Shown here in pieces: positions 1 to 59,397 of a stretch of 59,397 nt of DNA (within the stretch, counting starts at the first letter, position 1; each line of letters opens with the position of its first letter). The DNA lies in contig JAWABQ010000004.1 of NCBI GenBank assembly GCA_038884575.1, positions 1 through 59,397 of the forward strand. Reading direction: 5' to 3'. This DNA is from Candidatus Woesearchaeota archaeon. Its GTDB lineage: Archaea; Nanobdellota; Nanobdellia; Woesearchaeales; ARS49. The notes beneath the pieces were generated by a model. It saw only the letters and a program-made list of their open reading frames with translations. It had not been told where the DNA came from and ran no database searches. Made by a program: the position numbers and the translations under genes.

Positions 1-1
1 A

Positions 2-658
2 CTGCTTGAGATAGACAGCCCTGGCGGAAGCCCTGTGGCAACAGAGGAAATAGCAAGGGCAGTCAAGGACGCAAACAAGACAGTTGTTGCAGTAATCCGC
101 GAAACAGGCGCTTCAGGCGCATACTGGGTCGCATCAGCAGCAGACTACATCTTCGCTAGCAAAATGTCATTGACGGGAAGCATAGGCGTTGCAGGCTCAA
201 GGCTTGAGTTTGCAGGGCTGCTGAAGGACTACAACGTAACTTACCGCAGGCTCGTGTCAGGCCAGTACAAGGACGCAGGCACGCGATGGAAGGAAATGAC
301 CCCTGAGGAAGAGGCATTGTTCCAGAAAATGCTTGACGAGGTATACAACGAATTCATAAATTCCGTTGCAGAAAACAGGAACATGCCTGTTGAAAAAGTA
401 AAAGAGCTCGCAAACGGCTTTGTGCTCACAGGCGCGCAGGCAAAGAATGCAGGGCTTGTTGACGCAATAGGAAACAAGGACGACGCAATCAAGTACATAG
501 AGCAAAAGCTCAACATTACAGCAAAAACTTATGAGTTCAAGAAGAAAAAGCCCTTATTTGAGGAAATTATCGGCATATCCAGCTACAACATCGGCAGGGG
601 CATAGGCGCAGAATTAACACAGGCAAGTGTTTCTGAATCAGTGAAGATAACAACTTGA
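2..658 (+). CDS. sppA: Signal peptide peptidase SppA (peptidase S49), 5'-truncated by the window edge
   Basis: Frame open from base 2 (LLEIDSPGGSP); GASGAYWVAS with catalytic Ser, TGSIGV, SGQYKD motifs. Confidence 0.92.
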   Translation: MLEIDSPGGSPVATEEIARAVKDANKTVVAVIRETGASGAYWVASAADYIFASKMSLTGSIGVAGSRLEFAGLLKDYNVTYRRLVSGQYKDAGTRWKEMTPEEEALFQKMLDEVYNEFINSVAENRNMPVEKVKELANGFVLTGAQAKNAGLVDAIGNKDDAIKYIEQKLNITAKTYEFKKKKPLFEEIIGISSYNIGRGIGAELTQASVSESVKITT

Positions 659-1357
659 TTACTTCAGTGCAAACCCCTTAGTCCCCATCCAAATCGGCAC
701 TTCATACCCTTCTGGAACGTGCTTGAACTTCACAATGCCTTCAGAAACCAAGTCATTTATGCTCACAATTCCTGCCTTCTGGTCATCCATTCGCGGGCAG
801 GCAGTGTTGACCCAGCAGTCAATGAAGTTAAAGTCCTCCAGATGCCTGAAATCAAAAGTGTCGCAGGCAAAAATAAAGTATTCCTTGTCCCCTTTTTTCT
901 TCAACTGCAGTGCCCTTTGCAGGTTTTTCTGCCCTGGTTTTGTGCTCACAATAATCCCAACACTTTTTGCATTCAAAAACTTCAAGACAGCACCCTTCCT
1001 TGCCTTTTCATAAGCCAAAACTTCGTTCTTGTCAAGCTCCTTGAACTCGTTTGTGTAAGGATTAAAGCAAAAAACAGGCTTTTTTGACTGGATTGCGACA
1101 TTTATCGGGTGAAAAACACCACTGCCGACAAACAGGTAAGCATCAACCCTTGAAGCAAGCTTTAATGCCATTGCTGCATTGCAACCAAGCACCTGTCCGC
1201 CTGCAATTGAGCCAGGAACCTGCTTCACAATAGCCGGAATTTGGTTGGCGAACTGAATGCTTGCAACAACACCAACTTTCCTGGGCAGTTTTTTCAGCAC
1301 AGCACGAGGAATAACAACCTTTCTTGTGCTGTGCGCATGAATGAACAATGTTTTCAT
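659..1357 (-). CDS. dph2: Diphthamide biosynthesis protein Dph1/Dph2 family (short form)
   Basis: GQVLGC, FVGSGVFH, VSTKPGQ, NTACPR motifs; only 232 aa. Confidence 0.85.
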   Translation of the reverse strand: MKTLFIHAHSTRKVVIPRAVLKKLPRKVGVVASIQFANQIPAIVKQVPGSIAGGQVLGCNAAMALKLASRVDAYLFVGSGVFHPINVAIQSKKPVFCFNPYTNEFKELDKNEVLAYEKARKGAVLKFLNAKSVGIIVSTKPGQKNLQRALQLKKKGDKEYFIFACDTFDFRHLEDFNFIDCWVNTACPRMDDQKAGIVSINDLVSEGIVKFKHVPEGYEVPIWMGTKGFALK

Positions 1358-1393
1358 AAAGAAAAGTTGCAGGACACTATTTATAAACCTGTC

Positions 1394-1888
1394 TCAGGAA
1401 GACGCATTCAGGCGCACAAGTAGTGCAAGGCTTTCCTCATACTCGCTGATATCGCTCTGCGTGTACTGGTCTGGCTTTTCCCTGACGTACTTGACAAGGT
1501 TCTCGAAAAACTCCTTCCTTGCAGCCACATATCTCCTGAACGCATTTGCCGAAACAAGCTCAATTGATGCAGCGCAAAGCTCAATGTCAAGGGCATCAAT
1601 GCACCTAATCTTGTTGTCAGCGCCGTTTTCAGCATATTCCACAAACTCGTGGAATGCCCATAATTTCTTGTACGGCTCATAAACCTCATCGCTCACGCCA
1701 ATAACATATCCATCCTCTTTCTTGCCTGCGCACACATAAGCAAAGCAGGGCAGGTCTGGATTGCGCTGCTGCGGAATGTCAAAGAATTCCAGTTTCTTGC
1801 CAGCAACATTCACCTTGTTCAGGCGGTAAAACAGGTTTTTGAACATTTGGCGCGCTGTTTCAATGTTATCTTTTGAATAAACCTTCAT
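1394..1888 (-). CDS. Hypothetical protein with HExxE motif (possible metal-binding site)
   Basis: 164-aa ORF packed in a minus-strand gene run; WAFHEFVEY. Confidence 0.6.
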   Translation of the reverse strand: MKVYSKDNIETARQMFKNLFYRLNKVNVAGKKLEFFDIPQQRNPDLPCFAYVCAGKKEDGYVIGVSDEVYEPYKKLWAFHEFVEYAENGADNKIRCIDALDIELCAASIELVSANAFRRYVAARKEFFENLVKYVREKPDQYTQSDISEYEESLALLVRLNASS

Positions 1889-1894
1889 AGGATA

Positions 1895-2665
1895 TTATTC
1901 CTTTCTTCCGTTTATAAATGTTCTTGCCCACAATTCCCTTACTGCATAATCAGCAAGAGGCTTCAAATTCACAATGTCCTCCTCATTATACCTGATCAGC
2001 GTGTTCAAATAATCAGTATCCTTTGTTGCCCTGAACTGCTCCCACAAATAAACAGCGTCACTTCCGGAAACACCCTCAACATCATCAGCCCTCTTTATTC
2101 CGCGCTGTTTTTCAATCGCCTTAAGTCCGCCAGTCAGGCCAATGCGCGAGCAGACATGCCGCAAGTCAATGTGCGGCTTGTGCAGGCGCAGCCCAAAAAA
2201 GCGCTCAATCACAGGCAAATCAAAACTGCTGCCGTTGAAAGTCACAACCATTTTTGCCTTTTGCAACTCCCTCTCAATAAGGCTCCTGTCAAGGTTGTAT
2301 CCACGGATAAAAGTTTTTGTGTCATTGCCATCATACAGCCCAACCACGGTAATGCTCCCATAATAACCATTTGTTTCAATGTCAAGAAAAACAGCATCAT
2401 CCCTCAAATGGTCATACAAGCGCCAATGCTCTGATGAAGGAATGCTTTTTGACAAATAATTCAGGTTCTCATTCCACAACTCATTCTTGAACTCGTGAAT
2501 CTTGGCATTAGCCTGCTCTTTTCTCCCTGCAGAAAAGCCCTTTATGCTTTTTGCCTCAACAAAAGAATTCCAGTCATGCACTCCCTGAGCCCAGATTTTC
2601 TGCTCTGTTGCCAGTCTCACTTTGGGCAAAAAAAGAAACGTGTTGCGAAGCATAACAGCCAGCAA
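1895..2665 (-). CDS. YprB/RNase_H_2-like DEDD 3'-5' exonuclease
   Basis: FLDIET, TFNGSSFDLP, HIDL, GGLKAIE, YNEED motifs. Confidence 0.88.
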   Translation of the reverse strand: MLAVMLRNTFLFLPKVRLATEQKIWAQGVHDWNSFVEAKSIKGFSAGRKEQANAKIHEFKNELWNENLNYLSKSIPSSEHWRLYDHLRDDAVFLDIETNGYYGSITVVGLYDGNDTKTFIRGYNLDRSLIERELQKAKMVVTFNGSSFDLPVIERFFGLRLHKPHIDLRHVCSRIGLTGGLKAIEKQRGIKRADDVEGVSGSDAVYLWEQFRATKDTDYLNTLIRYNEEDIVNLKPLADYAVRELWARTFINGRKE

Positions 2666-2715
2666 TACCCTGCCTGCTTAAAAAATCTCAGTATCCCTGT
2701 CCAGTGACCAGTGGC

Positions 2716-3249
2716 TTATTCCCGTTCTGGCGCAGAATCCTGCTTTTTCTCTTCCTTTTCAGGCTCTTTCCTCTTGTAATCATCCCTGAGGAACTGCGGC
2801 TGATAATACTCGCGATGCCTTATTTCCCCAGGAGCCCTTATCCCACAGTCAGGAACCCTTGACCTGTCGCCTGAAATAAAAGAAAGCCCGAACGCAAGAC
2901 CCAATGCGCAGACAGGGACAAGCCAGGAAAAACTTTTTTCGCGCTCAGGCATTTTTTCCTCTGCAAGCTGGGCAAGGCTCTTTGTTGCACTATCATCCAT
3001 TCCAAGCCTTGCGCGCTCCTCAGCAAGAGTCAATGCCTCAAGAATGTCATACTCCCTGCCTGCATAAACGCAATCGCGGGATGCTTGCGGGTTGTTCTTC
3101 AGCTTTGCATAATCAAGCATCAGCATAACATGCGCCTTGTCAGCGCAAATTAGTCCATGACCAACATCAGAAAGAAGGGTCTTGTACTTCCTTTCAAATT
3201 CCAGCTCCTGCCTCTCAATATCTGAATACGGCTGTTCCATTATCTTCAC
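2716..3249 (-). CDS. Hypothetical single-pass membrane protein
   Basis: 177-aa ORF with hydrophobic WLVPVCALGLAFGLSFI segment; GGGGTGA SD-like site upstream. Confidence 0.6.
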   Translation of the reverse strand: MKIMEQPYSDIERQELEFERKYKTLLSDVGHGLICADKAHVMLMLDYAKLKNNPQASRDCVYAGREYDILEALTLAEERARLGMDDSATKSLAQLAEEKMPEREKSFSWLVPVCALGLAFGLSFISGDRSRVPDCGIRAPGEIRHREYYQPQFLRDDYKRKEPEKEEKKQDSAPERE

Positions 3250-3254
3250 CCCGC

Positions 3255-3860
3255 TCAGTATATGTAAGGTATCAGTTTCCTTGTCCTGTTCATATAGTTT
3301 GCGTATTCTTTGCCGTATTTCTCAATCAGCACCCTGTCCCTTGAGCTCACCCTGTATGCTGTTGCCAGAAGCAAAAGCACTGTGAAAACAAGCATGAACT
3401 TCAATGAAAGCGCGCACGCAAGGCCGGCAACAACAAGCAATAATCCAAGGTCGCGCGGATTCCTTATTGTTGCATAAATCCCGTTTGTCGAGTAAGGGGG
3501 CAATTCCTCTTTTGGCTCAAGAACCTGCAAGAACCACAAAAACTGCTTTCTTGCAACCATTGCCTTAAGCCAAGTGTTAAAGCCGAGCGCAAGAAGCACA
3601 AGCCCAACAACAGCCATTGAAGTGTATTCTGCTGACATCACAGGATTGCCGCTCTTTACATATTCCCCGATGCCAACACCAAGAGTCAAAAGGAATGTGA
3701 GGAGCCAAACCCATTTTGCCTCATCCTTCACCTGCGACTTATGATGATGCGCCCACTGAAGCACTTTTGTCCTGAACAATTCCCTGAACATAAGCAGTAT
3801 TGACATTGCCAAAAACAGCACTGCAACAGCCAAAAGCGGAATCCACAGCCACACTTCCAT
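3255..3860 (-). CDS. ICMT/PEMT-like membrane methyltransferase family protein (degenerate motifs)
   Basis: Multiple TM segments; TNGIYATIRNP and LIEKYGKEYANYMNRTRKLIPYIY C-terminal signature. Confidence 0.75.
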   Translation of the reverse strand: MEVWLWIPLLAVAVLFLAMSILLMFRELFRTKVLQWAHHHKSQVKDEAKWVWLLTFLLTLGVGIGEYVKSGNPVMSAEYTSMAVVGLVLLALGFNTWLKAMVARKQFLWFLQVLEPKEELPPYSTNGIYATIRNPRDLGLLLVVAGLACALSLKFMLVFTVLLLLATAYRVSSRDRVLIEKYGKEYANYMNRTRKLIPYIY

Positions 3861-3864
3861 AGTC

Positions 3865-4515
3865 TCACCTCGATTTTAGCACTGAAATGCGCTTGCAGTA
3901 TTTAATTATTGGGCATTTTGAGCAAAAAGGCGACACTGGAACACAAATGCCCTTGCCGTGGCTCACAAATGCCTCATTGACAACAAGCCAGTGCTTCCTC
4001 GGCACAATCCTCTCAAGAGCAAGCTCTGTCTTCTCAGGGCTTTTTGTTTTCACCCAGCCCAATCTATTTGAAACCCTGTGCACGTGCGTATCAACAGGCA
4101 GTGCAGGCACGCCAAAAGCATAAACAAGCACGCAATTAGCCACTTTCCTTCCAACACCAGGCAGTTCAAGCAGTTTATCCAGTTCCTGAGGCACTTTTCC
4201 ACCAAACTTTTTCATTAACATTCTTGAGGCATTAATGACATTCCTTGACTTGTTGTTGTAAAAACCAATCTTTCTGATTATCTTTGCCACATCAGCCTTC
4301 TTGGCGATAGCAAGCCTGGCTGCAGTCGGATACTTCCTGAACAAATCAGCAGCAACAACCTCAGTAACCTCATCCTTTGCACGCGCGCTCAAAATCGTCG
4401 ATATCAACACCTTGAACGCATCATACTTCTGCCCAAGCCTGCCAAGCATTGTCTTTTTGCCCTGCGACTTAAGAAGTTTTTTCAAAACAATGTCAATCTC
4501 AGCGTGGCTTACCAT
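3865..4515 (-). CDS. nth: Endonuclease III (HhH-GPD glycosylase, 4Fe-4S)
   Basis: LPGVGRKVAN HhH, PVDTHVHR, C-x6-C-x2-C-x5-C cluster motif; start taken at MVSHAEID. Confidence 0.93.
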   Translation of the reverse strand: MVSHAEIDIVLKKLLKSQGKKTMLGRLGQKYDAFKVLISTILSARAKDEVTEVVAADLFRKYPTAARLAIAKKADVAKIIRKIGFYNNKSRNVINASRMLMKKFGGKVPQELDKLLELPGVGRKVANCVLVYAFGVPALPVDTHVHRVSNRLGWVKTKSPEKTELALERIVPRKHWLVVNEAFVSHGKGICVPVSPFCSKCPIIKYCKRISVLKSR

Positions 4516-5317
4516 GCATTCTCCTCCAATGATACAAATACTGCTGGGCATAGCCTGCCATCCTGCCCCATTTTTTCCTCCCGAAATCACCCATCTGATT
4601 AAGCTTCATCTTTTTTGCCTCTGGATAACACTCTTTCAACACCCTTTCCATCCAGACATCAACAGGAAAGCTCTCGGTAAAGCCCAAGGAAAACAAAAGA
4701 ATGCAGTCAGCAACCTTTTCCCCAATCCCAGGAAGCTCCATTAATTTCTCTCTCGCCTGCTTGTAAGTCAGTTTTCTCAATCCCGCAAACCAAACATCAC
4801 TCACTCTTGCATTAACGCCAGCAATATACTTTGCCCTGAAACCAACACTGCACTTCTTCAGCTTTGCAATATCTTTCAAAGCACCAGGAGAAGGGAATGT
4901 GTAAAACTTTTTACCCCTGAAAATCACTGGCTTGCCAAACTTTTCAGCAATGCATTCCATGTTCTTCTTAATTTTCTTTATGTTTGAGAACTGCGAGCAA
5001 AGGAATCCAACAGTGCACTCCCAAGGGTCCTGCCTTATGATGCGAAGACCTGGATATTTCTTAATCGCGATCCTGAGCGCAGGGTCTTTAGACAATTGGT
5101 GCATTATTTCAAGATAATTCTCATCAAGCCCGAAAAAATGCCTGACAAAACGCTCAGAAGCGCCCTCAAAAAACAGCTTATTACCATCCTGGCGAGCCCT
5201 GAAAACCTTCTCCCTGGTAACTATATAATACCAGCCATCATGCAGGTGATGCCTGAAAAACTGGCCGGAATCAAGAGTATGAAGAAGATTGAAACCAAAG
5301 CACTTGATTAACCCCAT
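4499..5317 (-). CDS. ogg: 8-oxoguanine DNA glycosylase, OGG1 type
   Basis: TLDSGQFFR, GLRIIRQDPWE, LPGIGEKVADCILLF, FPVDVW, GYAQQYLY. Confidence 0.9.
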   Translation of the reverse strand: MGLIKCFGFNLLHTLDSGQFFRHHLHDGWYYIVTREKVFRARQDGNKLFFEGASERFVRHFFGLDENYLEIMHQLSKDPALRIAIKKYPGLRIIRQDPWECTVGFLCSQFSNIKKIKKNMECIAEKFGKPVIFRGKKFYTFPSPGALKDIAKLKKCSVGFRAKYIAGVNARVSDVWFAGLRKLTYKQAREKLMELPGIGEKVADCILLFSLGFTESFPVDVWMERVLKECYPEAKKMKLNQMGDFGRKKWGRMAGYAQQYLYHWRRMHGKPR

Positions 5318-5366
5318 ATTAAAGCTGAAAATGTATTTGCTTTAATAGTTTTATCATCACAATAAA

Positions 5367-5376
5367 ATTTATAAAC
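5367..5376 (+). promoter_or_regulatory. TATA box candidate for nrdJ
   Basis: TTTTATAAAC preceded by A-rich BRE-like run; AGAGGA SD-like site before ATG 5434. Confidence 0.5.
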
Positions 5377-5433
5377 CCTTCCCCCAGTTTCAGTCAAATA
5401 CAAAAAAAGAGGGCTTGGTTAAAGAGGATAAAA

Positions 5434-8283
5434 ATGGGGTTGACGACCAACAGCGATTCTGCAAAGGCAGTTGAGGACTTGTTTTCATCTGAGATTGAAT
5501 TTAATGACAAGCGGCTGAAAATAAGCAGGCGCTTCACCAGACCAGGAGTGCACCCTTTTGATGAGCTTGAGTACGAAAAGCGCTCCTCTGTCATTGCAGA
5601 GCCTGACGGCAAGGTCGTATTCAAGCTTGAAGGCGCTGAAATCCCAAAAAACTGGTCCCAACTTGCAACAGACATAGTGGTATCAAAATACTTCAGAAAG
5701 GCCGGAGTGCCTGGAACAGGGCACGAAACAAGCGTAAGGCAGGTCATCCACAGAATTACAAACACAATACGCCTTGCAGGGGAGTCAATGGGCTACTTCC
5801 AGACAGCAGAAGACGCAGACACTTTTGAAATGGAGCTCGCGCACATCCTAATCAACCAGAAAGGGGCGTTTAACTCGCCAGTATGGTTCAACTGCGGGCT
5901 TTACCACCAGTACGGAATCTCAGGAACAGGCGGAAACTGGTACTGGGACTTTGACAGCCAGAGCATCCAGAAGACATCAGGGGCATATGCCAGACCGCAA
6001 TGCTCTGCGTGCTTCATCCAGTCAATACAGGACGACCTCATGAGCATCTTTGACCTTGTCAAGAGCGAGGCAAGGCTGTTCAAGTACGGCTCTGGCTCAG
6101 GCACAAACTTCTCCGCATTAAGGAGCAAGTACGAAAAGCTCGCAGGCGGAGGAACAAGCTCGGGCCTAATGACCTTTTTAGCAGTATTTGACCGCGCAGC
6201 AGGCTCGATGAAGTCAGGGGGGACAACAAGAAGGGCAGCAAAAATGGTGTGCCTTGACCTTGACCACCCTGAAATAATTGACTTCATAAACTGGAAAGTC
6301 AATGAGGAAAAGAAAGTCAAGGTATTGGTCGCAGCAGGATACCCGGCAGACTTCAACGGTGAGGCATACCAGACAGTCGCGGGCCAGAACTCAAACAACT
6401 CAGTAAGGGTTCCTGACGAGTTCATGCAGGCATACCTCACAGGCGGAAAGTGGAAGACAAGGTTCCGCACAACAGGCGAAGTCCACAAGGAATATGATGC
6501 GAGGGATATGATGCGGCAGATAGCGCAGGCAGCATGGGCGTGCGCAGACCCGGGAATCCAGTTTGACACAATAATAAACGACTGGCACACCTGCCCGAAC
6601 ACAGACAGGATAAAGGCAAGCAACCCGTGCAGCGAGTACATGTTCCTTGACGACTCATCCTGCAACCTTGCAAGCATAAACCTCATGAAGTTCCTGAATG
6701 AGGATGGAAGCTTTGACATTGAGGGATACAGGCACGCGTGCAGGATATTGCTGATTGCGCAGGAAATACTGGTTGACTTTGCAAGCTATCCCACAAGCTC
6801 AATCGCGAAAAACACCCACGAATTCCGGGCTCTCGGGCTTGGCTACGCAAACCTTGGCACGCTGCTCATGGTAATGGGAGTACCATATGACTCTGACAAG
6901 GGAAGGGCAATTGCAGGCGCTCTCACTGCAATAATGACAGGCCACGCATACTGCGTCTCCTCTGAAATGTCTGCAGTAAAAGGGCCATTCGCAGGATTTG
7001 CAAAAAACAGGGAGCCGATGCTGCGCGTGATGAGAAAGCACAGGGATGCGGCATACAAGATAGACGTAAGGCACTGCCCGCCAGACCTGCTAAAGGCAGC
7101 AAGGGATGACTGGGACAATGCGGTGGAGCTTGGGGAAAAATACGGCTACAGGAACGCGCAGGTGACAGTGCTTGCTCCGACAGGGACAATCGGGCTGCTG
7201 ATGGACTGCGACACAACAGGGGTTGAGCCAGACTTCTCGCTCGTCAAGTACAAGAAGCTTGCAGGCGGAGGCTTCTTCAAGATAATCAACCAAAGCATCC
7301 CAAGGGCGCTGAGGATGCTCGGCTACCTTGATGATGAAATCAAGGACATACAGGCACACATACTTGAGACAGGCACTATAGAAGGCGCGCCGCACATCAA
7401 GGAGGAGCACCTTGCGGTTTTTGACTGCGCGAACAAGTGCGGCAATGGAAAGCGCTTCATAAACCCAATGGGGCACATCAGGATGATGGCAGCAATCCAG
7501 CCATTCCTCTCAGGCTCCCTTTCAAAGACAGTCAACCTGCCAAATGAGACAACAGTTGAGGACATTGAGAAAATATATGTGGACAGCTGGAAGCTCGGCT
7601 TAAAGGCAGTTGCAGTCTACCGCGACGGGTGCAAACTGTCACAGCCACTGACAGCAGGCACAAAGGAAAAGACAGAAGCACAGGCAGACAAGCCCAGGAC
7701 AGCAGACTCAAAAACACTGCCATCAAGAAGAGCAGGGCTGACAGTTGACTCTGTTGTTGCAGGAAACAGGCTGATGATACGTACAGGAGAGTTCCCAGAT
7801 GGCTCGCTTGCGGAATTCAGCATAGACATGCACAAGGAAGGCTCGCCAATGAGGGGCCTGATGAACTGCATAGCACAGGCAGTATCAATAGGGCTGCAGC
7901 ACGGAGTCCCTCTTGAGAAATTCGTTGACGCATTCACGTTCACGCGCTTTGAGCCTGCAGGAATGACCACGCACCCCAACATCAAGACAAGCACAAGCAT
8001 TGTTGACTTTGTATTCAGGGTGCTCGGACTGGAATACCTGGGCAGGACAGACCTCGTGCACGTCAAGCCAGAGGCAAAAACACCAAAGGCAGAGCCTGCA
8101 TCGCAAAAACTGCCAGCACCAAGCGCCCCAAAGCCAAGCGCACCAGCAGCTGATGCTGTAAGCGCCCACCTGAAGAGCATGTCAGCAGACGCGCCTCCCT
8201 GCCCAAGCTGCGGCCACTTCACAGTCAGAAGCGGAACCTGCTACAAGTGCGTCAACTGCGGCTCAACAACAGGATGTTCGTAA
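5434..8283 (+). CDS. nrdJ: Class II (adenosylcobalamin) ribonucleotide reductase, intact, with C-terminal TSCPD-like domain and Cys-rich Zn ribbon
   Basis: FNSPVWFN, SACF (C193), SNPCSE (N397/C399/E401), SSCNL (C410), APTGTIG, SKTVN, YRDG; tail CPSCG..GTCYKCVNCG..GCS. Confidence 0.96.
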   Translation: MGLTTNSDSAKAVEDLFSSEIEFNDKRLKISRRFTRPGVHPFDELEYEKRSSVIAEPDGKVVFKLEGAEIPKNWSQLATDIVVSKYFRKAGVPGTGHETSVRQVIHRITNTIRLAGESMGYFQTAEDADTFEMELAHILINQKGAFNSPVWFNCGLYHQYGISGTGGNWYWDFDSQSIQKTSGAYARPQCSACFIQSIQDDLMSIFDLVKSEARLFKYGSGSGTNFSALRSKYEKLAGGGTSSGLMTFLAVFDRAAGSMKSGGTTRRAAKMVCLDLDHPEIIDFINWKVNEEKKVKVLVAAGYPADFNGEAYQTVAGQNSNNSVRVPDEFMQAYLTGGKWKTRFRTTGEVHKEYDARDMMRQIAQAAWACADPGIQFDTIINDWHTCPNTDRIKASNPCSEYMFLDDSSCNLASINLMKFLNEDGSFDIEGYRHACRILLIAQEILVDFASYPTSSIAKNTHEFRALGLGYANLGTLLMVMGVPYDSDKGRAIAGALTAIMTGHAYCVSSEMSAVKGPFAGFAKNREPMLRVMRKHRDAAYKIDVRHCPPDLLKAARDDWDNAVELGEKYGYRNAQVTVLAPTGTIGLLMDCDTTGVEPDFSLVKYKKLAGGGFFKIINQSIPRALRMLGYLDDEIKDIQAHILETGTIEGAPHIKEEHLAVFDCANKCGNGKRFINPMGHIRMMAAIQPFLSGSLSKTVNLPNETTVEDIEKIYVDSWKLGLKAVAVYRDGCKLSQPLTAGTKEKTEAQADKPRTADSKTLPSRRAGLTVDSVVAGNRLMIRTGEFPDGSLAEFSIDMHKEGSPMRGLMNCIAQAVSIGLQHGVPLEKFVDAFTFTRFEPAGMTTHPNIKTSTSIVDFVFRVLGLEYLGRTDLVHVKPEAKTPKAEPASQKLPAPSAPKPSAPAADAVSAHLKSMSADAPPCPSCGHFTVRSGTCYKCVNCGSTTGCS

Positions 8284-8450
8284 AAACTTCATTAAATGAA
8301 TACTGCTAATAACATCTCCTTACAGTCGCGGTGCCAACGATAATTGAATTTCTTTCTGTGCATTGCTTGGGGCTGTTGTTTAATGAGCGTATCGCAAAGC
8401 TTAAAAATCCAGAGTTCTAGAACATCCTCGGGGGAAAATTTCAGGATATT

Positions 8451-10610
8451 ATGGCCATTCTGACAAAGATTGTAAAGAGGAACGGCAGGGTAGTTGACTT
8501 CAACCCTGAGAAAATTGCAACCGCAATCTTCAAGGCAGCGCAGGCAGTGGGCTCGCCTGACATGGGGCTTGCACAATCCCTTGCCACGAAAGTGATTGCA
8601 ACAGCAGAGTCAAGATTCGGAACCGAAAAAACCCCCTCTGTCGAGGATATGCAGGACATAGTGGAGGAAACCCTGATTTCAAGCGGGGAAGCAAAGATTG
8701 CAAAGGCATACATCCTTTACAGGCAAAAAAGAACAGAACTAAGAAACCTCAAAAAAGCAATACTGCAGGGGCAGACAGACGAAGAAGTAGACCTTTCACT
8801 GAATGCCCTTAAGGTTCTTGAGAAAAGATTCCTGAAAAAAGACGCAGACGGAAAGCTCCTTGAGACGCCCTCCCAAATGTTCAGGCGCGTCGCGGCAAAC
8901 ATAGCACAGGCAGACGCATTTTACGGCGGAGATGTTGCTGCAACAACAGAGCGCTTCTACGAAAGGATGCGCAAGCTCGAACTATTGCCAAGCACGCCGA
9001 CACTGATGAATGCAGGAACTTCAGTTCAGCAGCTGGTTGCATCATTTGTGCTGCCTGTCGAAGACTCAATAGAAAGCATTTTTGACGCGCTAAAGCACGC
9101 CGCAATGATACACAAGACAGGAGGCGGCACAGGATTCTCATTCTCAAAGCTCAGGCCAAAGCACGACATCATCGTGACAAGCCAAGGCCAGTCAACAGGA
9201 CCCACAGCATTTATGAGGCTTTTTGACGCATCAACCAACATAATAAAGGAAGGCGGGGCACAAAGGGGGGCAAACATCGGAATCCTGAGGGTAGACCACC
9301 CAGACATACTTGAATTCATCAACCTCAAGGCAGACGGCAAAAGCTTCACCAACTTCAACCTATCAGTCGGAGTCACTGACACTTTCATGGAGGCAGTGCT
9401 GAACGACAGGGAATACCAAATAATAAACCCAAGGACAAGACAGCCAGTAACGACCCTTTCTGCAAGGGGCGTGTTTGACAACATCATCGCCCTTGCCTGG
9501 CAGCGCGGAGACCCGGGCCTGATTTTCATAGACAGGATAAACCAGCACAACCCATTGCTTGCGCTTGGCGAAATAGAGGCAACAGACCCGTGCGGGGACC
9601 AGCCATTGCTGCCTTACGAGTCAGCACCGCTGGCTGCAATCAACCTGCTCTCCTGCGTCAAACAAGGAGACATGAACTGGGAAAAGCTCAAGGAACTGGT
9701 CCACGATGCAGTCCACATGCTTGACAACGTCATTGACGTGAACAAATACCCATTGCAGGAAATAGAAAGGGCAAGCAAGGCAACAAGGAAGATAGGAGTG
9801 GGCATAATGGGCTTTGCAGATACGCTTTACCACATAGGCGTGCCTTATGACTCTGAATCAGGGCTTGAATGGTGTGAAAAAATAATGAAGTTCATCAAGG
9901 AAGAGGCTGTGGCAAAAAGCATGGAGCTCGCAGAACAGCGCGGAACATTCCCCTCATGGGCTGAAAGCACGTTTTCGCAAAGGGGGCTGCCATTAAGGAA
10001 CGCAGGGCTGATAACAATCGCGCCAACAGGCACAATAAGCATGATAGCAGATGTCTCGCCGTCAATAGAGCCGAATTTCGCAATATCCTTTGTCAAGAAC
10101 GTGATGGGCGACACTGACCTCGTGTATGTCAACAAAGTCTTCTCAAAAGTCGCCAAGAAAAGGAACTTTTACTCAGACCAGCTGATAAGGGAAATTGCAG
10201 ACAAGGGCGGAATACAGCACATTCCTGAAATTCCTGATGACGTCAAAAGGGTATTTGTGACAGCACAGGAAATAATGCCTGAATGGCACATCAGGATGCA
10301 GGCAGCATTCCAAAAGCACGTTGACAACGCAATTTCCAAGACAATTAATTTCCCTGCTGATGCAAGCCTGCAGGAAGTCTCACAGGGGTTCATACTTGCA
10401 TACAAGCTCGGCTGCAAAGGGCTGACTGTTTACCGCGACAAAAGCCTTGACCAGCAGGTAATACAGGTGTCGCACGCCAAAAGGTTTGACCAGAAGGAAG
10501 AGCAGAAAGGGCAGAACCCGTTCCTGCGCTGCTCTGAATGCGGGGCCTCGCTGCAGTTCTCCCAAGGAAAAGGGCTGTGCCAGGTGTGCGGCACAGAGCT
10601 GCTCCAATGA
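8451..10610 (+). CDS. ATP-cone class II RNR paralog with remodelled active site (redox cysteines lost)
   Basis: IVKRNGRVVDFNPEKI ATP cone, PSTPTLMNAG, GGGTG, APTGTIS, AISKTIN, YRD; but VASF (S198), TDPCGD, ESAPL (A392). Confidence 0.92.
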   Translation: MAILTKIVKRNGRVVDFNPEKIATAIFKAAQAVGSPDMGLAQSLATKVIATAESRFGTEKTPSVEDMQDIVEETLISSGEAKIAKAYILYRQKRTELRNLKKAILQGQTDEEVDLSLNALKVLEKRFLKKDADGKLLETPSQMFRRVAANIAQADAFYGGDVAATTERFYERMRKLELLPSTPTLMNAGTSVQQLVASFVLPVEDSIESIFDALKHAAMIHKTGGGTGFSFSKLRPKHDIIVTSQGQSTGPTAFMRLFDASTNIIKEGGAQRGANIGILRVDHPDILEFINLKADGKSFTNFNLSVGVTDTFMEAVLNDREYQIINPRTRQPVTTLSARGVFDNIIALAWQRGDPGLIFIDRINQHNPLLALGEIEATDPCGDQPLLPYESAPLAAINLLSCVKQGDMNWEKLKELVHDAVHMLDNVIDVNKYPLQEIERASKATRKIGVGIMGFADTLYHIGVPYDSESGLEWCEKIMKFIKEEAVAKSMELAEQRGTFPSWAESTFSQRGLPLRNAGLITIAPTGTISMIADVSPSIEPNFAISFVKNVMGDTDLVYVNKVFSKVAKKRNFYSDQLIREIADKGGIQHIPEIPDDVKRVFVTAQEIMPEWHIRMQAAFQKHVDNAISKTINFPADASLQEVSQGFILAYKLGCKGLTVYRDKSLDQQVIQVSHAKRFDQKEEQKGQNPFLRCSECGASLQFSQGKGLCQVCGTELLQ

Positions 10611-11182
10611 AAATCTACACAAAAACAGGCGATGAGGGGAAAACCAGCTTTGTCGGAGGGGAAAGGGTCTCAAAAAACGACCTAAGAATAGAGGCAACAG
10701 GCACCCTTGACGAGCTAAACAGCGTGCTTGGAGTCACGCTCGGCTTTGTAACAGACGAAAAAATCCAGCAGATACTAATCAAGGCCCAGCACGACCTTTT
10801 CACGCTTGGAGCAGAGCTTTCCTGGTTCACAAGCAAGGCAAGCACAGGCACAAAGCAGCTGCCGCTAACATCACCCCAGCAGGTAAAAGAGCTGGAAAAC
10901 CACATTGACGAGCTTGACGTGCTGCTGACAGAGCCAAAGTCATTCATCCTGCCAAAAGGCACGCAGGCAAGCACTTTCCTGCATTTTGCAAGAACAGTCT
11001 GCAGGCGCGCTGAAAGGCTTATAGTCTCGCTAAGCCAGCAATACCCGCTGAATCCTGAAATAATAAAGTACATGAACAGGCTTTCTGACCTGCTGTATGT
11101 CATGGCAAGGTACGCAAACAAGGAATTTGCCGCAGGCGAACAGCAGCCAATCTACAAGTACTTCAAGAAGAACGGCGAATAA
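10607..11182 (+). CDS. pduO: PduO-type cob(I)alamin adenosyltransferase
   Basis: MKIYTKTGDEG, GTLDELNS, FILP, ARTVCRRAER, YMNRLSDLLY; ATGA overlap with upstream stop. Confidence 0.95.
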   Translation: MKIYTKTGDEGKTSFVGGERVSKNDLRIEATGTLDELNSVLGVTLGFVTDEKIQQILIKAQHDLFTLGAELSWFTSKASTGTKQLPLTSPQQVKELENHIDELDVLLTEPKSFILPKGTQASTFLHFARTVCRRAERLIVSLSQQYPLNPEIIKYMNRLSDLLYVMARYANKEFAAGEQQPIYKYFKKNGE

Positions 11183-11226
11183 GAAGTTTTTTAAAGCAAA
11201 TAAAACGACAAATTCTTATAACATTC

Positions 11227-11298
11227 GGGCCCCTAGTTCATCGGCAGAACGCACCCCTCGCACGGGTGAGGCGCCGGGTTCAATTCCCGGGGGGTCCA
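11227..11298 (+). tRNA. tRNA-Ala(CGC)
   Basis: Cloverleaf GGGCCCC/GGGGTCC with G3:U70, anticodon loop CTCGCAC, TTCAATT T-loop. Confidence 0.95.
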
Positions 11299-11319
11299 TG
11301 CGTAAGTTATATATGTAAA

Positions 11320-11393
11320 GGGCCAGTAGTTCAATCCGGCAGAACGCGCCGCTGGCAGCGGTGAGGCTCGGGGTTCAAATCCCCGCTGGTCCA
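11320..11393 (+). tRNA. tRNA-Ala(GGC)
   Basis: GGGCCAG/CTGGTCC with G3:U70, anticodon loop CTGGCAG, TTCAAAT. Confidence 0.95.
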
Positions 11394-11395
11394 TC

Positions 11396-12031
11396 ATGAA
11401 AAAAGCAGTGCTGTTTGACTTTTGGGGAACGCTTGTGCAGCAGGGCGCATATTCGCCCCTCAAGCAGACTTACAGGTTCATGCGCCCAGGAATGGTGTTT
11501 GGCGAATTTGTTGAAAAATTCGAGCGGATAGCAATGACAAAGCCGTACGACGACCAGGCAAAAATGTTCAGGGACGCGTTTGACGCATTCGGGCTCAGGG
11601 CGCCTGACTGGGTCATTGAGAAGCTCATTGGGGTATGGAACAAGAACAAGCTCCTCGCAAAGCCCTACCCTGACACAATGCAAGCCCTTGAAATGCTGAA
11701 AAGCAGGGGAATAAAGATTGCAATCGTATCAAACACCCCAAAACTGTCTGTTGACGGAATGCTTGAAAAATTCGGGTTTGACAGGCTCTTTGACGCAGTA
11801 TGCTTCTCGTACGAGACAGGCCTGCTGAAGACAGACGCTGAAATGTTTGACGTTGCCCTCGGAAAGCTTGGCGTAACCAAGGACGAGGCAATAATGGTCG
11901 GAGACAGCCTTGAGACAGACATTGCAGGCGCAGAGCACGCAGGAGTAATGGCTGTGCTGATTGACCGCAAAGGCACGCGCGAATACAAGAACAAAATAAA
12001 AAGCCTGACTGAAATCGAGAAATTCCTCTGA
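11396..12031 (+). CDS. HAD-superfamily hydrolase
   Basis: FDFWGTL, IVSN, K, MVGDSLETD motifs. Confidence 0.9.
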   Translation: MKKAVLFDFWGTLVQQGAYSPLKQTYRFMRPGMVFGEFVEKFERIAMTKPYDDQAKMFRDAFDAFGLRAPDWVIEKLIGVWNKNKLLAKPYPDTMQALEMLKSRGIKIAIVSNTPKLSVDGMLEKFGFDRLFDAVCFSYETGLLKTDAEMFDVALGKLGVTKDEAIMVGDSLETDIAGAEHAGVMAVLIDRKGTREYKNKIKSLTEIEKFL

Positions 12032-12041
12032 GGTGACAAGT

Positions 12042-12449
12042 ATGGATGACTGCATTTTCTGCAAAATCATTGCAGGGAAGATTCCTGCAATGAAAGTCTA
12101 TGAGAATGACAAAATCTTCGCATTCCTTGACATAATGCCTGTCAACCCAGGACACACGCTTGTTGTCCCAAGGGCGCACCACGCTGACCTGCTTGAGACT
12201 CCTGATGATGTGCTCAGCGACATGATAACGCGCACAAAAAAGATAGCAACAGCAGTGATGAAGGCAGTAAAAGCAGACGGGTTCAATGTCGGCATAAACA
12301 CAAAGCCAGCAGCAGGCCAGGCAGTATTCCACACCCACTTACACATAATGCCGCGCTTCAGTAATGATGGCCTCAGGCACTGGCCGCACAAAAAGCTCAG
12401 CGATGAGGAAATGAAAAAAGTGCAGGATGCAATAAAGGCAAACTTGTGA
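12042..12449 (+). CDS. HIT family nucleotide hydrolase (intact triad)
   Basis: DCIFCKII, GHTLVVP, FHTHLHIMPR; GAGGTGA SD upstream. Confidence 0.93.
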   Translation: MDDCIFCKIIAGKIPAMKVYENDKIFAFLDIMPVNPGHTLVVPRAHHADLLETPDDVLSDMITRTKKIATAVMKAVKADGFNVGINTKPAAGQAVFHTHLHIMPRFSNDGLRHWPHKKLSDEEMKKVQDAIKANL

Positions 12450-12487
12450 GAAGCTTTTTAAACCAACTTCTTTCCTTTTCCCGCTAT

Positions 12488-12561
12488 GGCGGTGTAGCTC
12501 AGCCTGGCAGAGCAACGGTTTCATAAGCCGTGGGTCGCGTGTTCAAATCACGCCACCGCCA
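12488..12561 (+). tRNA. tRNA with CAT anticodon (elongator Met most likely; Ile2 not excluded)
   Basis: GGCGGTG/CACCGCC, loop TTCATAA, TTCAAAT; no initiator GGG/CCC anticodon stem. Confidence 0.9.
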
Positions 12562-12609
12562 TAATGCTTAAATACTCTGTTCTGCACGTTGCCCAGTGAG
12601 GTGATGTTG

Positions 12610-12765
12610 ATGGAACAAAAAGTGCGTGGATGGCTTGCGGTCATAGCAGCGCTTGTGGCTGGCTATCTTGCTTGGATTGGCAACACAAAGTGGAGCCTCT
12701 TGGTGCTTGCGCTTCTGCTGCTTATTTCAGGCTACCACCACCTGACAACAAAGCACAGGAAATAA
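12610..12765 (+). CDS. Small 51-aa two-TM membrane protein (absent from ORF track)
   Basis: MEQKVRGWLAVIAALVAGYLAWIGNTKWSLLVLALLLLISGYHHLTTKHRK; GAGGTGA SD and TTAAATA TATA-like site upstream. Confidence 0.7.
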   Translation: MEQKVRGWLAVIAALVAGYLAWIGNTKWSLLVLALLLLISGYHHLTTKHRK

Positions 12766-12836
12766 GCGCATTGTTTTCTTTTTTGTTTTTTTGTAAGAAA
12801 GCTTTATAATAGATTATCCTCAATTCTTCATTGTTT

Positions 12837-12890
12837 GCCGTAGTCGCATAACCTTGCAGTTCCGGAGAACAAGAGGTCTTGCGACAAGGC
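12837..12890 (+). repeat. Hairpin starting with an 18-nt copy of the tRNA-Ser 5' end
   Basis: GCCGTAGTCGCATAACCT at 12837 and 12895; GTCGCA/TGCGAC, ACCT/AGGT, GTTC/GAAC pairings. Confidence 0.8.
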
Positions 12891-12894
12891 ATAT

Positions 12895-12992
12895 GCCGTA
12901 GTCGCATAACCTGGTATTGCACAGGCCTGGAACGCGCTGCGCCACAGAGCCTGGCCCGCAAGGGCATCCCGGTTCAAATCCGGGCTACGGCG
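12895..12992 (+). tRNA. tRNA-Ser(GGA) with 15-nt intron (12933-12947)
   Basis: GCCGTAG/CTACGGC, G73, long variable arm GCCC-GCAA-GGGC, stem CAGGC/GCCTG, intron at 37/38. Confidence 0.9.
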
Positions 12993-13005
12993 TAAAGCAT
13001 TGAAG

Positions 13006-13102
13006 GGATTTGAACCGGGTCCCGGTTCATCGCGCCGACCAGCGGTCGGCGGGAACTTGACAACCGCCGCGGCGGTTGGTCAAGTAATCCGGGCTACGGC
13101 GT
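13006..13102 (+). repeat. Structured element with inverted and direct copies of the tRNA-Ser T-arm/3' end
   Basis: GGATTTGAACCGGG antisense to T-arm; TCCCGGTTCA, two hairpins, then AATCCGGGCTACGGCGT (17-nt direct repeat of 12977-12993). Confidence 0.8.
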
Positions 13103-13124
13103 CGTAATGTTTAAATACTAATTA

Positions 13125-14153
13125 TTGAGCCATGTTCCTGTGGCAACAATAGCATTTTACGAACTTGAGCCCTGGGAAAAGGAATACCTCAAAAAGAGGC
13201 TGAAAACGCACAAGCTTATTTTTATTGACGGCAAGCTCACTGCGGCAACAGCTGAAAAAGCAAAGCTTGCAGATGCAGTCAGCGTCTTCATCTATTCAAA
13301 AGTGGACAAGGCAGCCATTTCAAAGCTGCCAAAAGCAAAGCTCGTGAACACGATGAGCACAGGCTTTGACCATATAGACCTTAAGGCATGCAAAGCCAAA
13401 AAAATAACAGTGACAAACGTGCCCGCCTATGGCGACGTGACTGTTGCTGAGCACACATTTGCCCTCCTGCTTGCATTGTCGCGCAAGATTGTGCAGGCAG
13501 CAGAGACAACCCGCAAGGGCGGCTTTGAGTTCAGCGGTCTTTGCGGCACAGACCTGAAGGGAAAAACCCTTGGCGTTGTCGGCACAGGAAAAATCGGCAG
13601 GAATGTCGCCCACATAGGCGTATGCGGATTTGGGATGAAAGTCATAGCATATGACACCTATCCTAACCTTGATGCTGCAAAAGAATGCGGATTCCAGTAT
13701 GTTCCGTTTGAAAAACTCCTTGCAGAATCAGATGTAATAACCTTCCATGTGCCTTTGACAAAGGAAACAACCCACATGCTCAACAGGAAAAACCTCAACA
13801 AGGTGAAAAAAGGCGCAATACTGATTAACACCTCAAGGGGGGCAGTGGTTGAGACAGGAGCAATACTTGAAGGCATTGCAAAAAAAATATTTTCAGGGGT
13901 CGGGCTTGATGTGATTGAGGAGGAAGGGGCAATAAAGGAGGAGCTTGAGCTGTTGGGCAGGCCTGCAAGGGAGATGAAGCCGGCTTACAAGACCCTCCTG
14001 GAGGCGCATGTCCTTGTGGAGCAGCCAAATGTGATCATAACCCCGCACTGCGCATTCTACTCAAAAGAGGCATTGCAGCGCATAATCGACACAACAATAC
14101 AGAACATTGAGGGCTTCCTGGCAAAGAAGCCTGTGAATGTTGTCAAGTGCTGA
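13125..14153 (+). CDS. D-2-hydroxyacid (D-lactate-type) dehydrogenase; start possibly GTG 13140
   Basis: STGFDHIDL, VAEH, GVVGTGKIG, INTSRG, LDVIEEE, TPHCAF. Confidence 0.92.
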   Translation: MSHVPVATIAFYELEPWEKEYLKKRLKTHKLIFIDGKLTAATAEKAKLADAVSVFIYSKVDKAAISKLPKAKLVNTMSTGFDHIDLKACKAKKITVTNVPAYGDVTVAEHTFALLLALSRKIVQAAETTRKGGFEFSGLCGTDLKGKTLGVVGTGKIGRNVAHIGVCGFGMKVIAYDTYPNLDAAKECGFQYVPFEKLLAESDVITFHVPLTKETTHMLNRKNLNKVKKGAILINTSRGAVVETGAILEGIAKKIFSGVGLDVIEEEGAIKEELELLGRPAREMKPAYKTLLEAHVLVEQPNVIITPHCAFYSKEALQRIIDTTIQNIEGFLAKKPVNVVKC

Positions 14154-14202
14154 CAAAACAAGGCAAACTTTAAAAAGCGCCCTAATCCTATCGCCGTTAA
14201 CT

Positions 14203-14275
14203 GCCCCTGTCGTCTAGCGGCCAAGGATAAAGCCCTCTCGCGGCTTTGACACGGGTTCAAATCCCGTCGGGGGCG
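14203..14275 (+). tRNA. tRNA-Glu(CTC)
   Basis: GCCCCTG/CGGGGGC, stem AAGCC/GGCTT, loop CTCTCGC, TTCAAAT. Confidence 0.93.
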
Positions 14276-14611
14276 TTGGTAACCCAAATAACAGACCAGG
14301 CGCTTGAAGACAGGATTGTGTCATCAGATGCTTTTGTGTGCGTTGCTTTCCTGCAGGCTGGCGGGGAGCATGACAAGCGGTTCCTTAAAGAATATGAGGC
14401 TGCTGCTGAACGGCTGCCTGACAATATTGAGTTTTACTGGATAAACGCGACTGAAAACCCTTCCATCTCGCAGGAATGGCAGATAAGGAAGACCCCCACA
14501 ACAGTCATTTATGTTTCTTGTGAGGAGCTTGAAAGGTATGTTGGCTTCTATGATGCTGACTTTCTGGTAAAAAATATCAGTGACAGGACCAAGAAAAGGC
14601 GCTGCTATTAG
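14276..14611 (+). CDS. Thioredoxin-fold protein lacking CxxC
   Basis: VTQITDQ..VCVAF..FYWINATENPSISQEWQIRKTPT (cis-Pro loop); WCGPC position reads GGEHD; start TTG inferred. Confidence 0.7.
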   Translation: MVTQITDQALEDRIVSSDAFVCVAFLQAGGEHDKRFLKEYEAAAERLPDNIEFYWINATENPSISQEWQIRKTPTTVIYVSCEELERYVGFYDADFLVKNISDRTKKRRCY

Positions 14612-14994
14612 GGCAGATGAATCCTTCCGCCTTTCTTTCCCTCCTTTTTCCAGCGCTTTTTCAGGTCAGAAATGTCCTTAAGAACCATTTGTTTTGTCGG
14701 CTTGAAGTCCCTGAATGCGCTTTTTGGGATGCCTTTTGTTGGAAGCGGAGTCTTGTGTATTTTTCCTGCATTCCAGCCGCGCTTTTTCATTTCCTCAATC
14801 AGCTTTTGGTGCCTTTTAAGGAGCGCCTTTACCCTGTTTTCATACCTTATTGTTTCAGGATGGTTTACCCACCCTCCTTTTTTCCTTTGATGCCTTTTTG
14901 CTATTGCTCCAATAATTATGTGGATTTCAAGGTGTTCGCCAAGCAGGCGCTGGTCATCAAGATACTCAGGCGGGACAAGCCAGACTCTTACCAT
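14608..14994 (-). CDS. Pyrimidine-dimer DNA glycosylase / T4 endonuclease V-like
   Basis: MVRVWLVPPEYLDDQRLLGEHLEIH, NHPET, RHQKLIEEMKKRG. Confidence 0.8.
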   Translation of the reverse strand: MVRVWLVPPEYLDDQRLLGEHLEIHIIIGAIAKRHQRKKGGWVNHPETIRYENRVKALLKRHQKLIEEMKKRGWNAGKIHKTPLPTKGIPKSAFRDFKPTKQMVLKDISDLKKRWKKEGKKGGRIHLP

Positions 14995-15048
14995 GCATGC
15001 AGTAATTAAGGCAAGGTTTAAAAATGCTTCATAAGAATATGTTCTTGT

Positions 15049-15152
15049 GCAGGCGTCGCATAACCTGGTAGTGCACCGGTCTCGAACTTCACGAATGTGA
15101 ACGACAGAACCGGGCCCTCACGGGCCTCCCGGTTCAAATCCGGGCGCCTGCG
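15049..15152 (+). tRNA. tRNA-Ser(CGA) with 21-nt intron (15087-15107)
   Basis: GCAGGCG/CGCCTGC, G73, long variable arm, stem CCGGT/ACCGG, intron hairpin TTCAC/GTGAA. Confidence 0.92.
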
Positions 15153-15153
15153 T

Positions 15154-15645
15154 TTATTTCCTGTAGATTTCCAGCGCTGCAACTGATGTTGGCGCAAATT
15201 TCTTCGGCATTCTTCTCAGCATGCTGCGCATTTCCTTCCATTCCATGAATTTGCCGCTTTCAATCTCGTACTTGTTAAGCCTGCCTGCGCGGCCAATTTC
15301 TGCAGAATACTGGGTGACAAATGCGTTTTCAGGCTTTGCCTTATGCCTGAACGTGAACAGTTTCATGACTTTTTTCGGCTTGACGCCAAGTTCCTCAAAA
15401 ATTTCCCTTATCGCCGCCTGGCGGTATGTTTCGCCTGCATCAACATGCCCTGCAATGGAAACATCAAGAAGCCCTGGATAAACCGCTTTTCTTTTGCTTC
15501 TTTTTGCAACAAATATCCTGCCTTTTTTGTCAAACACGAATGCCTGAATCATTCTGTGGGCAAGGAATTTTTTGTGGCATTTTTCACGGGCTTCTTTTCC
15601 CACAACCCTGTCCCTTCCATTGACAATATCAAGCATTTCCTGCAT
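15154..15645 (-). CDS. NUDIX hydrolase (IDI/YfcD-like)
   Basis: GHVDAGETYRQAAIREIFEELGV Nudix box. Confidence 0.9.
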   Translation of the reverse strand: MQEMLDIVNGRDRVVGKEAREKCHKKFLAHRMIQAFVFDKKGRIFVAKRSKRKAVYPGLLDVSIAGHVDAGETYRQAAIREIFEELGVKPKKVMKLFTFRHKAKPENAFVTQYSAEIGRAGRLNKYEIESGKFMEWKEMRSMLRRMPKKFAPTSVAALEIYRK

Positions 15646-15690
15646 GCTGGAAAACGAACAGCACTTATTTATAAATCCTGTGGGAAAGAA

Positions 15691-16002
15691 TCAGACATCA
15701 ACCATTTCTATCTCAATATTAAGCCCTTCAGGGATAGGCACGCGCATTACCAGCCTCAAGGCCCGCTCATCAAGCCCAAGGTCGATGAGGCGCTTGTGGA
15801 CTCGCATCTCAAAGCGCTCCCAGGTTGCAGTGCCCCTTCCGCACGGAGACCTCTTTGTAGTCACCTTCATCTTCTTTGTAGGAAGAGGAATAGGCCCCCT
15901 TATGTCAACGCCGGTCTTGTCAGCAATATCTTTAATGTAAGCGCATGTTTGATTGAGCTTATCGATGTCGATGCTCGCCAACTTGATCCGTGCTTTTTGC
16001 AT
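15691..16002 (-). CDS. rps10: 30S ribosomal protein uS10
   Basis: GPIPLPTK, RSPCGRGTATWERFEMRVHKRLID. Confidence 0.97.
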   Translation of the reverse strand: MQKARIKLASIDIDKLNQTCAYIKDIADKTGVDIRGPIPLPTKKMKVTTKRSPCGRGTATWERFEMRVHKRLIDLGLDERALRLVMRVPIPEGLNIEIEMVDV

Positions 16003-16050
16003 AAGGTTGGGTCAATGAAAATTTTAAAAATAAACTGTTTATGAGGGCTT

Positions 16051-17331
16051 TTACGCCTTCTTAACAAGGTCAATGCACATTCCTGCAGCGACCGTGTTTC
16101 CTGAGTCCCTGACTGCGAACTTCGCAAGCTTCGGGATATCCTTCTGCTTCTCAATCACAAGCGGCTGCATTGGCTTGATCTTGACGACCGCCACATCGCC
16201 GTTCTTGATGAAGTCAGGCTTGTCCTGCAATGTTTCTCCTGTTGCAGGGTTTATCTTCTTCACAAGCTCCACGAACTGGCATGCAACCTGCGAGGTGTGG
16301 ATGTGGAATACAGGAGTATACCCTGCTGTGATGACAGTCGGGTGGTTCAGCACAACCAGCTGCGCAGTGAATTCAGTCGCCACTGTGGGCGGGTTGTCTG
16401 ACTTTCCAAGCACGTCGCCGCGGGCAATGTCCTTCTGCTCGATGCCACGGACATTGAAACCGACATTGTCCCCTGGCTCAGCCTCATTGATTGCCTCGTG
16501 GTGCATCTCAATGCTCTTGACCTCGCCTGACACACCCTTTCCTTCGCGTGCAGGCATTATGATGACCTTATCGCCGACCTTCATTACCCCTGTCTCAACA
16601 CGGCCAACCGGCACAACGCCGATTCCCTTGATGTTGTAGACATCCTGCAATGGCAGGCGCAGCGGCAAATTTGTCGGCTTTTCAGGCGGAGCAAGCTTGT
16701 CCAGCGCCTCAATAAGGGTCGGGCCCGTATACCACGGCATGTTCGTGCTCTTCTTCACGACATTGTCCCCAGGATATGAGGCAATAGGTATTACCTGGAC
16801 AGTCTCTGTCTTGTATCCGACGCTCTTCAAAAGCGCAAGCGCGTCAGCCTTTATCTGCTCAAACTTCTTCTGGTCATACTTGTTCAGGTCCATCTTGTTG
16901 CACGCAACTATGACCTGCGCAACGCCAAGCGTCTTGCAGAGGAATGCGTGCTCCTTTGTCTGCGCCTGGACTCCTTCAGAGCCGACCACGAGCACTGCAG
17001 CATCTGCCTGCGATGCGCCTGTAATCATGTTCTTGATGAAGTCCCTGTGGCCTGGCGCGTCAATTATTGTGAAGTCGTACTTTGGCGTGCCAAACTTCTT
17101 GTGCGTGAGGTCTATTGTGACTCCGCGCTCACGCTCCTCCTTGAGTTCGTCCATGACGAATGCGAATTCGAATCCGCCCTTTCCAAGGCGCTCTGCCTCT
17201 TCCTTAAGCTTCCTCAGCACCTGCTCCTCTATGTGACCTGAGTCGAAAAGCAGCCTGCCGACTGTAGTGGACTTGCCGTGGTCGACATGACCGACGAACA
17301 CAAGGTTTACATGCGGTTTTCCTTTTGCCAT
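16051..17331 (-). CDS. tuf: Elongation factor 1-alpha
   Basis: [29 protein letters not shown]; GGAGGT SD before MAKGKPH. Confidence 0.97.
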
Positions 17332-17440
17332 AATGATACCTCCAATCTCACAGGGGCTTCCAACGGCATTTTTGCCTCTTTGCACCCCTCTGTATCTTGA
17401 AATTTGGTTATAGACGATGGGAACGGCGCCTATTTATAAA
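17332..17440 (-). promoter_or_regulatory. aEF-1alpha promoter and structured 5' leader
   Basis: TTTATAAA at 17433-17440; nested stems whose outer helix overlaps the SD. Confidence 0.55.
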
Positions 17441-17452
17441 GCTATCGGACGC

Positions 17453-19657
17453 TCAAGCCCCGAGCATTCCTGCTGTGAGCCCCTTGCGCTGGACTATCTG
17501 CCTGACCACCTTGTCCTGAAGTTCAGAAGGAAGGCGCTCAAACACCTGGTCAACAAGCGAGCTTGTCCCGCGACCGCCTGTGGCAGACCTCAAATCAGAG
17601 CTCCACCCAAGCATTTCAGCAACAGGAAGCTTTGCCTTTATTATTGAGAGCATTCCCTCCTGCGTGAGCTCAAGCACCTGGCCGCGCTTGTTCATCACGA
17701 GCTTTGTCATTTCGCCAGTGTAATCAACAGGAGCCTCTATGAGATGGGTCTGCATAGGCTCAAAGATTGCAGGACCTGCACCCATCATTGACGTCTTAAT
17801 GGACTCCCTGACAGCAGGATACATCTGCGCAGGACCGCGGTGGATTGCATCCTCGTGGAGCTTGAGATCTGACATCACAACCTTGACCCCAAAGCACGGC
17901 TCTCGCGCCAACGGACCGCCGTCCATGACCTGCTCAAACCCGTCAAGCAACAATTCCATAACCTCGCCTATCTGCACAATCCCCTTTGTCTTGTCAATGA
18001 AGAAATTACCCTTGTAAATGTCCTTGACTGCAAGCGCAGTGTCATTGTCATAACCAACATCAACAAGGGTATCCCTGATTGCCAAATCCTTCTTTTTGAT
18101 GCGACCCTCAGGCAAGTCCCCGTTCCTGATAAGCTCCCTGACATGGGGCTCAAGAGGCTCAACATAAATATACACCTTGTTGTGCTTGTTTGGCGACTTA
18201 CCCTCTGCCTCAGGCCCCTTCTTGGTGACTGTCTCGCGGTAAACAACAATCGGCGGCGAGGTCTTCACATCAACATTCTTCTCAGTCTTTATCCTGCCTT
18301 CAATGATTTCAAGGTGGAGCTCGCCCATGCCATGCATCAGGTTTTCGCCAGTCTCCTGGTTTATTTCAATCTTGATTGACGGGTCCTCCTTTGCAACCTT
18401 CCTGAGAACCTCAACAAGCTTGCTCAAATCCTGAGGCTTCAACGGCTCAATCGCCTTTGTGATGACCGGCTCAAAGATGTGCTTAAGCTCCTCAAACGGC
18501 TGCTCAGGCTCAAGGGTGATTGTCTCCCCTGCTGTTGCAGAAATGCCTGCAAGAGCCAAGACATTCCCTGCAGGAACCTCATTAACGAGCTCCGGCTTGA
18601 CCCCCTGGTACATCATCACCTGCGCAATCTTCTGGTTCTGCTTTGCAAGATTCAAATGCACAGGCATACCCTCTTTAATCGTGCCTGAATAAAGCCTTCC
18701 TGCTGCAATCTCCCTCCCAGACCTCGGGTCTATTGTGATTCTTGTGACACAAAACGCAAGCTTGCCGTTCCTGTTGCACCCAAGCAGGTCCTTTCCAAAC
18801 TCCGAGTCAAGGTCGCCGCGCCATATCTTCGGAATCCTGTACTTCTGGGCCTCTATCGGGTTTGGCAGGTGCTTAATGACCATGTCAAGAAGAACTTCGT
18901 AAAGCGGCGCATTCTTCCAGGTCCAGTCCTGGCGCGCCTGCTCTGTCATCCCGCCCTTGTAAAGGTCAATTATGTCCTTGAAGCTTATTCCCTTTTTCTT
19001 CATGAAAGGCACAGATGTTGCCCAGTTTTCCCTTGCAGACCCAAAGGCAACAGAGCCGTTTGTAATGTCAACCTGCCATTTTTTCTTGAACTCGCCCTCT
19101 GCGATGCTCTCAATCAGCCTGTTGAACTCCATGACTATCTTCAGGAACCTCTGCTGCATCTGCTCAGGCGTGAACTGGAGCTCTGTAATGAGCCTGTCAA
19201 CCTTGTTGATGAAAAGCACAGGCTTGACGCGCTCCCTCAAAGCCTGCTTGATGACAGTCTCTGTCTGCGGCATTATGCCCTCTGAGGCGCAGACAAGCAC
19301 GATTGTGCCGTCAATAGCGCGCATTGCCCTTGTGACATTGCCGCCAAAATCAACATGGCCAGGGGTGTCAATGAGGTTGATGAGGTATTCCTGCCCCTCA
19401 AACTTGTGGACCATTGAGACATTTGCAGCGTCAACAGTGAGGAGCCTTGTCTGCTCATCAATGTGCTGCCAGGTCGCCATACCCTTTTCGAGCGAGCCTG
19501 CTGCAACCTTTGACATAAGCCCTGCTGCTGCAAGCAGGTTGTCTGTCAGTGCGGTCTTTCCGTGGTGGATGTGCGCGCTTGTGCAGATGTTGCGGATGTT
19601 CTCCTGCTTGTCAGCCAGGCGCTTCATCATTTCAAGCTGTGTCTCTTTTTCTACCAT
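17453..19657 (-). CDS. fusA: Elongation factor aEF-2
   Basis: INLIDTPGHVDF, FINKVDR, GMGELHLE, SPNKHN, diphthamide loop LHEDAIHRGPAQ. Confidence 0.96.
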   Translation of the reverse strand: MVEKETQLEMMKRLADKQENIRNICTSAHIHHGKTALTDNLLAAAGLMSKVAAGSLEKGMATWQHIDEQTRLLTVDAANVSMVHKFEGQEYLINLIDTPGHVDFGGNVTRAMRAIDGTIVLVCASEGIMPQTETVIKQALRERVKPVLFINKVDRLITELQFTPEQMQQRFLKIVMEFNRLIESIAEGEFKKKWQVDITNGSVAFGSARENWATSVPFMKKKGISFKDIIDLYKGGMTEQARQDWTWKNAPLYEVLLDMVIKHLPNPIEAQKYRIPKIWRGDLDSEFGKDLLGCNRNGKLAFCVTRITIDPRSGREIAAGRLYSGTIKEGMPVHLNLAKQNQKIAQVMMYQGVKPELVNEVPAGNVLALAGISATAGETITLEPEQPFEELKHIFEPVITKAIEPLKPQDLSKLVEVLRKVAKEDPSIKIEINQETGENLMHGMGELHLEIIEGRIKTEKNVDVKTSPPIVVYRETVTKKGPEAEGKSPNKHNKVYIYVEPLEPHVRELIRNGDLPEGRIKKKDLAIRDTLVDVGYDNDTALAVKDIYKGNFFIDKTKGIVQIGEVMELLLDGFEQVMDGGPLAREPCFGVKVVMSDLKLHEDAIHRGPAQMYPAVRESIKTSMMGAGPAIFEPMQTHLIEAPVDYTGEMTKLVMNKRGQVLELTQEGMLSIIKAKLPVAEMLGWSSDLRSATGGRGTSSLVDQVFERLPSELQDKVVRQIVQRKGLTAGMLGA

Positions 19658-19663
19658 TTTCAA

Positions 19664-20161
19664 TCACTCAAGGCGTGTATGTATATCATGAACATTCCTG
19701 TACGTGTGGAGCTCCTTTGGCGAAAACCAGAGCTCAAGCTCGGCTTTTGCATCCTGCTTGCTGGATGAAGCGTGGATTACATTTGGCGTTGACCTGTCCC
19801 TCAGGTCAGCGTATTTGAGGCACACATGGGCATAGTCGCCGCGGATAGTGCCGGGCATGGCTGACTTTGGCTCTGTCGGGCCGACAATCTTCCTGACAAC
19901 CTCAATTGCCTCAATGCCCTCAAGCGCGATTGCAACAACAGGACCTGCCCTCAAAAAGTCAATGCACTGCTGCCTGATGCGCTCGCCGTGCTTCTTTGCA
20001 ATTTCCTCACTATAATGCTTTTTTGCCATTGCCTCATCAGCCCACACCATTTTCATCCCCACAATCTTCAGGCCTGCGCGCTCAAAGCGCGAAATTATCT
20101 CTCCGACCAACGCACGCTGCACCGCATCCGGCTTAAGGAGGACGAGCGTGCGCTCAATCAT
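19664..20161 (-). CDS. ndk: Nucleoside diphosphate kinase
   Basis: ERTLVLLKPDAVQR, PGTIRGD, NVIHASSS. Confidence 0.96.
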   Translation of the reverse strand: MIERTLVLLKPDAVQRALVGEIISRFERAGLKIVGMKMVWADEAMAKKHYSEEIAKKHGERIRQQCIDFLRAGPVVAIALEGIEAIEVVRKIVGPTEPKSAMPGTIRGDYAHVCLKYADLRDRSTPNVIHASSSKQDAKAELELWFSPKELHTYRNVHDIHTRLE

Positions 20162-20394
20162 TTCTTCCCCTCCTTTGCAGCAGCCTTCTCCTCCTTGTCT
20201 CCTGCCGCCCTGTGCTGCTTTTTCTCCCTCGCGAACTCAAGCGTCCATTTTGTGGTTCTCGGCTTGTGGTCCTTCTCAATCAAGTGGGTTTCGCACTTTC
20301 CTGAGCAGAACATGAATATCCTGCCGTCTGTCTTCACGAACATGATTCCTGTGCCAGGCTCAATGACCCTCCTGCAAAAAGAGCAGCGCGCCAT
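20158..20394 (-). CDS. rpl24e: 50S ribosomal protein eL24
   Basis: CSFC..IEPGTG..FCSGKC..KWT. Confidence 0.96.
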   Translation of the reverse strand: MARCSFCRRVIEPGTGIMFVKTDGRIFMFCSGKCETHLIEKDHKPRTTKWTLEFAREKKQHRAAGDKEEKAAAKEGKK

Positions 20395-20396
20395 GC

Positions 20397-20720
20397 TTAC
20401 GAGCCCCCTGCCCTGCCGCCCTTGTTAAGCGGCCTTGCCTCGATTTCAGTCTCCCTGAGCATCAGTATATCATCCTTCTGCACAGGCCCTTTCACATTCC
20501 TGCGCATAATCTTGTCCTTGTCGCGGCCATCAAGCACCCTGACACGGACCTGTATTGCCTCGCCCCTCATCCCTGTCCTGCCAATGACTTCCTCAACTCT
20601 TGCAGGGGTCGCAATAGTGAACCTTACCCCCTCTGCCACCTGGGCTTTTGCGCCTGGCGCGCCCTTCTGCACAGGCGCCGGCTGCGACATGTCAACAATC
20701 TTTCTTTTTGGGTCTCCCAT
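20397..20720 (-). CDS. rps28e: 30S ribosomal protein eS28 with N-terminal extension
   Basis: [30 protein letters not shown]. Confidence 0.95.
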
Positions 20721-20722
20721 TT

Positions 20723-21052
20723 TCAGGCTCCGCCCTTGAGGTCCTTGATAATATTCTTTGCCTCCCCCTCTGCTATGATTGCAATTGCCCCAGTAGGCAC
20801 CTTGATTCCTGCAGCTGCTCCAAGCTCTTCCTTGCTTGGCACCTCAATACACACAACACCCTTTTCCTTTGCAAGAAGGGGCAGGTGCATCACGACCTCT
20901 GCCGGCTGGACATCCTTTGCATAAACAACAAGCTTTGCAGTCCCCCGCTCAAGAGCCTTTGTTGCCTCATTAGTGCCTTTCTTGATCTTGCCTGTGCTCC
21001 TCGCAAGCTCAACTGCCTCGAGAGCCTTTTCCGCAGGTCCTTTGTCTGCCAT
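20723..21052 (-). CDS. rpl7ae: 50S ribosomal protein eL8 (L7Ae)
   Basis: [28 protein letters not shown]; GGAGGA SD before MADKG. Confidence 0.96.
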
Positions 21053-21190
21053 TTTGATTTTCCTCCTTCCGACAATGTGAGGATAGAAACAACACCTCAC
21101 TCTGCGCAAGACGCTGGACGCAGCACGCGAGACGCCTTGCGCATCATAGTTTCATCGGTTTAATCGCAAAATCAAGGGTTTGTTTATAAA
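21053..21190 (-). promoter_or_regulatory. rpl7ae promoter and 5' leader with tandem k-turns
   Basis: TTTATAAA 21183-21190; ACC-GAU-GA-AAC-UAU-GA-UGCGCAAG...CUUGCGCA-GA-GU-GA-GGU. Confidence 0.7.
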
Positions 21191-21209
21191 GGTTTTGGTA
21201 GAACTTATT

Positions 21210-22121
21210 TTACTTCCTTTTCTTCCTTGTCTCGTATGCCTTGCGCCACTTTTTCATCTGCCTTATCTGGCGCTTCAGCTCCTGGTGCTCGTGCAGCTTT
21301 TTGCCAAGCGTTGCAGCCACGCCCGCACCCGGAATTAGCGTTGCCGCGAGCTCTGCGCCAACCTCAAACATCCCCTCAGAAACAAGGCGCTTTTTCATTT
21401 CAGCGCTCAATATCCTTTCACCGCGCTTCCACGCGCCTGTCACGGCATCAACCTCAATGGTCTTGCCATGCTCTGCCCCTTCCTCGCGGAACTCAAACAC
21501 GTGCACAGGCCTCAGGATAAGCGCAAGCCTCTTGATTTCAACAATCTCCTGAATAATCGTGTCTGCCTGTATCGGCCTGACAAGCTCCTTGATAAGCTGG
21601 TTGACAATGAATGAGGCGCGGATGCTTATTGGCTCCATGACAGCATCGCCTTTTTGCACGCTCTCAACATTCCTCACTGCCTTTTTCTTTGCCCCAAGAT
21701 ACCTTTCAAGGTTCTTTTCCTTCTCGTGCACTGCACTTTGCAGGATTTCCTTGGAATAATTCTCAAAGCAGTGGTCTTCTGCATCAAAATGCACATAAGG
21801 CTCATCCTGGCTTACTGCGATTGTCCTGCCGTTGAATGTTATGCTCCTTACCTCTGGCCTTACCTGGAAGCCGTAATGGCTCCTCCTCTTGTATTCCTGC
21901 ACGCTCTCGCCAATCAGGTGCCAGAAAGGCTCATACCTTTTCTGGTAAGCAGAAAGCGATATCTGGCGCTTCTGCTTCTCAAACATCTTCATTATGCCTG
22001 TAATTACCCCAAATGCCTTTGACTTGTTCTGCTCTGCTATTGCCTGCGCCTCCTCTTTAGAATAGGCATCCTGAAGAACCTCAATGGTCTTTGCACCCCT
22101 TGCAAACACTATCTTAACCAT
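21210..22121 (-). CDS. Hypothetical protein
   Basis: 303-aa ORF overlapping the upstream stop; host-like codon usage. Confidence 0.7.
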   Translation of the reverse strand: MVKIVFARGAKTIEVLQDAYSKEEAQAIAEQNKSKAFGVITGIMKMFEKQKRQISLSAYQKRYEPFWHLIGESVQEYKRRSHYGFQVRPEVRSITFNGRTIAVSQDEPYVHFDAEDHCFENYSKEILQSAVHEKEKNLERYLGAKKKAVRNVESVQKGDAVMEPISIRASFIVNQLIKELVRPIQADTIIQEIVEIKRLALILRPVHVFEFREEGAEHGKTIEVDAVTGAWKRGERILSAEMKKRLVSEGMFEVGAELAATLIPGAGVAATLGKKLHEHQELKRQIRQMKKWRKAYETRKKRK

Positions 22122-22785
22122 GCTGCTGGAAAAAAGACAGGCTGTTTAAAAATGCTTCCTTCCCAAAGTCCTTCCACTGCACTTCGGAAAAATGCACAAC
22201 CGCGCCGGGCGAGTCCCAGAGCAGGACGCCCCCTGACTTTTTCGCAGGCGCTGTGTGGATTATCAGGCTCGGAGGCAGCAGCGTCGACGTAAGCATTGCC
22301 TCCTTGAGGGTCGCGCGCGTTATCTGCTCAGGGGCGAGCTTGCCCAGCTGGACGTGCTTTGCCAGCAGCTTTGCGCCATCAACAATATCCTCCTGGCCGT
22401 CATATCGCACGCAAAAGTTCACAAAGCACCTGTCATAATCGCTTGTTGAGGACATCACGTGCTTTATGGGCTCAATTGCGCGCTCAGGAAGCTCATACCA
22501 CTTGCCAAGAACAGAAATTTTCACCTGGTTGTTGTCAAGAAACGGCTCGTGCATCAATGCGGTGAAAAGGGTGACTATCGCATTGACCTCATTCTCTGCA
22601 GAAGACGAGGGAAAGTGCAGGGTAAGCATTGGGATTTTAAGGCTGACTGCAAGAGTCACAAGCTCAATGATATTTCGCAGGGTTGCCTCTGGCTGGACAG
22701 GCTCCCTGGAATTCATGCTTATCGCAACATGGGTGGGAAGCGGCCTCGGGCTAAGCGTCACTCCCCCCACTTCCGTCTGATTCAC
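22114..22785 (-). CDS. cis-prenyltransferase (UppS-like) homolog, catalytically degenerate
   Basis: PTHVAISMN, VKISVLG, NFCVRYDGQEDIV, PPSLIIHT, LLWDS. Confidence 0.8.
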   Translation of the reverse strand: MNQTEVGGVTLSPRPLPTHVAISMNSREPVQPEATLRNIIELVTLAVSLKIPMLTLHFPSSSAENEVNAIVTLFTALMHEPFLDNNQVKISVLGKWYELPERAIEPIKHVMSSTSDYDRCFVNFCVRYDGQEDIVDGAKLLAKHVQLGKLAPEQITRATLKEAMLTSTLLPPSLIIHTAPAKKSGGVLLWDSPGAVVHFSEVQWKDFGKEAFLNSLSFFQQHG

Positions 22786-22829
22786 ACCCTGTTTTCAAGG
22801 GGCAAGTATTTATATATGTTCTGAACGAA

Positions 22830-23681
22830 ATGCCTGTTATGATTGAAGCAGTGCTTTTCTCAATCGCGCTCGCACTCCTTGCCATCGGCGCATACACAGA
22901 CATAAGGACAAGGGAAGTGCCTGACTGGGTGAATTTTTCAGGGATAATAATCGGAATAGGGTTCAGGGCATTATGGGGGGCATCAGGCCAAAGCTGGAGC
23001 CAGCTCGGATACGGCGTGCTGGGATTGATTGTCTTTTTTGCACTCGCAATAGTAATGTATTATGCAGGCCAGTGGGGGGGAGGGGACAGCAAGCTGCTTA
23101 TGGCAATGGGAGCACTGCTTGGCTTCTGGTTCTCGCGCGACAATGCAGGGCTCGGGTTTTTGCTCTGGGCGCTGCTTGCAGGAGCAATTTACGGCATTGC
23201 ATGGAGCATTGTGATGGCATTCAAAAACCGCAGACTGTTTTTCCACAATTACGCAGCGCTTGCCAAAACACTCAGCTGGGCAAGGCTTCCTGTCCTTATC
23301 ACCCTTGTGCTCGGCATAGCATTTGCAATCGCGACAAATGACCCGCTGTTCAGGATGCTTTTACTCCTTGTTGCGCTCCTCACACCAGCACTATTCTACA
23401 CAGCAATCGGGGTCAAGGCTGTAGAAAAATCCTGCATGTACAGGAACATACCGCCAAGCCTGCTGACAGAAGGGGACTGGATTGCAAAGCCAGTCTATTA
23501 CAAAGGAAAATATATTTGCGGCCCAAAAGACCGCGGAATATCAAAAAAGACAATAAAAAAACTCCAGCGCCTTGGCATAAAAAAAGTTAGGGTCAAGGAC
23601 GGCATACCATTTGTGCCGTCATTCCTGCTTGCATTCATCCTTTACTGGATTTTCGGAAGCCCGCTTATGTGGCTTGTTTAA
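22830..23681 (+). CDS. Prepilin/prearchaellin peptidase (A24, PibD/FlaK-like)
   Basis: YTDIRTREVPDW and GGGDSKL catalytic Asps, many TMs, GIPFVPSFL. Confidence 0.9.
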   Translation: MPVMIEAVLFSIALALLAIGAYTDIRTREVPDWVNFSGIIIGIGFRALWGASGQSWSQLGYGVLGLIVFFALAIVMYYAGQWGGGDSKLLMAMGALLGFWFSRDNAGLGFLLWALLAGAIYGIAWSIVMAFKNRRLFFHNYAALAKTLSWARLPVLITLVLGIAFAIATNDPLFRMLLLLVALLTPALFYTAIGVKAVEKSCMYRNIPPSLLTEGDWIAKPVYYKGKYICGPKDRGISKKTIKKLQRLGIKKVRVKDGIPFVPSFLLAFILYWIFGSPLMWLV

Positions 23682-23709
23682 TTGAAGAAAACGCGCTGCC
23701 GGATTCGGG

Positions 23710-24225
23710 CTAAGGCAGCCTTTCAAGCTGTTTCAGGAGGTAGTTTTCACCCCCTTCCTCTATTTTCTCAGGCTTTTTCTCCTCTTTTGGCTTTTCCTCC
23801 TCCTTTTCAAATATCCCGATGTTCTTTGAGCCCTCCCTGAGGTTAAGCTCAACAGTGCTCATCTCCTCCTCTGACAATTGCCTCGGCTGCCACAAAAGGT
23901 TAAGACCATCATTTTCCCTCCTTGGCACAACGTTAATCAGGAAATGGTTGACCCCCTGGCCTGCAGCAATGCCGTTGTTGACTATTATGTTTGTGCCCTC
24001 TGCGCCAAGAGTCTCAAAGACAGCGATTGAGACCTTGTTTGCCTTGTCAAACATTTTCCCAATCACAAAATCAGGAACCTGCTCAAGAATTGCGGCGTGC
24101 TTTTTCGGGGCAAGTATTATGTGTCCGGCTACAGCAGGCTTTGGCGCAAGAAGTATTGCAATCTGGTCGTCCTCAAACAGCATGCCCTTCTTTGCCTTCA
24201 CCAGGTCGCAGATTTCGCAGCCCAT
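23710..24225 (-). CDS. HIT-fold protein, triad degenerate
   Basis: CEIC, GHIILAPKKH, GTNIIVNNGIAAGQ, HFLINVVPR. Confidence 0.85.
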   Translation of the reverse strand: MGCEICDLVKAKKGMLFEDDQIAILLAPKPAVAGHIILAPKKHAAILEQVPDFVIGKMFDKANKVSIAVFETLGAEGTNIIVNNGIAAGQGVNHFLINVVPRRENDGLNLLWQPRQLSEEEMSTVELNLREGSKNIGIFEKEEEKPKEEKKPEKIEEGGENYLLKQLERLP

Positions 24226-24902
24226 TATCTTGCCAAAAGCCGCGCAATGTCATCAAGGTTTGCCCCTTGCGCAGGCTTCACCTCCTTTGCTTTTCTGGCA
24301 GGCTTTTTTGCCTCTTTTTTTGCAGCTGCCTTTTTCGCAGGCGCCTTTTTTTCCGCAGGCCCCTCCTTTTCCATCTCATCTTTTGGCGCCTGAGACTCCT
24401 CCCCTGTTTCAGGCTCTGATTCTGCCTTCAGCCCAAGGGCCTTTGCAAGAGCCTTCCTGAGCACTTGCTGGGCTTTTTTTGCATCAGCAGGCGCCATTCC
24501 CCTTTCCGGCAGCACAAGCCCGACCCCGTCATTTTCCATCCGCGGAATAACGTGCATCATGAAATGCTGGGCCCTTTGCCCTGCTGTAACGCCGTTTGCC
24601 ACAAAGATGTTTGTTCCCTGCGCCTTCAGGGACCTCAGCTGGGCATGCGAAATGCCCTTTGCAACCATTCCAATATGGGCAAGAACATCCTCAGGAATCT
24701 GCGGCATTATCACATAGTGCTCTTTTGGAATAATCAGGACATGCCCTGGGTTTGCAGGGTTTATGTCAAGGACAACAACAACCCTGTCATCCTCATACAC
24801 CTTCTTGGAGGCAACCCTTCCTGCAGCAATATGGCAGAAAATACACTGCTGCCTTGCTGCCTGCGCGATTTCCTCTGGAGACATTGCGCCTTCTTCTGCC
24901 AT
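24225..24902 (-). CDS. HIT-fold protein, triad degenerate, Lys/Ala-rich tail
   Basis: CIFCHI, LDINPANPGHVL, HFMMHVIPR; KKAPAKKAAAKK tail. Confidence 0.85.
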   Translation of the reverse strand: MAEEGAMSPEEIAQAARQQCIFCHIAAGRVASKKVYEDDRVVVVLDINPANPGHVLIIPKEHYVIMPQIPEDVLAHIGMVAKGISHAQLRSLKAQGTNIFVANGVTAGQRAQHFMMHVIPRMENDGVGLVLPERGMAPADAKKAQQVLRKALAKALGLKAESEPETGEESQAPKDEMEKEGPAEKKAPAKKAAAKKEAKKPARKAKEVKPAQGANLDDIARLLAR

Positions 24903-25000
24903 ATCCTCTCTAAACCCTGCCTTGTTTATAATATTTGCCTGTAAAATCGCATTATTTATAAATGAGTATTGCCCGCACACAAGCCATAAAGAGGCGACAA

Positions 25001-25480
25001 ATGGACAAAAGAGGAGTTTCACCGCTTGTTGCAACAATACTCCTGATACTGCTCTCTGTGGGAATGGGTGTTGCAGTGATGAGCTGGGGAGAGGAATACA
25101 TAGAGGAAAAGGCTGAATTTGTCCAAGGAGTGCAGGAAACTCCCACAAGCTGCGACATGGTCTCATTCAACATTATAAAGATAGGAGGGGCTGACCAGCT
25201 CTGCCTTGAAGGCAGCACAATAAAAGGGCTGATTGACAACGGGCCTGACGCAAACATTGCAGGCATTCATGCGCGGATTGTTGCAGAAGGCGGCATAGGA
25301 GTAATCGAAAACATCCTTGACAGGCCGCTGCAAAGGGGAAGCGCTGCACAGGTCGCATTCAGCGCAGGCGGCACAGGACCTGTAAGCCAGATAAAGCTCA
25401 CCCCGAGCGTGACAATCGCAGGCAAGACAGTAATTTGCAGCAAGCAGGCAGTGATTGCAGAGAACATAAGAAACTGCTGA
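25001..25480 (+). CDS. Archaeal type IV pilin/archaellin-like protein
   Basis: Class III signal peptide MDKRG/VSPLVATILLILLSV. Confidence 0.85.
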   Translation: MDKRGVSPLVATILLILLSVGMGVAVMSWGEEYIEEKAEFVQGVQETPTSCDMVSFNIIKIGGADQLCLEGSTIKGLIDNGPDANIAGIHARIVAEGGIGVIENILDRPLQRGSAAQVAFSAGGTGPVSQIKLTPSVTIAGKTVICSKQAVIAENIRNC

Positions 25481-25484
25481 TTTC

Positions 25485-26135
25485 TCAGGAAAACCTTGAA
25501 CTGCCCGGATAAATCCATTTCCTTATGCTGTCCCTCAAACTCCTGCCAAGCGCCTTGCTGGGTGCTTTTGCCTTTTCTGCTGCAATGTCATGCGCTGCAA
25601 GCCCTGTCGGGGCATTGCACTGGTTCAGCCTGCAGCCATCGCCACCCAGCCTCTTGTTGAGGTAATGGAATGAGTTGCCTGTCGAGTTCACCAGCTGCAA
25701 AGGCTTTTTCAGGCTTATGTCATAGCTGTTCTCGACAACAACGCCTGATGAGCCAACCAGCTTTATGCCAACCTGGTTGCGGATAAGGTTGGCATTGATT
25801 ATCTTAACCTGCGAAGAGTTTTTTATCAGGATGCCGATGTCATAGTTCGCAATCTGGCAGTTCCTTATGGTCACATTCCTGCGGTTGACAAGCACAAGAC
25901 CTGCATTCAGGAACTCGCCGTGCATGACGCTTGTCCCGCAGTCAAAGACAATATTGTCTTTTGTGATATTAATCCCCTGCGGGTAATTGTGCGGATAATA
26001 ATTGTCAGCGCACAACAAGGTATCCTGGTCAACCCTGGGCGGGTCAATAATGCCAGTGCATGACCTGCTTGCAGCAGGGGCAGAGGGCAAAAGCAGGCAG
26101 AGAATTACAAGCAGTAAAACAAACCGCAATGACAT
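25485..26135 (-). CDS. Secreted right-handed beta-helix (NosD/PbH1-like) protein
   Basis: Signal peptide; GINITKDNIVFDC, NVTIRNCQIANYDIGI repeats. Confidence 0.8.
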   Translation of the reverse strand: MSLRFVLLLVILCLLLPSAPAASRSCTGIIDPPRVDQDTLLCADNYYPHNYPQGINITKDNIVFDCGTSVMHGEFLNAGLVLVNRRNVTIRNCQIANYDIGILIKNSSQVKIINANLIRNQVGIKLVGSSGVVVENSYDISLKKPLQLVNSTGNSFHYLNKRLGGDGCRLNQCNAPTGLAAHDIAAEKAKAPSKALGRSLRDSIRKWIYPGSSRFS

Positions 26136-26195
26136 ACTACCTCGTTTTTTTGCTCCCGTCTCACACGCCCACTATATAATAGTTTCGGAGAACAA

Positions 26196-27035
26196 TCAGC
26201 CGTGCTTCCAGTGGTGGTGCTGGTAAAGCAGGAACCCCGCAAGGTATGCAAGCACAAAAAGTGCAACCATTGACCAGACCCTTACCTTTTCAGGCATTGC
26301 ATCCATAACTGACTTTGTCATCTTGCCTGTTGACATTATCGGCTTGGTTTTCGGCGTGTTTGTTGAAAGGTTAAGCATTTGCGGCGCTGTTTCCTGCTTT
26401 GGCGGCTCTGCAGCTGCAGGCAATACTGTTTTCGGCTGCTCAGGGGCAGGGCAGTCATTGTCGTTCTCGTAAGTGCAGGAAGGGGAACAGTAAAAATCGC
26501 CGTGTTCGCAGGGATACACTGCCCCTGCGCCATTGCACAGGTTTACATCGCAGAAATCCTTGTCAAGCTCTTTGTTCGTAATCCAGAACGAGTTGAACTT
26601 TGATGCCAGCGCGCTCACAGGCTTCACAATGCTCTTGTCGGCATTGCTCTCAAACCTGTTCTCAAATGCCTGCAGCATCCTCACGCCAATCCTGTTCTTC
26701 AGCAGCGCATTCTGCACTATGGTATTCCTGTTGCCCTCTTTAACATAAATGCCCACGTCATAATTCAGGATGTTGCAGTTCTTCACAGTCACGCCGTCAG
26801 CGCCGTCAATTATTATCCCCTGGCCGTCCTGCACTGCAGTCCCGCGGATTATTGCGCCATTGCAGTCAAGCGTGACATTGTCAGCCCTTATTGTTATCCC
26901 GCTTGGCACATCGTATGCCCTGTTGCACAAAGTTGTGTCCCTGTTCACTTGCATAAGGTCAAATGCTGCCTCGCACTCTGCAAAAACACCAGGCAAAAAT
27001 GCAAAAAGCGCCAAAAACAGGAAAACAAGCCTCAT
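26196..27035 (-). CDS. Membrane-anchored beta-helix protein, paralog of neighbour
   Basis: Signal peptide; GITIRADNVTLDC, GVTVKNCNILNYDVGI; C-terminal TM. Confidence 0.8.
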   Translation of the reverse strand: MRLVFLFLALFAFLPGVFAECEAAFDLMQVNRDTTLCNRAYDVPSGITIRADNVTLDCNGAIIRGTAVQDGQGIIIDGADGVTVKNCNILNYDVGIYVKEGNRNTIVQNALLKNRIGVRMLQAFENRFESNADKSIVKPVSALASKFNSFWITNKELDKDFCDVNLCNGAGAVYPCEHGDFYCSPSCTYENDNDCPAPEQPKTVLPAAAEPPKQETAPQMLNLSTNTPKTKPIMSTGKMTKSVMDAMPEKVRVWSMVALFVLAYLAGFLLYQHHHWKHG

Positions 27036-27247
27036 GAAAACCTCTTCATTTCAGCAAAAACAACCAGCGCAGGCAGATAAATCAGCACGAGCACGAAAAT
27101 CACCACAAAAGTAAGCGTGTTGAACTGCGCCTCAAGAATCCTGAGAAGCGCATACGCAAAAGGCAGGGCAAGAAAAGGCTCAAGAAAATCCCAATACCTG
27201 TACTGTTTGTGCAGCAGGAATCCCAAAAAACCCCTTTTTTCCTTCAT
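27032..27247 (-). CDS. Small membrane protein
   Basis: 71 aa, two hydrophobic segments, ATGA overlap. Confidence 0.6.
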   Translation of the reverse strand: MKEKRGFLGFLLHKQYRYWDFLEPFLALPFAYALLRILEAQFNTLTFVVIFVLVLIYLPALVVFAEMKRFS

Positions 27248-27286
27248 AAGGCTGAAAATGCGAAAACCAGCATAAAAACATTTTGG

Positions 27287-28090
27287 TCATATCGGATAAA
27301 AGTCCAGGTAATCCTCCTCTTCGACAAGCAAGCCGCCCTGCCAGACCTCAACGCGCAAAGGCATTCCTGCAAGGTCATCAATCCAGATGTGCGTCTTCCT
27401 GTTGGCATCCTGCAAGTCAGTAAACTTGTAAAGGGTTGCAGGCCGCTTGCCGATGTGGCTGCCAGGCAGTATTGTAACCGGGTTGCGGTAAAGCAAATCC
27501 TCAAGCCACTTTGCCGGCATCTTGAATGCAAAAACATCAAACTTCACAGGAAACCTTGCGCCAAGGAATTTATCGCACACAGTCCCGACCTGCTGTTTGG
27601 CAAGCGCCTCGGGAGGAACGCATTCTGCGCTTGCAGCCCTTCCAACAAAATCAAGATAGACTGTGTTTACAACAACATTCACGCGCCTGCCATTGATTTC
27701 CCGGTCGCCAAGCTGATACTCATTCACAAGCTTCCTAATAATGCTGCCATTTGCAACAACAACCTCGTCGCCCTTGTAAAGAAAACGGTATCCTTTCAGG
27801 CCTGTTGCATTTGCGTAAAGCAGGTTGACAATTGTTGGCTTGTACTTTCCTGAAATTTCTGCTGTCTCCCTTGCCTTTTGCGCAGCCTCCTCATATTCCC
27901 TTTGCTTTTCAGCCTCAATTTCAGCAGCAAGGTCAATCGTGTCACAGATTCCGTTGCCATTCAAGTCCCTGCAGCAGCCGCTGTCTTTTGGAATTTCAGG
28001 CCACCTGCACTGCGATGTTTGCTGCACTTCACCAGGCGCTGCAGCACACCCTGCAAGAACCAGCACCAGGAAAAAGGCAGTCAGCCGCAT
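27287..28090 (-). CDS. Putative lipoprotein
   Basis: LVLAGC lipobox; CCRDLNGNGICD Ca-binding-like motif. Confidence 0.7.
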   Translation of the reverse strand: MRLTAFFLVLVLAGCAAAPGEVQQTSQCRWPEIPKDSGCCRDLNGNGICDTIDLAAEIEAEKQREYEEAAQKARETAEISGKYKPTIVNLLYANATGLKGYRFLYKGDEVVVANGSIIRKLVNEYQLGDREINGRRVNVVVNTVYLDFVGRAASAECVPPEALAKQQVGTVCDKFLGARFPVKFDVFAFKMPAKWLEDLLYRNPVTILPGSHIGKRPATLYKFTDLQDANRKTHIWIDDLAGMPLRVEVWQGGLLVEEEDYLDFYPI

Positions 28091-28097
28091 CTTCCAC

Positions 28098-28490
28098 CTA
28101 ATTAGAGAATTTTCCCCCTGTCGGGTTCAGATAGTGCTTTGTTGCATACCCCCACTGAGGGTTGCCGAAATTAGCAGCGCATTTTTCCAGGCAGGCCTTT
28201 GCTTCCTGCCGCCTTCCGGAAACATTAAAGGGGCGCTTTGCCTGCAGAGCAAGGCAGTCCCACCTGCAGTCAGCATAATTTGCGTGCTGCCTTACAACAA
28301 TGCTGTTTGTCAGGCCGGCCCAGGGGTCATCAAGCTTGCTTTTCTGGACTGTCTTTGGGTCAAATACATATGGCTTTGCAGCCATCCCTGTTGTTCCGCC
28401 ACCTGCGAGCCAGGCAAAACCTGCAAGCGCTGCAATTGCAACAACTGCAAAAACTACAAGCGCAGCATTCCCTCTTTTTTCACCAATCAT
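28098..28490 (-). CDS. Pilin-like secreted protein
   Basis: EKRG/NAALVVFAVVAIAAL class III-like signal; TTGMAA; two CxxxC motifs. Confidence 0.6.
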   Translation of the reverse strand: MIGEKRGNAALVVFAVVAIAALAGFAWLAGGGTTGMAAKPYVFDPKTVQKSKLDDPWAGLTNSIVVRQHANYADCRWDCLALQAKRPFNVSGRRQEAKACLEKCAANFGNPQWGYATKHYLNPTGGKFSN

Positions 28491-28571
28491 GCACCTGAAA
28501 ATAATCATCCTGTATTTAAATTATGCTGCCCGGGCAAAAGGTTTTTTAACGCATTTCGCATACTGCAAGCC

Positions 28572-29417
28572 ATGGGCGGAAACATCAAATATTGCCACAG
28601 GCTGCTTGGCGACAGGTATGATGAGGCATTTTTCAACGCTGTCTGCAGGTTTCCGCTGCTCTCGCGCGAAGAGGAAAAAAAGCTCGGAGCGCTTGCCCGC
28701 AGCGGCGACCACGAAGCCCGCCAGAAAATGTTCTTCTCAAACACCAGGCTTTTGGCCAAGAGGGCAAAATCATTTGCATACAAGTACCGCAGGCCCGGCC
28801 TTTATGCCACATTCTTCATGGACGGCATTGACGGCTTGTACAAGGCAATCTCGCGGTTTGACCCGGCAAGGAACTGCAGGTTTTCAACTTATGCCACGTA
28901 CTGGATTGACCAGGCAATACGCAAAAGCGCTGATTTGAAGCTGATGATAAGCATGCCGCCTTACATGGCAGAGTGGGTCAATATTTTTGCAAGGGCAGTA
29001 AGGGAATACAAGCGCACGCACTACGCCGAGCCGTCTGATGACGAAGTGCTGTTCCAGATAAGGCAGAACGGCATAAAAAGCATGACGCTTGCGCAGGTCA
29101 GGCGGATACGCAAGGCATCAGACAAAGCACGCCATTTATCGCTTGACAACATGCTAGAAATCCCTGACACCAACAGGCCTGAAGAATCTCCCGCTGATAT
29201 CATAAGCAAAGGAACGCTTGATGAGGTCATAAGCAGCACGCTTGATAAGCGCGAAGCAGCAATAATCCGCCTAAGGTACGGGCTTAACGGCCAGCAGCCA
29301 ATGCTGCTTGAACAGGTTGGAAAAATCCTGAAGCTCACAAAAGAGCGCGTGAGGCAGCTGCAAAAAAACGCAGTCAGCAGGCTCAGGGATGCGCTTTTGA
29401 AGCGCGGAATCCCCTGA
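28572..29417 (+). CDS. Sigma-70 family (RpoD/RpoS-like) homolog, 281 aa
   Basis: Region 1.2 FPLLSREEEKKL, 2.1 ARQKMFFSNTRLL, 2.3 RFDP..RFSTYATYWIDQAI, region 4 REAAIIRLRYGL..LEQVGKILKLTKERVRQLQKNAVSRLR. Confidence 0.92.
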   Translation: MGGNIKYCHRLLGDRYDEAFFNAVCRFPLLSREEEKKLGALARSGDHEARQKMFFSNTRLLAKRAKSFAYKYRRPGLYATFFMDGIDGLYKAISRFDPARNCRFSTYATYWIDQAIRKSADLKLMISMPPYMAEWVNIFARAVREYKRTHYAEPSDDEVLFQIRQNGIKSMTLAQVRRIRKASDKARHLSLDNMLEIPDTNRPEESPADIISKGTLDEVISSTLDKREAAIIRLRYGLNGQQPMLLEQVGKILKLTKERVRQLQKNAVSRLRDALLKRGIP

Positions 29418-29474
29418 CAGCCCTGCATTTTTCCCCCGAAACAATTTTATACGCCATAAACAAAGCAAAAAATC

Positions 29475-29756
29475 ATGGCAACAACCACAAGGATATGGCC
29501 TGGCCCTGCAAAGGCAGCTGCTGACATCACAAGGCAGATTGAACAGCTCAGGCTGCTTTCAAAGCGAGGGTTTGAGAACACAAATGACCTCTGGAGAGTA
29601 TTTCCGCTGCTGACTGACAACGAAATCAGGGAAAAATTTTACATCCACATTTCAGTGCCATTTGAAAAAGTAAGAATACCAATAATAATCACACTTATCA
29701 AGCGCCAGATAGCGCTCCTCCAGCAAGAACTCAAGTGGCTCCTAAATGCAAGCTGA
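29475..29756 (+). CDS. Hypothetical protein
   Basis: 93-aa ORF, TTTTATA site ~25 nt upstream. Confidence 0.55.
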   Translation: MATTTRIWPGPAKAAADITRQIEQLRLLSKRGFENTNDLWRVFPLLTDNEIREKFYIHISVPFEKVRIPIIITLIKRQIALLQQELKWLLNAS

Positions 29757-29791
29757 AAAGAAAATAATCCCTGCCAGCATCAGGGTGTTAA

Positions 29792-29880
29792 AGCCTCCGG
29801 CGAGAGTTGCACTCGCGACCCCCACCTTTTTGCTGCAACTGCATACCAAGGTGGTGCTATAGCTACTAAGCCACGGAGGC
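29792..29880 (-). tRNA. tRNA-Thr(GGT) with 16-nt intron (29828-29843)
   Basis: GCCTCCG/CGGAGGC, U73, stem CCACC/GGTGG, TTGGTA-intron-A; atypical T-loop TGCAACT. Confidence 0.85.
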
Positions 29881-29922
29881 ATACGCTCAGAAGTCAGGGA
29901 TATCTTATTTAAAGATTGTTGT

Positions 29923-30435
29923 TCATTTCCTTTCAGGGCTCAGGATGTGCCTGTAGAGCTCTTTTGCATTTCCTGTGACAGGATCCTTGCCGAAGACTAT
30001 GTAATGATAAGTTCCTTCAAATGGCACTGGCTTTGGAAATGTTGTTTCTGCACTTTTCGCCCCCTGTTCAACATAGAATGGCGCAGTGTAGCTAAGTTCT
30101 GGAATTGTTATTTTTACAGGAGCATATCTTGCCCAGTCATCAATAAGCAGCCTGTCAATTGTTAGCTTCATTCCTGTCCAGCCCTCAGCCTTGCGGTAAA
30201 GGTTAAAATCAATGTATGGATTGTTCTGTTTTATTTTCTCAGCAAACCTTTGCGTTCCTGCCTGCTGTTCAGTTTTTTGTTTTTGCTGTTCTGAAATGGA
30301 ATTGAAGGCAAGGTATGCCAATCCTGACAGTGCAATGCCTGCTGCCAAGCCAAGACCAAAAATCCTGCACCTATGAGTGTCTTTTTCAGGATTATACCGC
30401 CCAGTGTCTTCGTCTTCCCCACTACGCCTCTTCAT
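29923..30435 (-). CDS. Hypothetical membrane-anchored protein
   Basis: 170 aa, one N-terminal TM, between two tRNA genes. Confidence 0.6.
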   Translation of the reverse strand: MKRRSGEDEDTGRYNPEKDTHRCRIFGLGLAAGIALSGLAYLAFNSISEQQKQKTEQQAGTQRFAEKIKQNNPYIDFNLYRKAEGWTGMKLTIDRLLIDDWARYAPVKITIPELSYTAPFYVEQGAKSAETTFPKPVPFEGTYHYIVFGKDPVTGNAKELYRHILSPERK

Positions 30436-30474
30436 AAAAACGCCCTATTGCGGGTTATTTAAAAAATTAATGCA

Positions 30475-30590
30475 AGAATGCCCGGGACAGATAATGAAAA
30501 TCCCAACTCACAAGCTCGTCAGGGATTTTCAGACCTGTCCTTAAGGTCTATGTTTCTATCTGACGGTTTTTATCAGAATGCCCGGGACAG
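30475..30590 (-). repeat. 16-bp direct repeat of the tRNA-Leu 3' end enclosing hairpins
   Basis: AGAATGCCCGGGACAG at 30475 and 30575; TGAAAATCCC/GGGATTTTCA and AGACCT/AGGTCT inverted repeats between. Confidence 0.8.
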
Positions 30591-30661
30591 GATTTGAACC
30601 TGCGAACCCCTACGGGACCGGATCTTAAGTCCGGCGCGTTTAGCCACTTCGCTACCCGGGC
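30579..30661 (-). tRNA. tRNA-Leu(TAA)
   Basis: GCCCGGG/CCCGGGC, A73, stem CCGGA/TCCGG, loop CTTAAGA, long variable arm. Confidence 0.95.
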
Positions 30662-30710
30662 GCATCCATTTGTATTTATCCATGCTTTAAAAAGTATGCT
30701 GTCCTGAGAA

Positions 30711-31049
30711 TTATTTGAGCCTTTTCCGCAGCGCAGCCAATTGCCTGTTTATGTCAGCAAGGCTCTTGTGGTACTTCGGCTCAGGCGCGCTCTCAGCAGG
30801 CTTTGGCTTTTCGCTTTGCACTGCAAACCTTGACCTGCCGAAAACCATCACTACAACAACAAAAACACCCATAAGCAGCCCCACAGCTGTAAGGAAAGGC
30901 TTAATGTCATTTATCCCGCTTGAAGAAATGCTGTGGTTTCCTGCTGCAAGCCCTGTGGGAGTGCTAAACCTCATCACAGCCAAGGTAATCATGAAAAGCA
31001 TCAGGAACAGGACAAGGTGGCTCAGTGTATGAAGTCGTTCATTGCTCAT
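30711..31049 (-). CDS. Small two-TM membrane protein
   Basis: Hydrophobic N-terminus followed by PTGLAA, second TM, basic tail. Confidence 0.65.
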   Translation of the reverse strand: MSNERLHTLSHLVLFLMLFMITLAVMRFSTPTGLAAGNHSISSSGINDIKPFLTAVGLLMGVFVVVVMVFGRSRFAVQSEKPKPAESAPEPKYHKSLADINRQLAALRKRLK

Positions 31050-31138
31050 TGCTGCACTATCAGAAGTACAGGTATATAAAAGTAACCCTTGTGCTGTTTT
31101 GGAAAGGATTTTAAACCAAGTGCCATTAGTATACCATC

Positions 31139-31642
31139 ATGAAGGGAGTGGTATTTGTTTTAGTGCTGCTGATTGCAGTGCCGGCAGTAATTGCCGCAGC
31201 AACTGCAGCGCCGCGAGAGTGCAACACCCGATTGGACTGCCTAAAGCTGGCAAAAGCATCACCAGTCGCGTGCCAGGCAGGATTTTCACCAAAGCTGGTG
31301 CCTGACTGCGATGTTGGCAAGTGCGTCTATTGTACACCTGCGACGAGAAAGCTGCAGGTGCAGTGCGACAGGGATTATGACTGCGCAGGAAAAATAACCT
31401 GCAATGCGCCCCTGTCAGCGCAGTGCGTAAACAACAAATGCATCTGCACTGCGCAAAAGCGCACTGAGTGCTACACTGACAACGACTGCACAAGAAGGTT
31501 TTTGGGCAGGGCGCCGCAAAGGATGTCATGCCTGCGCGGCAAGTGCATTGCCCCCTTGCAGTCAGTTGTGCTTACGCCAAGGGCATGGGGAAGGCCAGTG
31601 ACATCAGTGCAGTCTGTAATCGCGCCTTTAAACAGCACATAA
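31139..31642 (+). CDS. Secreted cysteine-rich repeat protein
   Basis: Signal peptide; three ECNTRLDC / QCDRDYDC / ECYTDNDC modules each closing in C-x-x-G/N-K-C. Confidence 0.75.
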   Translation: MKGVVFVLVLLIAVPAVIAAATAAPRECNTRLDCLKLAKASPVACQAGFSPKLVPDCDVGKCVYCTPATRKLQVQCDRDYDCAGKITCNAPLSAQCVNNKCICTAQKRTECYTDNDCTRRFLGRAPQRMSCLRGKCIAPLQSVVLTPRAWGRPVTSVQSVIAPLNST

Positions 31643-31704
31643 GGCACAGGACAAAAAAAGAGAAAAGGCACAGCAGCAATTGCTGCGCCATTTTTTTCTT
31701 CTTT

Positions 31705-33573
31705 TTACTGCGTCACAAGCACTTCAACATCCTTGCCAAAGATTTTCTTCAGGCTCTCAAAGATAGGTTCCCTGATGAACACCTTTGGCAGTATTGCAGT
31801 CTTTGACAGCGCCTTCTCGAATTCCTCCCACGAGCTTGGCTGCAGCGGTCCAAGGCTGCCGTCCCTCTCGACAGCAGCCTTCTCAATCACCTTTTCAGGA
31901 GCATCAAGGTTTCTGATGACAAAGGCAACAGGGCCCAGCAGGGTCACTTCGCCAAACTTGTCACCATACTTCACCCTGACCTTTGTCTGCTCAATCTCCC
32001 TTCCGCGCCTGCGCTGCAAATGCTCAACAAGGAACTTCACGAGCTCTGAAGAGTTCTTGCGCGTCTTCTCAAGGTCTGTCTTTGTCAGCTTTCCTGCATC
32101 ATAAGCCTTTTTTGCCTCAAGGAACTCATTAAGCAGCCTGAGGAACCTTGCAGGAATCTTGCCTGTTGAGATAAGCTTGTCCTCAAAAGTGCTTATAAGT
32201 TCCTCCTCAAGCACTTTTTCCTCGCCCTCTGCCTTCAGCACGTCGCGTATTACTGTCAAAAGGGTTTCGTGGAGGCTGACAATCATCTCCTCCTCCTTTG
32301 TCTTCTCAATCTGGGCAAAGAGCTTTTTGAGGCGCTTCATGTACTTCTCAGAATCCTCAAGCAGCTTGTCAAGCTCCTTTCCTGTCACCTCCTTCTTCAC
32401 GCCATGCTCAATGTCCTTCCTTGTCTGGATGACATTCTCAAGCATCTTCACGTATTCCTCCTCAAGGAGTTTCTCCTTTTTCACAAAAATCTCCCTAAGG
32501 ACCTCGCAGGTCTCCTTTGGAGCAGGCGGCGGAACCCCGTACAGCATGAGCGCTGCCTGAGTCGGCGTAAGGATGCTCCAGAAGAAATCCTCTGTTGCAA
32601 TGTCCTTGAACCTGAACCTGATGCGCTCAAGCCCCTGCTCGCCTGTGCTCATGTACATGTCAATTGCCTCAGGCGAAGGCTTGATTTTGCCCATCTTGAG
32701 CAGCTGCTTCCACGGCATGAAGATTCCGCGGTCAAAGAACGGCACGCCATCCCTCAGGAAAGTGAACATGACAGGGTTTGCCTCCCTAATCGCGTCCCAA
32801 AAGTCTGTCAGGATGTATGTCTGGATGTTTATTTTGTTCTTGATTCCTGTTATGTCGCCGGCATCCATCCCCATATTTATGATTATTGCGCGGAGCTTGT
32901 CCTTCAGCTCTGCGCGGGTCATCTTCTTGACATCAGTATCGTCTATGACGATGAAAACATCAATGTCGCTTTCCTTTGTCGCCCTGCCTGTGACAAGGCT
33001 GCCCCCAAGGCAGTATGCAACAATGTATTTCTCGAATTTTTTCAGGACCATGCTCTTGTGAACTTCCGCAATCTTTATTGCACCAAGCATTCCTGTGTCA
33101 TACACGGGCGCAGAGAGTGCTATAAGCTGCAGCCAGTCATACTTTCCATCATAGCAGTTCTGCCAGAGCTCTGTCATAAGCAGGGTCTGCGGGACTATTG
33201 TCTTGTCAATTTCGCCTGCCGTGGTGTCCATTATTGCGGTGAGCTTGTCCTTTAATTCCTGCTTTGACATTTTTGACGGCTCTGTATCATCAATGAGCAC
33301 GAGCAGGTGGTGCTTGTCCTTGATCTGGTCATAGCGCTTCTGCTCCTCAGCAAGAATTTCAGGAGGCAGCGATGCTGGCGGCGCCTTTGGCGGAGGCATT
33401 AATGCAATTCCCTTGATGTACTTGTCAAACTTCTCGACAACAGATTTCTGGAATTTCTCAAGCTTTGCCTTTAATGCGGCAAGCTTTTCCCTGATCTCAG
33501 GCGGCAGGCTTGCATCCTGCGGCTGCTCCTCCTTTTGCACCTTCCTGTCTTCTTTTTTCGGTGATTTTGCCAT
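31705..33573 (-). CDS. Pol-beta-type nucleotidyltransferase (MNT) fusion with HEPN-like domain
   Basis: GGSLVTGRATKESDIDVFIVIDD; internal duplication; QAALMLYG..RKDIEH. Confidence 0.8.
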   Translation of the reverse strand: MAKSPKKEDRKVQKEEQPQDASLPPEIREKLAALKAKLEKFQKSVVEKFDKYIKGIALMPPPKAPPASLPPEILAEEQKRYDQIKDKHHLLVLIDDTEPSKMSKQELKDKLTAIMDTTAGEIDKTIVPQTLLMTELWQNCYDGKYDWLQLIALSAPVYDTGMLGAIKIAEVHKSMVLKKFEKYIVAYCLGGSLVTGRATKESDIDVFIVIDDTDVKKMTRAELKDKLRAIIINMGMDAGDITGIKNKINIQTYILTDFWDAIREANPVMFTFLRDGVPFFDRGIFMPWKQLLKMGKIKPSPEAIDMYMSTGEQGLERIRFRFKDIATEDFFWSILTPTQAALMLYGVPPPAPKETCEVLREIFVKKEKLLEEEYVKMLENVIQTRKDIEHGVKKEVTGKELDKLLEDSEKYMKRLKKLFAQIEKTKEEEMIVSLHETLLTVIRDVLKAEGEEKVLEEELISTFEDKLISTGKIPARFLRLLNEFLEAKKAYDAGKLTKTDLEKTRKNSSELVKFLVEHLQRRRGREIEQTKVRVKYGDKFGEVTLLGPVAFVIRNLDAPEKVIEKAAVERDGSLGPLQPSSWEEFEKALSKTAILPKVFIREPIFESLKKIFGKDVEVLVTQ

Positions 33574-33574
33574 T

Positions 33575-34456
33575 TTAAACCTCCGCTAATTCCGCTTCCT
33601 GTGTTATTGTGATTGTGCCATTCGCGAGCTGCCTGAACGCCTCCATTGCAGTCGCTCCTGCTGTTATCACGCGCTGCACAAAGCCGAATGCAATGTCGTG
33701 TAGCCCATTGCTTGCAGGCTCAGGAAGTATGTTGCCCCCTATCCCTGCAATGTTGTTCTCCCTGATTGCCTTCATCCACGCGAGAGAGAACGCAAATGCC
33801 TTTGCCTCCTCGTCATGCGGCGACCTCAATGTGCGCGTGAGCACGTGCCCAATCTCGTGGCCTATGGTCAGCATAAGCCTGTCAAGCTGGTCTGCGCGCG
33901 CAAAAACCTCGCTTGCCCCGCGGCTGTTCGCATTAAGGCTGAAGCCCATGATGCCGTCATTCCAAGCGCCCGCATGCTCCCTGTGCGCCTTCCTGAATTC
34001 CTTTTCATTAAGGACATGGATTATGATGTCTGAAGGCAGGCTTTCGCCTGTTGTCGCCCTGAAGGCAGCCTCAATGTCATCCCTTATTTCTGCTGCATCG
34101 CCGACAAAGCGCGCAGTGCTCCCTGGCCTGAGGAAAGTGTCTGCAACAAAATAATCAAGCGGCGCCCTGCCGGCAAGGTAAGCCCCTTTTGCAGAGCCGG
34201 GCACATAATGCATTGCCGCACATGAAGCCCTTGCAACCGACTCATGGCTTACCATGCTGTCAATCGAGGAATGAGCATACAACTTGCTTTCTGCATTCCA
34301 GCTTCCGCCGTATGAAGCGCTCGGGCTTCCCCATGAGAACATGCCCCCGTAAGAACCCCTGCTGCTGGAATAATTCATGCTGCAGTAAACCGGCTGCACG
34401 CCATAACTGCCGCAGCCAGGGCTTCCATATCCTGCTGAAGAGCCGCAATAGCTCAT
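33575..34456 (-). CDS. Putative zinc metalloprotease with Ser/Tyr/Gly-rich N-terminus
   Basis: IGHEIGHVL..HDEEAKAFAF. Confidence 0.7.
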   Translation of the reverse strand: MSYCGSSAGYGSPGCGSYGVQPVYCSMNYSSSRGSYGGMFSWGSPSASYGGSWNAESKLYAHSSIDSMVSHESVARASCAAMHYVPGSAKGAYLAGRAPLDYFVADTFLRPGSTARFVGDAAEIRDDIEAAFRATTGESLPSDIIIHVLNEKEFRKAHREHAGAWNDGIMGFSLNANSRGASEVFARADQLDRLMLTIGHEIGHVLTRTLRSPHDEEAKAFAFSLAWMKAIRENNIAGIGGNILPEPASNGLHDIAFGFVQRVITAGATAMEAFRQLANGTITITQEAELAEV

Positions 34457-34457
34457 C

Positions 34458-34676
34458 TTACTTTACCTTATCCTCCAATGGCTTTTTTGCAGCTGCCTTT
34501 TTTGCCTCTGCCTCAAGGTCAACCCCCAGCTCTTTCAATGCCTTGACATGCATCTGCATCAATTGCTCGACTATTGCAAGAAGCCTTCCGAGCTCCTGCC
34601 TTTCCTTTGCAAGGGTTGTCAAAGCCCCCTTGTGGAATCCGACCTGTTCTGGTGAACCTTCTGTTTTCTTTGCCAT
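34458..34676 (-). CDS. Small coiled-coil hypothetical protein
   Basis: 72 aa MAKKTEG..FHKGALTTLAKERQEL; AGGAGG SD. Confidence 0.7.
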   Translation of the reverse strand: MAKKTEGSPEQVGFHKGALTTLAKERQELGRLLAIVEQLMQMHVKALKELGVDLEAEAKKAAAKKPLEDKVK

Positions 34677-34757
34677 AATGACCCTCCTGTATGACAATTA
34701 AGTCACACTGCAGCATAATACGTGAATCATGGATATAAATCTGATGGGACAAAAAAG

Positions 34758-35255
34758 TCATATGTCAAATTTTCCTATGATGTTGCCAGGATGCTTGTTG
34801 TTGAACAGCATTTCACTGCCTTCCATTAAGAACACATCATTGATTCTGGCTTCCAGAATTGAGCCCCAGCACTGCTCGCATATCCACCAGTGCCCCCAAA
34901 TGTAAATATCAGCATTTTCAGGATTGTGCCCTGCTTCTTTTGCATATGCTATTGCCCTTGACTCGCTGTGGTTTTTGGGATGGCAACCCTCGCACAATTC
35001 ATACCCCTGCCCTGTCGGCATGTTTAGCCTTTTTCTCTCGCAGCCGTATTGCTCGTGGTATTTGCTTCCGTTTGCGCCCCTGCCGATTATTTCACCACCC
35101 CTGACAACAAATGCTGCTGTCGGATGCTCCCTGTCAAGGGACATTATGCTTGCATATTTCCTCAATGCAGCCATGTACTTGTGGCTTGCAGGCACATAAA
35201 GAATAGTCCTGCCCTCAGGAATGTACGGATAAGCAATTGCATTTGCCAAAATCAC
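34758..35255 (-). CDS. Zn-dependent cytidine/dCMP deaminase family
   Basis: HSE..WICEQC; IIGRGANG. Confidence 0.85.
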   Translation of the reverse strand: MILANAIAYPYIPEGRTILYVPASHKYMAALRKYASIMSLDREHPTAAFVVRGGEIIGRGANGSKYHEQYGCERKRLNMPTGQGYELCEGCHPKNHSESRAIAYAKEAGHNPENADIYIWGHWWICEQCWGSILEARINDVFLMEGSEMLFNNKHPGNIIGKFDI

Positions 35256-35296
35256 TCACCTGCACAATGTTGCCTGGCAGGAGTTTATATATTTTT

Positions 35297-36568
35297 TCAG
35301 AACTCCCCCAGCGACTTTTGCGGGGTTTTTGGCTGCTCTCTTATTTTAGGCGCTGGTTTTGGCGCGCTTTCATCAAATATCGGGTGGCCGTACTCGCCGT
35401 CATAGCCAGGATGCCATTTTATTTCCTGCTTCCTGTTTCTCATTATGAGCTCCACGATTTTGGCGTCAGTTGCTGCTTTTAATTCGTCTTCTGTGGCATC
35501 AAGCAAAACAGCAAACTCATTCCCGAACTTTCCAACAAGGTCGTAATACACCTTGAATGTGTTTTTTGACGCAACAGGGCTGCCAATAGCTGCTGAAATA
35601 AGCTCTGACAACGGAATAATGCGGTAAAACTGCTTCAAATCAGGAAGTTTTTCGCCTTCTTTCCTGTCTGCAAGGTCTTCCACCCTGTGAGCAACGCCTA
35701 TTGTCAACGGCCTTTTGCACACAGGGCATATTTTGTTAACTTTGTTTGCCTCGGAGGGACTCATCACAACATTGCAGGCCCTGTGGCCGTCATAGTGGTA
35801 CTTTCCTTCTTCTGGGAAAAACTCAATTGTTCCTGCCAGCCCCTCGCCTGTCCTGATTGCTTTCAAAATATTCTTGTAAGTCAGCTCTTTCAGGTCAAAT
35901 ATTGTTGCCTCCCTGCCAATCCTCCAGGGCCAGAAGGAATGCATGTCTGAGAAAGACACGATGTTGATGTTGTCAAGCTGAGAAAGCCTGCGGTTCATTG
36001 CAGGGTCGCTGCTTATCCCTGTCTCAATCGCGTGAACGTTCTTTGTCTGGTCATGGAAGCAGTCTTTCAGCGAGTCATACCCGCTTTTGTCACCAAACAC
36101 CCCAAACCAAGGAGTCCATGCATGGGCAGGAATCACCTCAATATCATGGGAGATTGACTGCAGCATCTCAACAAATGCTGCTGAGGAAATATTGAAAATA
36201 GGCCTTCCGTCATAATCCAGGCGGCCTTTTTTGCCAAGGGCCTCACTAACCTGTTCAGCAACCTCCCTTGACGGAACAAGCACAACATGATGCACCCTTC
36301 TTCCTTTTCCGCCATCAGTGTAAACCAGGGAAATTTCTGTCTGATAAATGAACGGATAGCCTGTTTTTGTCTGATAAACCCCTGTTCCGGGAATCTCTGC
36401 CAGCCCCTGCTTAATCTCAGGACCCCATTCGGGATGCTGGAAATCTCCAGTGCCAAGCAGTCCAAGCCCTTTGAGCTTTGCATACTTCTCAAGGTTGGGC
36501 AGGTCTGTCTGCTTTGAGCATGCCCTTGAGAAACGGCTGTGAATGTGCAAGTCCGCAATAATTTTCAT
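35297..36568 (-). CDS. PHP-domain endonuclease Q-like protein
   Basis: ADLHIHSRFS, GTGDF, PAHAWTP, SDMHS, GKYHYDGHRAC..CPVC, PGYDGEYG. Confidence 0.88.
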   Translation of the reverse strand: MKIIADLHIHSRFSRACSKQTDLPNLEKYAKLKGLGLLGTGDFQHPEWGPEIKQGLAEIPGTGVYQTKTGYPFIYQTEISLVYTDGGKGRRVHHVVLVPSREVAEQVSEALGKKGRLDYDGRPIFNISSAAFVEMLQSISHDIEVIPAHAWTPWFGVFGDKSGYDSLKDCFHDQTKNVHAIETGISSDPAMNRRLSQLDNINIVSFSDMHSFWPWRIGREATIFDLKELTYKNILKAIRTGEGLAGTIEFFPEEGKYHYDGHRACNVVMSPSEANKVNKICPVCKRPLTIGVAHRVEDLADRKEGEKLPDLKQFYRIIPLSELISAAIGSPVASKNTFKVYYDLVGKFGNEFAVLLDATEDELKAATDAKIVELIMRNRKQEIKWHPGYDGEYGHPIFDESAPKPAPKIREQPKTPQKSLGEF

Positions 36569-36735
36569 TGTGATATGTTTCTTTTGGGTTAATATAAAAT
36601 ACTTACTGATAACGTGCGCGTACCGCGCAAGACACATATCTGTTGTTCAAGCTTTCTTCAAAAAAATAAAATTTATGGTTGGTCTCTGTGGCGTAGCCGC
36701 CCTATTAGCAGTATTAAGCACAGTTATGCAGCCCC

Positions 36736-37692
36736 TCACTTCAAATACTGCTGCAGGTTGAGCTCCACAATCACGAAAACAACATAAAACAGTATGAGTG
36801 AGACCCCCTCTTTCCAGGTCAGCTTGTCTCCGCTCTCAATAAATGTCGCGAACAGGAATGTTATTGCTATCATGAATGCAGCGCTTGTAACAAACAACAG
36901 GAATGAATTGGTTATAGGCGTGATAAGCGCGGTTATTGCAAGCACTATTGTCGAGTTAACCACCACTGCACCGACAAGGTCGCCTATTGCGAGCGGCGCG
37001 TGCTTTGCCATCACTGCCCTTGCGCTGAATGTCAAATCAGGCAAAGACGTGCCAATCGCGACAAAGAACAAACCAATAATTATCGGCGGCAGGCCAAGTA
37101 TTGTTGCGAGCTCTGAGCCGTAATGCACAACCATTTTTGAGCTAAAATACAAGCCGACTGCGCAGACAATAAACACTGCAAATGTAAGGGCAGCAATCCA
37201 GTGCGGCACGTGGTTGTCATACCCCTTCTCATACTGCGCATGCTTTGACGTAATCATTTCATACATGTATATTGCGAACGCGCCAAGGAGGATAAGGCCG
37301 TCAAGCCTTGACAGCTCCCTTCCAAAATACATGAGGACCATCGGCAGAGCTGTAAGAAACACCATCCCAAAGACCTCGCGCGGAATGATTTTGCGCTCAA
37401 TCTTTATCCCCCTTGCCAGCAGTATTGCTATCCCCGCAATAAGGGTCAGGTCAACTATGTTTGAGCCGATCACGTTTCCAAGCGAGATTGTGGGCTTTCC
37501 TGCCAAGGCAGAGCTTATACCGACAAAAAGCTCAGGAAGCGAGGTGCAGAAGGCCATTATTATGAATGCGGCAATAAACTCATTTATCCGCAAAAAAGCA
37601 GAAATTTTTGACAGGCTTTTCACAAGCAGCCAGCCCGAAAGCACAAGCAGTATGCATGCTCCGAGGAACAGCCCTATAGTTGCAAGCACCAT
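36736..37692 (-). CDS. Na+/Ca2+ (CaCA, YrbG-like) antiporter
   Basis: TSLPEL..GNVIGSN and GTSLPD..GDLVGA alpha repeats. Confidence 0.9.
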   Translation of the reverse strand: MVLATIGLFLGACILLVLSGWLLVKSLSKISAFLRINEFIAAFIIMAFCTSLPELFVGISSALAGKPTISLGNVIGSNIVDLTLIAGIAILLARGIKIERKIIPREVFGMVFLTALPMVLMYFGRELSRLDGLILLGAFAIYMYEMITSKHAQYEKGYDNHVPHWIAALTFAVFIVCAVGLYFSSKMVVHYGSELATILGLPPIIIGLFFVAIGTSLPDLTFSARAVMAKHAPLAIGDLVGAVVVNSTIVLAITALITPITNSFLLFVTSAAFMIAITFLFATFIESGDKLTWKEGVSLILFYVVFVIVELNLQQYLK

Positions 37693-37752
37693 CTTTTTTC
37701 AGTGCCTTTGCAGAAAGAAGGTTATTTATACCTTTTGGTCTGAAAGCCGCGC

Positions 37753-38265
37753 ATGCCAAGGCACAGGCGGGGAATATTCGGCTTCATTTTGGAGTGGATT
37801 GCAAAGCTGCTATACTTTGCCTCGCTGTCATCGCTGATTCCATTCGGGGCAATGATTCTGACACAGCGTCCTGACAGGATTCCGCAAACACTGTCATACC
37901 TGCCGCTGACCGCGCTCGGCCTCCTGATTGTCAGCGCAGCCCTGCTCCTTGCCTACCACAAAAGCCTTGCGCACACAATAGCCGCGCTTGGCTGGATGAC
38001 GCTGATTCCAGGCATTGGCGCTCTTGCATTCATGATTGTGAACAGGCAGGCAGTGCTTGACTTTTTCGCAAAAACAATACTTGGGTTTGAAAAAATCGAG
38101 CCTTATGTTGCCGAATACCTTGACAATGTCCTGCCAAAAGTGTGGCTTTTTGTAATCGCATACGTGATTATCGGGCTTGTGCTGCTGCAAATCGCAGGCA
38201 GGATTGGGCGCGAGCATTCAATCTGGTCCAGGATAAGAAGATTGCTCGGGCTTCGCAGGCATTAG
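37753..38265 (+). CDS. Hypothetical multi-pass membrane protein
   Basis: 170 aa, about 4 TMs; TTTATA upstream. Confidence 0.65.
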   Translation: MPRHRRGIFGFILEWIAKLLYFASLSSLIPFGAMILTQRPDRIPQTLSYLPLTALGLLIVSAALLLAYHKSLAHTIAALGWMTLIPGIGALAFMIVNRQAVLDFFAKTILGFEKIEPYVAEYLDNVLPKVWLFVIAYVIIGLVLLQIAGRIGREHSIWSRIRRLLGLRRH

Positions 38266-39245
38266 CCCTTGTATTCCCTGAACCAGTCCCATGTTTTCTT
38301 CAGCCCCTCTTCAAGGGAAACTTTGGGCTCGTAATCAAGCAGCTTTTTTGCCCTCTCAATTGAGGCCTGGGAATGCGGTATGTCCTCTTTTCTGGGCTCC
38401 TTGTGCTCAACCTTGAATGCCGTGCCTGAGACCTTTGCAATTTTTTCTGCAAGCTCAAGTATTGCAGTCTCTTTGCCAGAGCCTATGTTTACCACAATCC
38501 CCGGCTCAAACTTTTTTGTCAAAGCCGCGATTATTGCGTCGCAGATGTCCTCCACGTATACAAAGTCCCTTGTCTGCTTTCCGTCACCAAAAATCGTGAA
38601 CTGCTGCTTTTTCTTTGCCTGGGACATGAAGTTTGATATTACCCCGCTGTAGCCTGATGACGGGTTCTGGTCAGGGCCATACACATTGAAGAACCTGAGT
38701 ATTGCTGTCTCAATGCCATGCTCGCGCGCATACATCCTTGCAATCCCCTCTGCAGCAAGCTTGCTTATCGCATAAGGCGACAATGGCTCTGTCCTTGCGT
38801 GCTCGCTTGTCGGCAGACGGTCGTTCGAGCCGTAAACAGCTGCTGTCGAGGCAATAACCATCTTCCTTATGTTGCCCAGCCTTGCAGCCTCAAGCAAATG
38901 TATTGTCTTCCCGTAAATCTCATTGCAGTACTTCAGCGGGTTTCTTACTGACTCCTCAACAGAAATCGGAGCTGCAAGGTGCACTATTGCATCAACAGCA
39001 GGCGACGGGTCCTTGTGCTTCAGGTTCTTGCGCACTTTTATCATGTTAAGGACCATTCTCATGTCATCAACATCCTGGTTCCACACCTCAACCTTTTCAT
39101 CTGCCTCAAGCTCTTTTTCGCGCCTTCTTGACGCCTCGCCTGCAGAATAATTGTCAATGGCGTCAACATCATGGTTTTGCTTGCGGAGCTTTTTGATTAG
39201 GTGGCTACCGATAAAACCAGCGCCCCCTGTCACCAAAACATGCAT
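38262..39245 (-). CDS. NAD-dependent nucleotide-sugar epimerase/dehydratase
   Basis: TGGAGFIGSH, HLAA, YAISK, LRFFNVYGP, GDGKQTRDF. Confidence 0.93.
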   Translation of the reverse strand: MHVLVTGGAGFIGSHLIKKLRKQNHDVDAIDNYSAGEASRRREKELEADEKVEVWNQDVDDMRMVLNMIKVRKNLKHKDPSPAVDAIVHLAAPISVEESVRNPLKYCNEIYGKTIHLLEAARLGNIRKMVIASTAAVYGSNDRLPTSEHARTEPLSPYAISKLAAEGIARMYAREHGIETAILRFFNVYGPDQNPSSGYSGVISNFMSQAKKKQQFTIFGDGKQTRDFVYVEDICDAIIAALTKKFEPGIVVNIGSGKETAILELAEKIAKVSGTAFKVEHKEPRKEDIPHSQASIERAKKLLDYEPKVSLEEGLKKTWDWFREYKG

Positions 39246-39366
39246 GAAACTCCCCTATAACAACCGCTATTTAAAAATTTGCGGTTGCACCTGCAACAGT
39301 ACTGAAAAGCACAGGAATTGCAAAAATGCCGAGGTTTTAAAAATAGGCAGGCAATTGTGCTGTCTT

Positions 39367-40104
39367 ATGGTGGGGGAGCGCTACGGGCAGAGCCTTGACA
39401 TAGGCAAGGAGATCGAGAAGGAAAAGGAGGAAGAACAACAGCCGCTTCCGTGCACATGCAGCCCTGATTTGCGCAAAAAAAACCAGCCTGCAGAACAGGA
39501 TACTGCTGAAAACAAGGAGGAAAAAGCAGAGGCAAAACAGGATTCTGAAAAAACAGCCCAGCCAGAGGCAGGCAAGGCGCAGGAATCGAGCCAGGGGCAG
39601 CAGGAACCACAACAGCAAAAGCAGGCAGAAGCCCAGGCACAACAGCATGCTGAAACGCAGGCGCCAGGGCAGCAGGCGCAGGAGCAACAAATGCCTCCTG
39701 AACAGGAAACACCACCAGAACTGCCTGTGACAGACCCTGTGGAAGAGGATGTCAATGCAATAATCACAAAAGAAATACCAGAGCTTCCGGCCAAAACAAG
39801 CATCTGGACAAACAAATGGCTCCTCGGAATTATTTTTGTTGCGCTGATTACAGGAATTTTCCTTGCCTGGATGAAGCTTGCCCCGGAAAATACGCAGTCA
39901 CTGCCGCAGCCAACGCAATCCGGGCCTGTCTCGCTGGTTGTTTACAATGCCTCAGAGCCTGCTGCAGCGCCAGCCATGCCTGACCAAGCACAGCCAACAG
40001 CGCCGGCAGCTCCAGAACGCATTCCTGAACAGCAAAAAAAGCCCGCAGAGCCAAAATCCATCGACGAGCTTTCTGAATTCTTCTCAGAGCAGCTCAAGGA
40101 CTAA
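39367..40104 (+). CDS. Low-complexity Q/E/P-rich single-TM protein
   Basis: Acidic/Gln-rich N-terminal part, TM WLLGIIFVALITGIFLAW; start inferred. Confidence 0.65.
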   Translation: MVGERYGQSLDIGKEIEKEKEEEQQPLPCTCSPDLRKKNQPAEQDTAENKEEKAEAKQDSEKTAQPEAGKAQESSQGQQEPQQQKQAEAQAQQHAETQAPGQQAQEQQMPPEQETPPELPVTDPVEEDVNAIITKEIPELPAKTSIWTNKWLLGIIFVALITGIFLAWMKLAPENTQSLPQPTQSGPVSLVVYNASEPAAAPAMPDQAQPTAPAAPERIPEQQKKPAEPKSIDELSEFFSEQLKD

Positions 40105-40907
40105 TAGCCAGCCTGCAAATTCCTGCTTCTTGCAGCATCCCTTGCATTCACTGCCTCTTCTGCCTCGATTATGCTGTTCCTGTTCCTGTCAACCCTGTTG
40201 TAATTCTCAAAAAGTTTTTGGTCAGAAAGCCTGCCCTCCTTTGCCTCAACAATAAAAACATACTCCTTCAGCGCCTTTGCAGCCGCATCATCGTATGAGA
40301 AGAAGAAGCTGCCGTTAGGGCTGTAAAACCTTGCCTCATTTTTTGTCTCAAGAAGCATGATTTCTTTCCCTTTCTGGCACGAAATGTTCGGGATGCACGC
40401 AGCAATGCCGACTAAAAGCGACGCAGCAGCTGCAATATGCCTCCAGCAAGGCACCCTCCTTGGAGCATAGATTATGCCGTCGCGCCTCTTAATCCTGGGC
40501 TCTGTAATAAAATAGTGCCTGTGCATCGCATTGAACTGGCGGTATGCAACATCAACAAGTATGTTGCCCTCTTTCACCCTGACGACAGCGCAGGCATGGG
40601 AAACCTGGGCGCCCTTGCTGTCAACAGAAACATGCGCATAATAAGCCTTAAGCCTCATTTTCCTTGCAATCTCAACATAAAGCACAGCCATGTCACTGCA
40701 TACCCCTTTCCTGCGCTCAAGCGTGTATTCAGGCTCATAAGGCAGGCCGTCATCAATGCAGTCATCAATTGCCTTTTTGCGGTCAAGGTCATACTCAATG
40801 TTTTTTGCCATCCAGTCATAGATTGCAGCAGCCCTGTCAATAGCTGGCGCTGCAGGAAGCACTGTCCTTGAAATCAATTCAACAGCAGAGGCAAGGGTTA
40901 AGCCCAT
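40101..40907 (-). CDS. Transglutaminase-like protein with TM and EF-hand-like motif
   Basis: IYDWMAKNIEYD, GVCSDMA, SHAC, LVD triad; DRNRNSIIEAEE. Confidence 0.8.
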   Translation of the reverse strand: MGLTLASAVELISRTVLPAAPAIDRAAAIYDWMAKNIEYDLDRKKAIDDCIDDGLPYEPEYTLERRKGVCSDMAVLYVEIARKMRLKAYYAHVSVDSKGAQVSHACAVVRVKEGNILVDVAYRQFNAMHRHYFITEPRIKRRDGIIYAPRRVPCWRHIAAAASLLVGIAACIPNISCQKGKEIMLLETKNEARFYSPNGSFFFSYDDAAAKALKEYVFIVEAKEGRLSDQKLFENYNRVDRNRNSIIEAEEAVNARDAARSRNLQAGY

Positions 40908-41109
40908 TTTTTCAAATCCCCCAAGCCCCTGAGGGAGCAAGGGGGCATCCGCTTGTTTCCAAGGGATAAGCCATAATAAGCATTGCAAATTAAAGAGCCT
41001 TTTGGCAAAAAAACCGCAAATTTTCCGACGACAAAACAAGAATTTCCGCGCCTTGCCGCAGATTTGCGGAATACTGCCTTAATTCCGGAAATTTTCCGCT
41101 TTTGCCGGT

Positions 41110-41721
41110 TCAGCCCTTGACCCACCTGAGGTATGCAACAGGGCTTGCGGCAAGTATCCCGTACTCAGGGTTGGCAAGCACGTACAATGCAGCAAAGTCA
41201 GTGCCTGCTGCCTGGCCTGCAATGTAATGGTCAGGGGCATAGCCGCGGGCAAATGAGACTGCACCATTGCGGAAAGCAAGCGGCACCTCCTCGCAGCTCA
41301 GCGGGGCTCCTGTGATTTTGTACGCATAAGTGCACAAATACGCTGACATGTAAGGCGTCGGGTCAAAATAATAATAGCCTGCAATGCCTGAATAAGTGTG
41401 GATTGAGCCCTTCTTCAGGGTCATATGGCTGTAATAGCTCACTTCAGGAACCGCAATCCTGTCCACCATGAAAAAAACCTCCTGCGGGGCAAGGATTTCT
41501 GCAGGCGGAAGCTGGTCCATTGTGTAATTTGCCTTGTGGAAAGGCAGCTGCGGCAAAGGGGGCATGTTTTTTGGCGCAACCCTGAAAACATCAGAGCCCA
41601 CATTAAACAGCTCATAATCCCCAACAGCAGCGCCGGTTATTGACTTGTACGATACGCAGAGCATAAGCGCAAGCGCGCCGATTGCCACAATCCCAAACAA
41701 AACAAGTTCCCATTTATTCAT
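41110..41721 (-). CDS. Secreted/anchored hypothetical protein, last gene of surface operon
   Basis: MNKWELVLFGIVAIG..ITGAAV; overlaps upstream stop. Confidence 0.7.
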   Translation of the reverse strand: MNKWELVLFGIVAIGALALMLCVSYKSITGAAVGDYELFNVGSDVFRVAPKNMPPLPQLPFHKANYTMDQLPPAEILAPQEVFFMVDRIAVPEVSYYSHMTLKKGSIHTYSGIAGYYYFDPTPYMSAYLCTYAYKITGAPLSCEEVPLAFRNGAVSFARGYAPDHYIAGQAAGTDFAALYVLANPEYGILAASPVAYLRWVKG

Positions 41722-42523
41722 TCTCAACCACCTTTTTAACAGCAGCAACCCAGAGCACCCTTGTCCAGGCAACAGCAGGAAGCGAAACAACAATGCCGAA
41801 AACAAGGGGACAGTAAGGGCTGTAGCTCATAAGCGCAAAGGGCACTGCAACAGCCATGAAAAGCACTGCTGCGCCAATAATGTGCACAGGCAAAAGGAGC
41901 CTCCATGCCTTTGCGCAAGCCACAAAAGTGCTCCTGAAAACATTGGCAGGCAATGAGCCGTATGACGCAAACACAAAATACGCAAAAGCCCAATAAACCA
42001 GCAATGCCGTCATGTTCGCAGCCTTCAGCCCCATCACAGGCATTATTGAGGATGTTGCGCCCTCAACCAGCTTCAATACAACAATGCTCACAGGAACAAG
42101 GGCAAGAATCCAAAGCAGGCTCATTCCAAGAAATTTCAGTGCAAAATCAGCAGGGGAAACCTTTTTTCCAAGGGTTTTGTGCGCCAAAAACCACACAATA
42201 CCCTTGCAGGCAAGCCATGCAACAGCAGCCCCTCCCAAAAACAGGAAGATGTACTGCAGCAGCAAATGGTATTCTGCTGCAAATTCCTGCGAGGCGCCAA
42301 ATGAGATGTTCTGCAGGGTTTCTGCCTCTGCAACAGCCCTTGCCTGCTCGCCAATCATTTGCGTCAGCCTGGCAAGGTGCTCGCTTGCCCTGCTGAAAAC
42401 ACTGTAATGCAGCCTCACAATGGCATAAACAAACACGAAATCAACAGCAACAGCAATGAGTCCAAGCCTTTTGTTGCCCACAAACGACTTCCACGACTTT
42501 GAAACAATAGAAACAAAGCTCAT
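41714..42523 (-). CDS. Multi-pass membrane protein
   Basis: About 6 TMs; ATGA overlap with giant ORF stop. Confidence 0.75.
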   Translation of the reverse strand: MSFVSIVSKSWKSFVGNKRLGLIAVAVDFVFVYAIVRLHYSVFSRASEHLARLTQMIGEQARAVAEAETLQNISFGASQEFAAEYHLLLQYIFLFLGGAAVAWLACKGIVWFLAHKTLGKKVSPADFALKFLGMSLLWILALVPVSIVVLKLVEGATSSIMPVMGLKAANMTALLVYWAFAYFVFASYGSLPANVFRSTFVACAKAWRLLLPVHIIGAAVLFMAVAVPFALMSYSPYCPLVFGIVVSLPAVAWTRVLWVAAVKKVVENE

Positions 42524-45500
42524 CTTGTCATCTTGCAGCACTCGCAGTCTGCTGCTTCAAGTGATTCATATCCCTGCGTTATGCAATCATCTCTTGGTAT
42601 TCCACAGGTGCCATTAAGCTCTGCACAAGTCTTTGCTGCTGCTGGCGCAGGAGCAGCCGGAGCTGCTGCTGGTGCGCTTTGGAATTCCCACTTGTAGCTG
42701 CCATACCTGCTGACAATGTCAATAGGCGCAACTTTCTGCACGTCAGATGCATTCAAAGCCACGTAATTGTCCCCTGCGTACTGGTATGCCCTGTATTCCC
42801 ATTTGCTTTCGCCCGAATCAAGCTTAACGAAAGTCATTGTAACATCCTTGTTTGCAGTAATGTTGGGGTAAGTTATGAGAAGCACCTGGCCTTTTGGCTT
42901 CTCATTAAGCTCTGTGATTGTGTGCATTACTGACTGCACGTATTCTTTTTTCGCGCAACGCACCTTGAAATCAACTGTCTTTTGCTGCTGCTCGCCTGTT
43001 TCAGGGTCTGTGCTTATCTGGTCTGTCTGGGTGCCCTGACTGTTTGCATCATAAAGCGTGAATACTGCCTTCCAGCTCACAACAGTGTTTGGATTGCACC
43101 CCTGCTCCACAGGCCCTTCTTTCACAGGCACATATTTCACAAGCAGCTGCAATGCATTCACGTTGTTAAACTCAGCCCTGCTGAAATCAATCGACACAGA
43201 GACAGTCTGCGCAACACCTGCTGCTGTAAGAGCACCTGGCATGTTGAATGACACGTGGTTTACAGGCACGTCAGGCGACTGATAGCCGGATGCAAGCACA
43301 TTGCCAACAGCATAGCGCATGTACCCATTGCGGTCAGGCTCAAGCTTTGGAGCAGCAGGGTTAATCTGCCAGACCTCGTACTTTGACTCTGCTGCTGTCG
43401 GCTTGCCGTATTCAGGGAAGTTTATCAGGAATGTGTAATTGTTGGCAGCAGGGTTAAAGCCTTCTTTCACATTGATGAAAGTCACAAACTTCTTGGTGGA
43501 TATCACAGGCCATATTGCCTGCTCTGGCTCTGCAGCCCTTGCGCCTGTAATGCTGTGGCGCGCTATTGTTTCCTCATTCACCTCAAACCTGCCCAGGATA
43601 TCATCACCTGGCTCAGGGACAAGCTTTGTGTAAACCCCGTTTGTGGAAAGCTCATAAGGCAGGCTTGTTGCCTCATTGGTAATCTGCAGCGGCTTTGTGG
43701 TGCCGTCAGGAAGCAAACCGTCAACAACGCGGTTTGCAGCATCCCGTATCTCATATGTCAGGAACTTCCTTCCCTGGCTCTGGAACCTCCTGTCTTCTGA
43801 GATTTTTTGCTTGATTTCAAGGCTGAAATTAAGCTTGTCTGTGAGGGCAAAGGCAGGCTGGTTTGCAGGAAGCACTGCTTTTGCAGACAGGATTTTAATC
43901 CCGCTCTCCTGCTCTCCAAACAAACACCTGAACTTGCCGCTGAACGCATCAAGCGCGCAGAACGCAGGGGCTGCCCCGCCTGTCTCGCGGATTGAGCACT
44001 CTGCCTTGCCTGTGCGCATCTGCCTTGTCATCGGGTCCATCCATTCCCATTCAAGGATTGCAGTATCATACCTGTAGCCTGCATTTGCATAGGAATTCTG
44101 CGGACTGACAACAAACGGTGCATCAAAGCTGACAAAGTCATACTTCTTTGCCAATCCTGTACCAAGGTCAGGGGCGCTCACAGTCATGACCTGCTCTTTT
44201 CCATAACAGTCGCATTTGCCATTGGGATAGTCGCGCAAGTCGCAGCTGAAATCAGGGCTGCACTTCAGCTTAAGCCAGTACCTTACATCTGCGCCTGCAA
44301 TAAGGCCTCCGGCAATCCTGTAAGCCCAGGTTGTGAGCCCGCTCGGGTCTGTTGTCGGGTCATAGCTGATGAAAGTGCGCTCACAGGTTGTCAGCGCAGC
44401 GCTTGTGTCAAGCGGCATTTCCTCAACCTGCTCCTGGAACAAGCCCCTTACATTAAGGTCCCATGTTCCTGTAAATGCCCAGATGCAGATTGCATGCACA
44501 AGCTTGCGCTCGCTGAACAATGACCTGAACAAGGGAGAATCACCATATCGCTGGTTTATGCTCTTTGTCACTGCAGTGCCCGCGCCTGTGATTGCAGAAA
44601 GCACATCATCAAAGCCCCCAAGCCCAAGCCTCATCCCAACCCCTGGAGTGTTGAACTTCTGCGTGAAGCAGGTTATGACCTCATAAAACAGGTCGCATAT
44701 TGTTCCTGAAAGCTTTGCCTCGCAGAAACCCTCGCTTCCCTCGCCTGTCAGGAGTATCTTGCTGAAGCAGCCATGCAGGGCATTAAGCACCCCGCGCCAC
44801 ATCTGCAAATAGCCAATGACTGCAGGCAGGCATATGCACTGGATGCTCCTCAGCATCCCGGACTTGGGCTCAACAATGTATGTTTTCTCAGGAGTCCCGA
44901 CAATCTCATAAACCTGCTTCCATGCCTGCCTTATGTTGCCTGAAAGCTGGCAGGGCGTGATTGTGTAGCCGCTCGGGCTGCTTCCCTCGCAAAGCGCATC
45001 ATAAAGGCACTTTATCTGCGCCTCCTCTGTCAACTTTTCCTGCGTCTTTCCTGCCTGGGTTTTCACAGATGTCTGCTGCTCAAAGCACCTGGTCACATCT
45101 GTCTCAAGCGCTGCAGTAAGGCCTGAGCGCAGGGTCAGCTGGTTTGCCTTCTTAACGCCCGCCTCCTGCTCTGACATGCCCTGGAACTGCACTGTCTTTG
45201 CAACATAGCCCGAATAAACAGAATATCCTGTGGCTGTCCCGCCGCCTCCAAGCTCTGCAATCGAAGGGCTCCTGAACGAAAGGCGGCCTGCAGTGAAATT
45301 CCTTGGCACTACAAACAGGAAAACATCATTGTTGTCAGCGCCAGGCCTTGCAGGCAACGGGCCCTCCCACCGCGCCTCAACCCTCACAGGCTGCGCCTCT
45401 GGCTCCCCTGTATTTGACTCGCAGAAGCCCGCGACTGCATTCCACACCTGGTTGCAGCCAAGCTTTGCAAGGTCTTCTGAGTTTGCCTGCTGCGCTGACA

Positions 45501-48252
45501 GGCACGTGCTTTGCCCAAGCTCATCAAACGTGTCAAGGCCCTCGCCAAGGACTGTTCCAACGCCGCACGCGCTGCTCCAGTCCTTCTGGTACTGTATTCC
45601 GCAGCAGTTCGGGTGCGCAGGGTGCAAAAGCTTCTTGCAGTCCTCTTTTTTCGGGCCTGACGGGAAATTCACAGGGCTTTCCCCCTTTGCAATCTTGTAA
45701 AGCTCGCCTATGCCAAGCCTTCCCTTGTAAGTGCCGCTGGCGATTTCCTGCTGTACGTTGCGGAACTCAACGCTTTCCTCAGGAGGCTCCCCTCTTTTGG
45801 CAGCTTTTGCGCGCGCAGCTGCAAGCGCCTCAGACCCTGCAGACTCCCATGAAACACCTGAGTAAGTGGGGCTTATGTAATTGAATTCCTTGCCAGTAAA
45901 TGCGCAGTCATTGCCCGAGAATATCTGGTCTTTCACAGCCCATTTGGAATAAAATGCCTGGTCTGCTGCCTTTACACTGGCGCTTTCTGCAAGCGCAACC
46001 GCATTGCCTGCATTGTCCTTTATGTATGTTGCAAATGTCGGGGCGCTCGGGCACCCAACCCTGTCGCAGATTGCATTCATAACATTCATCTCAAACTTTT
46101 TGCGCGACTCAAGGACATTCTGGCACTTTGTGCAGGCCTCGCGGTCCCTTCCACCCGTCTTATCACTGCCGCCCCCTGATGACTTGTATGCCTGCTCGCA
46201 CATCCCTGCCTCTGCAACAGCCTTGTTGAACTTGTTAGCAACACTGCTGACATCGCAAGCCATCTTTTCAGAGAAATAATTATACATCATCCAGACAGCG
46301 CTTGCAAGGCAGCCGTAAAGCGCATACTCACCTATCGTGGTAAGCGGGTTAAGCACCTTGTCAATCAGGCTTATCATGTTGCCAAGCAGCTTAACCGTGT
46401 TCCTCAGCATGCCTTCGGGTATCACATCATTGGGTATTGTCTGGTCAATCGCGACCTCCACAGGTATGCAGATGTTCTGCACCCTTGTCTCTATCTTCGG
46501 CGTGACTATGGGCATCCTTGGGTCTGTTGGCTTGAGCTGGATTATTTCCTGGAACTGTATCCTCATCTGCAGGAACAGCTTAACACATCCTGTCCCTGGC
46601 ACAAGGCATTCGCCCCTGCGGTGACCTGACAATGCAACCTCTTTCTCATTTGAGCCGGCGCCCGGCTTGTCAGGCAGCGGGTCAACATTGGTGAACTGCA
46701 CCTGTATGTAGCCGATTGTGTCCTTCGGGCCTTTTGCGCGCGTAAACGAGCTTACCTGTATCCAGTCATGATCATAATCCTTGCTTGCATCAGCGGCAAG
46801 CGCAATGGGCCTGACATCAATCCTTCCAAGCTTTGCCTGATATCCGCCCACATAAGTGATATTGAAAGGAATCCCTATCTGCTGGATTCCCTGCACCATC
46901 AGCCTTGGCATAAGGATGTCAGGCAGGGCCTCGCCAACATTTGCAATCCACCAAGTGCCAGAGCCGCACAAAAGGAAGTCAACATCAACAGGGCCATAGC
47001 TTGCCTTGTTGCCTGAAAGGTCAACAGCCTCAAGCCTTATCTTGTTTGCCCAGCCCTCCCCTGCCTCAACAGTTGTCCTTTGCGCGCCTGTCTTTATGCG
47101 CACATCTGTCCTGAGCCTGACCTTTATGGAAAACGAGCCGTCAGGCTCTGTCACCTTGTGCTCAGAAGGGGTCTTTTCGTCATTTATGTAAACAAAAACA
47201 GTTGCCTGCTCATCAAGCCTGCCCTTTATTGTAATGTCAGGAATGTAAGACGGGCTTATGCTGCCAAGGTTTGTCTCCAAAAACCTGGGGCCAAGTGTGT
47301 CCATCAGCACGGTCTGCCTGATTGTCTGCCTGTTGCCTGCAGAATCCTCAAATATTATTTCAAGGTCATTTGCGCCCTGCGTAAGCGGGATTGTAAGCGA
47401 GAACGGGCTTCCTGCTGATGTAACCTGCCAGGGCGTCTCGCAGCTCAGGTTCACAGACTCAGGGAAAGGCGCAGTTGCATTTGACTTTCCTGACTTTGTT
47501 GAAGCCGCAAGCTCGGCTGAAGTGCCGATATTGCAGCTTGTGTCAACAGCAGAAACGCTGTAAGTGTACTGGCTTCCTGACTTGAGGCCTGTATCCCTGT
47601 AGCTTGGCAAAGACACTGCTGCAATGCGCTTGCCGCTGCGCTCAACAAGGTATTCCTTTATGTCTGCCGCGGTGCCAGGGTCCCATGCAAGCTCAATCGC
47701 ATCATCATCTGCCCTGTTCACGCGCAAATTATTGACGATGTCAGGAGGGACAGAGTCTGTCTTGTGGATGACTCTCCACTTTATTGTGACCTTTTCGCTC
47801 ACATCGCCTGAGACAGTGATGCTGTTGTTCTTTGTCGAGGCAGGGATTTCCCTGTCAAGCCTGACCACGGGCGGAGAGTTGTCAAACACAAGAGTGTACT
47901 CCTTTTGCGCAACCTGGTCATTCTTGTGCGCCTCAAGCCTTATCTTGTTCTCGCCCTGGACAACTGAAATGCTCGTAAACCTGAAGCTGCCATCTGCTGC
48001 TGCGTTTCCAACCCTTTGCCTCGCATTATTCACAAACACGTGCACTGCTGCAAGCGGCGCTGTCATGCCCTCAACAGTTATCACGGACGAATGCGAATAC
48101 TGGGGAATGCTTGCCTCTATGCCGAATGCTGCTGCGCCCTCAACAACCCATCCTGTAAGGGCATTTGCAGTGGCAAACGGCAGCATAACCACCAGCACTG
48201 CCATCATTGCCGCAGCCAGCTTACTCAAATTCAGGCCTGAGCGCATCGCCAT
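42520..48252 (-). CDS. Giant 1910-aa surface protein (Ig-like/Fn3 domains plus Cys-rich helical region)
   Basis: Signal peptide; GENKIRLEA, DSVPP..LAWD..YRDTGLKSGSQYTYSVSAVDTSCN Fn3; many Cys. Confidence 0.85.
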   Translation of the reverse strand: MAMRSGLNLSKLAAAMMAVLVVMLPFATANALTGWVVEGAAAFGIEASIPQYSHSSVITVEGMTAPLAAVHVFVNNARQRVGNAAADGSFRFTSISVVQGENKIRLEAHKNDQVAQKEYTLVFDNSPPVVRLDREIPASTKNNSITVSGDVSEKVTIKWRVIHKTDSVPPDIVNNLRVNRADDDAIELAWDPGTAADIKEYLVERSGKRIAAVSLPSYRDTGLKSGSQYTYSVSAVDTSCNIGTSAELAASTKSGKSNATAPFPESVNLSCETPWQVTSAGSPFSLTIPLTQGANDLEIIFEDSAGNRQTIRQTVLMDTLGPRFLETNLGSISPSYIPDITIKGRLDEQATVFVYINDEKTPSEHKVTEPDGSFSIKVRLRTDVRIKTGAQRTTVEAGEGWANKIRLEAVDLSGNKASYGPVDVDFLLCGSGTWWIANVGEALPDILMPRLMVQGIQQIGIPFNITYVGGYQAKLGRIDVRPIALAADASKDYDHDWIQVSSFTRAKGPKDTIGYIQVQFTNVDPLPDKPGAGSNEKEVALSGHRRGECLVPGTGCVKLFLQMRIQFQEIIQLKPTDPRMPIVTPKIETRVQNICIPVEVAIDQTIPNDVIPEGMLRNTVKLLGNMISLIDKVLNPLTTIGEYALYGCLASAVWMMYNYFSEKMACDVSSVANKFNKAVAEAGMCEQAYKSSGGGSDKTGGRDREACTKCQNVLESRKKFEMNVMNAICDRVGCPSAPTFATYIKDNAGNAVALAESASVKAADQAFYSKWAVKDQIFSGNDCAFTGKEFNYISPTYSGVSWESAGSEALAAARAKAAKRGEPPEESVEFRNVQQEIASGTYKGRLGIGELYKIAKGESPVNFPSGPKKEDCKKLLHPAHPNCCGIQYQKDWSSACGVGTVLGEGLDTFDELGQSTCLSAQQANSEDLAKLGCNQVWNAVAGFCESNTGEPEAQPVRVEARWEGPLPARPGADNNDVFLFVVPRNFTAGRLSFRSPSIAELGGGGTATGYSVYSGYVAKTVQFQGMSEQEAGVKKANQLTLRSGLTAALETDVTRCFEQQTSVKTQAGKTQEKLTEEAQIKCLYDALCEGSSPSGYTITPCQLSGNIRQAWKQVYEIVGTPEKTYIVEPKSGMLRSIQCICLPAVIGYLQMWRGVLNALHGCFSKILLTGEGSEGFCEAKLSGTICDLFYEVITCFTQKFNTPGVGMRLGLGGFDDVLSAITGAGTAVTKSINQRYGDSPLFRSLFSERKLVHAICIWAFTGTWDLNVRGLFQEQVEEMPLDTSAALTTCERTFISYDPTTDPSGLTTWAYRIAGGLIAGADVRYWLKLKCSPDFSCDLRDYPNGKCDCYGKEQVMTVSAPDLGTGLAKKYDFVSFDAPFVVSPQNSYANAGYRYDTAILEWEWMDPMTRQMRTGKAECSIRETGGAAPAFCALDAFSGKFRCLFGEQESGIKILSAKAVLPANQPAFALTDKLNFSLEIKQKISEDRRFQSQGRKFLTYEIRDAANRVVDGLLPDGTTKPLQITNEATSLPYELSTNGVYTKLVPEPGDDILGRFEVNEETIARHSITGARAAEPEQAIWPVISTKKFVTFINVKEGFNPAANNYTFLINFPEYGKPTAAESKYEVWQINPAAPKLEPDRNGYMRYAVGNVLASGYQSPDVPVNHVSFNMPGALTAAGVAQTVSVSIDFSRAEFNNVNALQLLVKYVPVKEGPVEQGCNPNTVVSWKAVFTLYDANSQGTQTDQISTDPETGEQQQKTVDFKVRCAKKEYVQSVMHTITELNEKPKGQVLLITYPNITANKDVTMTFVKLDSGESKWEYRAYQYAGDNYVALNASDVQKVAPIDIVSRYGSYKWEFQSAPAAAPAAPAPAAAKTCAELNGTCGIPRDDCITQGYESLEAADCECCKMTR

Positions 48253-50194
48253 ACCCTCCCTCCATTATGAACTCCATCATGTTAAGCTTTTGCTCATCTG
48301 TTATTGATGTGGGCAGATACTCAACAAGGTGGATTATTATTGTTGATTTGCCTGCAATGTCAGTATAAGGAATCCTGACAAGCTGCGCATTATACCCGCC
48401 AATCTGGTTGTTGCGCAGCATAAGCATTGCATCAATGTCATAATAAGCATCATCAAGCACCAACTGCAAGGTCTCATTTGAAGTTGGGAAGCCGACAAAC
48501 TGGTCAAATGTGCTGTTCACAAGGCTGAGCGCAACAGACACCCTTTCGCTTTCCTTCAGCTGCCTTGGAGCGCCCCAAGTCTTTGTCTCGCCATGGTACG
48601 GGTGCACGACAAACTTCATGCTCATATCCTGCAGTTTTTTCATCGGAATCGCAACACTATCCCCCCTCAGCTGCGCTGTTGCCGGCAGATACCCTTCTTT
48701 TGAAGCAGTGATGAACGGGTTTGCACACCCCCTCGGCAAATAAGTTGAAAGCCTGTAAATTCCGCCCTCTGCAGATGTTGTGCCGAGCTCGCATTCCTGG
48801 TCAAGGCACCTGTAAGTGAGCTTCACGTCAGGCATTTCCATAAGGATGTTTGTGCCCTCAAGCTGGCCAATGGCACTGATTTCATACAATTTGTCGCCAT
48901 ATGTCATGCAGAACTCAGGCGCCCCAAAGTCAATGCTCTGGAACCTCCTCAGGCCGAATGCAACCCTTTCAGGCGAGTTCTGGTTGATAAGGACAGGGAA
49001 AGCAAACTGGAACACAAACCCCTGGCCATTGAATGCAGAATCATCGCGTATTGACGCCTTAATGCTGTAAATTATGTCATAAACAAAATGCCACTGGTTG
49101 ATGCACAACAGCCTCAAGTACTTGCCAACGCCCCTTCCAGCATTTGACTTCAGCAAAGCGCCGTCATTTGGCTGGGCATTGAGCTGGATGCCCCACGCAG
49201 GCTGGTACTCAAAGCCAATCTTCAGGTCAGTGGGCTTTATGCCAACATCATAAAAGAACTTGAAGTACTGGTATGCGTCCTGCGGAGCTTGTGTTCTTGG
49301 GGGCTTCATGTCCTGACCCTGCTCAAGCTCTTTTGTCATGCGCAAATAATCCTTGTGCAAAGCCTCATAAACGCCCTGCTTCTGCGTGAACGGGAAAAAG
49401 TCAGTGTTCTTGATGCGCGTTGTCGGAATATTGTAGTAAAGCAAAGTCTGCAGCCTGTCCCGAACTTCAGGCAGCCTCCAGCGCTTAACTCCGCACTCGA
49501 TTGTCAGGCCATCAAGAGGGATGTTTTCGCCGTCAGCAGCCATCAGGTCAATTGTAGCATTCTCAAAAAAGGAATGCCTGTTCTCGGCTGACATTGTCGC
49601 ATTTGCAAGCTCCCAAATCCGGCCAAGCCGCACAGGCAGCCGCACAACAAACTCAGGTATTGTCGTGGTCCTTGTGCCTGTTGTCAGGGCAATAGGCCAC
49701 GAAATCCTCAAAATCACCTCGTCTTTTGCAATAATTGCCCTTGTGCTTATGTTGCCCTCCTCCTGTATGGAGTACTGGTCCCTGAACGGCTCAAATTCAC
49801 CCACGCATTCCCTCAGCCTTAGCGTGACATACCTTGAGATCTCGCGCTCCATGTAGCCAATGCTTGGAGTGCGGTCCTCGCCCTCATAATACCACAACGG
49901 CACCTTGAAGTAGTTTGCAGAATCAGCAGGGATGTATGCAGTCGGAGTCCTGTCAATAATCCCTGGCAGTTCAATAAAGCCGCCCTGAAGCCCAAGCAGG
50001 CCGATGCCCTCGCGCGCAACCTCATTTGCGCAGCCATCCACGTAATTGTAAAACGGCCTCACATCCTCAGGGACAACAATTGCCTCCTCAACAGGCTTCA
50101 TCACCTGCCTTGTTGTCAAATAAACAACAAGCGAGACGCTGACCAGCAAAACAAGGCCGATGATGATGAACACTGTCAGCTGGCCTTTTTTCAT
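48221..50194 (-). CDS. Large class III signal-peptide (pilin-like) protein
   Basis: MKKG/QLTVFIIIGLVLL; YVDGC..LGLQGG; paralog of 56062-58233. Confidence 0.85.
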   Translation of the reverse strand: MKKGQLTVFIIIGLVLLVSVSLVVYLTTRQVMKPVEEAIVVPEDVRPFYNYVDGCANEVAREGIGLLGLQGGFIELPGIIDRTPTAYIPADSANYFKVPLWYYEGEDRTPSIGYMEREISRYVTLRLRECVGEFEPFRDQYSIQEEGNISTRAIIAKDEVILRISWPIALTTGTRTTTIPEFVVRLPVRLGRIWELANATMSAENRHSFFENATIDLMAADGENIPLDGLTIECGVKRWRLPEVRDRLQTLLYYNIPTTRIKNTDFFPFTQKQGVYEALHKDYLRMTKELEQGQDMKPPRTQAPQDAYQYFKFFYDVGIKPTDLKIGFEYQPAWGIQLNAQPNDGALLKSNAGRGVGKYLRLLCINQWHFVYDIIYSIKASIRDDSAFNGQGFVFQFAFPVLINQNSPERVAFGLRRFQSIDFGAPEFCMTYGDKLYEISAIGQLEGTNILMEMPDVKLTYRCLDQECELGTTSAEGGIYRLSTYLPRGCANPFITASKEGYLPATAQLRGDSVAIPMKKLQDMSMKFVVHPYHGETKTWGAPRQLKESERVSVALSLVNSTFDQFVGFPTSNETLQLVLDDAYYDIDAMLMLRNNQIGGYNAQLVRIPYTDIAGKSTIIIHLVEYLPTSITDEQKLNMMEFIMEGGYGDALRPEFE

Positions 50195-51072
50195 TGTTCA
50201 AGCCTCCTGAGGGTGTTTCTCATGCACGTCCTGTACCATGCCATGAATGCAAAATAAACAATGAACGAGACCGCCAGTGCAGCCTTGTCCTGCACAAGCC
50301 GCGGAAGCTGGATAAGCACCACATAAACAATAAAAAAGTAGCAGTACGGGTGGACAAAGCTGATTATGCTGCCAAGCCCTGTGCCAAAAGCATCCTTCAG
50401 CGCAATTCCAATCGCGCGGTTTTTCGTGTATGAATAATGCAGGACTGTGGTGATATGGGTATAAAGCAGCATCATGATTATGAAAAGGTATGCGCCTGTA
50501 ACCTGCCTGGCATTTGCAAGCAAAAGCACCATAAACCCGAACCAGACAGTGCACCAGGCAATGCTGATTCCAAACATTCGCGCAAGGAATGACAGCCTGG
50601 CGCGCTTTCCAAGCAAAACAAGCCAGATGAGGGAGCGTGCAACAGAATACAGCGCAACAAAAATCAGCCAGAATATTATGACAGCAATTATTGCCTTCAT
50701 AAACACATTTCCAATTATGTCATTATAAGTGGTTAGCATCTCCTCAGTGAGCGTGGCTCCAACCTGGATTGGCTCAAGAGCCGCAATGTTCCTCATCATC
50801 ACAGCATACAATGCAAAGCCAAGGAGCACAACAAGGACAACAAATGCAGCATCAATGAACATCACCAGAACAAAATCCTTTTTCAGCCTGAACGAGCCAA
50901 GAAAAGCCCTGAACTGCCTTATTGCATATTCCTTGTTGCTGAACAGCAATACAAGCCCTGCAATTGCAATAAGCGCAGCCTGAACATAGCCCCTTTTGTA
51001 GGACAGGACTGCAATTATTACAAGAACCAATCCGATTATCCGCGGCATTGTGACAATCTCCTTTGGTTTCAT
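50191..51072 (-). CDS. Multi-pass membrane protein
   Basis: About 7-8 TMs; ATGA overlaps on both sides. Confidence 0.78.
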   Translation of the reverse strand: MKPKEIVTMPRIIGLVLVIIAVLSYKRGYVQAALIAIAGLVLLFSNKEYAIRQFRAFLGSFRLKKDFVLVMFIDAAFVVLVVLLGFALYAVMMRNIAALEPIQVGATLTEEMLTTYNDIIGNVFMKAIIAVIIFWLIFVALYSVARSLIWLVLLGKRARLSFLARMFGISIAWCTVWFGFMVLLLANARQVTGAYLFIIMMLLYTHITTVLHYSYTKNRAIGIALKDAFGTGLGSIISFVHPYCYFFIVYVVLIQLPRLVQDKAALAVSFIVYFAFMAWYRTCMRNTLRRLEQ

Positions 51073-52940
51073 ACGTTTGCCCCCGGTCCTGATGGCTGCG
51101 CCGGCGTGCCTGTAGTTCCTGATGCTGTCTGGCTTGTTGTGGTGTACGGAGTTGTTGCACCGCCAGCATACTGGACTATGTCATTGCACACCTTGTCTTT
51201 TTCATTGCCTTCAAAGTCTGTTATGCCAGGGTCAAACAAAATGCAGACCCTGCCATAATTGTGCATTGAAACCTTGTACAAAGCTGATGCGCCGACTGCA
51301 CTTGCAGACATTTCCCCAGGCAGCACCTGGGCAGTATCCCACCATGATACTGTCCGCTCTCCGCCAAAGACAATGTTGTAAGTCATTTCCTCTTCTGTGC
51401 TCGGATTTGTCAGCCCAAAAGTGACAGTGTACGCCCAGTAAGTTGCATTGGGCGTGATTATCGGCATTGAGCGCCTGCCTTCTATGTGTGCAATTGCCTT
51501 TGGAGGCGCGCCAAGGCCGCCTGTGTAAAGTATGCCGTCGCGCGAAGGAATTATCTCGCTGTACCTGCCGCATATTCTTGAAGCCCAGCAGTCAATGCCG
51601 CCAAGGACAATTGTGTCACAGAAGAACTTGTTCACGCTTGTGCTCCACTTGTCCAAGAAATCCTCATCAAAAATCAGCGATGACCAGCCGGCAAGGCCTG
51701 CATACTGGCGGTACTGCTGTACAAAGATCCCAAGATACGCAGGGGAATATTTTTCGTGCTCAGAGGCATACATCTGGTCAAGCGCATTGATGTCCTCCTC
51801 GCTCGTGATAATATTTCCCTCGCCATCATAATAAATGCGGTCTCCGCCCATTGTCAGCTGCACGCGGACATTCCCAAGGAATGTGTTTGGAAGGGTGTAT
51901 TCTGTCACTTTTTGTGTTGAAGGCGTTACTGTTCCTGCAACAGGCGCAGGCGCTGGTGCTTCAGGCTTTGGCTCCTCTGGCTTTACTGCATCAGCAGACT
52001 CCTGCATTTTGTTCATCGTGTCAGGATATAATACCTTAAGAGCCTTTACTTGTTCATCACTAAGCTTTGTGCTGCCCTCATAATAAACATAATCCCCATC
52101 ATCTTCGCTCCACACCATTGTGACAGAATTCACATCAATACCCCTTGCAGCCTCTTGCGCAGCCCCAAAACTCATCACTTCTTCCTCTGCTGCAGCAGGC
52201 AGGGCTGCCGGCGGCGGCAGTGCCGCAGCTGCCGGAGCAGGGGCTTTTGGCGCTGGCTGCGCAGCAGGCTCCACCTGCCATGATGTCCATTGAGTTTCTG
52301 ATGAAAACCTTCCTGCCAGTTCAGGCGAGGTGTACTTATAACCGCCAGAAATCCCTTCAGGATCCTTGCCAGGCAGCTGCTTTCCTGTTAATTGCCACAG
52401 GTCACCCTCTACCCGCGTATACTCCCACTTTGTTCCAGAGCTGTCAGTTGCCCATATCCTGCTGCCTGTATCCATCCCTGCCATGTCCTCCATTTGCGGC
52501 GGAGTTTCTGTGACAGGCGGCGCACCTGGCTCTACAGTTGCTGCAGGCGGTATTATTTGCCCTGGCGCCATTGTCATAGGCGCTGGTACCAAAAGCGCTG
52601 CAATATTTGCAGGCAAGCCTGAAGGATCTGGATATGACCACGCAACTGTTTTGCCTGGCCCTGTGCCCTCTTGGACAATCTGGTCTGATGTTAATACTGC
52701 TTGCGAATTTGCAGGAAGCGGAATAAAATCTTCACCCATGCCCTGCCTTCGTGTTGCCAGGCGCTTCCAGGAGTCAGGGCCTATTTTTTGGTACAGGTTG
52801 TCAGAGCCAATGTTCGTGTCGGTTATCAAAACCACACCTATGTGCCGGACTTGCAATTCATTGGCAGTATTTTCTGCGCCAACAGTAAGGTTCATGCTGA
52901 CCAGCATTACAATGACTGCGATTATTGGAAGATTTTTCAT
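51069..52940 (-). CDS. Secreted protein with Pro/Ala linkers and Cys-containing C-terminal domain
   Basis: Signal peptide; repeated DGDYVYYEG / GDRIYYDG modules; ATGA overlaps. Confidence 0.78.
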   Translation of the reverse strand: MKNLPIIAVIVMLVSMNLTVGAENTANELQVRHIGVVLITDTNIGSDNLYQKIGPDSWKRLATRRQGMGEDFIPLPANSQAVLTSDQIVQEGTGPGKTVAWSYPDPSGLPANIAALLVPAPMTMAPGQIIPPAATVEPGAPPVTETPPQMEDMAGMDTGSRIWATDSSGTKWEYTRVEGDLWQLTGKQLPGKDPEGISGGYKYTSPELAGRFSSETQWTSWQVEPAAQPAPKAPAPAAAALPPPAALPAAAEEEVMSFGAAQEAARGIDVNSVTMVWSEDDGDYVYYEGSTKLSDEQVKALKVLYPDTMNKMQESADAVKPEEPKPEAPAPAPVAGTVTPSTQKVTEYTLPNTFLGNVRVQLTMGGDRIYYDGEGNIITSEEDINALDQMYASEHEKYSPAYLGIFVQQYRQYAGLAGWSSLIFDEDFLDKWSTSVNKFFCDTIVLGGIDCWASRICGRYSEIIPSRDGILYTGGLGAPPKAIAHIEGRRSMPIITPNATYWAYTVTFGLTNPSTEEEMTYNIVFGGERTVSWWDTAQVLPGEMSASAVGASALYKVSMHNYGRVCILFDPGITDFEGNEKDKVCNDIVQYAGGATTPYTTTSQTASGTTGTPAQPSGPGANV

Positions 52941-55900
52941 GTTGCCTTTTCTGCCTCGTACTCGTCAAGCTTGTCCTCAAACTCCTCACACCACGTGTCG
53001 CTGACAAGCCCCACATCTGCTATTGACTGGAAGCTCTTGATTATGTTCACTGTCCTGCCAAGCTCAGAGACAATCCTTGCGCCTGCGCACATATTGTAAA
53101 GCAATCCTGGCATCTGCTGCGCCTTGCACGCAAGGCCGCACACGATTGACAGCGCAGCGCCAACAAGCGCCAATGGGTTTGAAAGCACTTCTTTCAGCAT
53201 GTTAAGGAAGAAACTAAGCAAAGGAGCAAACGGAATCAGGTTGAAAATCTCCCCTGTAATAAACCTGCATTCCATGTAGTGCTTTTGGTCGCTGCAAACG
53301 CTGACAGGCATGCCGTTTTCCCTGAAGTCCTCAAGCATGCAGAGCCCATAGCGGCATTCTATCTGCCTCCACTTGTCAATATTGTGGATTATTCCGGGCA
53401 GGCACAATGGCGGGATTGCAATGCTGAACACAAGGCTTTCCCTGATGTTAAAGTACGTATATGGGTCCTGTATTGGCACATCCTGGCCTGGCGTGTATGT
53501 TGATACCTGTCCTGCGCCAATTGCGTCTGCAAGCCCAAACCCGCCAATGTAAGCATTGACATAATTCCTGTAATCAGTCGTGTCAACCCCGAACAGGTCA
53601 AGCAGGCCGCTCTGGCAGGTCAGGAAGTTGCAGAACTTCTGAACCCACCTCAGTATTTCAGTGTCATACATTTTGCGCAGGCTTTCATTGGGGCTGCATA
53701 TTGCGTTCTGGGTGCCAACCATTCCCTGCGCGATTGCAGGGCCAACAATCGGTATTGCCCTGACCACTGCCTCTGCGCCGGAAATGAAGCTGAGGATAAT
53801 GGCAATGGTAGAGATGATTGACATTATTGAGTTTGCAATCGTGCAGATTTTTTCCGCATACGACATGTACTTCTCAAGCTTGCCTATGGTCTTCCACGCA
53901 CCCTCAAGCCTGTTTTTTGCATCATCAATGTCATCTTCAATGCTGTTGTACAAATCACCAAGCGGCATGTTGTAAAACCTGAGGGTGATTGTTGCATTGT
54001 CATGCTCAAAGTTCTGCGGGATGAAATTGCCAACCCTTGTAAGGATTGAAAGCGGGCAGGAAACAGTGAGGTTGTTCACATTGTAATCGCCTGCCACAAG
54101 CCCCATTACTGCGTAAGGCTCTGTGCTTCCTGCATAATTGTTCTCAACCCTGAACTCATTTACGTATTCCGTATTGCCTGTGCATTCGCTGAAATCAGCA
54201 GGGCCCTCAACGCTTATTGGCACAGCATTCTTGTTTGTGCTCGCCATCTTTATCCTGCAATACACAGGATGCTCAAACACAGAAAGCGTTGCGCGGTCAA
54301 GCAGTTCTGGCGAGCATTCGGTTGATACTGACCAGTAGTTTGGCGCTGTCTCATTACTTATGCCCAGTATGAACAATTCAGAAGTGCTGAGCTCAGCCTT
54401 GTTTCCTGCAGCATCCTTGAACTCAAAGCTCACTTTTGTCTGCTGCGGGCCTGAGACAGCGGTTGTTATGCTGAAAACGCACTGTTTTTTGGTTGCATTG
54501 CCCTCGCACCTTTCAGGCAGGGTATTTTTTGCGCCGCCAAGGTCAGTCAGGTCTGCAAACACCTCAGTGAACCCTGCGCCCTCAACAACAAACTCAATTG
54601 TCTCGCCAAGCGAGGTGACATTTGTCTTGATGCGCTGCTGCCCCCTGAATGCCGCAATCTCTGCAAGCCTCACGCCTTCAGGCGCTGTCTTGTCAAATGT
54701 GACATTCAGCTGCATTGTTTTTGAAACCTGGTTGTTGATGTTGTCGCGCGTTGTTGGAATGATTCTGACAGCATAAGTGCCGCTGTTTACAGACGGCTTG
54801 ACGCTCCAGAGGCATTTCCAGCTGTCTGTTCCTGACTTTTCGCAAATATCTGCCTTTGCTTCTGCATTAAGCCCAAGACTGCGCAGGTCAAGGAATGCAT
54901 TGCCCTTGCTCAGCCCAGAGCCTGCCTCCTTGAATTCTGCAAAAATCGTGCCATTGACCCCAAGCAGGGCATTGCCTGCCTCGTCCACAAACAGGGTGCC
55001 CATTGCAACAGGCTCAGGGGGAGTGTCGTCAATGCCTATTGTGCACGTGAGGGTCTTTGTCTCCTTGTTGCCCATCATGTCAGATGCATTGACTGTGATT
55101 TGGCATGTTGACGGCGATGAAACCGCTATGTTGCGCCAGATGAACCATTCGCCGCTCTGGCTGTCCTTGGGCCTCCTGCCCAGCGAGGGGTTTAGCTTGC
55201 TAAGGTCTGCATAAACAGTTGACGGGTTGACGTCGACATCAGAAATTTTGACAAACACGTCTGCTGCAATTGGCTGCTGGCTCCTTGCGTAAGCGATGGG
55301 ATAGCCTTCCTTGTCGCGCAGCTCAAATACCTCTGCAGACGGCTTCCTTGAGTCAATCAGGATGTCCCTGCACACAGGAGCGCTTTTGTGGTTGACATGG
55401 TCTGTTGCAACAGCGCAGATGCTCAGCCTGCCTGACTGGCCTGTTATCTGCGGGGTGAATGCAAATGTCCCTGTCCTGCTGCAGTTGCCCACGCTTGAGG
55501 CAATCTGCGCAATTTCTGTATTGTTTGCAGTGATGTTAAGCAGCTTTATTCCTGAGCAGCCTGTTGTCTTGCCTGTCTCATACCCATAATCCTCAACCTT
55601 GTACGTGATTGTGGTCGGCAGGGGCTTTGTGCTCATATTCGGGCTTATGCCGAACGAGACAATTTTCGGCGCAAGGATGTCAACAGTCAGGACTTTGCTG
55701 ACAGATGCGATTTCCTTGTTTGCAGAATCAAGCAGCTTTATTGTGTAATCGTCGCTGCCGCCATAAACAAGGTCTCTTGTCTTGTAAGTGCACTGCTGCA
55801 TTGCCTGTGCCTGCGCAGTGCAGGAGTCCATGAACGTGTACGTGTCGCCGTAATAAACAAGCGCCCTCTGGCGCGCAACAGCAGGGGTTGGGTTGCCCAG

Positions 55901-56065
55901 CATTTCCGCAAGCACCTGGATTGTCAGTTCGTCATTCTCCTTTGCAAAGCCGCTGACATTGTCGCTGCCTGAGAATTTCTGCACTGTAAGCTGCTGCGCA
56001 AATGCCACAGGAATCATTACCACAAGCCAGATCATTGCCAGTGCAGCAGCATGCAATGCCCTCAT
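52937..56065 (-). CDS. 1042-aa surface protein (Ig-like repeats plus hydrophobic Cys-rich C-terminal domain)
   Basis: Signal peptide; repeated ADLSKL/LDLRSL/ADLTDL and D-x-x-G-N..D-x-x-x-P modules. Confidence 0.85.
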   Translation of the reverse strand: MRALHAAALAMIWLVVMIPVAFAQQLTVQKFSGSDNVSGFAKENDELTIQVLAEMLGNPTPAVARQRALVYYGDTYTFMDSCTAQAQAMQQCTYKTRDLVYGGSDDYTIKLLDSANKEIASVSKVLTVDILAPKIVSFGISPNMSTKPLPTTITYKVEDYGYETGKTTGCSGIKLLNITANNTEIAQIASSVGNCSRTGTFAFTPQITGQSGRLSICAVATDHVNHKSAPVCRDILIDSRKPSAEVFELRDKEGYPIAYARSQQPIAADVFVKISDVDVNPSTVYADLSKLNPSLGRRPKDSQSGEWFIWRNIAVSSPSTCQITVNASDMMGNKETKTLTCTIGIDDTPPEPVAMGTLFVDEAGNALLGVNGTIFAEFKEAGSGLSKGNAFLDLRSLGLNAEAKADICEKSGTDSWKCLWSVKPSVNSGTYAVRIIPTTRDNINNQVSKTMQLNVTFDKTAPEGVRLAEIAAFRGQQRIKTNVTSLGETIEFVVEGAGFTEVFADLTDLGGAKNTLPERCEGNATKKQCVFSITTAVSGPQQTKVSFEFKDAAGNKAELSTSELFILGISNETAPNYWSVSTECSPELLDRATLSVFEHPVYCRIKMASTNKNAVPISVEGPADFSECTGNTEYVNEFRVENNYAGSTEPYAVMGLVAGDYNVNNLTVSCPLSILTRVGNFIPQNFEHDNATITLRFYNMPLGDLYNSIEDDIDDAKNRLEGAWKTIGKLEKYMSYAEKICTIANSIMSIISTIAIILSFISGAEAVVRAIPIVGPAIAQGMVGTQNAICSPNESLRKMYDTEILRWVQKFCNFLTCQSGLLDLFGVDTTDYRNYVNAYIGGFGLADAIGAGQVSTYTPGQDVPIQDPYTYFNIRESLVFSIAIPPLCLPGIIHNIDKWRQIECRYGLCMLEDFRENGMPVSVCSDQKHYMECRFITGEIFNLIPFAPLLSFFLNMLKEVLSNPLALVGAALSIVCGLACKAQQMPGLLYNMCAGARIVSELGRTVNIIKSFQSIADVGLVSDTWCEEFEDKLDEYEAEKAT

Positions 56066-58233
56066 TTTATCACCATTGGCGAAAGCAGGTCCTTGTACTG
56101 CCCTGCATATCCGAACAATTCTCCCATCACATCAAGGTCCTCGATTTTCCTGTTCGAGGCAGGAATCAGCTTGTCAAGAGCAAAATTCAGGTAGGTAAAC
56201 TCAATTGCCTTTGCTGACTTAAGCTCATCCTCTGTAATTGTCCAGTCAAACTCTGCATAGCCTGATATGTATGGCTTTTCCTTGCTGAAGACAATCGGCT
56301 CCTCAGGCACCCAGACGCATTTCCTCCTGCCAAAGCCCTGGCTGAAGCACCGCTTGTCAGGCGGTATGATAAGGTCTGGCGAAGGATAGTTGAAGCTGTA
56401 AATCGTCACGTGATAGTCTCCTGAGTACATGTTCACGCCTTTTGACGTGTCTGTGGGCGGGTCGCCGCAAGGAATTTTTGCCTTTGCAGCAGGCGAGCCG
56501 CAGACATCTGACATTATTGTCACCTGTTCCTCTGCTGCTAGGGGCTTCCTCTCAAGCATTATCATTGTGTTTTCTGTCGGACCCTGGTTCACCACCCTGC
56601 TTTGGTCAAGCTCCCAGGTGCCGCTGCCAAAAGTGCCGATTTCCTTCCTGAGCAGCATTTTTTTCACCCTGAAATCAACAGGGTAAGGCACAGCCATCAC
56701 CAAGTCCACGCTGCGGTCTGCCGCATCAGTTATGTCAAGCAGCATTGCAGCAGGGGCATAATTCTCGTGGATTGCAGAGATGACCCCTCCAATGCACCTT
56801 GGCAGCTTTTCAACAAGCAGCCCGTTTTCAGTTGTGCCAATGCCGCATGTTTCCCTGCCGCACGCATAAACAACCTCGGCATTGTCAACAGGGGCTCCAG
56901 CGCTTGTCCTGACGCGTATCGTGATATTGCCGCTTGTCCTTTGCAGTTGGTCACAAAGCATTGAATTTTTCTCCTCCAATGACGGCACAATCAGCTGGGG
57001 GCCAAGCTTTGAAAGCGGCTCATTGTTCCTCAAATTCGCCTCAAGGAAAAACCTGAGGGTGTATCCCTCGCCGCCATAGGCAGAGGGGCTTGTGATTTCC
57101 ACAAGCACAGGATAGCTCAAATCATAAGCAAAATTGTACCGCCTAACGCCAAAAAGGAACCCGAATGTGCTTGAGAACCCCTCTGGCTGGCACAGCTGGC
57201 CGTTGCAGTTAAGGTCAAAATAAGGCTTCCACCACGGCAGATAAACAAATTTTACAGTCAAAGACTTGTGCGGCTCAAGGACAGGCACTGTGAATCCGCG
57301 GTTGTAAAGCACCTCATACATCTTCTTGTTTGTGCCCAAAGGCGCCACAAGGTATCGGTAGTTGCCTGTGTAAGTCACCTTGAGCAGAGGGATATAGCTT
57401 GCAAGCATTTGGGCAATCTTTTTCTCAACATCATACTTTGTCCAGGTTACGCCCTTCCCAAACCCAAACTCCATTTCAGACACAGGGGGCAAAGCACCAG
57501 GGGTTGCCCTTCCAAAAATGTCAATCAGCGCCCTTGTGGCGCGCTCAAGGAAAGCATGCTCTGCCTCAAGGACTGTTATGTTTGTGCCAAGCGTGTAAAT
57601 TTCGTAGAAATTGACAGGAAGCTCTGCCACAAAGTCCTTGAGGTCAAACACCCTTCCGCCTGTCTCAACCTTGAGCGGGCAGGAGAGCTGAACAACAACA
57701 TTTGACTTTGTGACCTGGGCCTTTGGCGCAATCTTCCCCTCAAGAGCCACTCTGACCTCCTGCCTGCTGAACTCCTCAAAGTTTCCAAAACAGTCAGGAA
57801 GCCTTGCCTTGATGTAGTCATTAAGCTGGCTCTCAATATCCTCCAGCTGCGGCCGCTCGCTGCCAAACTCGCAGCCTGTCACGCAGGCATTGTTTGACGA
57901 AAGATGCCACCAGTAAGGCACCCTGATTTTGCTGTACGGGGCAAACTGCACTGCAGAGCCTTCTGTAGGCTGGGCAGGATTGTAGCGCTGCCTTGGGTTT
58001 ATGTAGCCGCCGCGCTCTCCAAGCTTCTGCAGCCCCTCTTTTGCAGCCAGGTAAAGGCAGCTTGTGACAAATTCGCTCACAGGCCTTGCCTCAACAGGCA
58101 CTTCTGCAATCCTGATGCGCGCTGCCTCAACAGGGCCTGCCTTTTCGCGGCTAAGGTAAAGGAAAATGCTTGCAGCAACCAAAAGAACCAATCCTATAAT
58201 TATGAAAATAGTCAGCTGCCCCTTTTTAGTCAT
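56062..58233 (-). CDS. Large class III signal-peptide (pilin-like) protein
   Basis: MTKKG/QLTIFIIIGLVLL; FVTSCL..LGERGGY; YNFAYDLSYPV. Confidence 0.85.
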   Translation of the reverse strand: MTKKGQLTIFIIIGLVLLVAASIFLYLSREKAGPVEAARIRIAEVPVEARPVSEFVTSCLYLAAKEGLQKLGERGGYINPRQRYNPAQPTEGSAVQFAPYSKIRVPYWWHLSSNNACVTGCEFGSERPQLEDIESQLNDYIKARLPDCFGNFEEFSRQEVRVALEGKIAPKAQVTKSNVVVQLSCPLKVETGGRVFDLKDFVAELPVNFYEIYTLGTNITVLEAEHAFLERATRALIDIFGRATPGALPPVSEMEFGFGKGVTWTKYDVEKKIAQMLASYIPLLKVTYTGNYRYLVAPLGTNKKMYEVLYNRGFTVPVLEPHKSLTVKFVYLPWWKPYFDLNCNGQLCQPEGFSSTFGFLFGVRRYNFAYDLSYPVLVEITSPSAYGGEGYTLRFFLEANLRNNEPLSKLGPQLIVPSLEEKNSMLCDQLQRTSGNITIRVRTSAGAPVDNAEVVYACGRETCGIGTTENGLLVEKLPRCIGGVISAIHENYAPAAMLLDITDAADRSVDLVMAVPYPVDFRVKKMLLRKEIGTFGSGTWELDQSRVVNQGPTENTMIMLERKPLAAEEQVTIMSDVCGSPAAKAKIPCGDPPTDTSKGVNMYSGDYHVTIYSFNYPSPDLIIPPDKRCFSQGFGRRKCVWVPEEPIVFSKEKPYISGYAEFDWTITEDELKSAKAIEFTYLNFALDKLIPASNRKIEDLDVMGELFGYAGQYKDLLSPMVIK

Positions 58234-58370
58234 GCTCAAACCCTTTTTCAACCGATGCACGAAAAAACCGCAGATGGGTATATAAATTTAACTATATTAT
58301 ATAGACGATGAATGTTACCTTCTGCGAATGACGATAAATATTTATATACGCTCTCCAAGAATGCAAAATT

Positions 58371-58655
58371 ATGGTTGTTGGGGAACTGGTTGAATACCTG
58401 AAGGAGCACCTTGCCCTTGGATATGACCTGCACGAGCTAAAGCTGCAGCTTGTGCGCTATGGCCATTCACCAAAAAATGTTGAGGAGGCGCTTGAAATCC
58501 TGAAAAAAGAGGCATTAAGCAGCCTGCCGCAGCCGCCGCTGCCAAGCCACGTGCCTCCTGCTGCGCAGTCCTGGCTCTTGACCCCTGCACTGCTTTTCAT
58601 CCTGCTTCTGTCAATAGGGGTTATTGTTTATTTCCTAAGAAACCCCGCGCTGTGA
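58371..58655 (+). CDS. Small protein with helical N-terminal domain and C-terminal TM
   Basis: YLKEHLALGYDLHELKLQLVRYGHS; TTTATATA ~25 nt upstream. Confidence 0.7.
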   Translation: MVVGELVEYLKEHLALGYDLHELKLQLVRYGHSPKNVEEALEILKKEALSSLPQPPLPSHVPPAAQSWLLTPALLFILLLSIGVIVYFLRNPAL

Positions 58656-58656
58656 T

Positions 58657-58908
58657 TTATTTCCTGAAACCAAGCTCTTTGTTAATCTGTCGGATTGCTG
58701 CAACGCCTTCCCTTATCTCTTTTTGCTGTTCCAGCAGTTCTTTGGCTGCTGAGCGCAGCGTTGCTGCAAATGCATCGTATCCAGACACGTCCTCTGGGCT
58801 TAATTGCTTCCCCCTGTTAATCGCAGCTGCGTGTTTTTCAAGAACCATTGCTATACCTTCCAGTGCATTTGCAAGGTTATCAGCCTCAAGATATCTTGGT
58901 TTTGCCAT
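58657..58908 (-). CDS. Small helical hypothetical protein
   Basis: 83-aa ORF. Confidence 0.55.
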   Translation of the reverse strand: MAKPRYLEADNLANALEGIAMVLEKHAAAINRGKQLSPEDVSGYDAFAATLRSAAKELLEQQKEIREGVAAIRQINKELGFRK

Positions 58909-58913
58909 TTTTT

Positions 58914-59066
58914 TCAGACATTCCTGCTGATTGTTTCAAGGGTTATTGCAACATTGTTCAATGCCTCAACATCCTCATCGCGCGCAGCGCCGGTTGCTAT
59001 CCTCTTTGAAATGCCCCTGATTATTGCGACTGCGGCAAGGATGTTTTTCCTTTCAGCAATTCCCAT
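58914..59066 (-). CDS. Small 50-aa helical protein (absent from ORF track)
   Basis: MGIAERKNILAAVAIIRGISKRIATGAARDEDVEALNNVAITLETISRNV; fits between neighbours with 5-7 nt gaps. Confidence 0.55.
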   Translation of the reverse strand: MGIAERKNILAAVAIIRGISKRIATGAARDEDVEALNNVAITLETISRNV

Positions 59067-59073
59067 TTTTTTG

Positions 59074-59397
59074 TCACTTCCTGTATTCAACAGAGTAAAT
59101 TGTCAGTGCAGCGCCGCTCAGCTCAACATCAAGCGTTATGTCCTGGCTGCCGAGGCGCTCATTGCAAGTACGGACGCAGGCTGATGCAAATGTGCCGTCC
59201 TTGCTTATCTTTACAAGGTCGTTATCAAACACAAGCAGCCTGCTGTTGCCTGTAACAGCATAAACCCTTACAAAGCCATTGCCGTCAACCTTTCCTGTGA
59301 TTGCAAGGGATTTCGGCACAACCTCAAGATGCAAAGTCCTTGACTCGCTGTCCACAAAAGCCCAGTTCAGGTCCTGCACAACCTTTGGCTCAAAAAC
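59074..59397 (-). CDS. Hypothetical protein, 5'-truncated by the window edge
   Basis: Frame open to window end; LAITGKVDGNGFVRVY..ACVRTC. Confidence 0.6.
   Translation of the reverse strand, partial: VFEPKVVQDLNWAFVDSESRTLHLEVVPKSLAITGKVDGNGFVRVYAVTGNSRLLVFDNDLVKISKDGTFASACVRTCNERLGSQDITLDVELSGAALTIYSVEYRK

Follow-up and report, generated by a model that had tools for sequence, protein, structure and literature searches.

The locus lies at positions 5434–11182 of the window (the whole 59,397-nucleotide stretch of DNA that was analysed, from a Candidatus Woesearchaeota archaeon) and contains two genes of the class II ribonucleotide reductase (RNR; NrdJ) family followed by a pduO gene. Its features are as follows, with the basis of assignment in parentheses and residues of gene 2 in gene 2 numbering:

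5434–8283, + strand: gene 1, a cone-less class II RNR (NrdJ, PRK06556 type) of 949 aa (Pfam/NCBIfam, residues)
8284–8450, no strand: gap of 167 bp, the position of nrdR (~160 aa) in all relatives
8451–10610, + strand: gene 2, an NrdJ-derived paralog of 719 aa with ATP cone, lgN, barrel and four-Cys zinc ribbon (Pfam, TIGR02504)
8466–8738, + strand: ATP cone of gene 2 (PF03477)
8988–8999, + strand: apical phosphate loop of gene 2, P-S-T-P (P-N-S-P in canonical relatives)
9042–9044, + strand: S198 (TCA), replacing a bottom-face Cys (Thermotoga maritima C134) (HMMER alignment)
9144–9275, + strand: loop 1 (residues 232–252) and loop 2 (residues 265–275) (column comparison)
9585–9599, + strand: finger loop D379-P-C381-G-D383, with the radical Cys kept, Asn changed to Asp and Glu to Asp
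9624–9638, + strand: A392-P393-L-A-A396, replacing C-N-L-G-S (T. maritima C333 strand)
9654–9656, + strand: C402, a clade-specific Cys (column comparison)
10530–10607, + strand: C-terminal ribbon of gene 2 (tail alignment)
10607–11182, + strand: pduO, a PduO-type ATP:cob(I)alamin adenosyltransferase (PF01923, TIGR00636)

Gene 1 is a class II RNR by score, catalytic residues and tail. It contains Ribonuc_red_2_N, barrel (3.3e-141) and TSCPD domains and scores 1308.3 bits against NCBIfam NF005122 (cut-off 859). The catalytic set is complete (C193, N397, C399, E401 and C410), the apical loop reads FNSP and a Pfam search found no ATP cone, so that the description of this gene in the earlier note agrees with both Pfam and the residue alignment. 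The tail carries a six-Cys zinc finger (C923, C926, C936, C939, C942 and C948) with the same six-Cys spacing as the CRD of Stackebrandtia nassauensis NrdJd, as given in the available part of Loderer et al. (2017, PMC5704485). The gap that follows retains a 14-nt match to the nrdR 3′ end (~8394–8407), the sole remnant of nrdR, a gene found between genes 1 and 2 in every relative. The pduO product matches PF01923 (1.5e-58) and TIGR00636 (178.1 bits, cut-off 108.45), and its ATG overlaps the stop codon of gene 2 as ATGA (10607–10610), the coupling to gene 2 that had been noted earlier.

Gene 2 belongs to the same family but to a different NrdJ lineage, with only 27% identity to gene 1. Pfam recognizes an ATP cone (residues 6–96, 2.7e-23), lgN and the barrel PF02867 (7.6e-126), and the protein scores 663.8 bits against TIGR02504 (cut-off 399.95); against the closer equivalog NF006417 it scores 867.9 bits, under the cut-off of 961. 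The cone is a clear member of PF03477 (82.7 bits, cut-off 25.8) and keeps 27 of the 29 conserved columns, making it a putative nucleotide-binding domain. When aligned with HMMER to the T. maritima enzyme (1xje), the protein has S198 at C134, D379 at N320, C381 at the radical cysteine C322, D383 at E324 and A392 at C333. The radical cysteine is present and the bottom-face pair is gone; the earlier claim of an ATP cone without reducing cysteines is upheld by Pfam and by this alignment. The codons concerned are TCA and GCA, and because Cys to Ser requires two base changes here a single sequencing error is unlikely.

The tail has been altered in a selective way. The four proposed Zn-ligand positions are occupied by C694, C697, C710 and C713, and K707 and L718/Q719 stand at both proposed redox-shuttle positions. 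In the S. nassauensis NrdJd CRD, C933 and C945 are the proposed electron shuttle, according to the available part of Loderer et al. (2017, PMC5704485); by alignment, gene 2 keeps all four proposed Zn-ligand cysteines and lacks only the equivalents of these two.

These replacements are fixed in a clade. Our comparison set consists of the best matches to gene 2, which comprise 28 variant protein clusters and 92 canonical hits. At the five positions, 25 of the 28 variant clusters read SDCDA and the other three SDCGA, SDCDS and SDCES, whereas all 92 canonical hits read CNCEC. The radical cysteine is retained in 28/28 clusters. Neither bottom-face position is Cys in any variant, as against both in 92/92 canonical hits; D379 is invariant (28/28), and position 383 is Asp in 26 clusters, Gly in one and Glu in one. 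The tail shuttle cysteines occur in 0/28 variants versus 88% and 52% of the canonical hits, and C402 is present in 28/28 variants versus 7%. The apical loop, which is P-N-S-P or P-A-G-R in the NDP- or NTP-type loops (Loderer 2021), reads PNSP in 87 of the 92 canonical hits and is PNTP (15), PSTP (6), PNAP (4), PNSP (2) or PATP (1) in the variant clade, with N181 being Asn in 21 of 28. The clade is monophyletic (support 100; FastTree, 93 rows) on a stem of 0.25, an ordinary length. A protein search with residues 368–409, aimed at finding the variant motif outside this lineage, yielded 28 candidates (17 significant), all from this same clade.

The remainder of the protein is well preserved. Among 255 columns that are at least 90% conserved in canonical relatives, 220 are kept in gene 2, and at least 11 have switched to another fixed residue rather than being left free. 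Column comparison places the changes in the reducing face, in loops 1 and 2, which govern specificity, and in the apical loop for phosphate. Loops 1 and 2 are placed by offset from E. coli numbering, which we take to hold here; 4/10 conserved columns are relaxed in loop 1, which also has indels, and loop 2 carries Q267E and R271Q. The finger loop, by comparison, keeps the radical cysteine and 11 invariant residues.

The variant is found in 8/8 genomes of one genus and in metagenomic relatives, and a metagenome scan with the clade alignment recovered at least one variant locus (L128). The genomic contexts cover nine members of the clade, and at most a minority of the metagenomic members P0009–P0028; all nine come from the one genus and close relatives, and synteny counts are thus not independent. 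With this scope, pduO is coupled to the variant in 9/9 contexts, gene 1 adjoins it in the same operon in 9/9, the constant adjacency for which the earlier note had asked synteny to be checked, and the gene 2 frame is intact in 9/9. The nearest non-variant relatives are canonical NrdJs of sister genera (G244/P0031, G245 and G218; loci L117–L119), at 57–61% identity. They occupy the place of gene 2 in the operon, between nrdR and pduO, and share its domain order; unlike gene 2, they have CNCEC and a six-Cys tail and are not preceded by a gene 1-type NrdJ. Gene 2 and the canonical NrdJ of these nrdR–nrdJ–pduO operons are positional orthologs. Because it sits in the same operon position, its coupling to pduO is inherited.

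Elsewhere in the genome, contig C20 encodes a third NrdJ, complete with ATP cone and all catalytic cysteines, beside a CobA-type adenosyltransferase. This pairing is present in 7/8 genomes of the genus, and the variant is the sole RNR in 0/8, contrary to one situation entertained earlier. A recent duplication of the C20 gene was considered as the origin of gene 2 and rejected, since the two share 47% identity, versus 57–61% with the sister-genus operon NrdJs, and fall in different clades. The genome has two adenosyltransferases, and CbiB, CobS and a FecCD-type permease were not found in this 92.6%-complete assembly, which supports the cobalamin salvage that the earlier note had proposed. Thioredoxin-fold genes are also present, one of them within the window (14282–14581). 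The earlier note had passed over the C20 gene and the nrdR of relatives, as well as the Asn-to-Asp and Glu-to-Asp changes and the loss of the tail shuttle cysteines.

With two other complete NrdJs, gene 2 would be dispensable as a reductase, and it might be a redundant copy becoming a pseudogene. We consider this highly improbable. The intact frames and the fixed replacements argue against it, and so do the substitution rates: dN/dS for gene 2 is 0.037–0.105 (dS being finite in 17 of the 21 pairs), which contradicts decay although dS is saturated across the genus, and is 0.037 and 0.056 for the two unsaturated pairs. Corresponding values are 0.074–0.135 for gene 1 and 0.031–0.098 for pduO. Purifying selection on gene 2 is as strict as on its neighbors.

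An AF2 model of gene 2 was built from a 77-row alignment (pLDDT 87.6), since a model from the 28 clade sequences alone was too poor to use (mean pLDDT 53). Its best PDB matches are structures of the dimeric class II RNR T. maritima NrdJ (1xje, 3o0o), including the AdoCbl complex 3o0o (TM 0.81–0.83); this enzyme is also the best solved relative by sequence (phmmer 4.8e-114). The two share the barrel, the radical-Cys finger loop and an APTG-T-I/V-S phosphate loop. Gene 2 differs in the equivalents of C134S, N320D, E324D and C333A, in the Q-to-E and R-to-Q changes of loop 2, in having PSTP rather than PNSP, and in bearing an ATP cone and zinc ribbon beyond the T. maritima protein. A beta-hairpin of NrdJ closes around cobalamin, according to the available part of PMC11067019. 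We infer that residues 549–565 of gene 2 correspond to this hairpin; 15 of the 17 are conserved at ≥90% within the variant clade. Together with the match of the model to 3o0o and the pduO coupling, the hairpin makes gene 2 a putative AdoCbl-binding protein.

The complementary domain contents of genes 1 and 2 had suggested a heteromeric RNR, in which an inert gene 2 product would give cone-less gene 1 ATP/dATP control through hetero-oligomers. The domain contents themselves stand, and the proposal is consistent with the well-conserved cone, the adjacency of the two genes in one operon, the complete loss of the redox path and the relaxed substrate and effector loops of gene 2. In other genera of the family, too, a gene 1-type NrdJ is accompanied, 4–5 kb away, by an RNR-like protein that bears an ATP cone and has no radical Cys. 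Several observations weaken the argument, however. A pure regulator would need neither the radical Cys and finger loop (28/28), nor fixed Asn-to-Asp and Glu-to-Asp replacements, nor a near-invariant cofactor hairpin. Genes 1 and 2 belong to separate lineages, and we know of no precedent for a heterodimer of such distant NrdJs. A complete ATP-cone NrdJ is available elsewhere in 7/8 genomes, and adjacency is weak evidence when every context stems from a single genus or its near relatives. The RNR-like paralogs of other genera (L124–L127) have degenerate radical loops and have lost the radical cysteine; such drift of the active site would be expected of an inert subunit, but in gene 2 the replacements are fixed and the radical cysteine is kept. 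These dead paralogs are also rare, a search with an L124-type sequence giving three clusters, so that a general system of cone-less NrdJ and dead cone-bearing partner is unsupported. On balance the regulatory subunit appears unlikely, if still worth weighing.

Dead RNR homologs are known as partners or in other roles, such as yeast Rnr4 and the beta-herpesvirus R1 homologs, in which radical-site residues have been lost and the sequences drift. Gene 2 resembles them in having lost catalytic residues and differs in retaining the radical cysteine and a fixed alternative active site. A non-catalytic role in binding cofactor or nucleotide, for example as an acceptor or buffer for PduO-made AdoCbl or as a sensor, would fit the conservation of hairpin, cone and pduO coupling in a genome that depends on scavenged corrinoid, but does not account for a catalytic floor rebuilt with fixed Asp/Asp/Ser/Ala/Pro residues or for the retention of the radical cysteine. 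We know of no such binder among RNR homologs, and regard this role as decidedly improbable.

It is about equally doubtful that gene 2 is an ordinary RNR in which another residue of the chain, such as C402, stands in for the lost cysteines, or to which thioredoxin or a small thiol has direct access. The TIGR02504 score, the thioredoxin-fold genes (including that at 14282–14581) and the invariance of C402 in the clade, with its rarity in relatives, are in keeping with this possibility. However, C402 is the sole new cysteine and lies 10 residues past the active-site strand, probably outside the pocket, judging from the secondary structure of the model; the tail shuttle pair is gone as well, and the Asn, Glu, loop 2 and apical loop are altered too. 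Known RNRs have a thiyl radical over the substrate and, beneath it, one or more cysteines that donate electrons and protons; according to the available part of PMC4390871, such a cysteine is kept in all known classes.

The reading that we favor, with about even confidence, is that gene 2 encodes a radical enzyme dependent on AdoCbl that has been retooled to work without protein thiols, and its residue pattern suggests that it probably performs different radical chemistry from NrdJ. Use of AdoCbl by gene 2 itself, the other option raised earlier, fits better than the heteromer, but pduO coupling does not point to it in particular, because canonical sister NrdJs share the arrangement. That gene 2 has kept the radical loop, whereas the dead paralogs of other genera have lost it, counts for the retooled enzyme. 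Gene 2 descends from the ordinary ATP-cone NrdJ of an ancestral nrdR–nrdJ–pduO operon and is maintained by selection. It would have been retooled once the lineage had acquired further complete NrdJs, namely gene 1 and, in most of the genomes, another with an ATP cone, and bulk dNDP synthesis would fall to gene 1 and the C20 NrdJ. It has kept the NrdJ fold, ATP cone, radical-Cys finger loop, cofactor-closing hairpin and four-Cys ribbon, but none of the four cysteines that carry electrons by thiols remains, neither the active-site pair nor the tail pair; the catalytic Asn and Glu have become Asp, the strand under the substrate has become small and apolar, and the loops that recognize effector, base and phosphate have been loosened.

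A plausible reaction would begin with homolysis of AdoCbl supplied by the co-translated PduO, after which the C381 thiyl radical would take a hydrogen from a bound nucleotide-like substrate. D383 as base and D379 as acid could then promote loss of the 2′ substituent. The radical would be resolved without protein thiols, either by a diffusible reductant in an enlarged bottom pocket or by a redox-neutral elimination or dehydration. What the data establish are the residues and their fixation, the purifying selection, the organization of the operon and its ancestry; cofactor binding, radical formation, substrate and chemistry we infer. A bolder proposal, that of a new kind of thiol-free AdoCbl radical enzyme on an RNR scaffold, acting either as an RNR with a diffusible reductant in the enlarged, apolar bottom pocket or as a redox-neutral nucleotide 2′-eliminase or dehydratase regulated by an ATP cone, is offered tentatively and appears unlikely.

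The E. coli class Ia R1 mutants C225S, C462S/A and E441Q, in which the same positions are altered as in gene 2, still abstract the 3′-hydrogen and lose the 2′-OH, but in a suicidal reaction that yields a 3′-keto-deoxynucleotide and furanone. The product to be expected when the first half-reaction proceeds without thiols, a 3′-keto-2′-deoxynucleotide, is unstable and inactivates the C225S and E441Q mutants, a point against the retooled enzyme. Gene 2 differs from these mutants in being natural, selected and provided with further compensating changes. The formate-dependent class III RNR (NrdD) sets a precedent for an RNR that is supplied with electrons by a small molecule bound at its active site and has neither the Glu nor the tail shuttle (PMC4390871, in the available part). 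NrdD, however, keeps one bottom-face Cys for the oxidation of formate, uses a glycyl radical and belongs to a separate lineage; gene 2 has Cys at neither position, and its two new Asp residues would not be expected to favor an anion such as formate.

Some observations weigh against the retooled enzyme. Loop 1, N181 and Q267 are relaxed rather than switched, which also fits lost substrate binding; the constant presence of gene 1 beside the variant (9/9) suits a partner role too; and the clade is narrow, being confined to one genus in which synteny counts are not independent. All known RNR classes use at least one bottom-face Cys, as far as the available part of PMC4390871 goes, and turnover without one would be unprecedented. 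Literature searches on NrdJ lacking cysteines, on RNR-like proteins and on NrdJ pseudoenzymes brought up no description of such a protein.

In gene 2, a naturally occurring and strictly selected RNR homolog, the radical cysteine has been kept, the donating cysteines and tail shuttle removed and the Asn and Glu re-set. Its host, with a symbiont-type genome of 0.78 Mb, maintains three genes of the RNR fold together with two adenosyltransferases and yet depends on scavenged corrinoid. If inert, gene 2 would be a class II pseudo-subunit that bears the ATP cone for a cone-less partner, of which we know no earlier case. If active, it would stand either for a new mode of electron supply in RNRs or for a new reaction carried out on their scaffold, and in its diffusible-reductant form would add a new electron-delivery route to the RNR family, parallel to the use of formate in class III.

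Three genes make up the module:

5434–8283, co-oriented with gene 2 and pduO: gene 1, 949 aa, a complete class II RNR of the long PRK06556 type
8451–10610, co-oriented with gene 1 and pduO: gene 2, 719 aa, NrdJ-derived
10607–11182, co-oriented with genes 1 and 2: pduO, its start overlapping the gene 2 stop codon in ATGA

According to Pfam, gene 1 has the class II N-terminal domain, the barrel (3.3e-141) and TSCPD and lacks an ATP cone; it scores 1308 bits against NCBIfam NF005122 (cut-off 859), and the catalytic residues C193, N397, C399, E401 and C410 are present. Its tail contains six cysteines spaced by 3, 10, 3, 3 and 6 residues. The zinc finger of S. nassauensis NrdJd, likewise cysteine-rich, has the same spacing, with a zinc-binding role proposed for four cysteines and an electron-shuttle role for two (Loderer 2017, PMC5704485). 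Gene 1 of the sister genome G251 (L208 2230–3332, contig C24) is divided between two contig ends and carries an in-frame insertion of ~367 aa at residue 399, the radical cysteine; the insertion is probably an intein.

In gene 2, the barrel (7.6e-126) is preceded by an ATP cone (2.7e-23) and the all-alpha domain. When gene 2 is aligned with HMMER to T. maritima NrdJ (1xje; 4.8e-114), C381 falls on the radical cysteine, with Ser198 at C134, Asp379 at N320, Asp383 at E324 and Ala392 at C333, so that the canonical CNCEC pattern reads SDCDA. The earlier note had described an intact, cone-less gene 1, a cone-bearing gene 2 without reducing cysteines and a pduO coupled to the latter; domain content, residue alignment and the ATGA overlap establish that this was correct. 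The observation is genuine and has solid statistical backing, and the divergence of gene 2 exceeds what was seen there.

The variant pattern is fixed and is not a result of decay. Gene 2 was compared with 5.8 billion proteins; of its 120 best matches, the closest 28 (66–100% identity) read SDCDA in 25 cases and SDCGA, SDCDS and SDCES in one each, and the remaining 92 (at most 57% identity) all read CNCEC. In a phylogeny of 93 rows built with FastTree only, the 28 variants form a single clade (support 100) that is nested among zinc-finger-tailed NrdJs of related archaea and has a stem (0.25) not longer than the adjacent branches. A search with variant-specific residues 368–409 gave 28 candidates, 17 of them significant, every one in the same clade. 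Pairwise Nei–Gojobori dN/dS for gene 2 in seven genomes is 0.037–0.105 (17 of 21 pairs with finite dS, which is mostly saturated) and 0.037 and 0.056 in the two unsaturated pairs; comparable ranges are 0.074–0.135 for gene 1 and 0.031–0.098 for pduO. These ratios contradict the idea that gene 2 is a decaying copy, which we find scarcely credible.

The AF2 model of gene 2, based on a 77-row alignment, is confident (pLDDT 87.6, pTM 0.85), and the PDB folds closest to it belong to T. maritima NrdJ, among them the AdoCbl complex 3o0o (TM 0.81–0.83). At columns conserved in at least 90% of the 92 canonical relatives, the variant clade has the same residue in 220 of 255 cases (177 of 202 at the 95% level). 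The losses are clustered as set out in the following table, where the positions of loops 1 and 2 are those we presume from an offset to E. coli numbering.

Canonical conserved columns in elements of gene 2
Finger loop and next strand: 15 of 22 kept; five switched and newly fixed (N379D, E383D, C392A, N393P, S396A)
Strand bearing C198S: Cys to Ser
Loop 1: 6 of 10 kept, with indels
Loop 2: 7 of 9 kept; R271Q fixed, Q267E in 79%
ATP cone: 27 of 29 kept, largely intact

The apical phosphate loop P-N-S-P, tied to diphosphate substrates in Loderer 2021 (PMC8365446), occurs in 87 of the 92 canonical relatives but in only 2 of the 28 variants, and gene 2 of the window reads P-S-T-P; the variant retains an intact distal phosphate loop, APTGT(I/V)S. 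Residues 549–565 form a beta-hairpin; at 15 of these 17 positions, conservation within the clade is 90% or higher. A hairpin in the equivalent place of class II enzymes is described as closing around cobalamin (PMC11067019), and by our own mapping the gene 2 hairpin would be its counterpart. All 28 variant tails have cysteines at the four positions proposed for zinc and none at either position proposed for the shuttle, where canonical matches have Cys in 88% and 52%. C402 (9654–9656) is invariant among the 28 variants; at this position most canonical relatives have Met, Phe, Val or Ile, and 7% have Cys. An ordinary reductase whose thiols have been relocated appears to us quite improbable.

The distribution of the variant is narrow, covering one genus of Woesearchaeota-type archaea and metagenomic relatives. 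Among 77 genomes of the family, matches to gene 2 of at least 76% identity occur only in the window's genus, in all seven of its other genomes (in one, split over two contig ends), and in a sample of 200 other genomes from across the order no match exceeds 57%; unpublished genomes (G112, G121, G132, G183, G202, G249, G266–G269 and G273) enter these tallies only as variant-less genomes. The closest relatives outside the genus (61% in G218, 58% in G245 and 57% in G244) are all canonical and lie in nrdR–nrdJ–pduO operons, which makes gene 2 positionally orthologous to an ordinary NrdJ of such an operon, its coupling to PduO being inherited.

Members of the genus and L128, a relative from a metagenome (75% identity), share the order gene 1, nrdR, gene 2, pduO. 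Synteny had been proposed in the earlier note as a check on its suggestion of a heteromeric RNR with gene 2 as regulatory pseudo-subunit: gene 1 and pduO accompany the variant in 9 of 9 contexts and nrdR in 8 of 9. In G218, G245 and G244, whose operon NrdJs are canonical, a gene 1-type gene is absent upstream. The constant adjacency to a cone-less enzyme and the intact cone of gene 2 would suit a non-catalytic partner of gene 1. We nevertheless consider this role unlikely because (i) a complete ATP-cone NrdJ is encoded elsewhere in the genome, (ii) the radical site of gene 2 is conserved and (iii) the gene 1 and gene 2 lineages are distant. Gene 2 is 27% identical to gene 1 and 47% to that third RNR, which is located on contig C20 of the window's genome (G000) and is followed by an adenosyltransferase gene:

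L002 937–3024, minus strand: complete NrdJ, 695 aa, with ATP cone, CNCEC and a short Cys-x4-Cys tail
L002 339–860, minus strand: CobA/BtuR-type adenosyltransferase

The 0.78-Mb genome (92.6% complete) thus contains three genes of the RNR fold together with adenosyltransferases of both the PduO and the CobA type; CbiB, CobS and a FecCD-type permease were not found in it, which agrees with the scavenging of a corrinoid proposed earlier. The C20-type NrdJ is present in 7 of 8 genus genomes and was not found in G251 (99% complete). The variant is the sole RNR, a situation that had been put forward as favoring an alternative reductant, in 0 of the 8.

Further features lie 3′ of pduO:

11227–11298 and 11320–11393: tRNA-Ala genes (CGC, GGC)
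11396–12449: HAD hydrolase and HIT-family nucleotide hydrolase, a pair also found near the nrdR–nrdJ–pduO operon in L117 and L118
14282–14581: thioredoxin-fold ORF, ~3 kb farther downstream

In all seven other genus genomes and in L128, nrdR (about 160 aa; Zn ribbon and ATP cone) is located between genes 1 and 2 (loci L006, L007, L008, L009, L010, L116, L121 and L128). It was not found anywhere in the window's genome, where the 167-bp gap at 8284–8450 retains only a 14-nt match to the nrdR 3′ end and looks like a deletion scar. The relatives carry an NrdR-box-like palindrome (AACCAC, 8 bases, GTGGTT) after a TATA-like TTTAAATA:

Upstream of gene 1: L006 2585, L008 2547, L009 2420, L010 2565, L116 11741, L121 4585
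Upstream of nrdR: L117 5479, L118 5942

No match to the palindrome, with up to two mismatches allowed, occurs anywhere in the 780 kb of the window's genome. The repressor was apparently lost along with its operator.

Other genera of the family contain more divergent ATP-cone RNR-like paralogs (586–659 aa, 30–36% identical to gene 2):

L122 4087–6048
L123 6169–8148
L124 6171–7982
L125 5874–7685
L126 3964–5751
L127 6292–8052

The radical cysteine loop has degenerated in four of these (L124–L127), whereas gene 2 keeps it. The L124, L125 and L127 paralogs lie 4–5 kb from a cluster of nrdR, gene 1-type NrdJ and pduO, and just 3 clusters, of which two are named hypothetical, represent the L124 type in the protein database.

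With the four thiol-path cysteines lost, the radical cysteine, hairpin, zinc ligands and ATP cone kept and the catalytic floor fixed anew, the active site of gene 2 appears redesigned rather than abandoned. A binder of cofactor or nucleotide without turnover has, in our view, a slim chance. We favor with moderate confidence an enzyme of AdoCbl-dependent radical chemistry that has dispensed with protein thiols. Its thiyl radical would attack a nucleotide-like substrate, with D383 as base and D379 as acid, and the radical could be resolved either by a diffusible reductant in a pocket enlarged by the C-to-A, N-to-P and S-to-A changes or by a redox-neutral elimination. Two points that count against a thiol-free enzyme are that the thiol-less half-reaction is self-destructive in the E. 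coli C225S and E441Q mutants and that some contact elements of gene 2 are relaxed, not switched. A third is the presence of one bottom-face cysteine in every known class listed in Table 1 of PMC4390871. The changes in loop 2, loop 1 and the apical loop suggest that the enzyme has lost the four-way specificity control and acts on a different or narrower substrate. Our literature search found no paper on an NrdJ-like protein of this kind and, judged from its sequence, gene 2 is a previously undescribed form of a known kind of enzyme.

Follow-up and report, generated by a model that had tools for sequence, protein, structure and literature searches.

Catalytically dead ribonucleotide reductase (RNR) subunits that are kept for a non-catalytic role include yeast Rnr4 (beta-prime), the obligate partner of an active paralog, and the betaherpesvirus R1 homologs M45 and UL45, which belong to class I and to eukaryotes and viruses. 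Overall-activity control from a non-catalytic subunit is found in the cone-bearing NrdB (5olk), in which the ATP cone sits on the radical-generating class I beta. In the literature searched, we found neither a dead class II or prokaryotic alpha-type RNR subunit nor a description of a non-reducing NrdJ paralog such as the one reported here. According to the part of Lundin 2015 that was available, a radical cysteine and two reducing cysteines are present in all class I and II RNRs. The NrdJd of Stackebrandtia nassauensis has a cysteine-rich Zn-finger C-terminal domain, and the Zn-ribbon domain drives dATP/dGTP-dependent oligomers in the NrdJ characterised in the available sections of Loderer 2017 (PMC5704485). 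The glycyl-radical 1,2-eliminases and isomerases (glycerol dehydratase, YbiW, PflD) share a homologous ten-stranded barrel and cysteine loop with RNRs; the eliminases use a Cys-x-Glu motif, a thiyl radical and a general base, the neighbouring hydroxyl is lost and the cysteine returns the hydrogen, the reaction being redox-neutral without a dithiol (PMC13450708, in the portion accessible).

The window analysed here, a stretch of 59,397 nucleotides from a Candidatus Woesearchaeota archaeon (the host is a tiny hot-spring archaeon), carries a 719-aa open frame encoding an intact NrdJ of the T. maritima type with an ATP cone (Table 1). The all-alpha domain (PF00317, residues 114–191) and barrel (PF02867, residues 197–661, E 7.6e-126) of class II RNRs are both present. 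T. maritima NrdJ was matched by HMMER (1xje/1xjk, E ~5e-114) and was the best fold match (1xje_B, target-normalised TM 0.84, 35% identity) of an AF2 model with a pLDDT of 86.5 and a pTM of 0.85, in which the lowest barrel pLDDT fell in loops 1 and 2. Like the dimeric T. maritima NrdJ (1xje, 3o0n, 3o0o), the paralog has a radical-cysteine finger loop, diphosphate-type phosphate loops, SKTIN and YRD (residues 661–663) in addition to the two shared domains. Unlike that enzyme, it lacks the active-site redox cysteines and the finger-loop Asn and Glu, has glutamate for glutamine and glutamine for arginine in loop 2, and carries a well-scoring ATP cone.

Table 1. Features of the locus, in window coordinates
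Feature	Position	Strand	Basis or comment
Canonical long class II RNR NrdJ, 949 aa, without ATP cone, six-Cys tail	5434..8283	+	Pfam Ribonuc_red_2_N, barrel and TSCPD
Putative separate promoter and ribosome-binding site for the paralog	8401..8434	+	Suggested by eye
Non-reducing NrdJ paralog	8451..10610	+	ATP cone, all-alpha domain, ten-stranded barrel and Zn ribbon
ATP cone, residues 6–96, motif IVKRNGRVVDFNPEKI	8466..8738	+	PF03477, 82.7 bits
Apical phosphate loop P180-S-T-P183, diphosphate (P-N-S-P) type	8988..8999	+	Aligns to PNSP of T. maritima NrdJ
S198 (TCA), bottom-face Cys position, E. coli C225 equivalent	9042..9044	+	Alignment and codon reading
Loops 1 and 2, allosteric specificity apparatus (presumed), residues 232–273	9144..9269	+	Altered and relaxed in the clade
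Finger-loop tip D379-P-C381-G-D383	9585..9599	+	Alignment and codon reading
A392-P393, second redox Cys-Asn position, E. coli C462 equivalent	9624..9629	+	Alignment and codon reading
Phosphate-binding A524-PTGTIS-530	10020..10040	+	Retained, T. maritima NrdJ alignment
SKTIN (629–633) through strand beta-J VYRD (660–663)	10335..10439	+	Retained, alignment
Zn ribbon C694-x2-C697-x12-C710-x2-C713	10530..10589	+	Tail sequences; Cys roles per Loderer 2017, as far as available
PduO-type ATP:cob(I)alamin adenosyltransferase	10607..11182	+	PF01923, E 1.5e-58; TIGR00636, 178 bits against a cut-off of 108

In the HMMER alignment, LSACF, TNPCGE and YEACNL of T. maritima NrdJ were paired with LVASF, TDPCGD and YESAPL of the paralog. 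S198 and A392 (GCA at 9624, followed by P393, CCG) thus stand in place of the active-site redox pair, and D379 (GAC at 9585) and D383 (GAC at 9597–9599) replace the equivalents of E. coli N437 and E441 around the thiyl-radical cysteine, which is kept as C381 (TGC at 9591). Since each change from a Cys or Asn codon to the Ser, Ala or Pro codon seen here needs at least two base changes, a single-base sequencing error is ruled out. The C-terminal tail retains four cysteines and has lost the 'EGC' cysteine and the terminal cysteine. A sequence-only reading of this DNA had placed S198, DPCGD and A392-P correctly at every coordinate, and the intact frame, ATP cone, APTGTIS, SKTIN and YRD that it reported were all recovered by ORF, Pfam and alignment analysis. 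Its description of the tail, with two CxxC pairs kept and both extra cysteines absent beside a neighbour ending in a six-Cys tail, was likewise borne out and agrees with the available part of Loderer 2017, where the four retained cysteines correspond to proposed Zn ligands and the two missing ones to proposed redox cysteines.

The nucleotide phosphate site motifs of class II RNRs (distal APTG loop and apical loop) are present. At position 181 of the apical loop, which is PSTP in the window, the closest relatives (clade 1, below) have N in 21/28, S in 6/28 and A in 1/28, N giving the P-N-x-P type; P-N-S-P-type loops are of the diphosphate type according to the accessible part of Schell 2021. 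The cone far exceeded its Pfam cut-off (25.8 bits), contains the K-R-x-G nucleotide-binding motif (IVKRNGRVVDF), scored higher than the cone of the canonical contig 20 NrdJ of the same genome (53.5 bits), and matched the cone-bearing NrdB chain 5olk_A (E 8.7e-08). Binding of AdoCbl by the paralog is putative, with indirect pointers in the conservation of beta-J and the finger region and in the adenosyltransferase gene that overlaps its stop codon.

The 120 best database relatives fell into clade 1, made up of the 28 closest (66–100% identity), and 92 canonical sequences, with C, N, C, E, C and N at the six key positions in 92/92 of the latter. S198, D379, C381 and P393 were each found in 28/28 members of clade 1, D383 in 26/28 (G in P0020, E in P0028) and A392 in 26/28 (S in the remaining two). 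Both proposed electron-shuttle cysteines of NrdJd (C933 and C945 in S. nassauensis; Loderer 2017, PMC5704485, in the text available) were absent from all 28 clade 1 tails. The closest canonical relatives of the paralog bear the NrdJd-type six-Cys tail. All eight genomes of the genus contained the altered-residue paralog. Judged from these alignments, the residue pattern is far beyond chance. Because all 92 canonical relatives share the residues that S198, D379, D383, A392 and P393 replace, and because the tail has lost its shuttle cysteines, the paralog is predicted to be unable to reduce ribonucleotides, and it is, to judge from its conservation, a functional protein under selection.

The paralog dN/dS was 0.037–0.107 (17/21 pairs computable), including 0.058 (dS 0.15) and 0.037 (dS 0.43) for unsaturated pairs, and was no higher than that of the adjoining canonical NrdJ (0.077–0.141). 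With the intact frame, the clade-wide signature, the invariance of C381 and a dN/dS far from 1, the suggestion made from the sequence alone that the gene is selected for another role rather than decaying is supported, and the search for orthologs with canonical cysteines yielded none. Of 202 columns at least 95% conserved in the canonical relatives, 139 were identical and invariant in clade 1. Entropy over the whole protein was 0.63 in clade 1 versus 1.21 in canonical relatives, and was lower in clade 1 for the APTGTIS segment (0.38 versus 0.66) and for beta-J (0.22 versus 0.74), a strand lining the adenosyl pocket of class II RNRs according to the available part of Burnim 2022. The finger loop (0.35 versus 0.40) was relatively less constrained given the whole-protein values, and P380, invariant among canonical relatives, was S in 20/28 clade 1 members. 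Residues 232–273, taken as specificity loops 1 and 2 from homology with the E. coli and T. maritima enzymes, were not conserved in clade 1: their entropy exceeded the canonical values (loop 1, 0.92 versus 0.75; loop 2, 0.58 versus 0.33) though overall divergence was half as large, with Q267E in 22/28, R271Q in 26/28, changes at T244, S249 and S253, and indels in loop 1.

The signature was also found in clade 2, comprising 19 clusters from another family (f21) of the same order, with the same S / T-D-P-C-G-D pattern and D379, C381 and D383 invariant in 19/19. Clade 2 is only 47–48% identical to clade 1 and lacks the Zn-ribbon tail altogether. At least nine further lineages lack the Asn and/or the redox cysteines; the relatives G005, G154 and P0201 have D, C, D, and P0209 and P0228 have D, C, E. 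The Asn replacement varied by lineage (D, S, G, T, I), and Asn was the sole changed residue of the five catalytic ones in three lineages (P0280, P0145, P0228), P0145 and P0228 also differing at position 393, itself variable in sequences that are otherwise canonical. Among the classified degenerate lineages, the thiyl cysteine was lost solely in the G145 copy (TIPTGE), and the carboxylate two residues past it was Glu or Asp in all except G430b/G431b (Cys or Ser). The former bottom face drifts (S, C or I at position 198; A, S, G, V, T or C at 392), and the tail shuttle cysteines were lost stepwise together with the active-site cysteines in P0280 and P0281. In a free tree, clade 1 nested among canonical NrdJs (SH-aLRT 96–98), apart from clade 2, suggesting a parallel origin of the signature. 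However, a tree in which all 32 Asn-to-Asp rows share one origin was not rejected by an AU test (p 0.35), and convergence of this replacement thus remains a suggestion. Two scans covering 401 sampled genomes from the phylum found a D-C-D copy in 15.

In the window, the paralog lies between the long NrdJ and the PduO gene. The long NrdJ (NCBIfam NF005122, 1308 bits against a cut-off of 859) ends in the six-Cys tail CPSCGHFTVRSGTCYKCVNCGSTTGCS, its orthologs have C/N/C/E/C/N at the key residues, and it is the presumed catalytic partner of the paralog. The two genes are 167 nt apart (500–640 nt in related loci); TTAAAAAT at 8401–8408 and GGGGG at 8430–8434, read by eye upstream of the ATG at 8451, may be the paralog's own promoter and ribosome-binding site. 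The ATG of PduO overlaps the TGA of the paralog (ATGA at 10607–10610). This order of cone-less catalytic NrdJ, cone-bearing non-reducing paralog and cobalamin adenosyltransferase recurs, directly adjoining, in 7/7 loci of the genus, and the HAD, HIT and dehydrogenase genes of the window were not found in five related loci. In f21, a cone-less NrdJ of 625–678 aa lies directly upstream of the paralog in G036, G100 and G194; in G247 and G051 the two genes share a contig at a distance of 7–9 kb, and in G093 and G081 the cone-less gene is elsewhere. The four f21 genomes examined have only two full RNR genes, the paralog and a cone-less NrdJ (at a contig end, G051 also has a barrel fragment of 31 positions), and the sole ATP cone is thus on the non-reducing copy. 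Other degenerate cone-bearing copies adjoin a cone-less NrdJ (G145, 3-nt gap; G264, 7-nt gap) or lie near one (G080, 2 kb; G044, 0.8 kb), and in G005 a barrel fragment precedes the degenerate copy at the contig start. Pairing with a cone-less NrdJ was thus seen in 7/10 lineages with enough flank, while a second RNR gene flanked only 1/42 canonical cone-bearing loci (G280). An adenosyltransferase was directly downstream at 15/16 D-C-D loci and adjoined 16/42 canonical cone-bearing loci.

Considering these results, we propose, as a tentative preference that may well prove wrong, that the paralog, non-reducing and equipped with an ATP cone, is an alpha-prime partner of the cone-less NrdJ. It would assemble with the catalytic NrdJ encoded upstream and supply ATP/dATP-dependent overall-activity control in trans through its cone, and the complex would draw on the adenosyltransferase encoded downstream; both the physical association and the cone-based regulation are proposed from the gene data. 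ATP cones acting from another subunit provide a precedent, though here the enzyme is of class II with a single, catalytic subunit, and the cone would lie on a dead copy of that subunit rather than on a class I beta as in NrdB, and, unlike Rnr4, M45 and UL45, the paralog is of class II and conserves the radical cysteine and the carboxylate pair. The proposal is based on the retained NrdJ fold, diphosphate-type nucleotide pocket, well-preserved cone and Zn ribbon. That the paralog is paired again and again in operons with a catalytic NrdJ without a cone adds weight to a non-catalytic role, raised by the sequence-only reading as a nucleotide sensor beside the option of a new radical enzyme. The G145 copy, which has no thiyl cysteine yet sits in a tight three-gene cluster, suggests that such a role exists for at least some copies. 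Relaxation of loops 1 and 2 alongside retention of the cone, P-loop and beta-J also supports an alpha-prime function, and the differing Asn replacements look more like repeated loss than one convergent chemistry. The retained thiyl cysteine and Asp-x-Cys-x-Asp loop may bind a ligand or cofactor.

Several observations argue against an alpha-prime subunit and lend themselves to a redox-neutral AdoCbl/thiyl-radical enzyme that would carry the RNR reaction no further than its first half (an NDP 2'-dehydratase or eliminase), an alternative that we take seriously, though we doubt it sooner than believe it. The thiyl cysteine is kept in all degenerate lineages but one, the next-but-one carboxylate likewise, and Asn is replaced in almost all of them, alone of the five catalytic residues and thus first to go in three; a mere scaffold should not hold S / T-D-P-C-G-D fixed in two clades only 47–48% identical. 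The repeated, conserved D-x-C-x-D finger loop adds weight to a radical enzyme, as do its D, C, D and D, C, E counterparts in the further lineages, its apparently parallel origin in clades 1 and 2, the drift at 198 and 392, which is expected if only the top face still works, the high conservation of beta-J, and the adenosyltransferase downstream of nearly all D-C-D loci with its ATGA overlap in the window. In such an enzyme, the C381 radical would abstract the 3'-H of an NDP, D383 would accept the 3'-OH proton, D379 (a candidate general acid by position only) or S198 would protonate the departing 2'-OH, and the 3'-keto-2'-yl radical would regain hydrogen from C381-SH; the 3'-keto-2'-deoxy-NDP would be handed to another enzyme or decay to base, pyrophosphate and furanone. 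The cone would gate this reaction, with the cofactor loaded or re-adenosylated by PduO. In E. coli, the C225S and N437D variants remain able to abstract the 3'-H and lose water, and E441D retains some activity. RNR chemistry to the 3'-keto-2'-deoxynucleotide and its furanone breakdown is established in the literature; a reaction that stops at this stage is known solely from mutant RNRs, as a suicide side reaction. The glycyl-radical 1,2-eliminases share the barrel and work with Cys-x-Glu and a general acid (PMC13450708, in part); the paralog has C381-G-D383 and no dithiol, but those enzymes use a glycyl radical instead of AdoCbl and act on non-nucleotide substrates, so the resemblance is one of possible working and not of membership. 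On the other hand, the AU test leaves a single Asn-to-Asp origin standing, loss fits better with S, G, T or I elsewhere and with the lineage lacking the cysteine, and the finger loop is relatively less constrained, P380 included. Furthermore, the product would be reactive and self-decomposing, the neighbourhood has no conserved downstream enzyme, and the cone-less state of the neighbouring NrdJ is each time left unexplained. That the S / Asp-x-Cys-x-Asp paralogs are the first non-reductase enzymes of the class I/II RNR lineage, cone-gated AdoCbl/thiyl-radical NDP 2'-dehydratases or eliminases that stop at the 3'-keto-2'-deoxynucleotide and were selected in at least two DPANN archaeal clades, is accordingly possible but doubtful. 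The alpha-prime reading has further difficulties of its own: the catalytic neighbours come from NrdJ subfamilies that differ widely (26–47% identical to the paralog), so a single conserved heterodimer interface is not obvious; the window genome already has a cone on its canonical contig 20 NrdJ; some genomes run a cone-less long NrdJ with no other RNR (e.g. G302, G162); and loop 1, needed to regulate partner specificity, is relaxed too.

The coupling to PduO could also mean that the paralog is an AdoCbl dock, store or chaperone, passing the cofactor from PduO to the catalytic NrdJs of a B12-scavenging host without nucleotide chemistry. The adenosyltransferase linkage, best fold matches that include the AdoCbl complexes of T. 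maritima NrdJ, conservation of beta-J and the finger-loop region, and the presence of two adenosyltransferases for three NrdJ-like genes in the genome are consistent with this role, but it is unlikely: the kept P-loop, diphosphate-type apical loop and ATP cone are unexplained, the adjacency may be inherited given the canonical loci that also have it (such as the NrdJ–PduO pair of G420 and G421), and we know of no RNR-fold cofactor chaperone. Quite improbable is a paralog that still reduces ribonucleotides, using a small molecule that enters through an enlarged bottom face or partner-tail cysteines in trans, though the Cys-to-Ala and Asn-to-Pro changes should widen the space under the ribose and inter-subunit electron delivery occurs in oligomers (Loderer 2017, PMC5704485, in the part available). 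Class III RNRs use formate, so a protein dithiol is not obligatory, but the formate-using enzymes keep one bottom-face cysteine (both from the accessible text of Lundin 2015), whereas the paralog has lost both, plus the Asn and the tail cysteines; the loss of shuttle and active-site cysteines in step in P0280 and P0281 points to abandonment of the entire electron path. That every sequence comes from metagenome-assembled genomes would favour an assembly or binning artefact; such an artefact, or a decaying pseudogene, is nevertheless scarcely credible in view of the intact 719-codon frame, orthologs from several sources (8/8 genus genomes and 28 database clusters), low dN/dS, changes requiring multiple base substitutions and conserved gene order.

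The second S/D-C-D clade, the at least nine further degenerate lineages and the recurrent three-gene order are new here. The paralogs break the three-cysteine rule, as given in the available part of Lundin 2015, under strong selection and repeatedly within one archaeal order. As alpha-prime subunits, they would represent the first known case of a class II RNR with a dead catalytic-subunit partner and a new route for ATP-cone control in trans, with regulatory and catalytic roles split between gene copies; as enzymes, they would found a new line of nucleotide chemistry driven by B12 radicals. The paralog is not a member of NF005401 ('ribonucleotide reductase-like protein'), the NCBIfam model for RNR-like proteins apart from reductases (277.5 bits against a cut-off of 906). 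It scored 663.8 bits against TIGR02504 (cut-off 399.95), and annotation pipelines will therefore name it a reductase; equivalog models currently call the paralogs 'adenosylcobalamin-dependent ribonucleoside-diphosphate reductase', which inflates RNR counts and inferences of dNTP supply for DPANN genomes.

The window's non-reducing, cone-bearing NrdJ copy (the paralog) has T. maritima NrdJ as its closest solved relative (E ~5e-114), and the alignment of the two proteins pairs LSACF with LVASF, TNPCGE with TDPCGD, and YEACNL with YESAPL, the paralog being second in each pair. The sequence-only reading had placed S198, D379-P-C381-G-D383, and A392-P393 in this ORF and had described a tail with two CxxC pairs and without two extra cysteines; the residues were borne out by the codons and the alignment, and the tail by the sequence together with the published roles of its cysteines. 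In the available text of Loderer et al. (2017; PMC5704485), the six cysteines of such an NrdJ tail are divided into four assigned to Zn and two (C933 and C945) assigned to the electron shuttle; the paralog retains the four Zn-type cysteines and lacks both shuttle cysteines. As codons, alignment, and tail agree, all details of that reading are correct. The AlphaFold2 model of the paralog, for which 71 sequences were aligned, has high confidence (pLDDT 86.5, pTM 0.85), and its top fold match is again T. maritima NrdJ, including the AdoCbl complexes 3o0n and 3o0o (TM 0.82-0.84, target-normalised).

Coordinates of the features in the window and in loci of other contigs or genomes (G, genome; L, locus with its own coordinates)
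Feature	Position	Strand	Detail
OGG-type 8-oxoguanine glycosylase	4499..5317	-	Pfam
Canonical long NrdJ	5434..8283	+	949 aa, no ATP cone, six-Cys tail; upstream of paralog
Non-reducing NrdJ paralog	8451..10610	+	intact ORF, 719 aa
ATP cone	residues 6-96 of paralog	+	Pfam
RNR all-alpha domain	residues 114-191 of paralog	+	Pfam
RNR barrel	residues 197-661 of paralog	+	Pfam, E 7.6e-126
S198	9042	+	TCA, codon read directly
D379	9585	+	GAC, codon read directly
C381 (thiyl Cys position)	9591	+	TGC, codon read directly
D383	9597	+	GAC, codon read directly
A392	9624	+	GCA, codon read directly
P393	directly after A392 codon	+	CCG, codon read directly
Four-Cys tail of paralog	C694-x2-C697-x12-C710-x2-C713	+	sequence
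PduO-type adenosyltransferase	ATG overlaps paralog TGA at 10607-10610	+	downstream of paralog
HAD hydrolase	11396..12031	+	Pfam
HIT-family protein	12033..12449	+	Pfam
2-hydroxyacid dehydrogenase-like ORF	13125..14153		by eye only
Nudix-like ORF	15154..15645	-	by eye only
CobA/BtuR-type adenosyltransferase	L082 336..986	-	directly adjoins contig-20 NrdJ
Third NrdJ, canonical, cone-bearing	G000 (window's genome) contig 20, L082 937..3024	-	695 aa; SACF, TNPCGE, EPCNL; tail GGCPSDVCPF
PduO of G145 cluster	L132 976..1608	-	after 995-aa NrdJ
Cone-less NrdJ of G145	L132 1545..4529	-	995 aa; G145 paralog 3 nt upstream
G145 paralog (G145:C2), cone-bearing	L132 4533..6608	-	692 aa; TIPTGE, loop 2 deletion
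Degenerate NrdJ of G427	L124 1201..3216	-
Degenerate NrdJ of G426	L125 1054..3102	-
Cone-less NrdJ of G264 (G264:C25), first ORF	L131 1517..2794	+	426 aa
Cone-less NrdJ of G264 (G264:C25), second ORF	L131 2772..3776	+	335 aa

Among the best 120 database relatives, the 28 clusters P0001-P0028 (clade 1; 66-100% identity) all carry S198, D379, C381, P393, and the four-Cys tail; D383 and A392 each occur in 26/28, with S replacing A392 in the other two, and the remaining 92/92 are canonical (C-N-C-E-C-N at 198, 379, 381, 383, 392, and 393). In a scan of 401 genomes sampled from the phylum, all matches of at least 82% identity fell in the window's genus (6 genomes, that of the window among them), and the best match after these was 56% identical. 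When the whole family (77 genomes) was searched, the paralog was found in 8/8 members of the genus (one partial), every match outside the genus (52-61% identity) was canonical by motif, and the order long NrdJ, paralog, PduO was kept in 7/7 loci of the genus. The unpublished genomes G243, G396, G333, G322, G360, G441, G434, G401, G446, and G442 entered the tallies solely as lacking the window-genus paralog or as RNR-positive, and no positive claim draws on them. By the Nei-Gojobori method, dN/dS of the paralog was 0.037-0.107 (17/21 pairs computable; 0.058 and 0.037 in the two unsaturated pairs), compared with 0.077-0.141 for the long NrdJ and 0.03-0.14 for PduO. The 28 sequences were monophyletic in a tree of 98 rows (SH-aLRT 100, stem 0.25), where they sat among canonical Zn-finger-tailed, cone-bearing NrdJs and had ordinary internal branch lengths; all trees here are 'quick' IQ-TREE LG+G4 trees with long-branch warnings, and all data derive from metagenome-assembled genomes. 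Judged from these sequence comparisons, the paralog is a conserved clade rather than decay: the intact ORF, genus-wide orthologs, low dN/dS, and stable gene order rule out decay or artefact almost completely, and it is exceedingly improbable that the gene itself is an artefact. One of the five closest loci, L004, shares the gene order and has an 83% identical paralog, yet its record title reads 'uncultured Methanosarcinales archaeon', where the other close loci are titled Woesearchaeota or Nanoarchaeia; L004 is probably a mislabelled bin.

Of the columns with at least 95% conservation among the 92 canonical relatives (202 in all), 139 are identical and invariant in clade 1. The clade-wide changes comprise the five catalytic positions plus S396A; Q267E (22/28), R271Q (26/28), and indels in specificity loops 1 and 2, placed where we take these loops to lie in the paralog and also altered at T244, S249, and S253; and a few others (Y127F, G538S, and E565S). 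Against an overall entropy of 0.63 in clade 1 and 1.21 in the canonical relatives, loop 1 (0.92 vs 0.75) and loop 2 (0.58 vs 0.33) are relaxed and the finger loop (0.35 vs 0.40) mildly so, whereas constraint is equal or higher in the P-loop (0.38 vs 0.66) and beta-J (0.22 vs 0.74), and SKTIN is likewise constrained. Background to the interpretation comprises the phenotypes of the E. coli variants C225S, N437D, and E441D/Q, in what we take to be the E. coli numbering, the proteins Rnr4 and UL45, and the mechanism of the NrdB cone. The apical phosphate loop of clade 1 is of the diphosphate type, following the motif meaning in the available part of Schell 2021.

The window's genome (780 kb, 24 contigs, 92.6% complete) carries a further NrdJ and CobA pair on contig 20; its NrdJ-like genes therefore number three, and its two adenosyltransferases belong to different families. 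Only one sequencing run contains the stretch; it is of DNA, bears the label hot springs metagenome, and may represent the source sample. Nucleotide and DNA-care genes surround the paralog, the OGG gene alone among them being syntenic in related loci; the HAD, HIT, and 2-hydroxyacid dehydrogenase genes were ruled out as pathway partners, being absent from the flanks of five related loci (tblastn, E <= 1e-5).

A comparable order recurs in f21, another family of the same order, where a cone-less canonical NrdJ (625-678 aa) is followed by a cone-bearing paralog of a second clade (clade 2) and PduO. The NrdJ directly adjoins the paralog in three genomes (G036, G100, and G194), lies 7-9 kb off on the same contig in two (G247 and G051), and in G093 and G081 is encoded elsewhere, and PduO is directly downstream of the paralog in 7/7 loci. 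In the four f21 genomes checked, these are the only two full RNR genes, apart from which G051 has a barrel fragment of 31 positions at the end of a contig; the sole ATP cone is therefore on the non-reducing copy. A cone-less NrdJ also stands beside the degenerate copies of G145 (3-nt gap), G264 (7-nt gap), G080, and G044, and probably G005, but not beside those of G427/G426, G430b/G431b, and G154. A second RNR gene was found in the flank of 1/42 canonical cone-bearing loci; these counts are given without statistics because related genomes are not independent.

The key positions were classified in 64 rows of the window's family (63 ORFs and the window's protein, unpublished-flagged genomes left out): 49 are canonical, 6 are S-D-C-D-A-P, and the two leftover rows are C-N-C-E-C-T of G438, changed at 393 alone, and one fragment. 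Five other degenerate patterns occur, namely C-G-C-E-T-P (G427 and G426), I-S-C-E-A-I (G080), A-N-C-E-C-P (G264), N-T-C-C-C-Q and N-T-C-S-V-Q (G430b and G431b), and G-I-T-E-C-F (G145), which alone lacks the thiyl Cys; the G145 paralog is a singleton, with no ortholog above 45% identity in the 77 family genomes. Further degenerate proteins came from a 50%-identity representative library, although clade 1 itself is not represented among the best 150: P0201 (C-D-C-D-S-V), P0209 (S-D-C-E-T-P), P0228 (C-D-C-E-C-P), P0214, P0145, P0273, and the sister clusters P0280 and P0281. An ATP cone is present in every degenerate copy examined for one. In both sister clusters, Ser stands in place of Asn and Tyr in place of the terminal Cys, and P0281 has in addition Ala for the second active-site Cys and no 'EGC' tail Cys; judging by these replacements, loss of redox and tail cysteines appears to be stepwise and in progress. 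The copies of G427 and G426 form with P0271-P0273 a small clade (C-G/S-C-E-T-P/N) in which the thiyl Cys and a single bottom-face Cys are retained, the second Cys and any Cys tail are lacking, and CobA lies downstream; by analogy with formate-using class III RNRs, which have a single bottom Cys, one might speculate that it carries out reduction with a small reductant.

A search seeded with P0201 defined clade 2 as 19 clusters (P0376-P0394), found in 7/8 sampled f21 genomes; the signature is S (or I)-D-C-D-G/S, the finger reads ETTDPCGDQ, and a Cys tail is lacking. Its members are 47-48% identical to the window's protein, which is itself 57-58% identical to a canonical relative, and more D-C-D forms occur in G005 (S-D-C-D-V-C) and G154 (C-D-C-D-V-P). 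In the free tree, from which G145, G430b, and G431b were excluded for their very long branches, clade 2 grouped with P0201, P0228, and P0209 (SH-aLRT 100) apart from clade 1. However, a single clade holding all 32 Asn-to-Asp rows was not rejected in the AU test (p 0.35); single and double origins of the signature thus both stand, and convergence is not claimed.

Considering these results, we tentatively propose, at somewhat below even chances, that the paralog is a non-catalytic alpha-prime subunit, that is, a regulatory partner of the cone-less catalytic NrdJ. Such a partner is favoured by the repeated occurrence of a cone-less catalytic NrdJ beside the cone-bearing copy, the varied replacements of the Asn (D, S, G, T, and I), the relaxed specificity loops, the thiyl-less G145 copy, and the retained Zn ribbon, which mediates oligomers in an NrdJ studied in the available text of Loderer et al. 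(2017; PMC5704485). A redox-neutral AdoCbl/thiyl-radical enzyme is a serious possibility, though the balance is against it. It is favoured by the thiyl Cys and the carboxylate after it, which are kept almost throughout while bottom-face positions drift, by loss of the Asn first in three lineages, by conservation of T-D-P-C-G-D, long-term or in parallel, in ~50 clusters, and by the strong conservation of beta-J, a strand lining the adenosyl pocket according to the available part of Burnim 2022. The partly available literature also offers a precedent in the Cys-x-Glu eliminases on the homologous glycyl-radical barrel (PMC13450708) and the known RNR half-reaction to a 3'-keto-2'-deoxynucleotide. 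The alpha-prime and enzyme readings are not mutually exclusive.

The adenosyltransferase directly downstream in 15/16 D-C-D loci also favours the enzyme, but PduO adjacency is weakened as specific proof of B12 use, because adenosyltransferase genes (CobA- or PduO-type) flank 16/42 canonical cone-bearing NrdJ loci of the family and canonical NrdJ-PduO pairs exist in G420 and G421. A cofactor-handling role for the paralog is unlikely, and a reductase relying on an external reductant is quite unlikely. The paralog exceeds the cut-off of TIGR02504, which places it in the NrdJ homology family, and NCBI names its relatives reductases; four features of a reductase are absent, namely the redox Cys pair, the finger-loop Asn/Glu, the shuttle Cys pair, and conserved specificity loops. 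All class I and II RNRs carry two reducing cysteines according to the available part of a review (Lundin 2015). A literature search of main texts in a limited collection found no description of RNR homologs without redox cysteines, either of class II or from prokaryotes, though the supplementary alignments of Burnim 2022 or Schell 2021 might include such homologs. The cut-off of NF005401, a curated NCBIfam subfamily ('ribonucleotide reductase-like protein', model of 604 positions), was reached by none of the proteins tested.

In G264, the cone-less NrdJ just upstream of the degenerate paralog is split into two overlapping ORFs, with two in-frame TGA codons in the region, and could represent a frameshift, recoding, or a broken gene. 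Intein domains (PF14528 and PF14890) were found in archaeal NrdJ relatives of ~1050-1140 aa (P0042, P0103, P0108, P0287, P0296, and others), and matches to many 50%-identity representatives (1000-1950 aa) are broken into several stretches; inteins thus seem to be frequent in this NrdJ group.

Follow-up and report, generated by a model that had tools for sequence, protein, structure and literature searches.

The woesearchaeal genome analysed here almost certainly carries a genuine and intact gene of the bacterial-type sigma-70 family. The gene (P0001; 28572-29417, + strand; 281 amino acids) lies in a window of 59,397 nucleotides, which is the whole stretch of DNA that was analysed, and its identification is based on Pfam and NCBIfam profiles, alignments to solved structures, an AlphaFold2 model and a Foldseek search. 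We consider the chances to be roughly even that its product regulates a few genes by sequence-specific DNA binding. Sigma-70 genes in Woesearchaeota have already been published, and P0001 adds a divergent, species-specific member to them.

According to the section of Castelle et al. 2021 (PMC8204110) on fam00359, sigma-70 class genes occur in DPANN archaea and are “particularly prevalent in Woesearchaeota”; in the same section mis-binning is reported as ruled out, anti-sigma factors are reported as lacking and the role is described as unclear. The first description of archaeal sigma factors is credited to Rinke et al. 2013 in the relevant passage of a 2018 review (PMC6126073). In our literature search we found no paper that assigns a function to DPANN or archaeal sigma-70 genes.

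Gene model and predicted structure

The reading frame carrying P0001 is open from 27825, and its upstream part overlaps two genes on the opposite strand. The gene itself starts with the ATG at 28572 and ends at 29417; its closest relative, P0002 (282 amino acids), begins at a methionine that matches this start. The original prediction, which was made from the letters of the window, had placed the start at 28540 and is corrected here: positions 28540-28571 comprise the promoter and a spacer. Its description of a sigma-70 factor is borne out by the profile searches, the alignment to RpoS and the AlphaFold2 model, with the regions 2 and 4 clearly recognised and the regions 1.2 and 3 probably present.

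Pfam detected the helix-turn-helix region 4 (Sigma70_r4, PF04545) with 45.5 bits (cut-off 24.1, E 5.2e-12) and region 2 (Sigma70_r2, PF04542) with 30.2 bits (cut-off 24). Sigma70_r1_2 (PF00140) reached 21.2 bits, slightly below its cut-off of 22; this region aligns to RpoS from residue 18 onwards. The sigma-70 superfamily model of NCBIfam (TIGR02937) scored 75.1 bits versus a cut-off of 42.9. Region 1.1 is absent from P0001, and about 15 residues precede region 1.2. Among the solved structures the best match was RpoS of 7vf9, with a full-length alignment covering residues 18-280 (E 5e-35).

The AlphaFold2 model, computed from 141 sequences, has a mean pLDDT of 86.3 and consists of three helical domains at residues 16-123, 130-188 and 207-277; sigma-S and sigma-A chains ranked first when it was searched with Foldseek. 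Regions 1.2 and 2 form the sigma-2 domain (residues 16-123; 28617-28940, + strand), as delimited by the model and the RpoS alignment, and the segment that reads and melts the -10 element (residues 104-118) is located inside it. The Pfam scan of P0001 yielded no Sigma70_r3 match. Since the model shows a three-helix sigma-3 domain at residues 130-188 (28959-29135, + strand; pLDDT about 90-98), region 3 appears to be present as a fold despite this miss, and the RpoS alignment runs across it. A short 3.2 linker predicted with low confidence (residues 189-206; 29136-29189, + strand) connects to the sigma-4 domain (residues 207-277; 29190-29402, + strand), which contains the helix-turn-helix of region 4.2 and is supported by both Sigma70_r4 and the model.

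Host genome and physical linkage

The host assembly comprises 780 kb in 24 contigs and is 92.6% complete. That the gene resides in an archaeal chromosome with TBP/TFB-based transcription, as had been proposed, agrees with the gene content. The window encodes a diphthamide synthase, aEF1A, aEF2 and a prepilin-type peptidase, so that a sigma-70 class gene lies among archaeal genes on its contig as in the published DPANN cases. The closest relatives of the single RpoA' of the genome are named Candidatus Woesearchaeota or Nanoarchaeia, one Rpb2-type gene adjoins it, and one TBP, two TFB and TFE-alpha are encoded as well. Based on Rpb1 and Rpb2 profiles, neither a bacterial RNA polymerase nor a second Rpb1- or Rpb2-type gene was detected in the genome; bacterial β- or β'-subunits would have been seen, since these models match all ten bacterial control genomes.

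The continuity of the locus was examined in the Logan assembly of a public hot springs metagenome run, which possibly represents the source sample and was produced with an independent assembler. A Logan contig of 5,793 bases spans 26000-29820 with 0 differences at a depth of 19.4, joining three archaeal genes of the left flank, P0001, the adjacent gene ORF93 and the first 29 bases of a tRNA-Thr. The next Logan contig (29852-31747, depth 17.3) is linked to it via a 91-base piece that covers the tRNA and has four variant letters. The tetranucleotide distance around P0001 (0.206-0.207) is close to the genome mean of 0.198 (sd 0.039).

Promoter and codon usage

The genome-wide profile upstream of 677 ORFs is A-rich at -37 to -33, T-rich at -31 to -27 and A-rich at -26 to -23, corresponding to BRE/TATA promoters with leaderless spacing. 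The position weight matrix was built without P0001 and refined on the better half of the genes. It locates the promoter of P0001 at 28536-28549 (+ strand) in a leaderless layout, with AAAA at -36 to -33 followed by TTTTTTAA at -30 to -23. This site scores 10.4 bits and lies at the 95.4th percentile of 675 host genes, a percentile that is somewhat generous to all strong sites alike; the score was reached by a fraction of 0.0001 of 20,000 random positions. Thus, the A-rich run and the TATA-like box that had been noticed upstream of the gene match the promoter profile of the genome.

The synonymous codon usage of P0001 falls at the 49th percentile of 678 host ORFs and is host-like as originally described, though its GC3 of 0.63 is somewhat high (94th percentile); this slightly atypical value was counted against the explanation that we prefer below. 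A run of five T residues 11 nt past the stop codon (29428-29432, + strand), noted on reading the sequence, may serve as an archaeal oligo-T terminator, and P0001 is probably monocistronic. No RNA run was listed as covering 27000-31000, and the single metatranscriptome of the same study yielded no contig on 26000-32000, which is evidence neither way.

We also searched the genome for sigma-70-type promoters. The pattern TTGACA-N16-18-TATAAT (at most three mismatches) is about 1.4 to 2.3 times commoner than in 20 dinucleotide shuffles. The counts at spacings of 8 to 35 show three-base periodicity alone, and no peak of -35/-10 pairs at a spacing of 16-18 bp was found in the genome, which counts against such a signal. 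The excess is therefore regarded as a coding artefact, and the presence of sigma-70-type promoters was rejected.

A variable islet next to a tRNA gene

P0001 and ORF93 are located in a variable islet of approximately 1.26 kb (28530-29790; the boundaries, derived from tblastn and DNA comparison, are approximate) between the promoter of a pilin-like gene and the 3' end of tRNA-Thr. The synteny was analysed by a tblastn search with 14 proteins (window positions 23710-34456) against the loci of the four congeners G001, G003, G004 and G006. Twelve of the 14 proteins were matched, ten of them in all four congeners and two in G003 and G004 only, with identities of up to 91% for the anchor proteins. 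P0001 and ORF93 had no match at the syntenic locus of any of the four. Here, the congeners' space between the neighbouring genes measures 313-506 bp and differs in content, and the similarity at the DNA level resumes exactly at 29791. An orthologue of P0001 was likewise absent from the seven congeners searched.

The tRNA-Thr(GGT) whose 3' end abuts the islet (29792-29880, - strand) contains a 16-nt intron. It was missed by default ARAGORN and Rfam scans and identified by the intron option of ARAGORN and the Rfam tRNA model (49.2 bits); the gene is 79-96% identical in the four congeners. A tRNA-Leu follows in the flank (30579-30661, - strand). On the other side, the divergently oriented pilin-like gene (28098-28490, - strand) probably starts at the seventh codon of its ORF, since the tblastn alignments with G003 and G004 set in at residue 7. 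Its TATA box is found at 28515-28523, and its promoter, scored for this start, lies at the 81st percentile. Of the flanks originally described as pilin-like and tRNA genes the latter are thus established, whereas the pilin-like character is based on the N-terminal motif only and has no Pfam match.

ORF93 (29475-29756, + strand), the second gene of the islet, encodes an orphan protein of 93 amino acids that is predicted to be helical. It has a BRE/TATA-like promoter of its own (29437-29451, + strand; 8.2 bits, 86th percentile of host genes). A word-indexed search of 5.8 billion proteins revealed no homologue, no Pfam, PHROG or PADLOC match was obtained, and the look-alikes in the Atlas are weak (0.82 or lower). 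ORF93 was considered as a partner or anti-sigma factor of P0001 and rejected for lack of a homologue or an informative look-alike.

At the same spot the congener G004 holds three copies of a tRNA 3'-end fragment that resemble integration scars. Around the islet itself no convincing flanking repeats were found; no att-like copy of the tRNA-Thr 3' end (at most three mismatches) exists on its far side, and the islet contains no integrase or other element genes. The simplest reading of this comparison would be that this lineage acquired a cassette with a prior adaptation to archaeal transcription; alternatively, the cassette may have been lost repeatedly in the congeners.

Conserved and remodelled regions

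The motifs quoted in the original prediction were located at residues 104-116 (FSTYATYWIDQAI), 256-262 (TKERVRQ) and 80-85 (TFFMDG), and the alteration of the core-binding region 2.2 proved to be measurable. Of 49 columns with a conservation of at least 85% among 136 other sigma factors, P0001 retains 39. These include FSTYA, W111, I112 and Q114 in the regions 2.3/2.4 as well as E258, R259, R261 and Q262 in region 4.2. Of the ten columns lost, six lie within residues 58-86, which correspond to the regions 2.1-2.2 (T58, L61, a gap at a conserved D, F81, D84 and I86). According to the alignment, the remodelled region 2.2 comprises residues 80-90 (28809-28841, + strand), which read TFFMDGIDGLY in place of the family consensus DLIQEGNxGLx. 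In bacterial holoenzyme structures the helix that presumably corresponds to this part of P0001 forms the main contact with the β' clamp helices.

The altered 2.2 helix is common to P0001 and P0002. Both proteins share 59 of 78 residues (76%) in region 2 (residues 48-125), compared with 51% in the sigma-4 and 32% in the sigma-3 domain. Judged from these sequences, the altered helix shows no decay: it belongs to region 2, the best conserved part of the two proteins, which argues for selection. DLIQEGNxGL is retained about as strongly in 47 sigma rows from the order of the host as in the 15 named bacterial rows. The canonical core-binding motif in most other woesearchaeal sigma factors of the sample hints that this surface may still have an archaeal partner. 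Since most of them keep it, the remodelled helix of P0001 could alternatively reflect relaxed constraint en route to loss.

Relatives, phylogeny and distribution

A word-indexed search with P0001 identified P0002 as the sole close relative (54% identity over 95% of the length), followed by a full-length match of 37% identity. When 1.84 billion representatives were searched exhaustively, 65,210 matches reached E <= 0.001 and only 47 of them E <= 1e-30; the nearest match outside the 50% cluster of P0001 itself was P0121 with 39% identity. By sequence comparison P0001 is a member of a rare, fast-diverged subfamily of four clusters (P0001, P0002, P0121 and P0124/P0270). All four share two extra residues between the regions 2.1 and 2.2, match the Pfam model of region 2 weakly and have no Pfam match to region 3; in P0001, P0002 and P0121 WIRQ is replaced by WIDQ.

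The phylogeny was inferred from 55 rows in a careful maximum-likelihood analysis, which omitted 35 of the 90 rows of an earlier tree (the longest branches and near-duplicates) and whose bootstrap had not fully settled. It supports the pair of P0001 and P0002 with 100/99 and the four-member subfamily with 98/88, and it contains no supported sister group of the subfamily. Other archaeal sigma factors are dispersed among bacterial and unnamed rows. Archaeal-only subclades exist, and the archaeal sigma factors as a whole do not form one clade because the starred branches force at least five changes of the label “archaeal”. Four rows of the 90-row tree and the motif table originate from unpublished genomes, namely L004 (G015), L028 (G206), L034 (G135) and L163 (G420), and L028 and L163 were retained in the careful tree. 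A candidate archaeal sister, L011 from G032, joined the subfamily in quick trees with an SH-aLRT value of 98; it was rejected, as the careful tree does not support this grouping and L011, at 22% identity, has a branch exceeding 4 changes per site.

With P0001 as query, matches at E <= 1e-5 were obtained in 116 of 401 genomes of the order (87 of 282 high-quality genomes), and the copies are often arranged in tandem. The subfamily profile matched 31 of the 77 genomes of the family at the same threshold; at the level of the phylum, other orders of the class included, 51 of 401 genomes had a match at E <= 1e-30. These tallies include the unpublished genomes G015, G135, G144, G155, G206, G233, G267, G356, G390, G420 and G455. 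An orthologue of P0001 was not identified among the 77 genomes of the family, the 401 of the order or the 401 of the phylum: the next-best scores were 131 bits in the family (G420) and 177 bits in the phylum (G221) versus 469 bits for P0001 itself. A scan of genome contigs listed 33 loci, none of them from the subfamily, and among the 80 loci listed in a scan of metagenome contigs none exceeded 37% identity.

A viral origin was considered and rejected: phage sigma factors are at most 34.6% identical to P0001, and no relative was found on IMG/VR viral contigs with the patterns used. From these comparisons no close bacterial, viral or phage donor for P0001 is apparent.

Comparison with known sigma factors

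P0001 resembles the published DPANN sigma-70 genes (fam00359) in being a bacterial-type gene in a woesearchaeal genome with TBP, TFB and TFE and in lacking a recognisable anti-sigma factor, a likeness that refers to the gene class and not to an assignment to that family. In contrast to them, it belongs to a rare subfamily whose nearest relative outside the cluster shares 39% identity, and its region 2.1-2.2 departs from the canonical motif that 47 other rows from woesearchaeal genomes keep; it is also species-specific within its genus, residing in an islet adjacent to a tRNA.

Among bacterial proteins the group 2 sigma factor RpoS (PDB 7vf9, 5ipl) is the best match in sequence and fold, with the same order of regions (1.2-2-3-4), a similar length and -10 and -35 reading residues that are largely kept in P0001. 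However, P0001 scores 145.4 bits against the RpoS equivalog model TIGR02394, far from the cut-off of 378.7. It furthermore differs in its changed region 2.2, the two extra residues between 2.1 and 2.2 and the shorter 3.2 linker, and its host genome encodes no bacterial core polymerase. P0001 is not a member of the group 1 factors (RpoD) either: it lacks region 1.1, the RpoD models reach 102-125 bits versus cut-offs of 354-572, and the 125 bits of the RpoD C-terminal domain model are likewise far below the cut-off.

The sigma module also aligns to MzaA of the MZA anti-phage system, with E 2.6e-37 for NF041931 (NCBIfam) and 5e-19 for PDLC02203 (PADLOC). P0001 differs in matching only the C-terminal sigma part of this profile of about 700 residues (PADLOC positions 415-656 of 683). 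A role in defence was rejected, taking into account the score of 129 bits versus a cut-off of 800, the lack of Mza partner genes nearby and neighbours that have no PADLOC match.

Proposed role and alternative explanations

As a sequence-specific regulator, the reading to which we assign roughly even chances, P0001 would belong to a subfamily that has kept the residues for reading and melting DNA (regions 2.3/2.4 and 4.2) and has presumably rebuilt the β'-docking helix of the regions 2.1-2.2, with a short 3.2 linker. The gene would have arrived in the lineage within the two-gene islet beside tRNA-Thr. Its source is probably another archaeon or an archaeal mobile element since the cassette already carries archaeal promoters. 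In the cell the protein would control a small accessory regulon beside TBP, TFB and TFE and would not act as a canonical initiation factor. Of the two functional ideas put forward in the original prediction, a repurposed DNA-binding regulator would fit best. Several points count against it in addition to the GC3 value: no DNA target was identified, the -35/-10 pairs having no peak at 16-18 bp; free sigma factors usually bind DNA poorly without the core polymerase; with ORF93 being an orphan no conserved partner gene of P0001 was found; and the remodelled helix could reflect the relaxed constraint mentioned above.

The main rival to this reading is that P0001 has remained an initiation or melting factor and now serves the RNA polymerase of the archaeon. 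Its rebuilt helix (2.1-2.2) would find a docking site in the RpoA' clamp coiled-coil, the homologue of the β' clamp helices, and P0001 would steer the polymerase to promoters of its own or help in their opening, competing or cooperating with TFE. We regard this as rather unlikely. It would be in line with the high conservation of region 2, including the altered helix, between P0001 and P0002 (the 76% given above), with the kept melting and -10 residues and with the 47 other rows that hold DLIQEGNxGL although their genomes are archaeal, which suggests that this surface has a partner. Moreover, 38 woesearchaeal RpoA' sequences hardly differ in the coiled-coil (residues 303-354), which would therefore be a fixed target. 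On the other hand, promoters throughout the genome have the BRE/TATA arrangement, the set of general factors is complete, a sigma-type promoter signal is lacking in the genome, and P0001 is an accessory protein that was not found in seven congeners. Co-folding of sigma residues 14-130 with residues 76-480 of RpoA' from the same genome gave a score of 0.00 in two runs without controls and counts neither way. A more specific version, in which the rebuilt helix is an adaptation for docking on the archaeal clamp coiled-coil, serves a small set of sigma-dependent promoters and travels between archaea as a self-promoted cassette, seems improbable. The other idea of the original prediction, an effector directed at the RNA polymerase or the promoters of a bacterial host or neighbour, seems very improbable. 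The domain set of a bacterial sigma factor is complete, but the β'-docking helix is precisely the part that was remodelled, reading the sequence revealed no signal-like segment at the N-terminus, and no secretion genes adjoin P0001; nothing was found that speaks for this idea in particular.

Returning from the regulator's function to its origin, P0001 might be leftover cargo of an archaeal mobile element or virus that integrated at tRNA-Thr, a former regulator of the element with little or no role left in the cell. This is unlikely on balance and yet deserves some weight: the islet occupies a tRNA 3' end at a spot that varies among all congeners examined, G004 holds its three tRNA fragments there, the second gene is an orphan, and the distribution is patchy. 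Against such cargo speak the absence of an integrase, an att-like repeat and other element genes from the islet, the lack of a relative on viral contigs, the intact state and good promoters of both P0001 and ORF93, and the location of the islet on a single contig with a depth equal to that of the left flank. The proposal concerns origin more than function and is compatible with either a regulator or a polymerase factor. Finally, it is extremely unlikely that a bacterial fragment was misassembled or misbinned into the archaeal genome. A sigma gene of a relative does look like such an artefact, lying on a 6.6-kb contig (G038:C67) and grouping with primary sigma factors of CPR bacteria at 100/96. 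For P0001, in contrast, a single contig of an independent assembler covers left flank, gene and ORF93 without a difference. Taking furthermore into account the flanks syntenic with four congeners, the archaeal promoter, the host-like codon usage and the ordinary tetranucleotide distance, P0001 is neither a chimera nor a fresh bacterial import.

Significance

The role of sigma-type proteins in cells that possess an archaeal RNA polymerase only has been a standing question since these proteins were first seen in single-cell genomes. Taken alone, P0001 is one divergent addition to a published phenomenon. It is a compact example of 281 amino acids with a clear archaeal promoter, kept DNA-reading residues and a changed docking helix, and four congeners without the gene at the same locus offer a natural “minus” control; these properties make it well suited to binding assays and in vitro transcription. 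The canonical motif in most other woesearchaeal sigma factors of the sample is a side result that may matter more. If docking on the archaeal clamp should prove true, sigma-dependent promoters would be run on a eukaryote-like polymerase.

Other genes in the window

Two adjacent genes on the forward strand (5434-8283 and 8451-10610) encode ribonucleotide reductases. The product of one has the class II B12-dependent N-terminal domain, that of the other an ATP-cone. They are followed by a gene for a cobalamin adenosyltransferase on the same strand (10538-11182). The window furthermore holds three genes encoding HIT-domain proteins, one on the forward strand (12033-12449) and two lying side by side on the reverse strand (23710-24225 and 24225-25166).

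Six large genes, encoding proteins of 293-1,910 aa, are arranged in a row on the reverse strand (42520-58260) and probably represent a giant surface-protein operon. Pfam matches are nearly absent from them, being restricted to fragments of fn3, Glucodextran_B and Big_3_3. A cysteine-rich protein of 167 aa with a signal-like N-terminus is encoded on the forward strand (31139-31642); it has a weak Pfam match to 'late nodulin' (34.4 bits) and was found in just two of the four congeners.

Sigma homologues in other genomes

Many of the Woesearchaeal sigma homologues, which were detected in genomes belonging to the same order and class (loci L002-L040 and L163-L186), have a length of 400-770 aa; in these long forms, either region 1.1 is present or regions 1.2 and 2 are separated by a large insert. 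Several are arranged in tandem, for instance three each in G063:C3 (17298-20247) and in G216:C6 (9114-11812). Taken as a group, the Woesearchaeal homologues retain the canonical core-binding motif DLIQEGNxGL.

The homologue at L002 is a primary-type sigma with regions 1.1-4, encoded on a contig of ~6.6 kb (G038:C67) from a MAG with 6% contamination, and its neighbours in the tree are CPR sigmas (Kaiserbacteria/Paceibacter; support 100/96). This contig is probably a mis-binned CPR contig, and the L002 sigma would then not be an archaeal gene. A permuted and duplicated sigma was also observed in P0003, a protein of 447 aa named Candidatus Acetothermia bacterium, with the region order 4, 1.2-2, 4, 1.2-2 and without region 3.

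The tRNA-Thr locus beside the islet

A tRNA-Thr(GGT) gene containing a 16-nt intron is located on the reverse strand (29792-29880) next to the islet. It was not detected in the whole window by the default ARAGORN and Rfam gathering runs; the Rfam match of 49.2 bits appeared once the search was limited to 300 bases, and ARAGORN with the intron option also recovers the gene.

The 9-mer ATCCCTGAC was noticed post hoc to have only three exact copies in the 59-kb window, all inside 1.4 kb: within the sigma gene (29160-29168, forward strand), in the gap separating the TATA box from the tRNA-Thr start (29893-29901, reverse strand) and downstream of the tRNA-Leu (30518-30526, reverse strand). Genome-wide, again post hoc, 20 copies were observed versus ~6 expected, mostly in coding sequence.

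In the congener G004, a fragment from the 3' end of this tRNA-Thr occurs three times at the spot syntenic with the islet (L174, G004:C1, 4811-5316), together with a small ORF of ~47 aa on the opposite strand. These three fragments look like integration scars at this tRNA.
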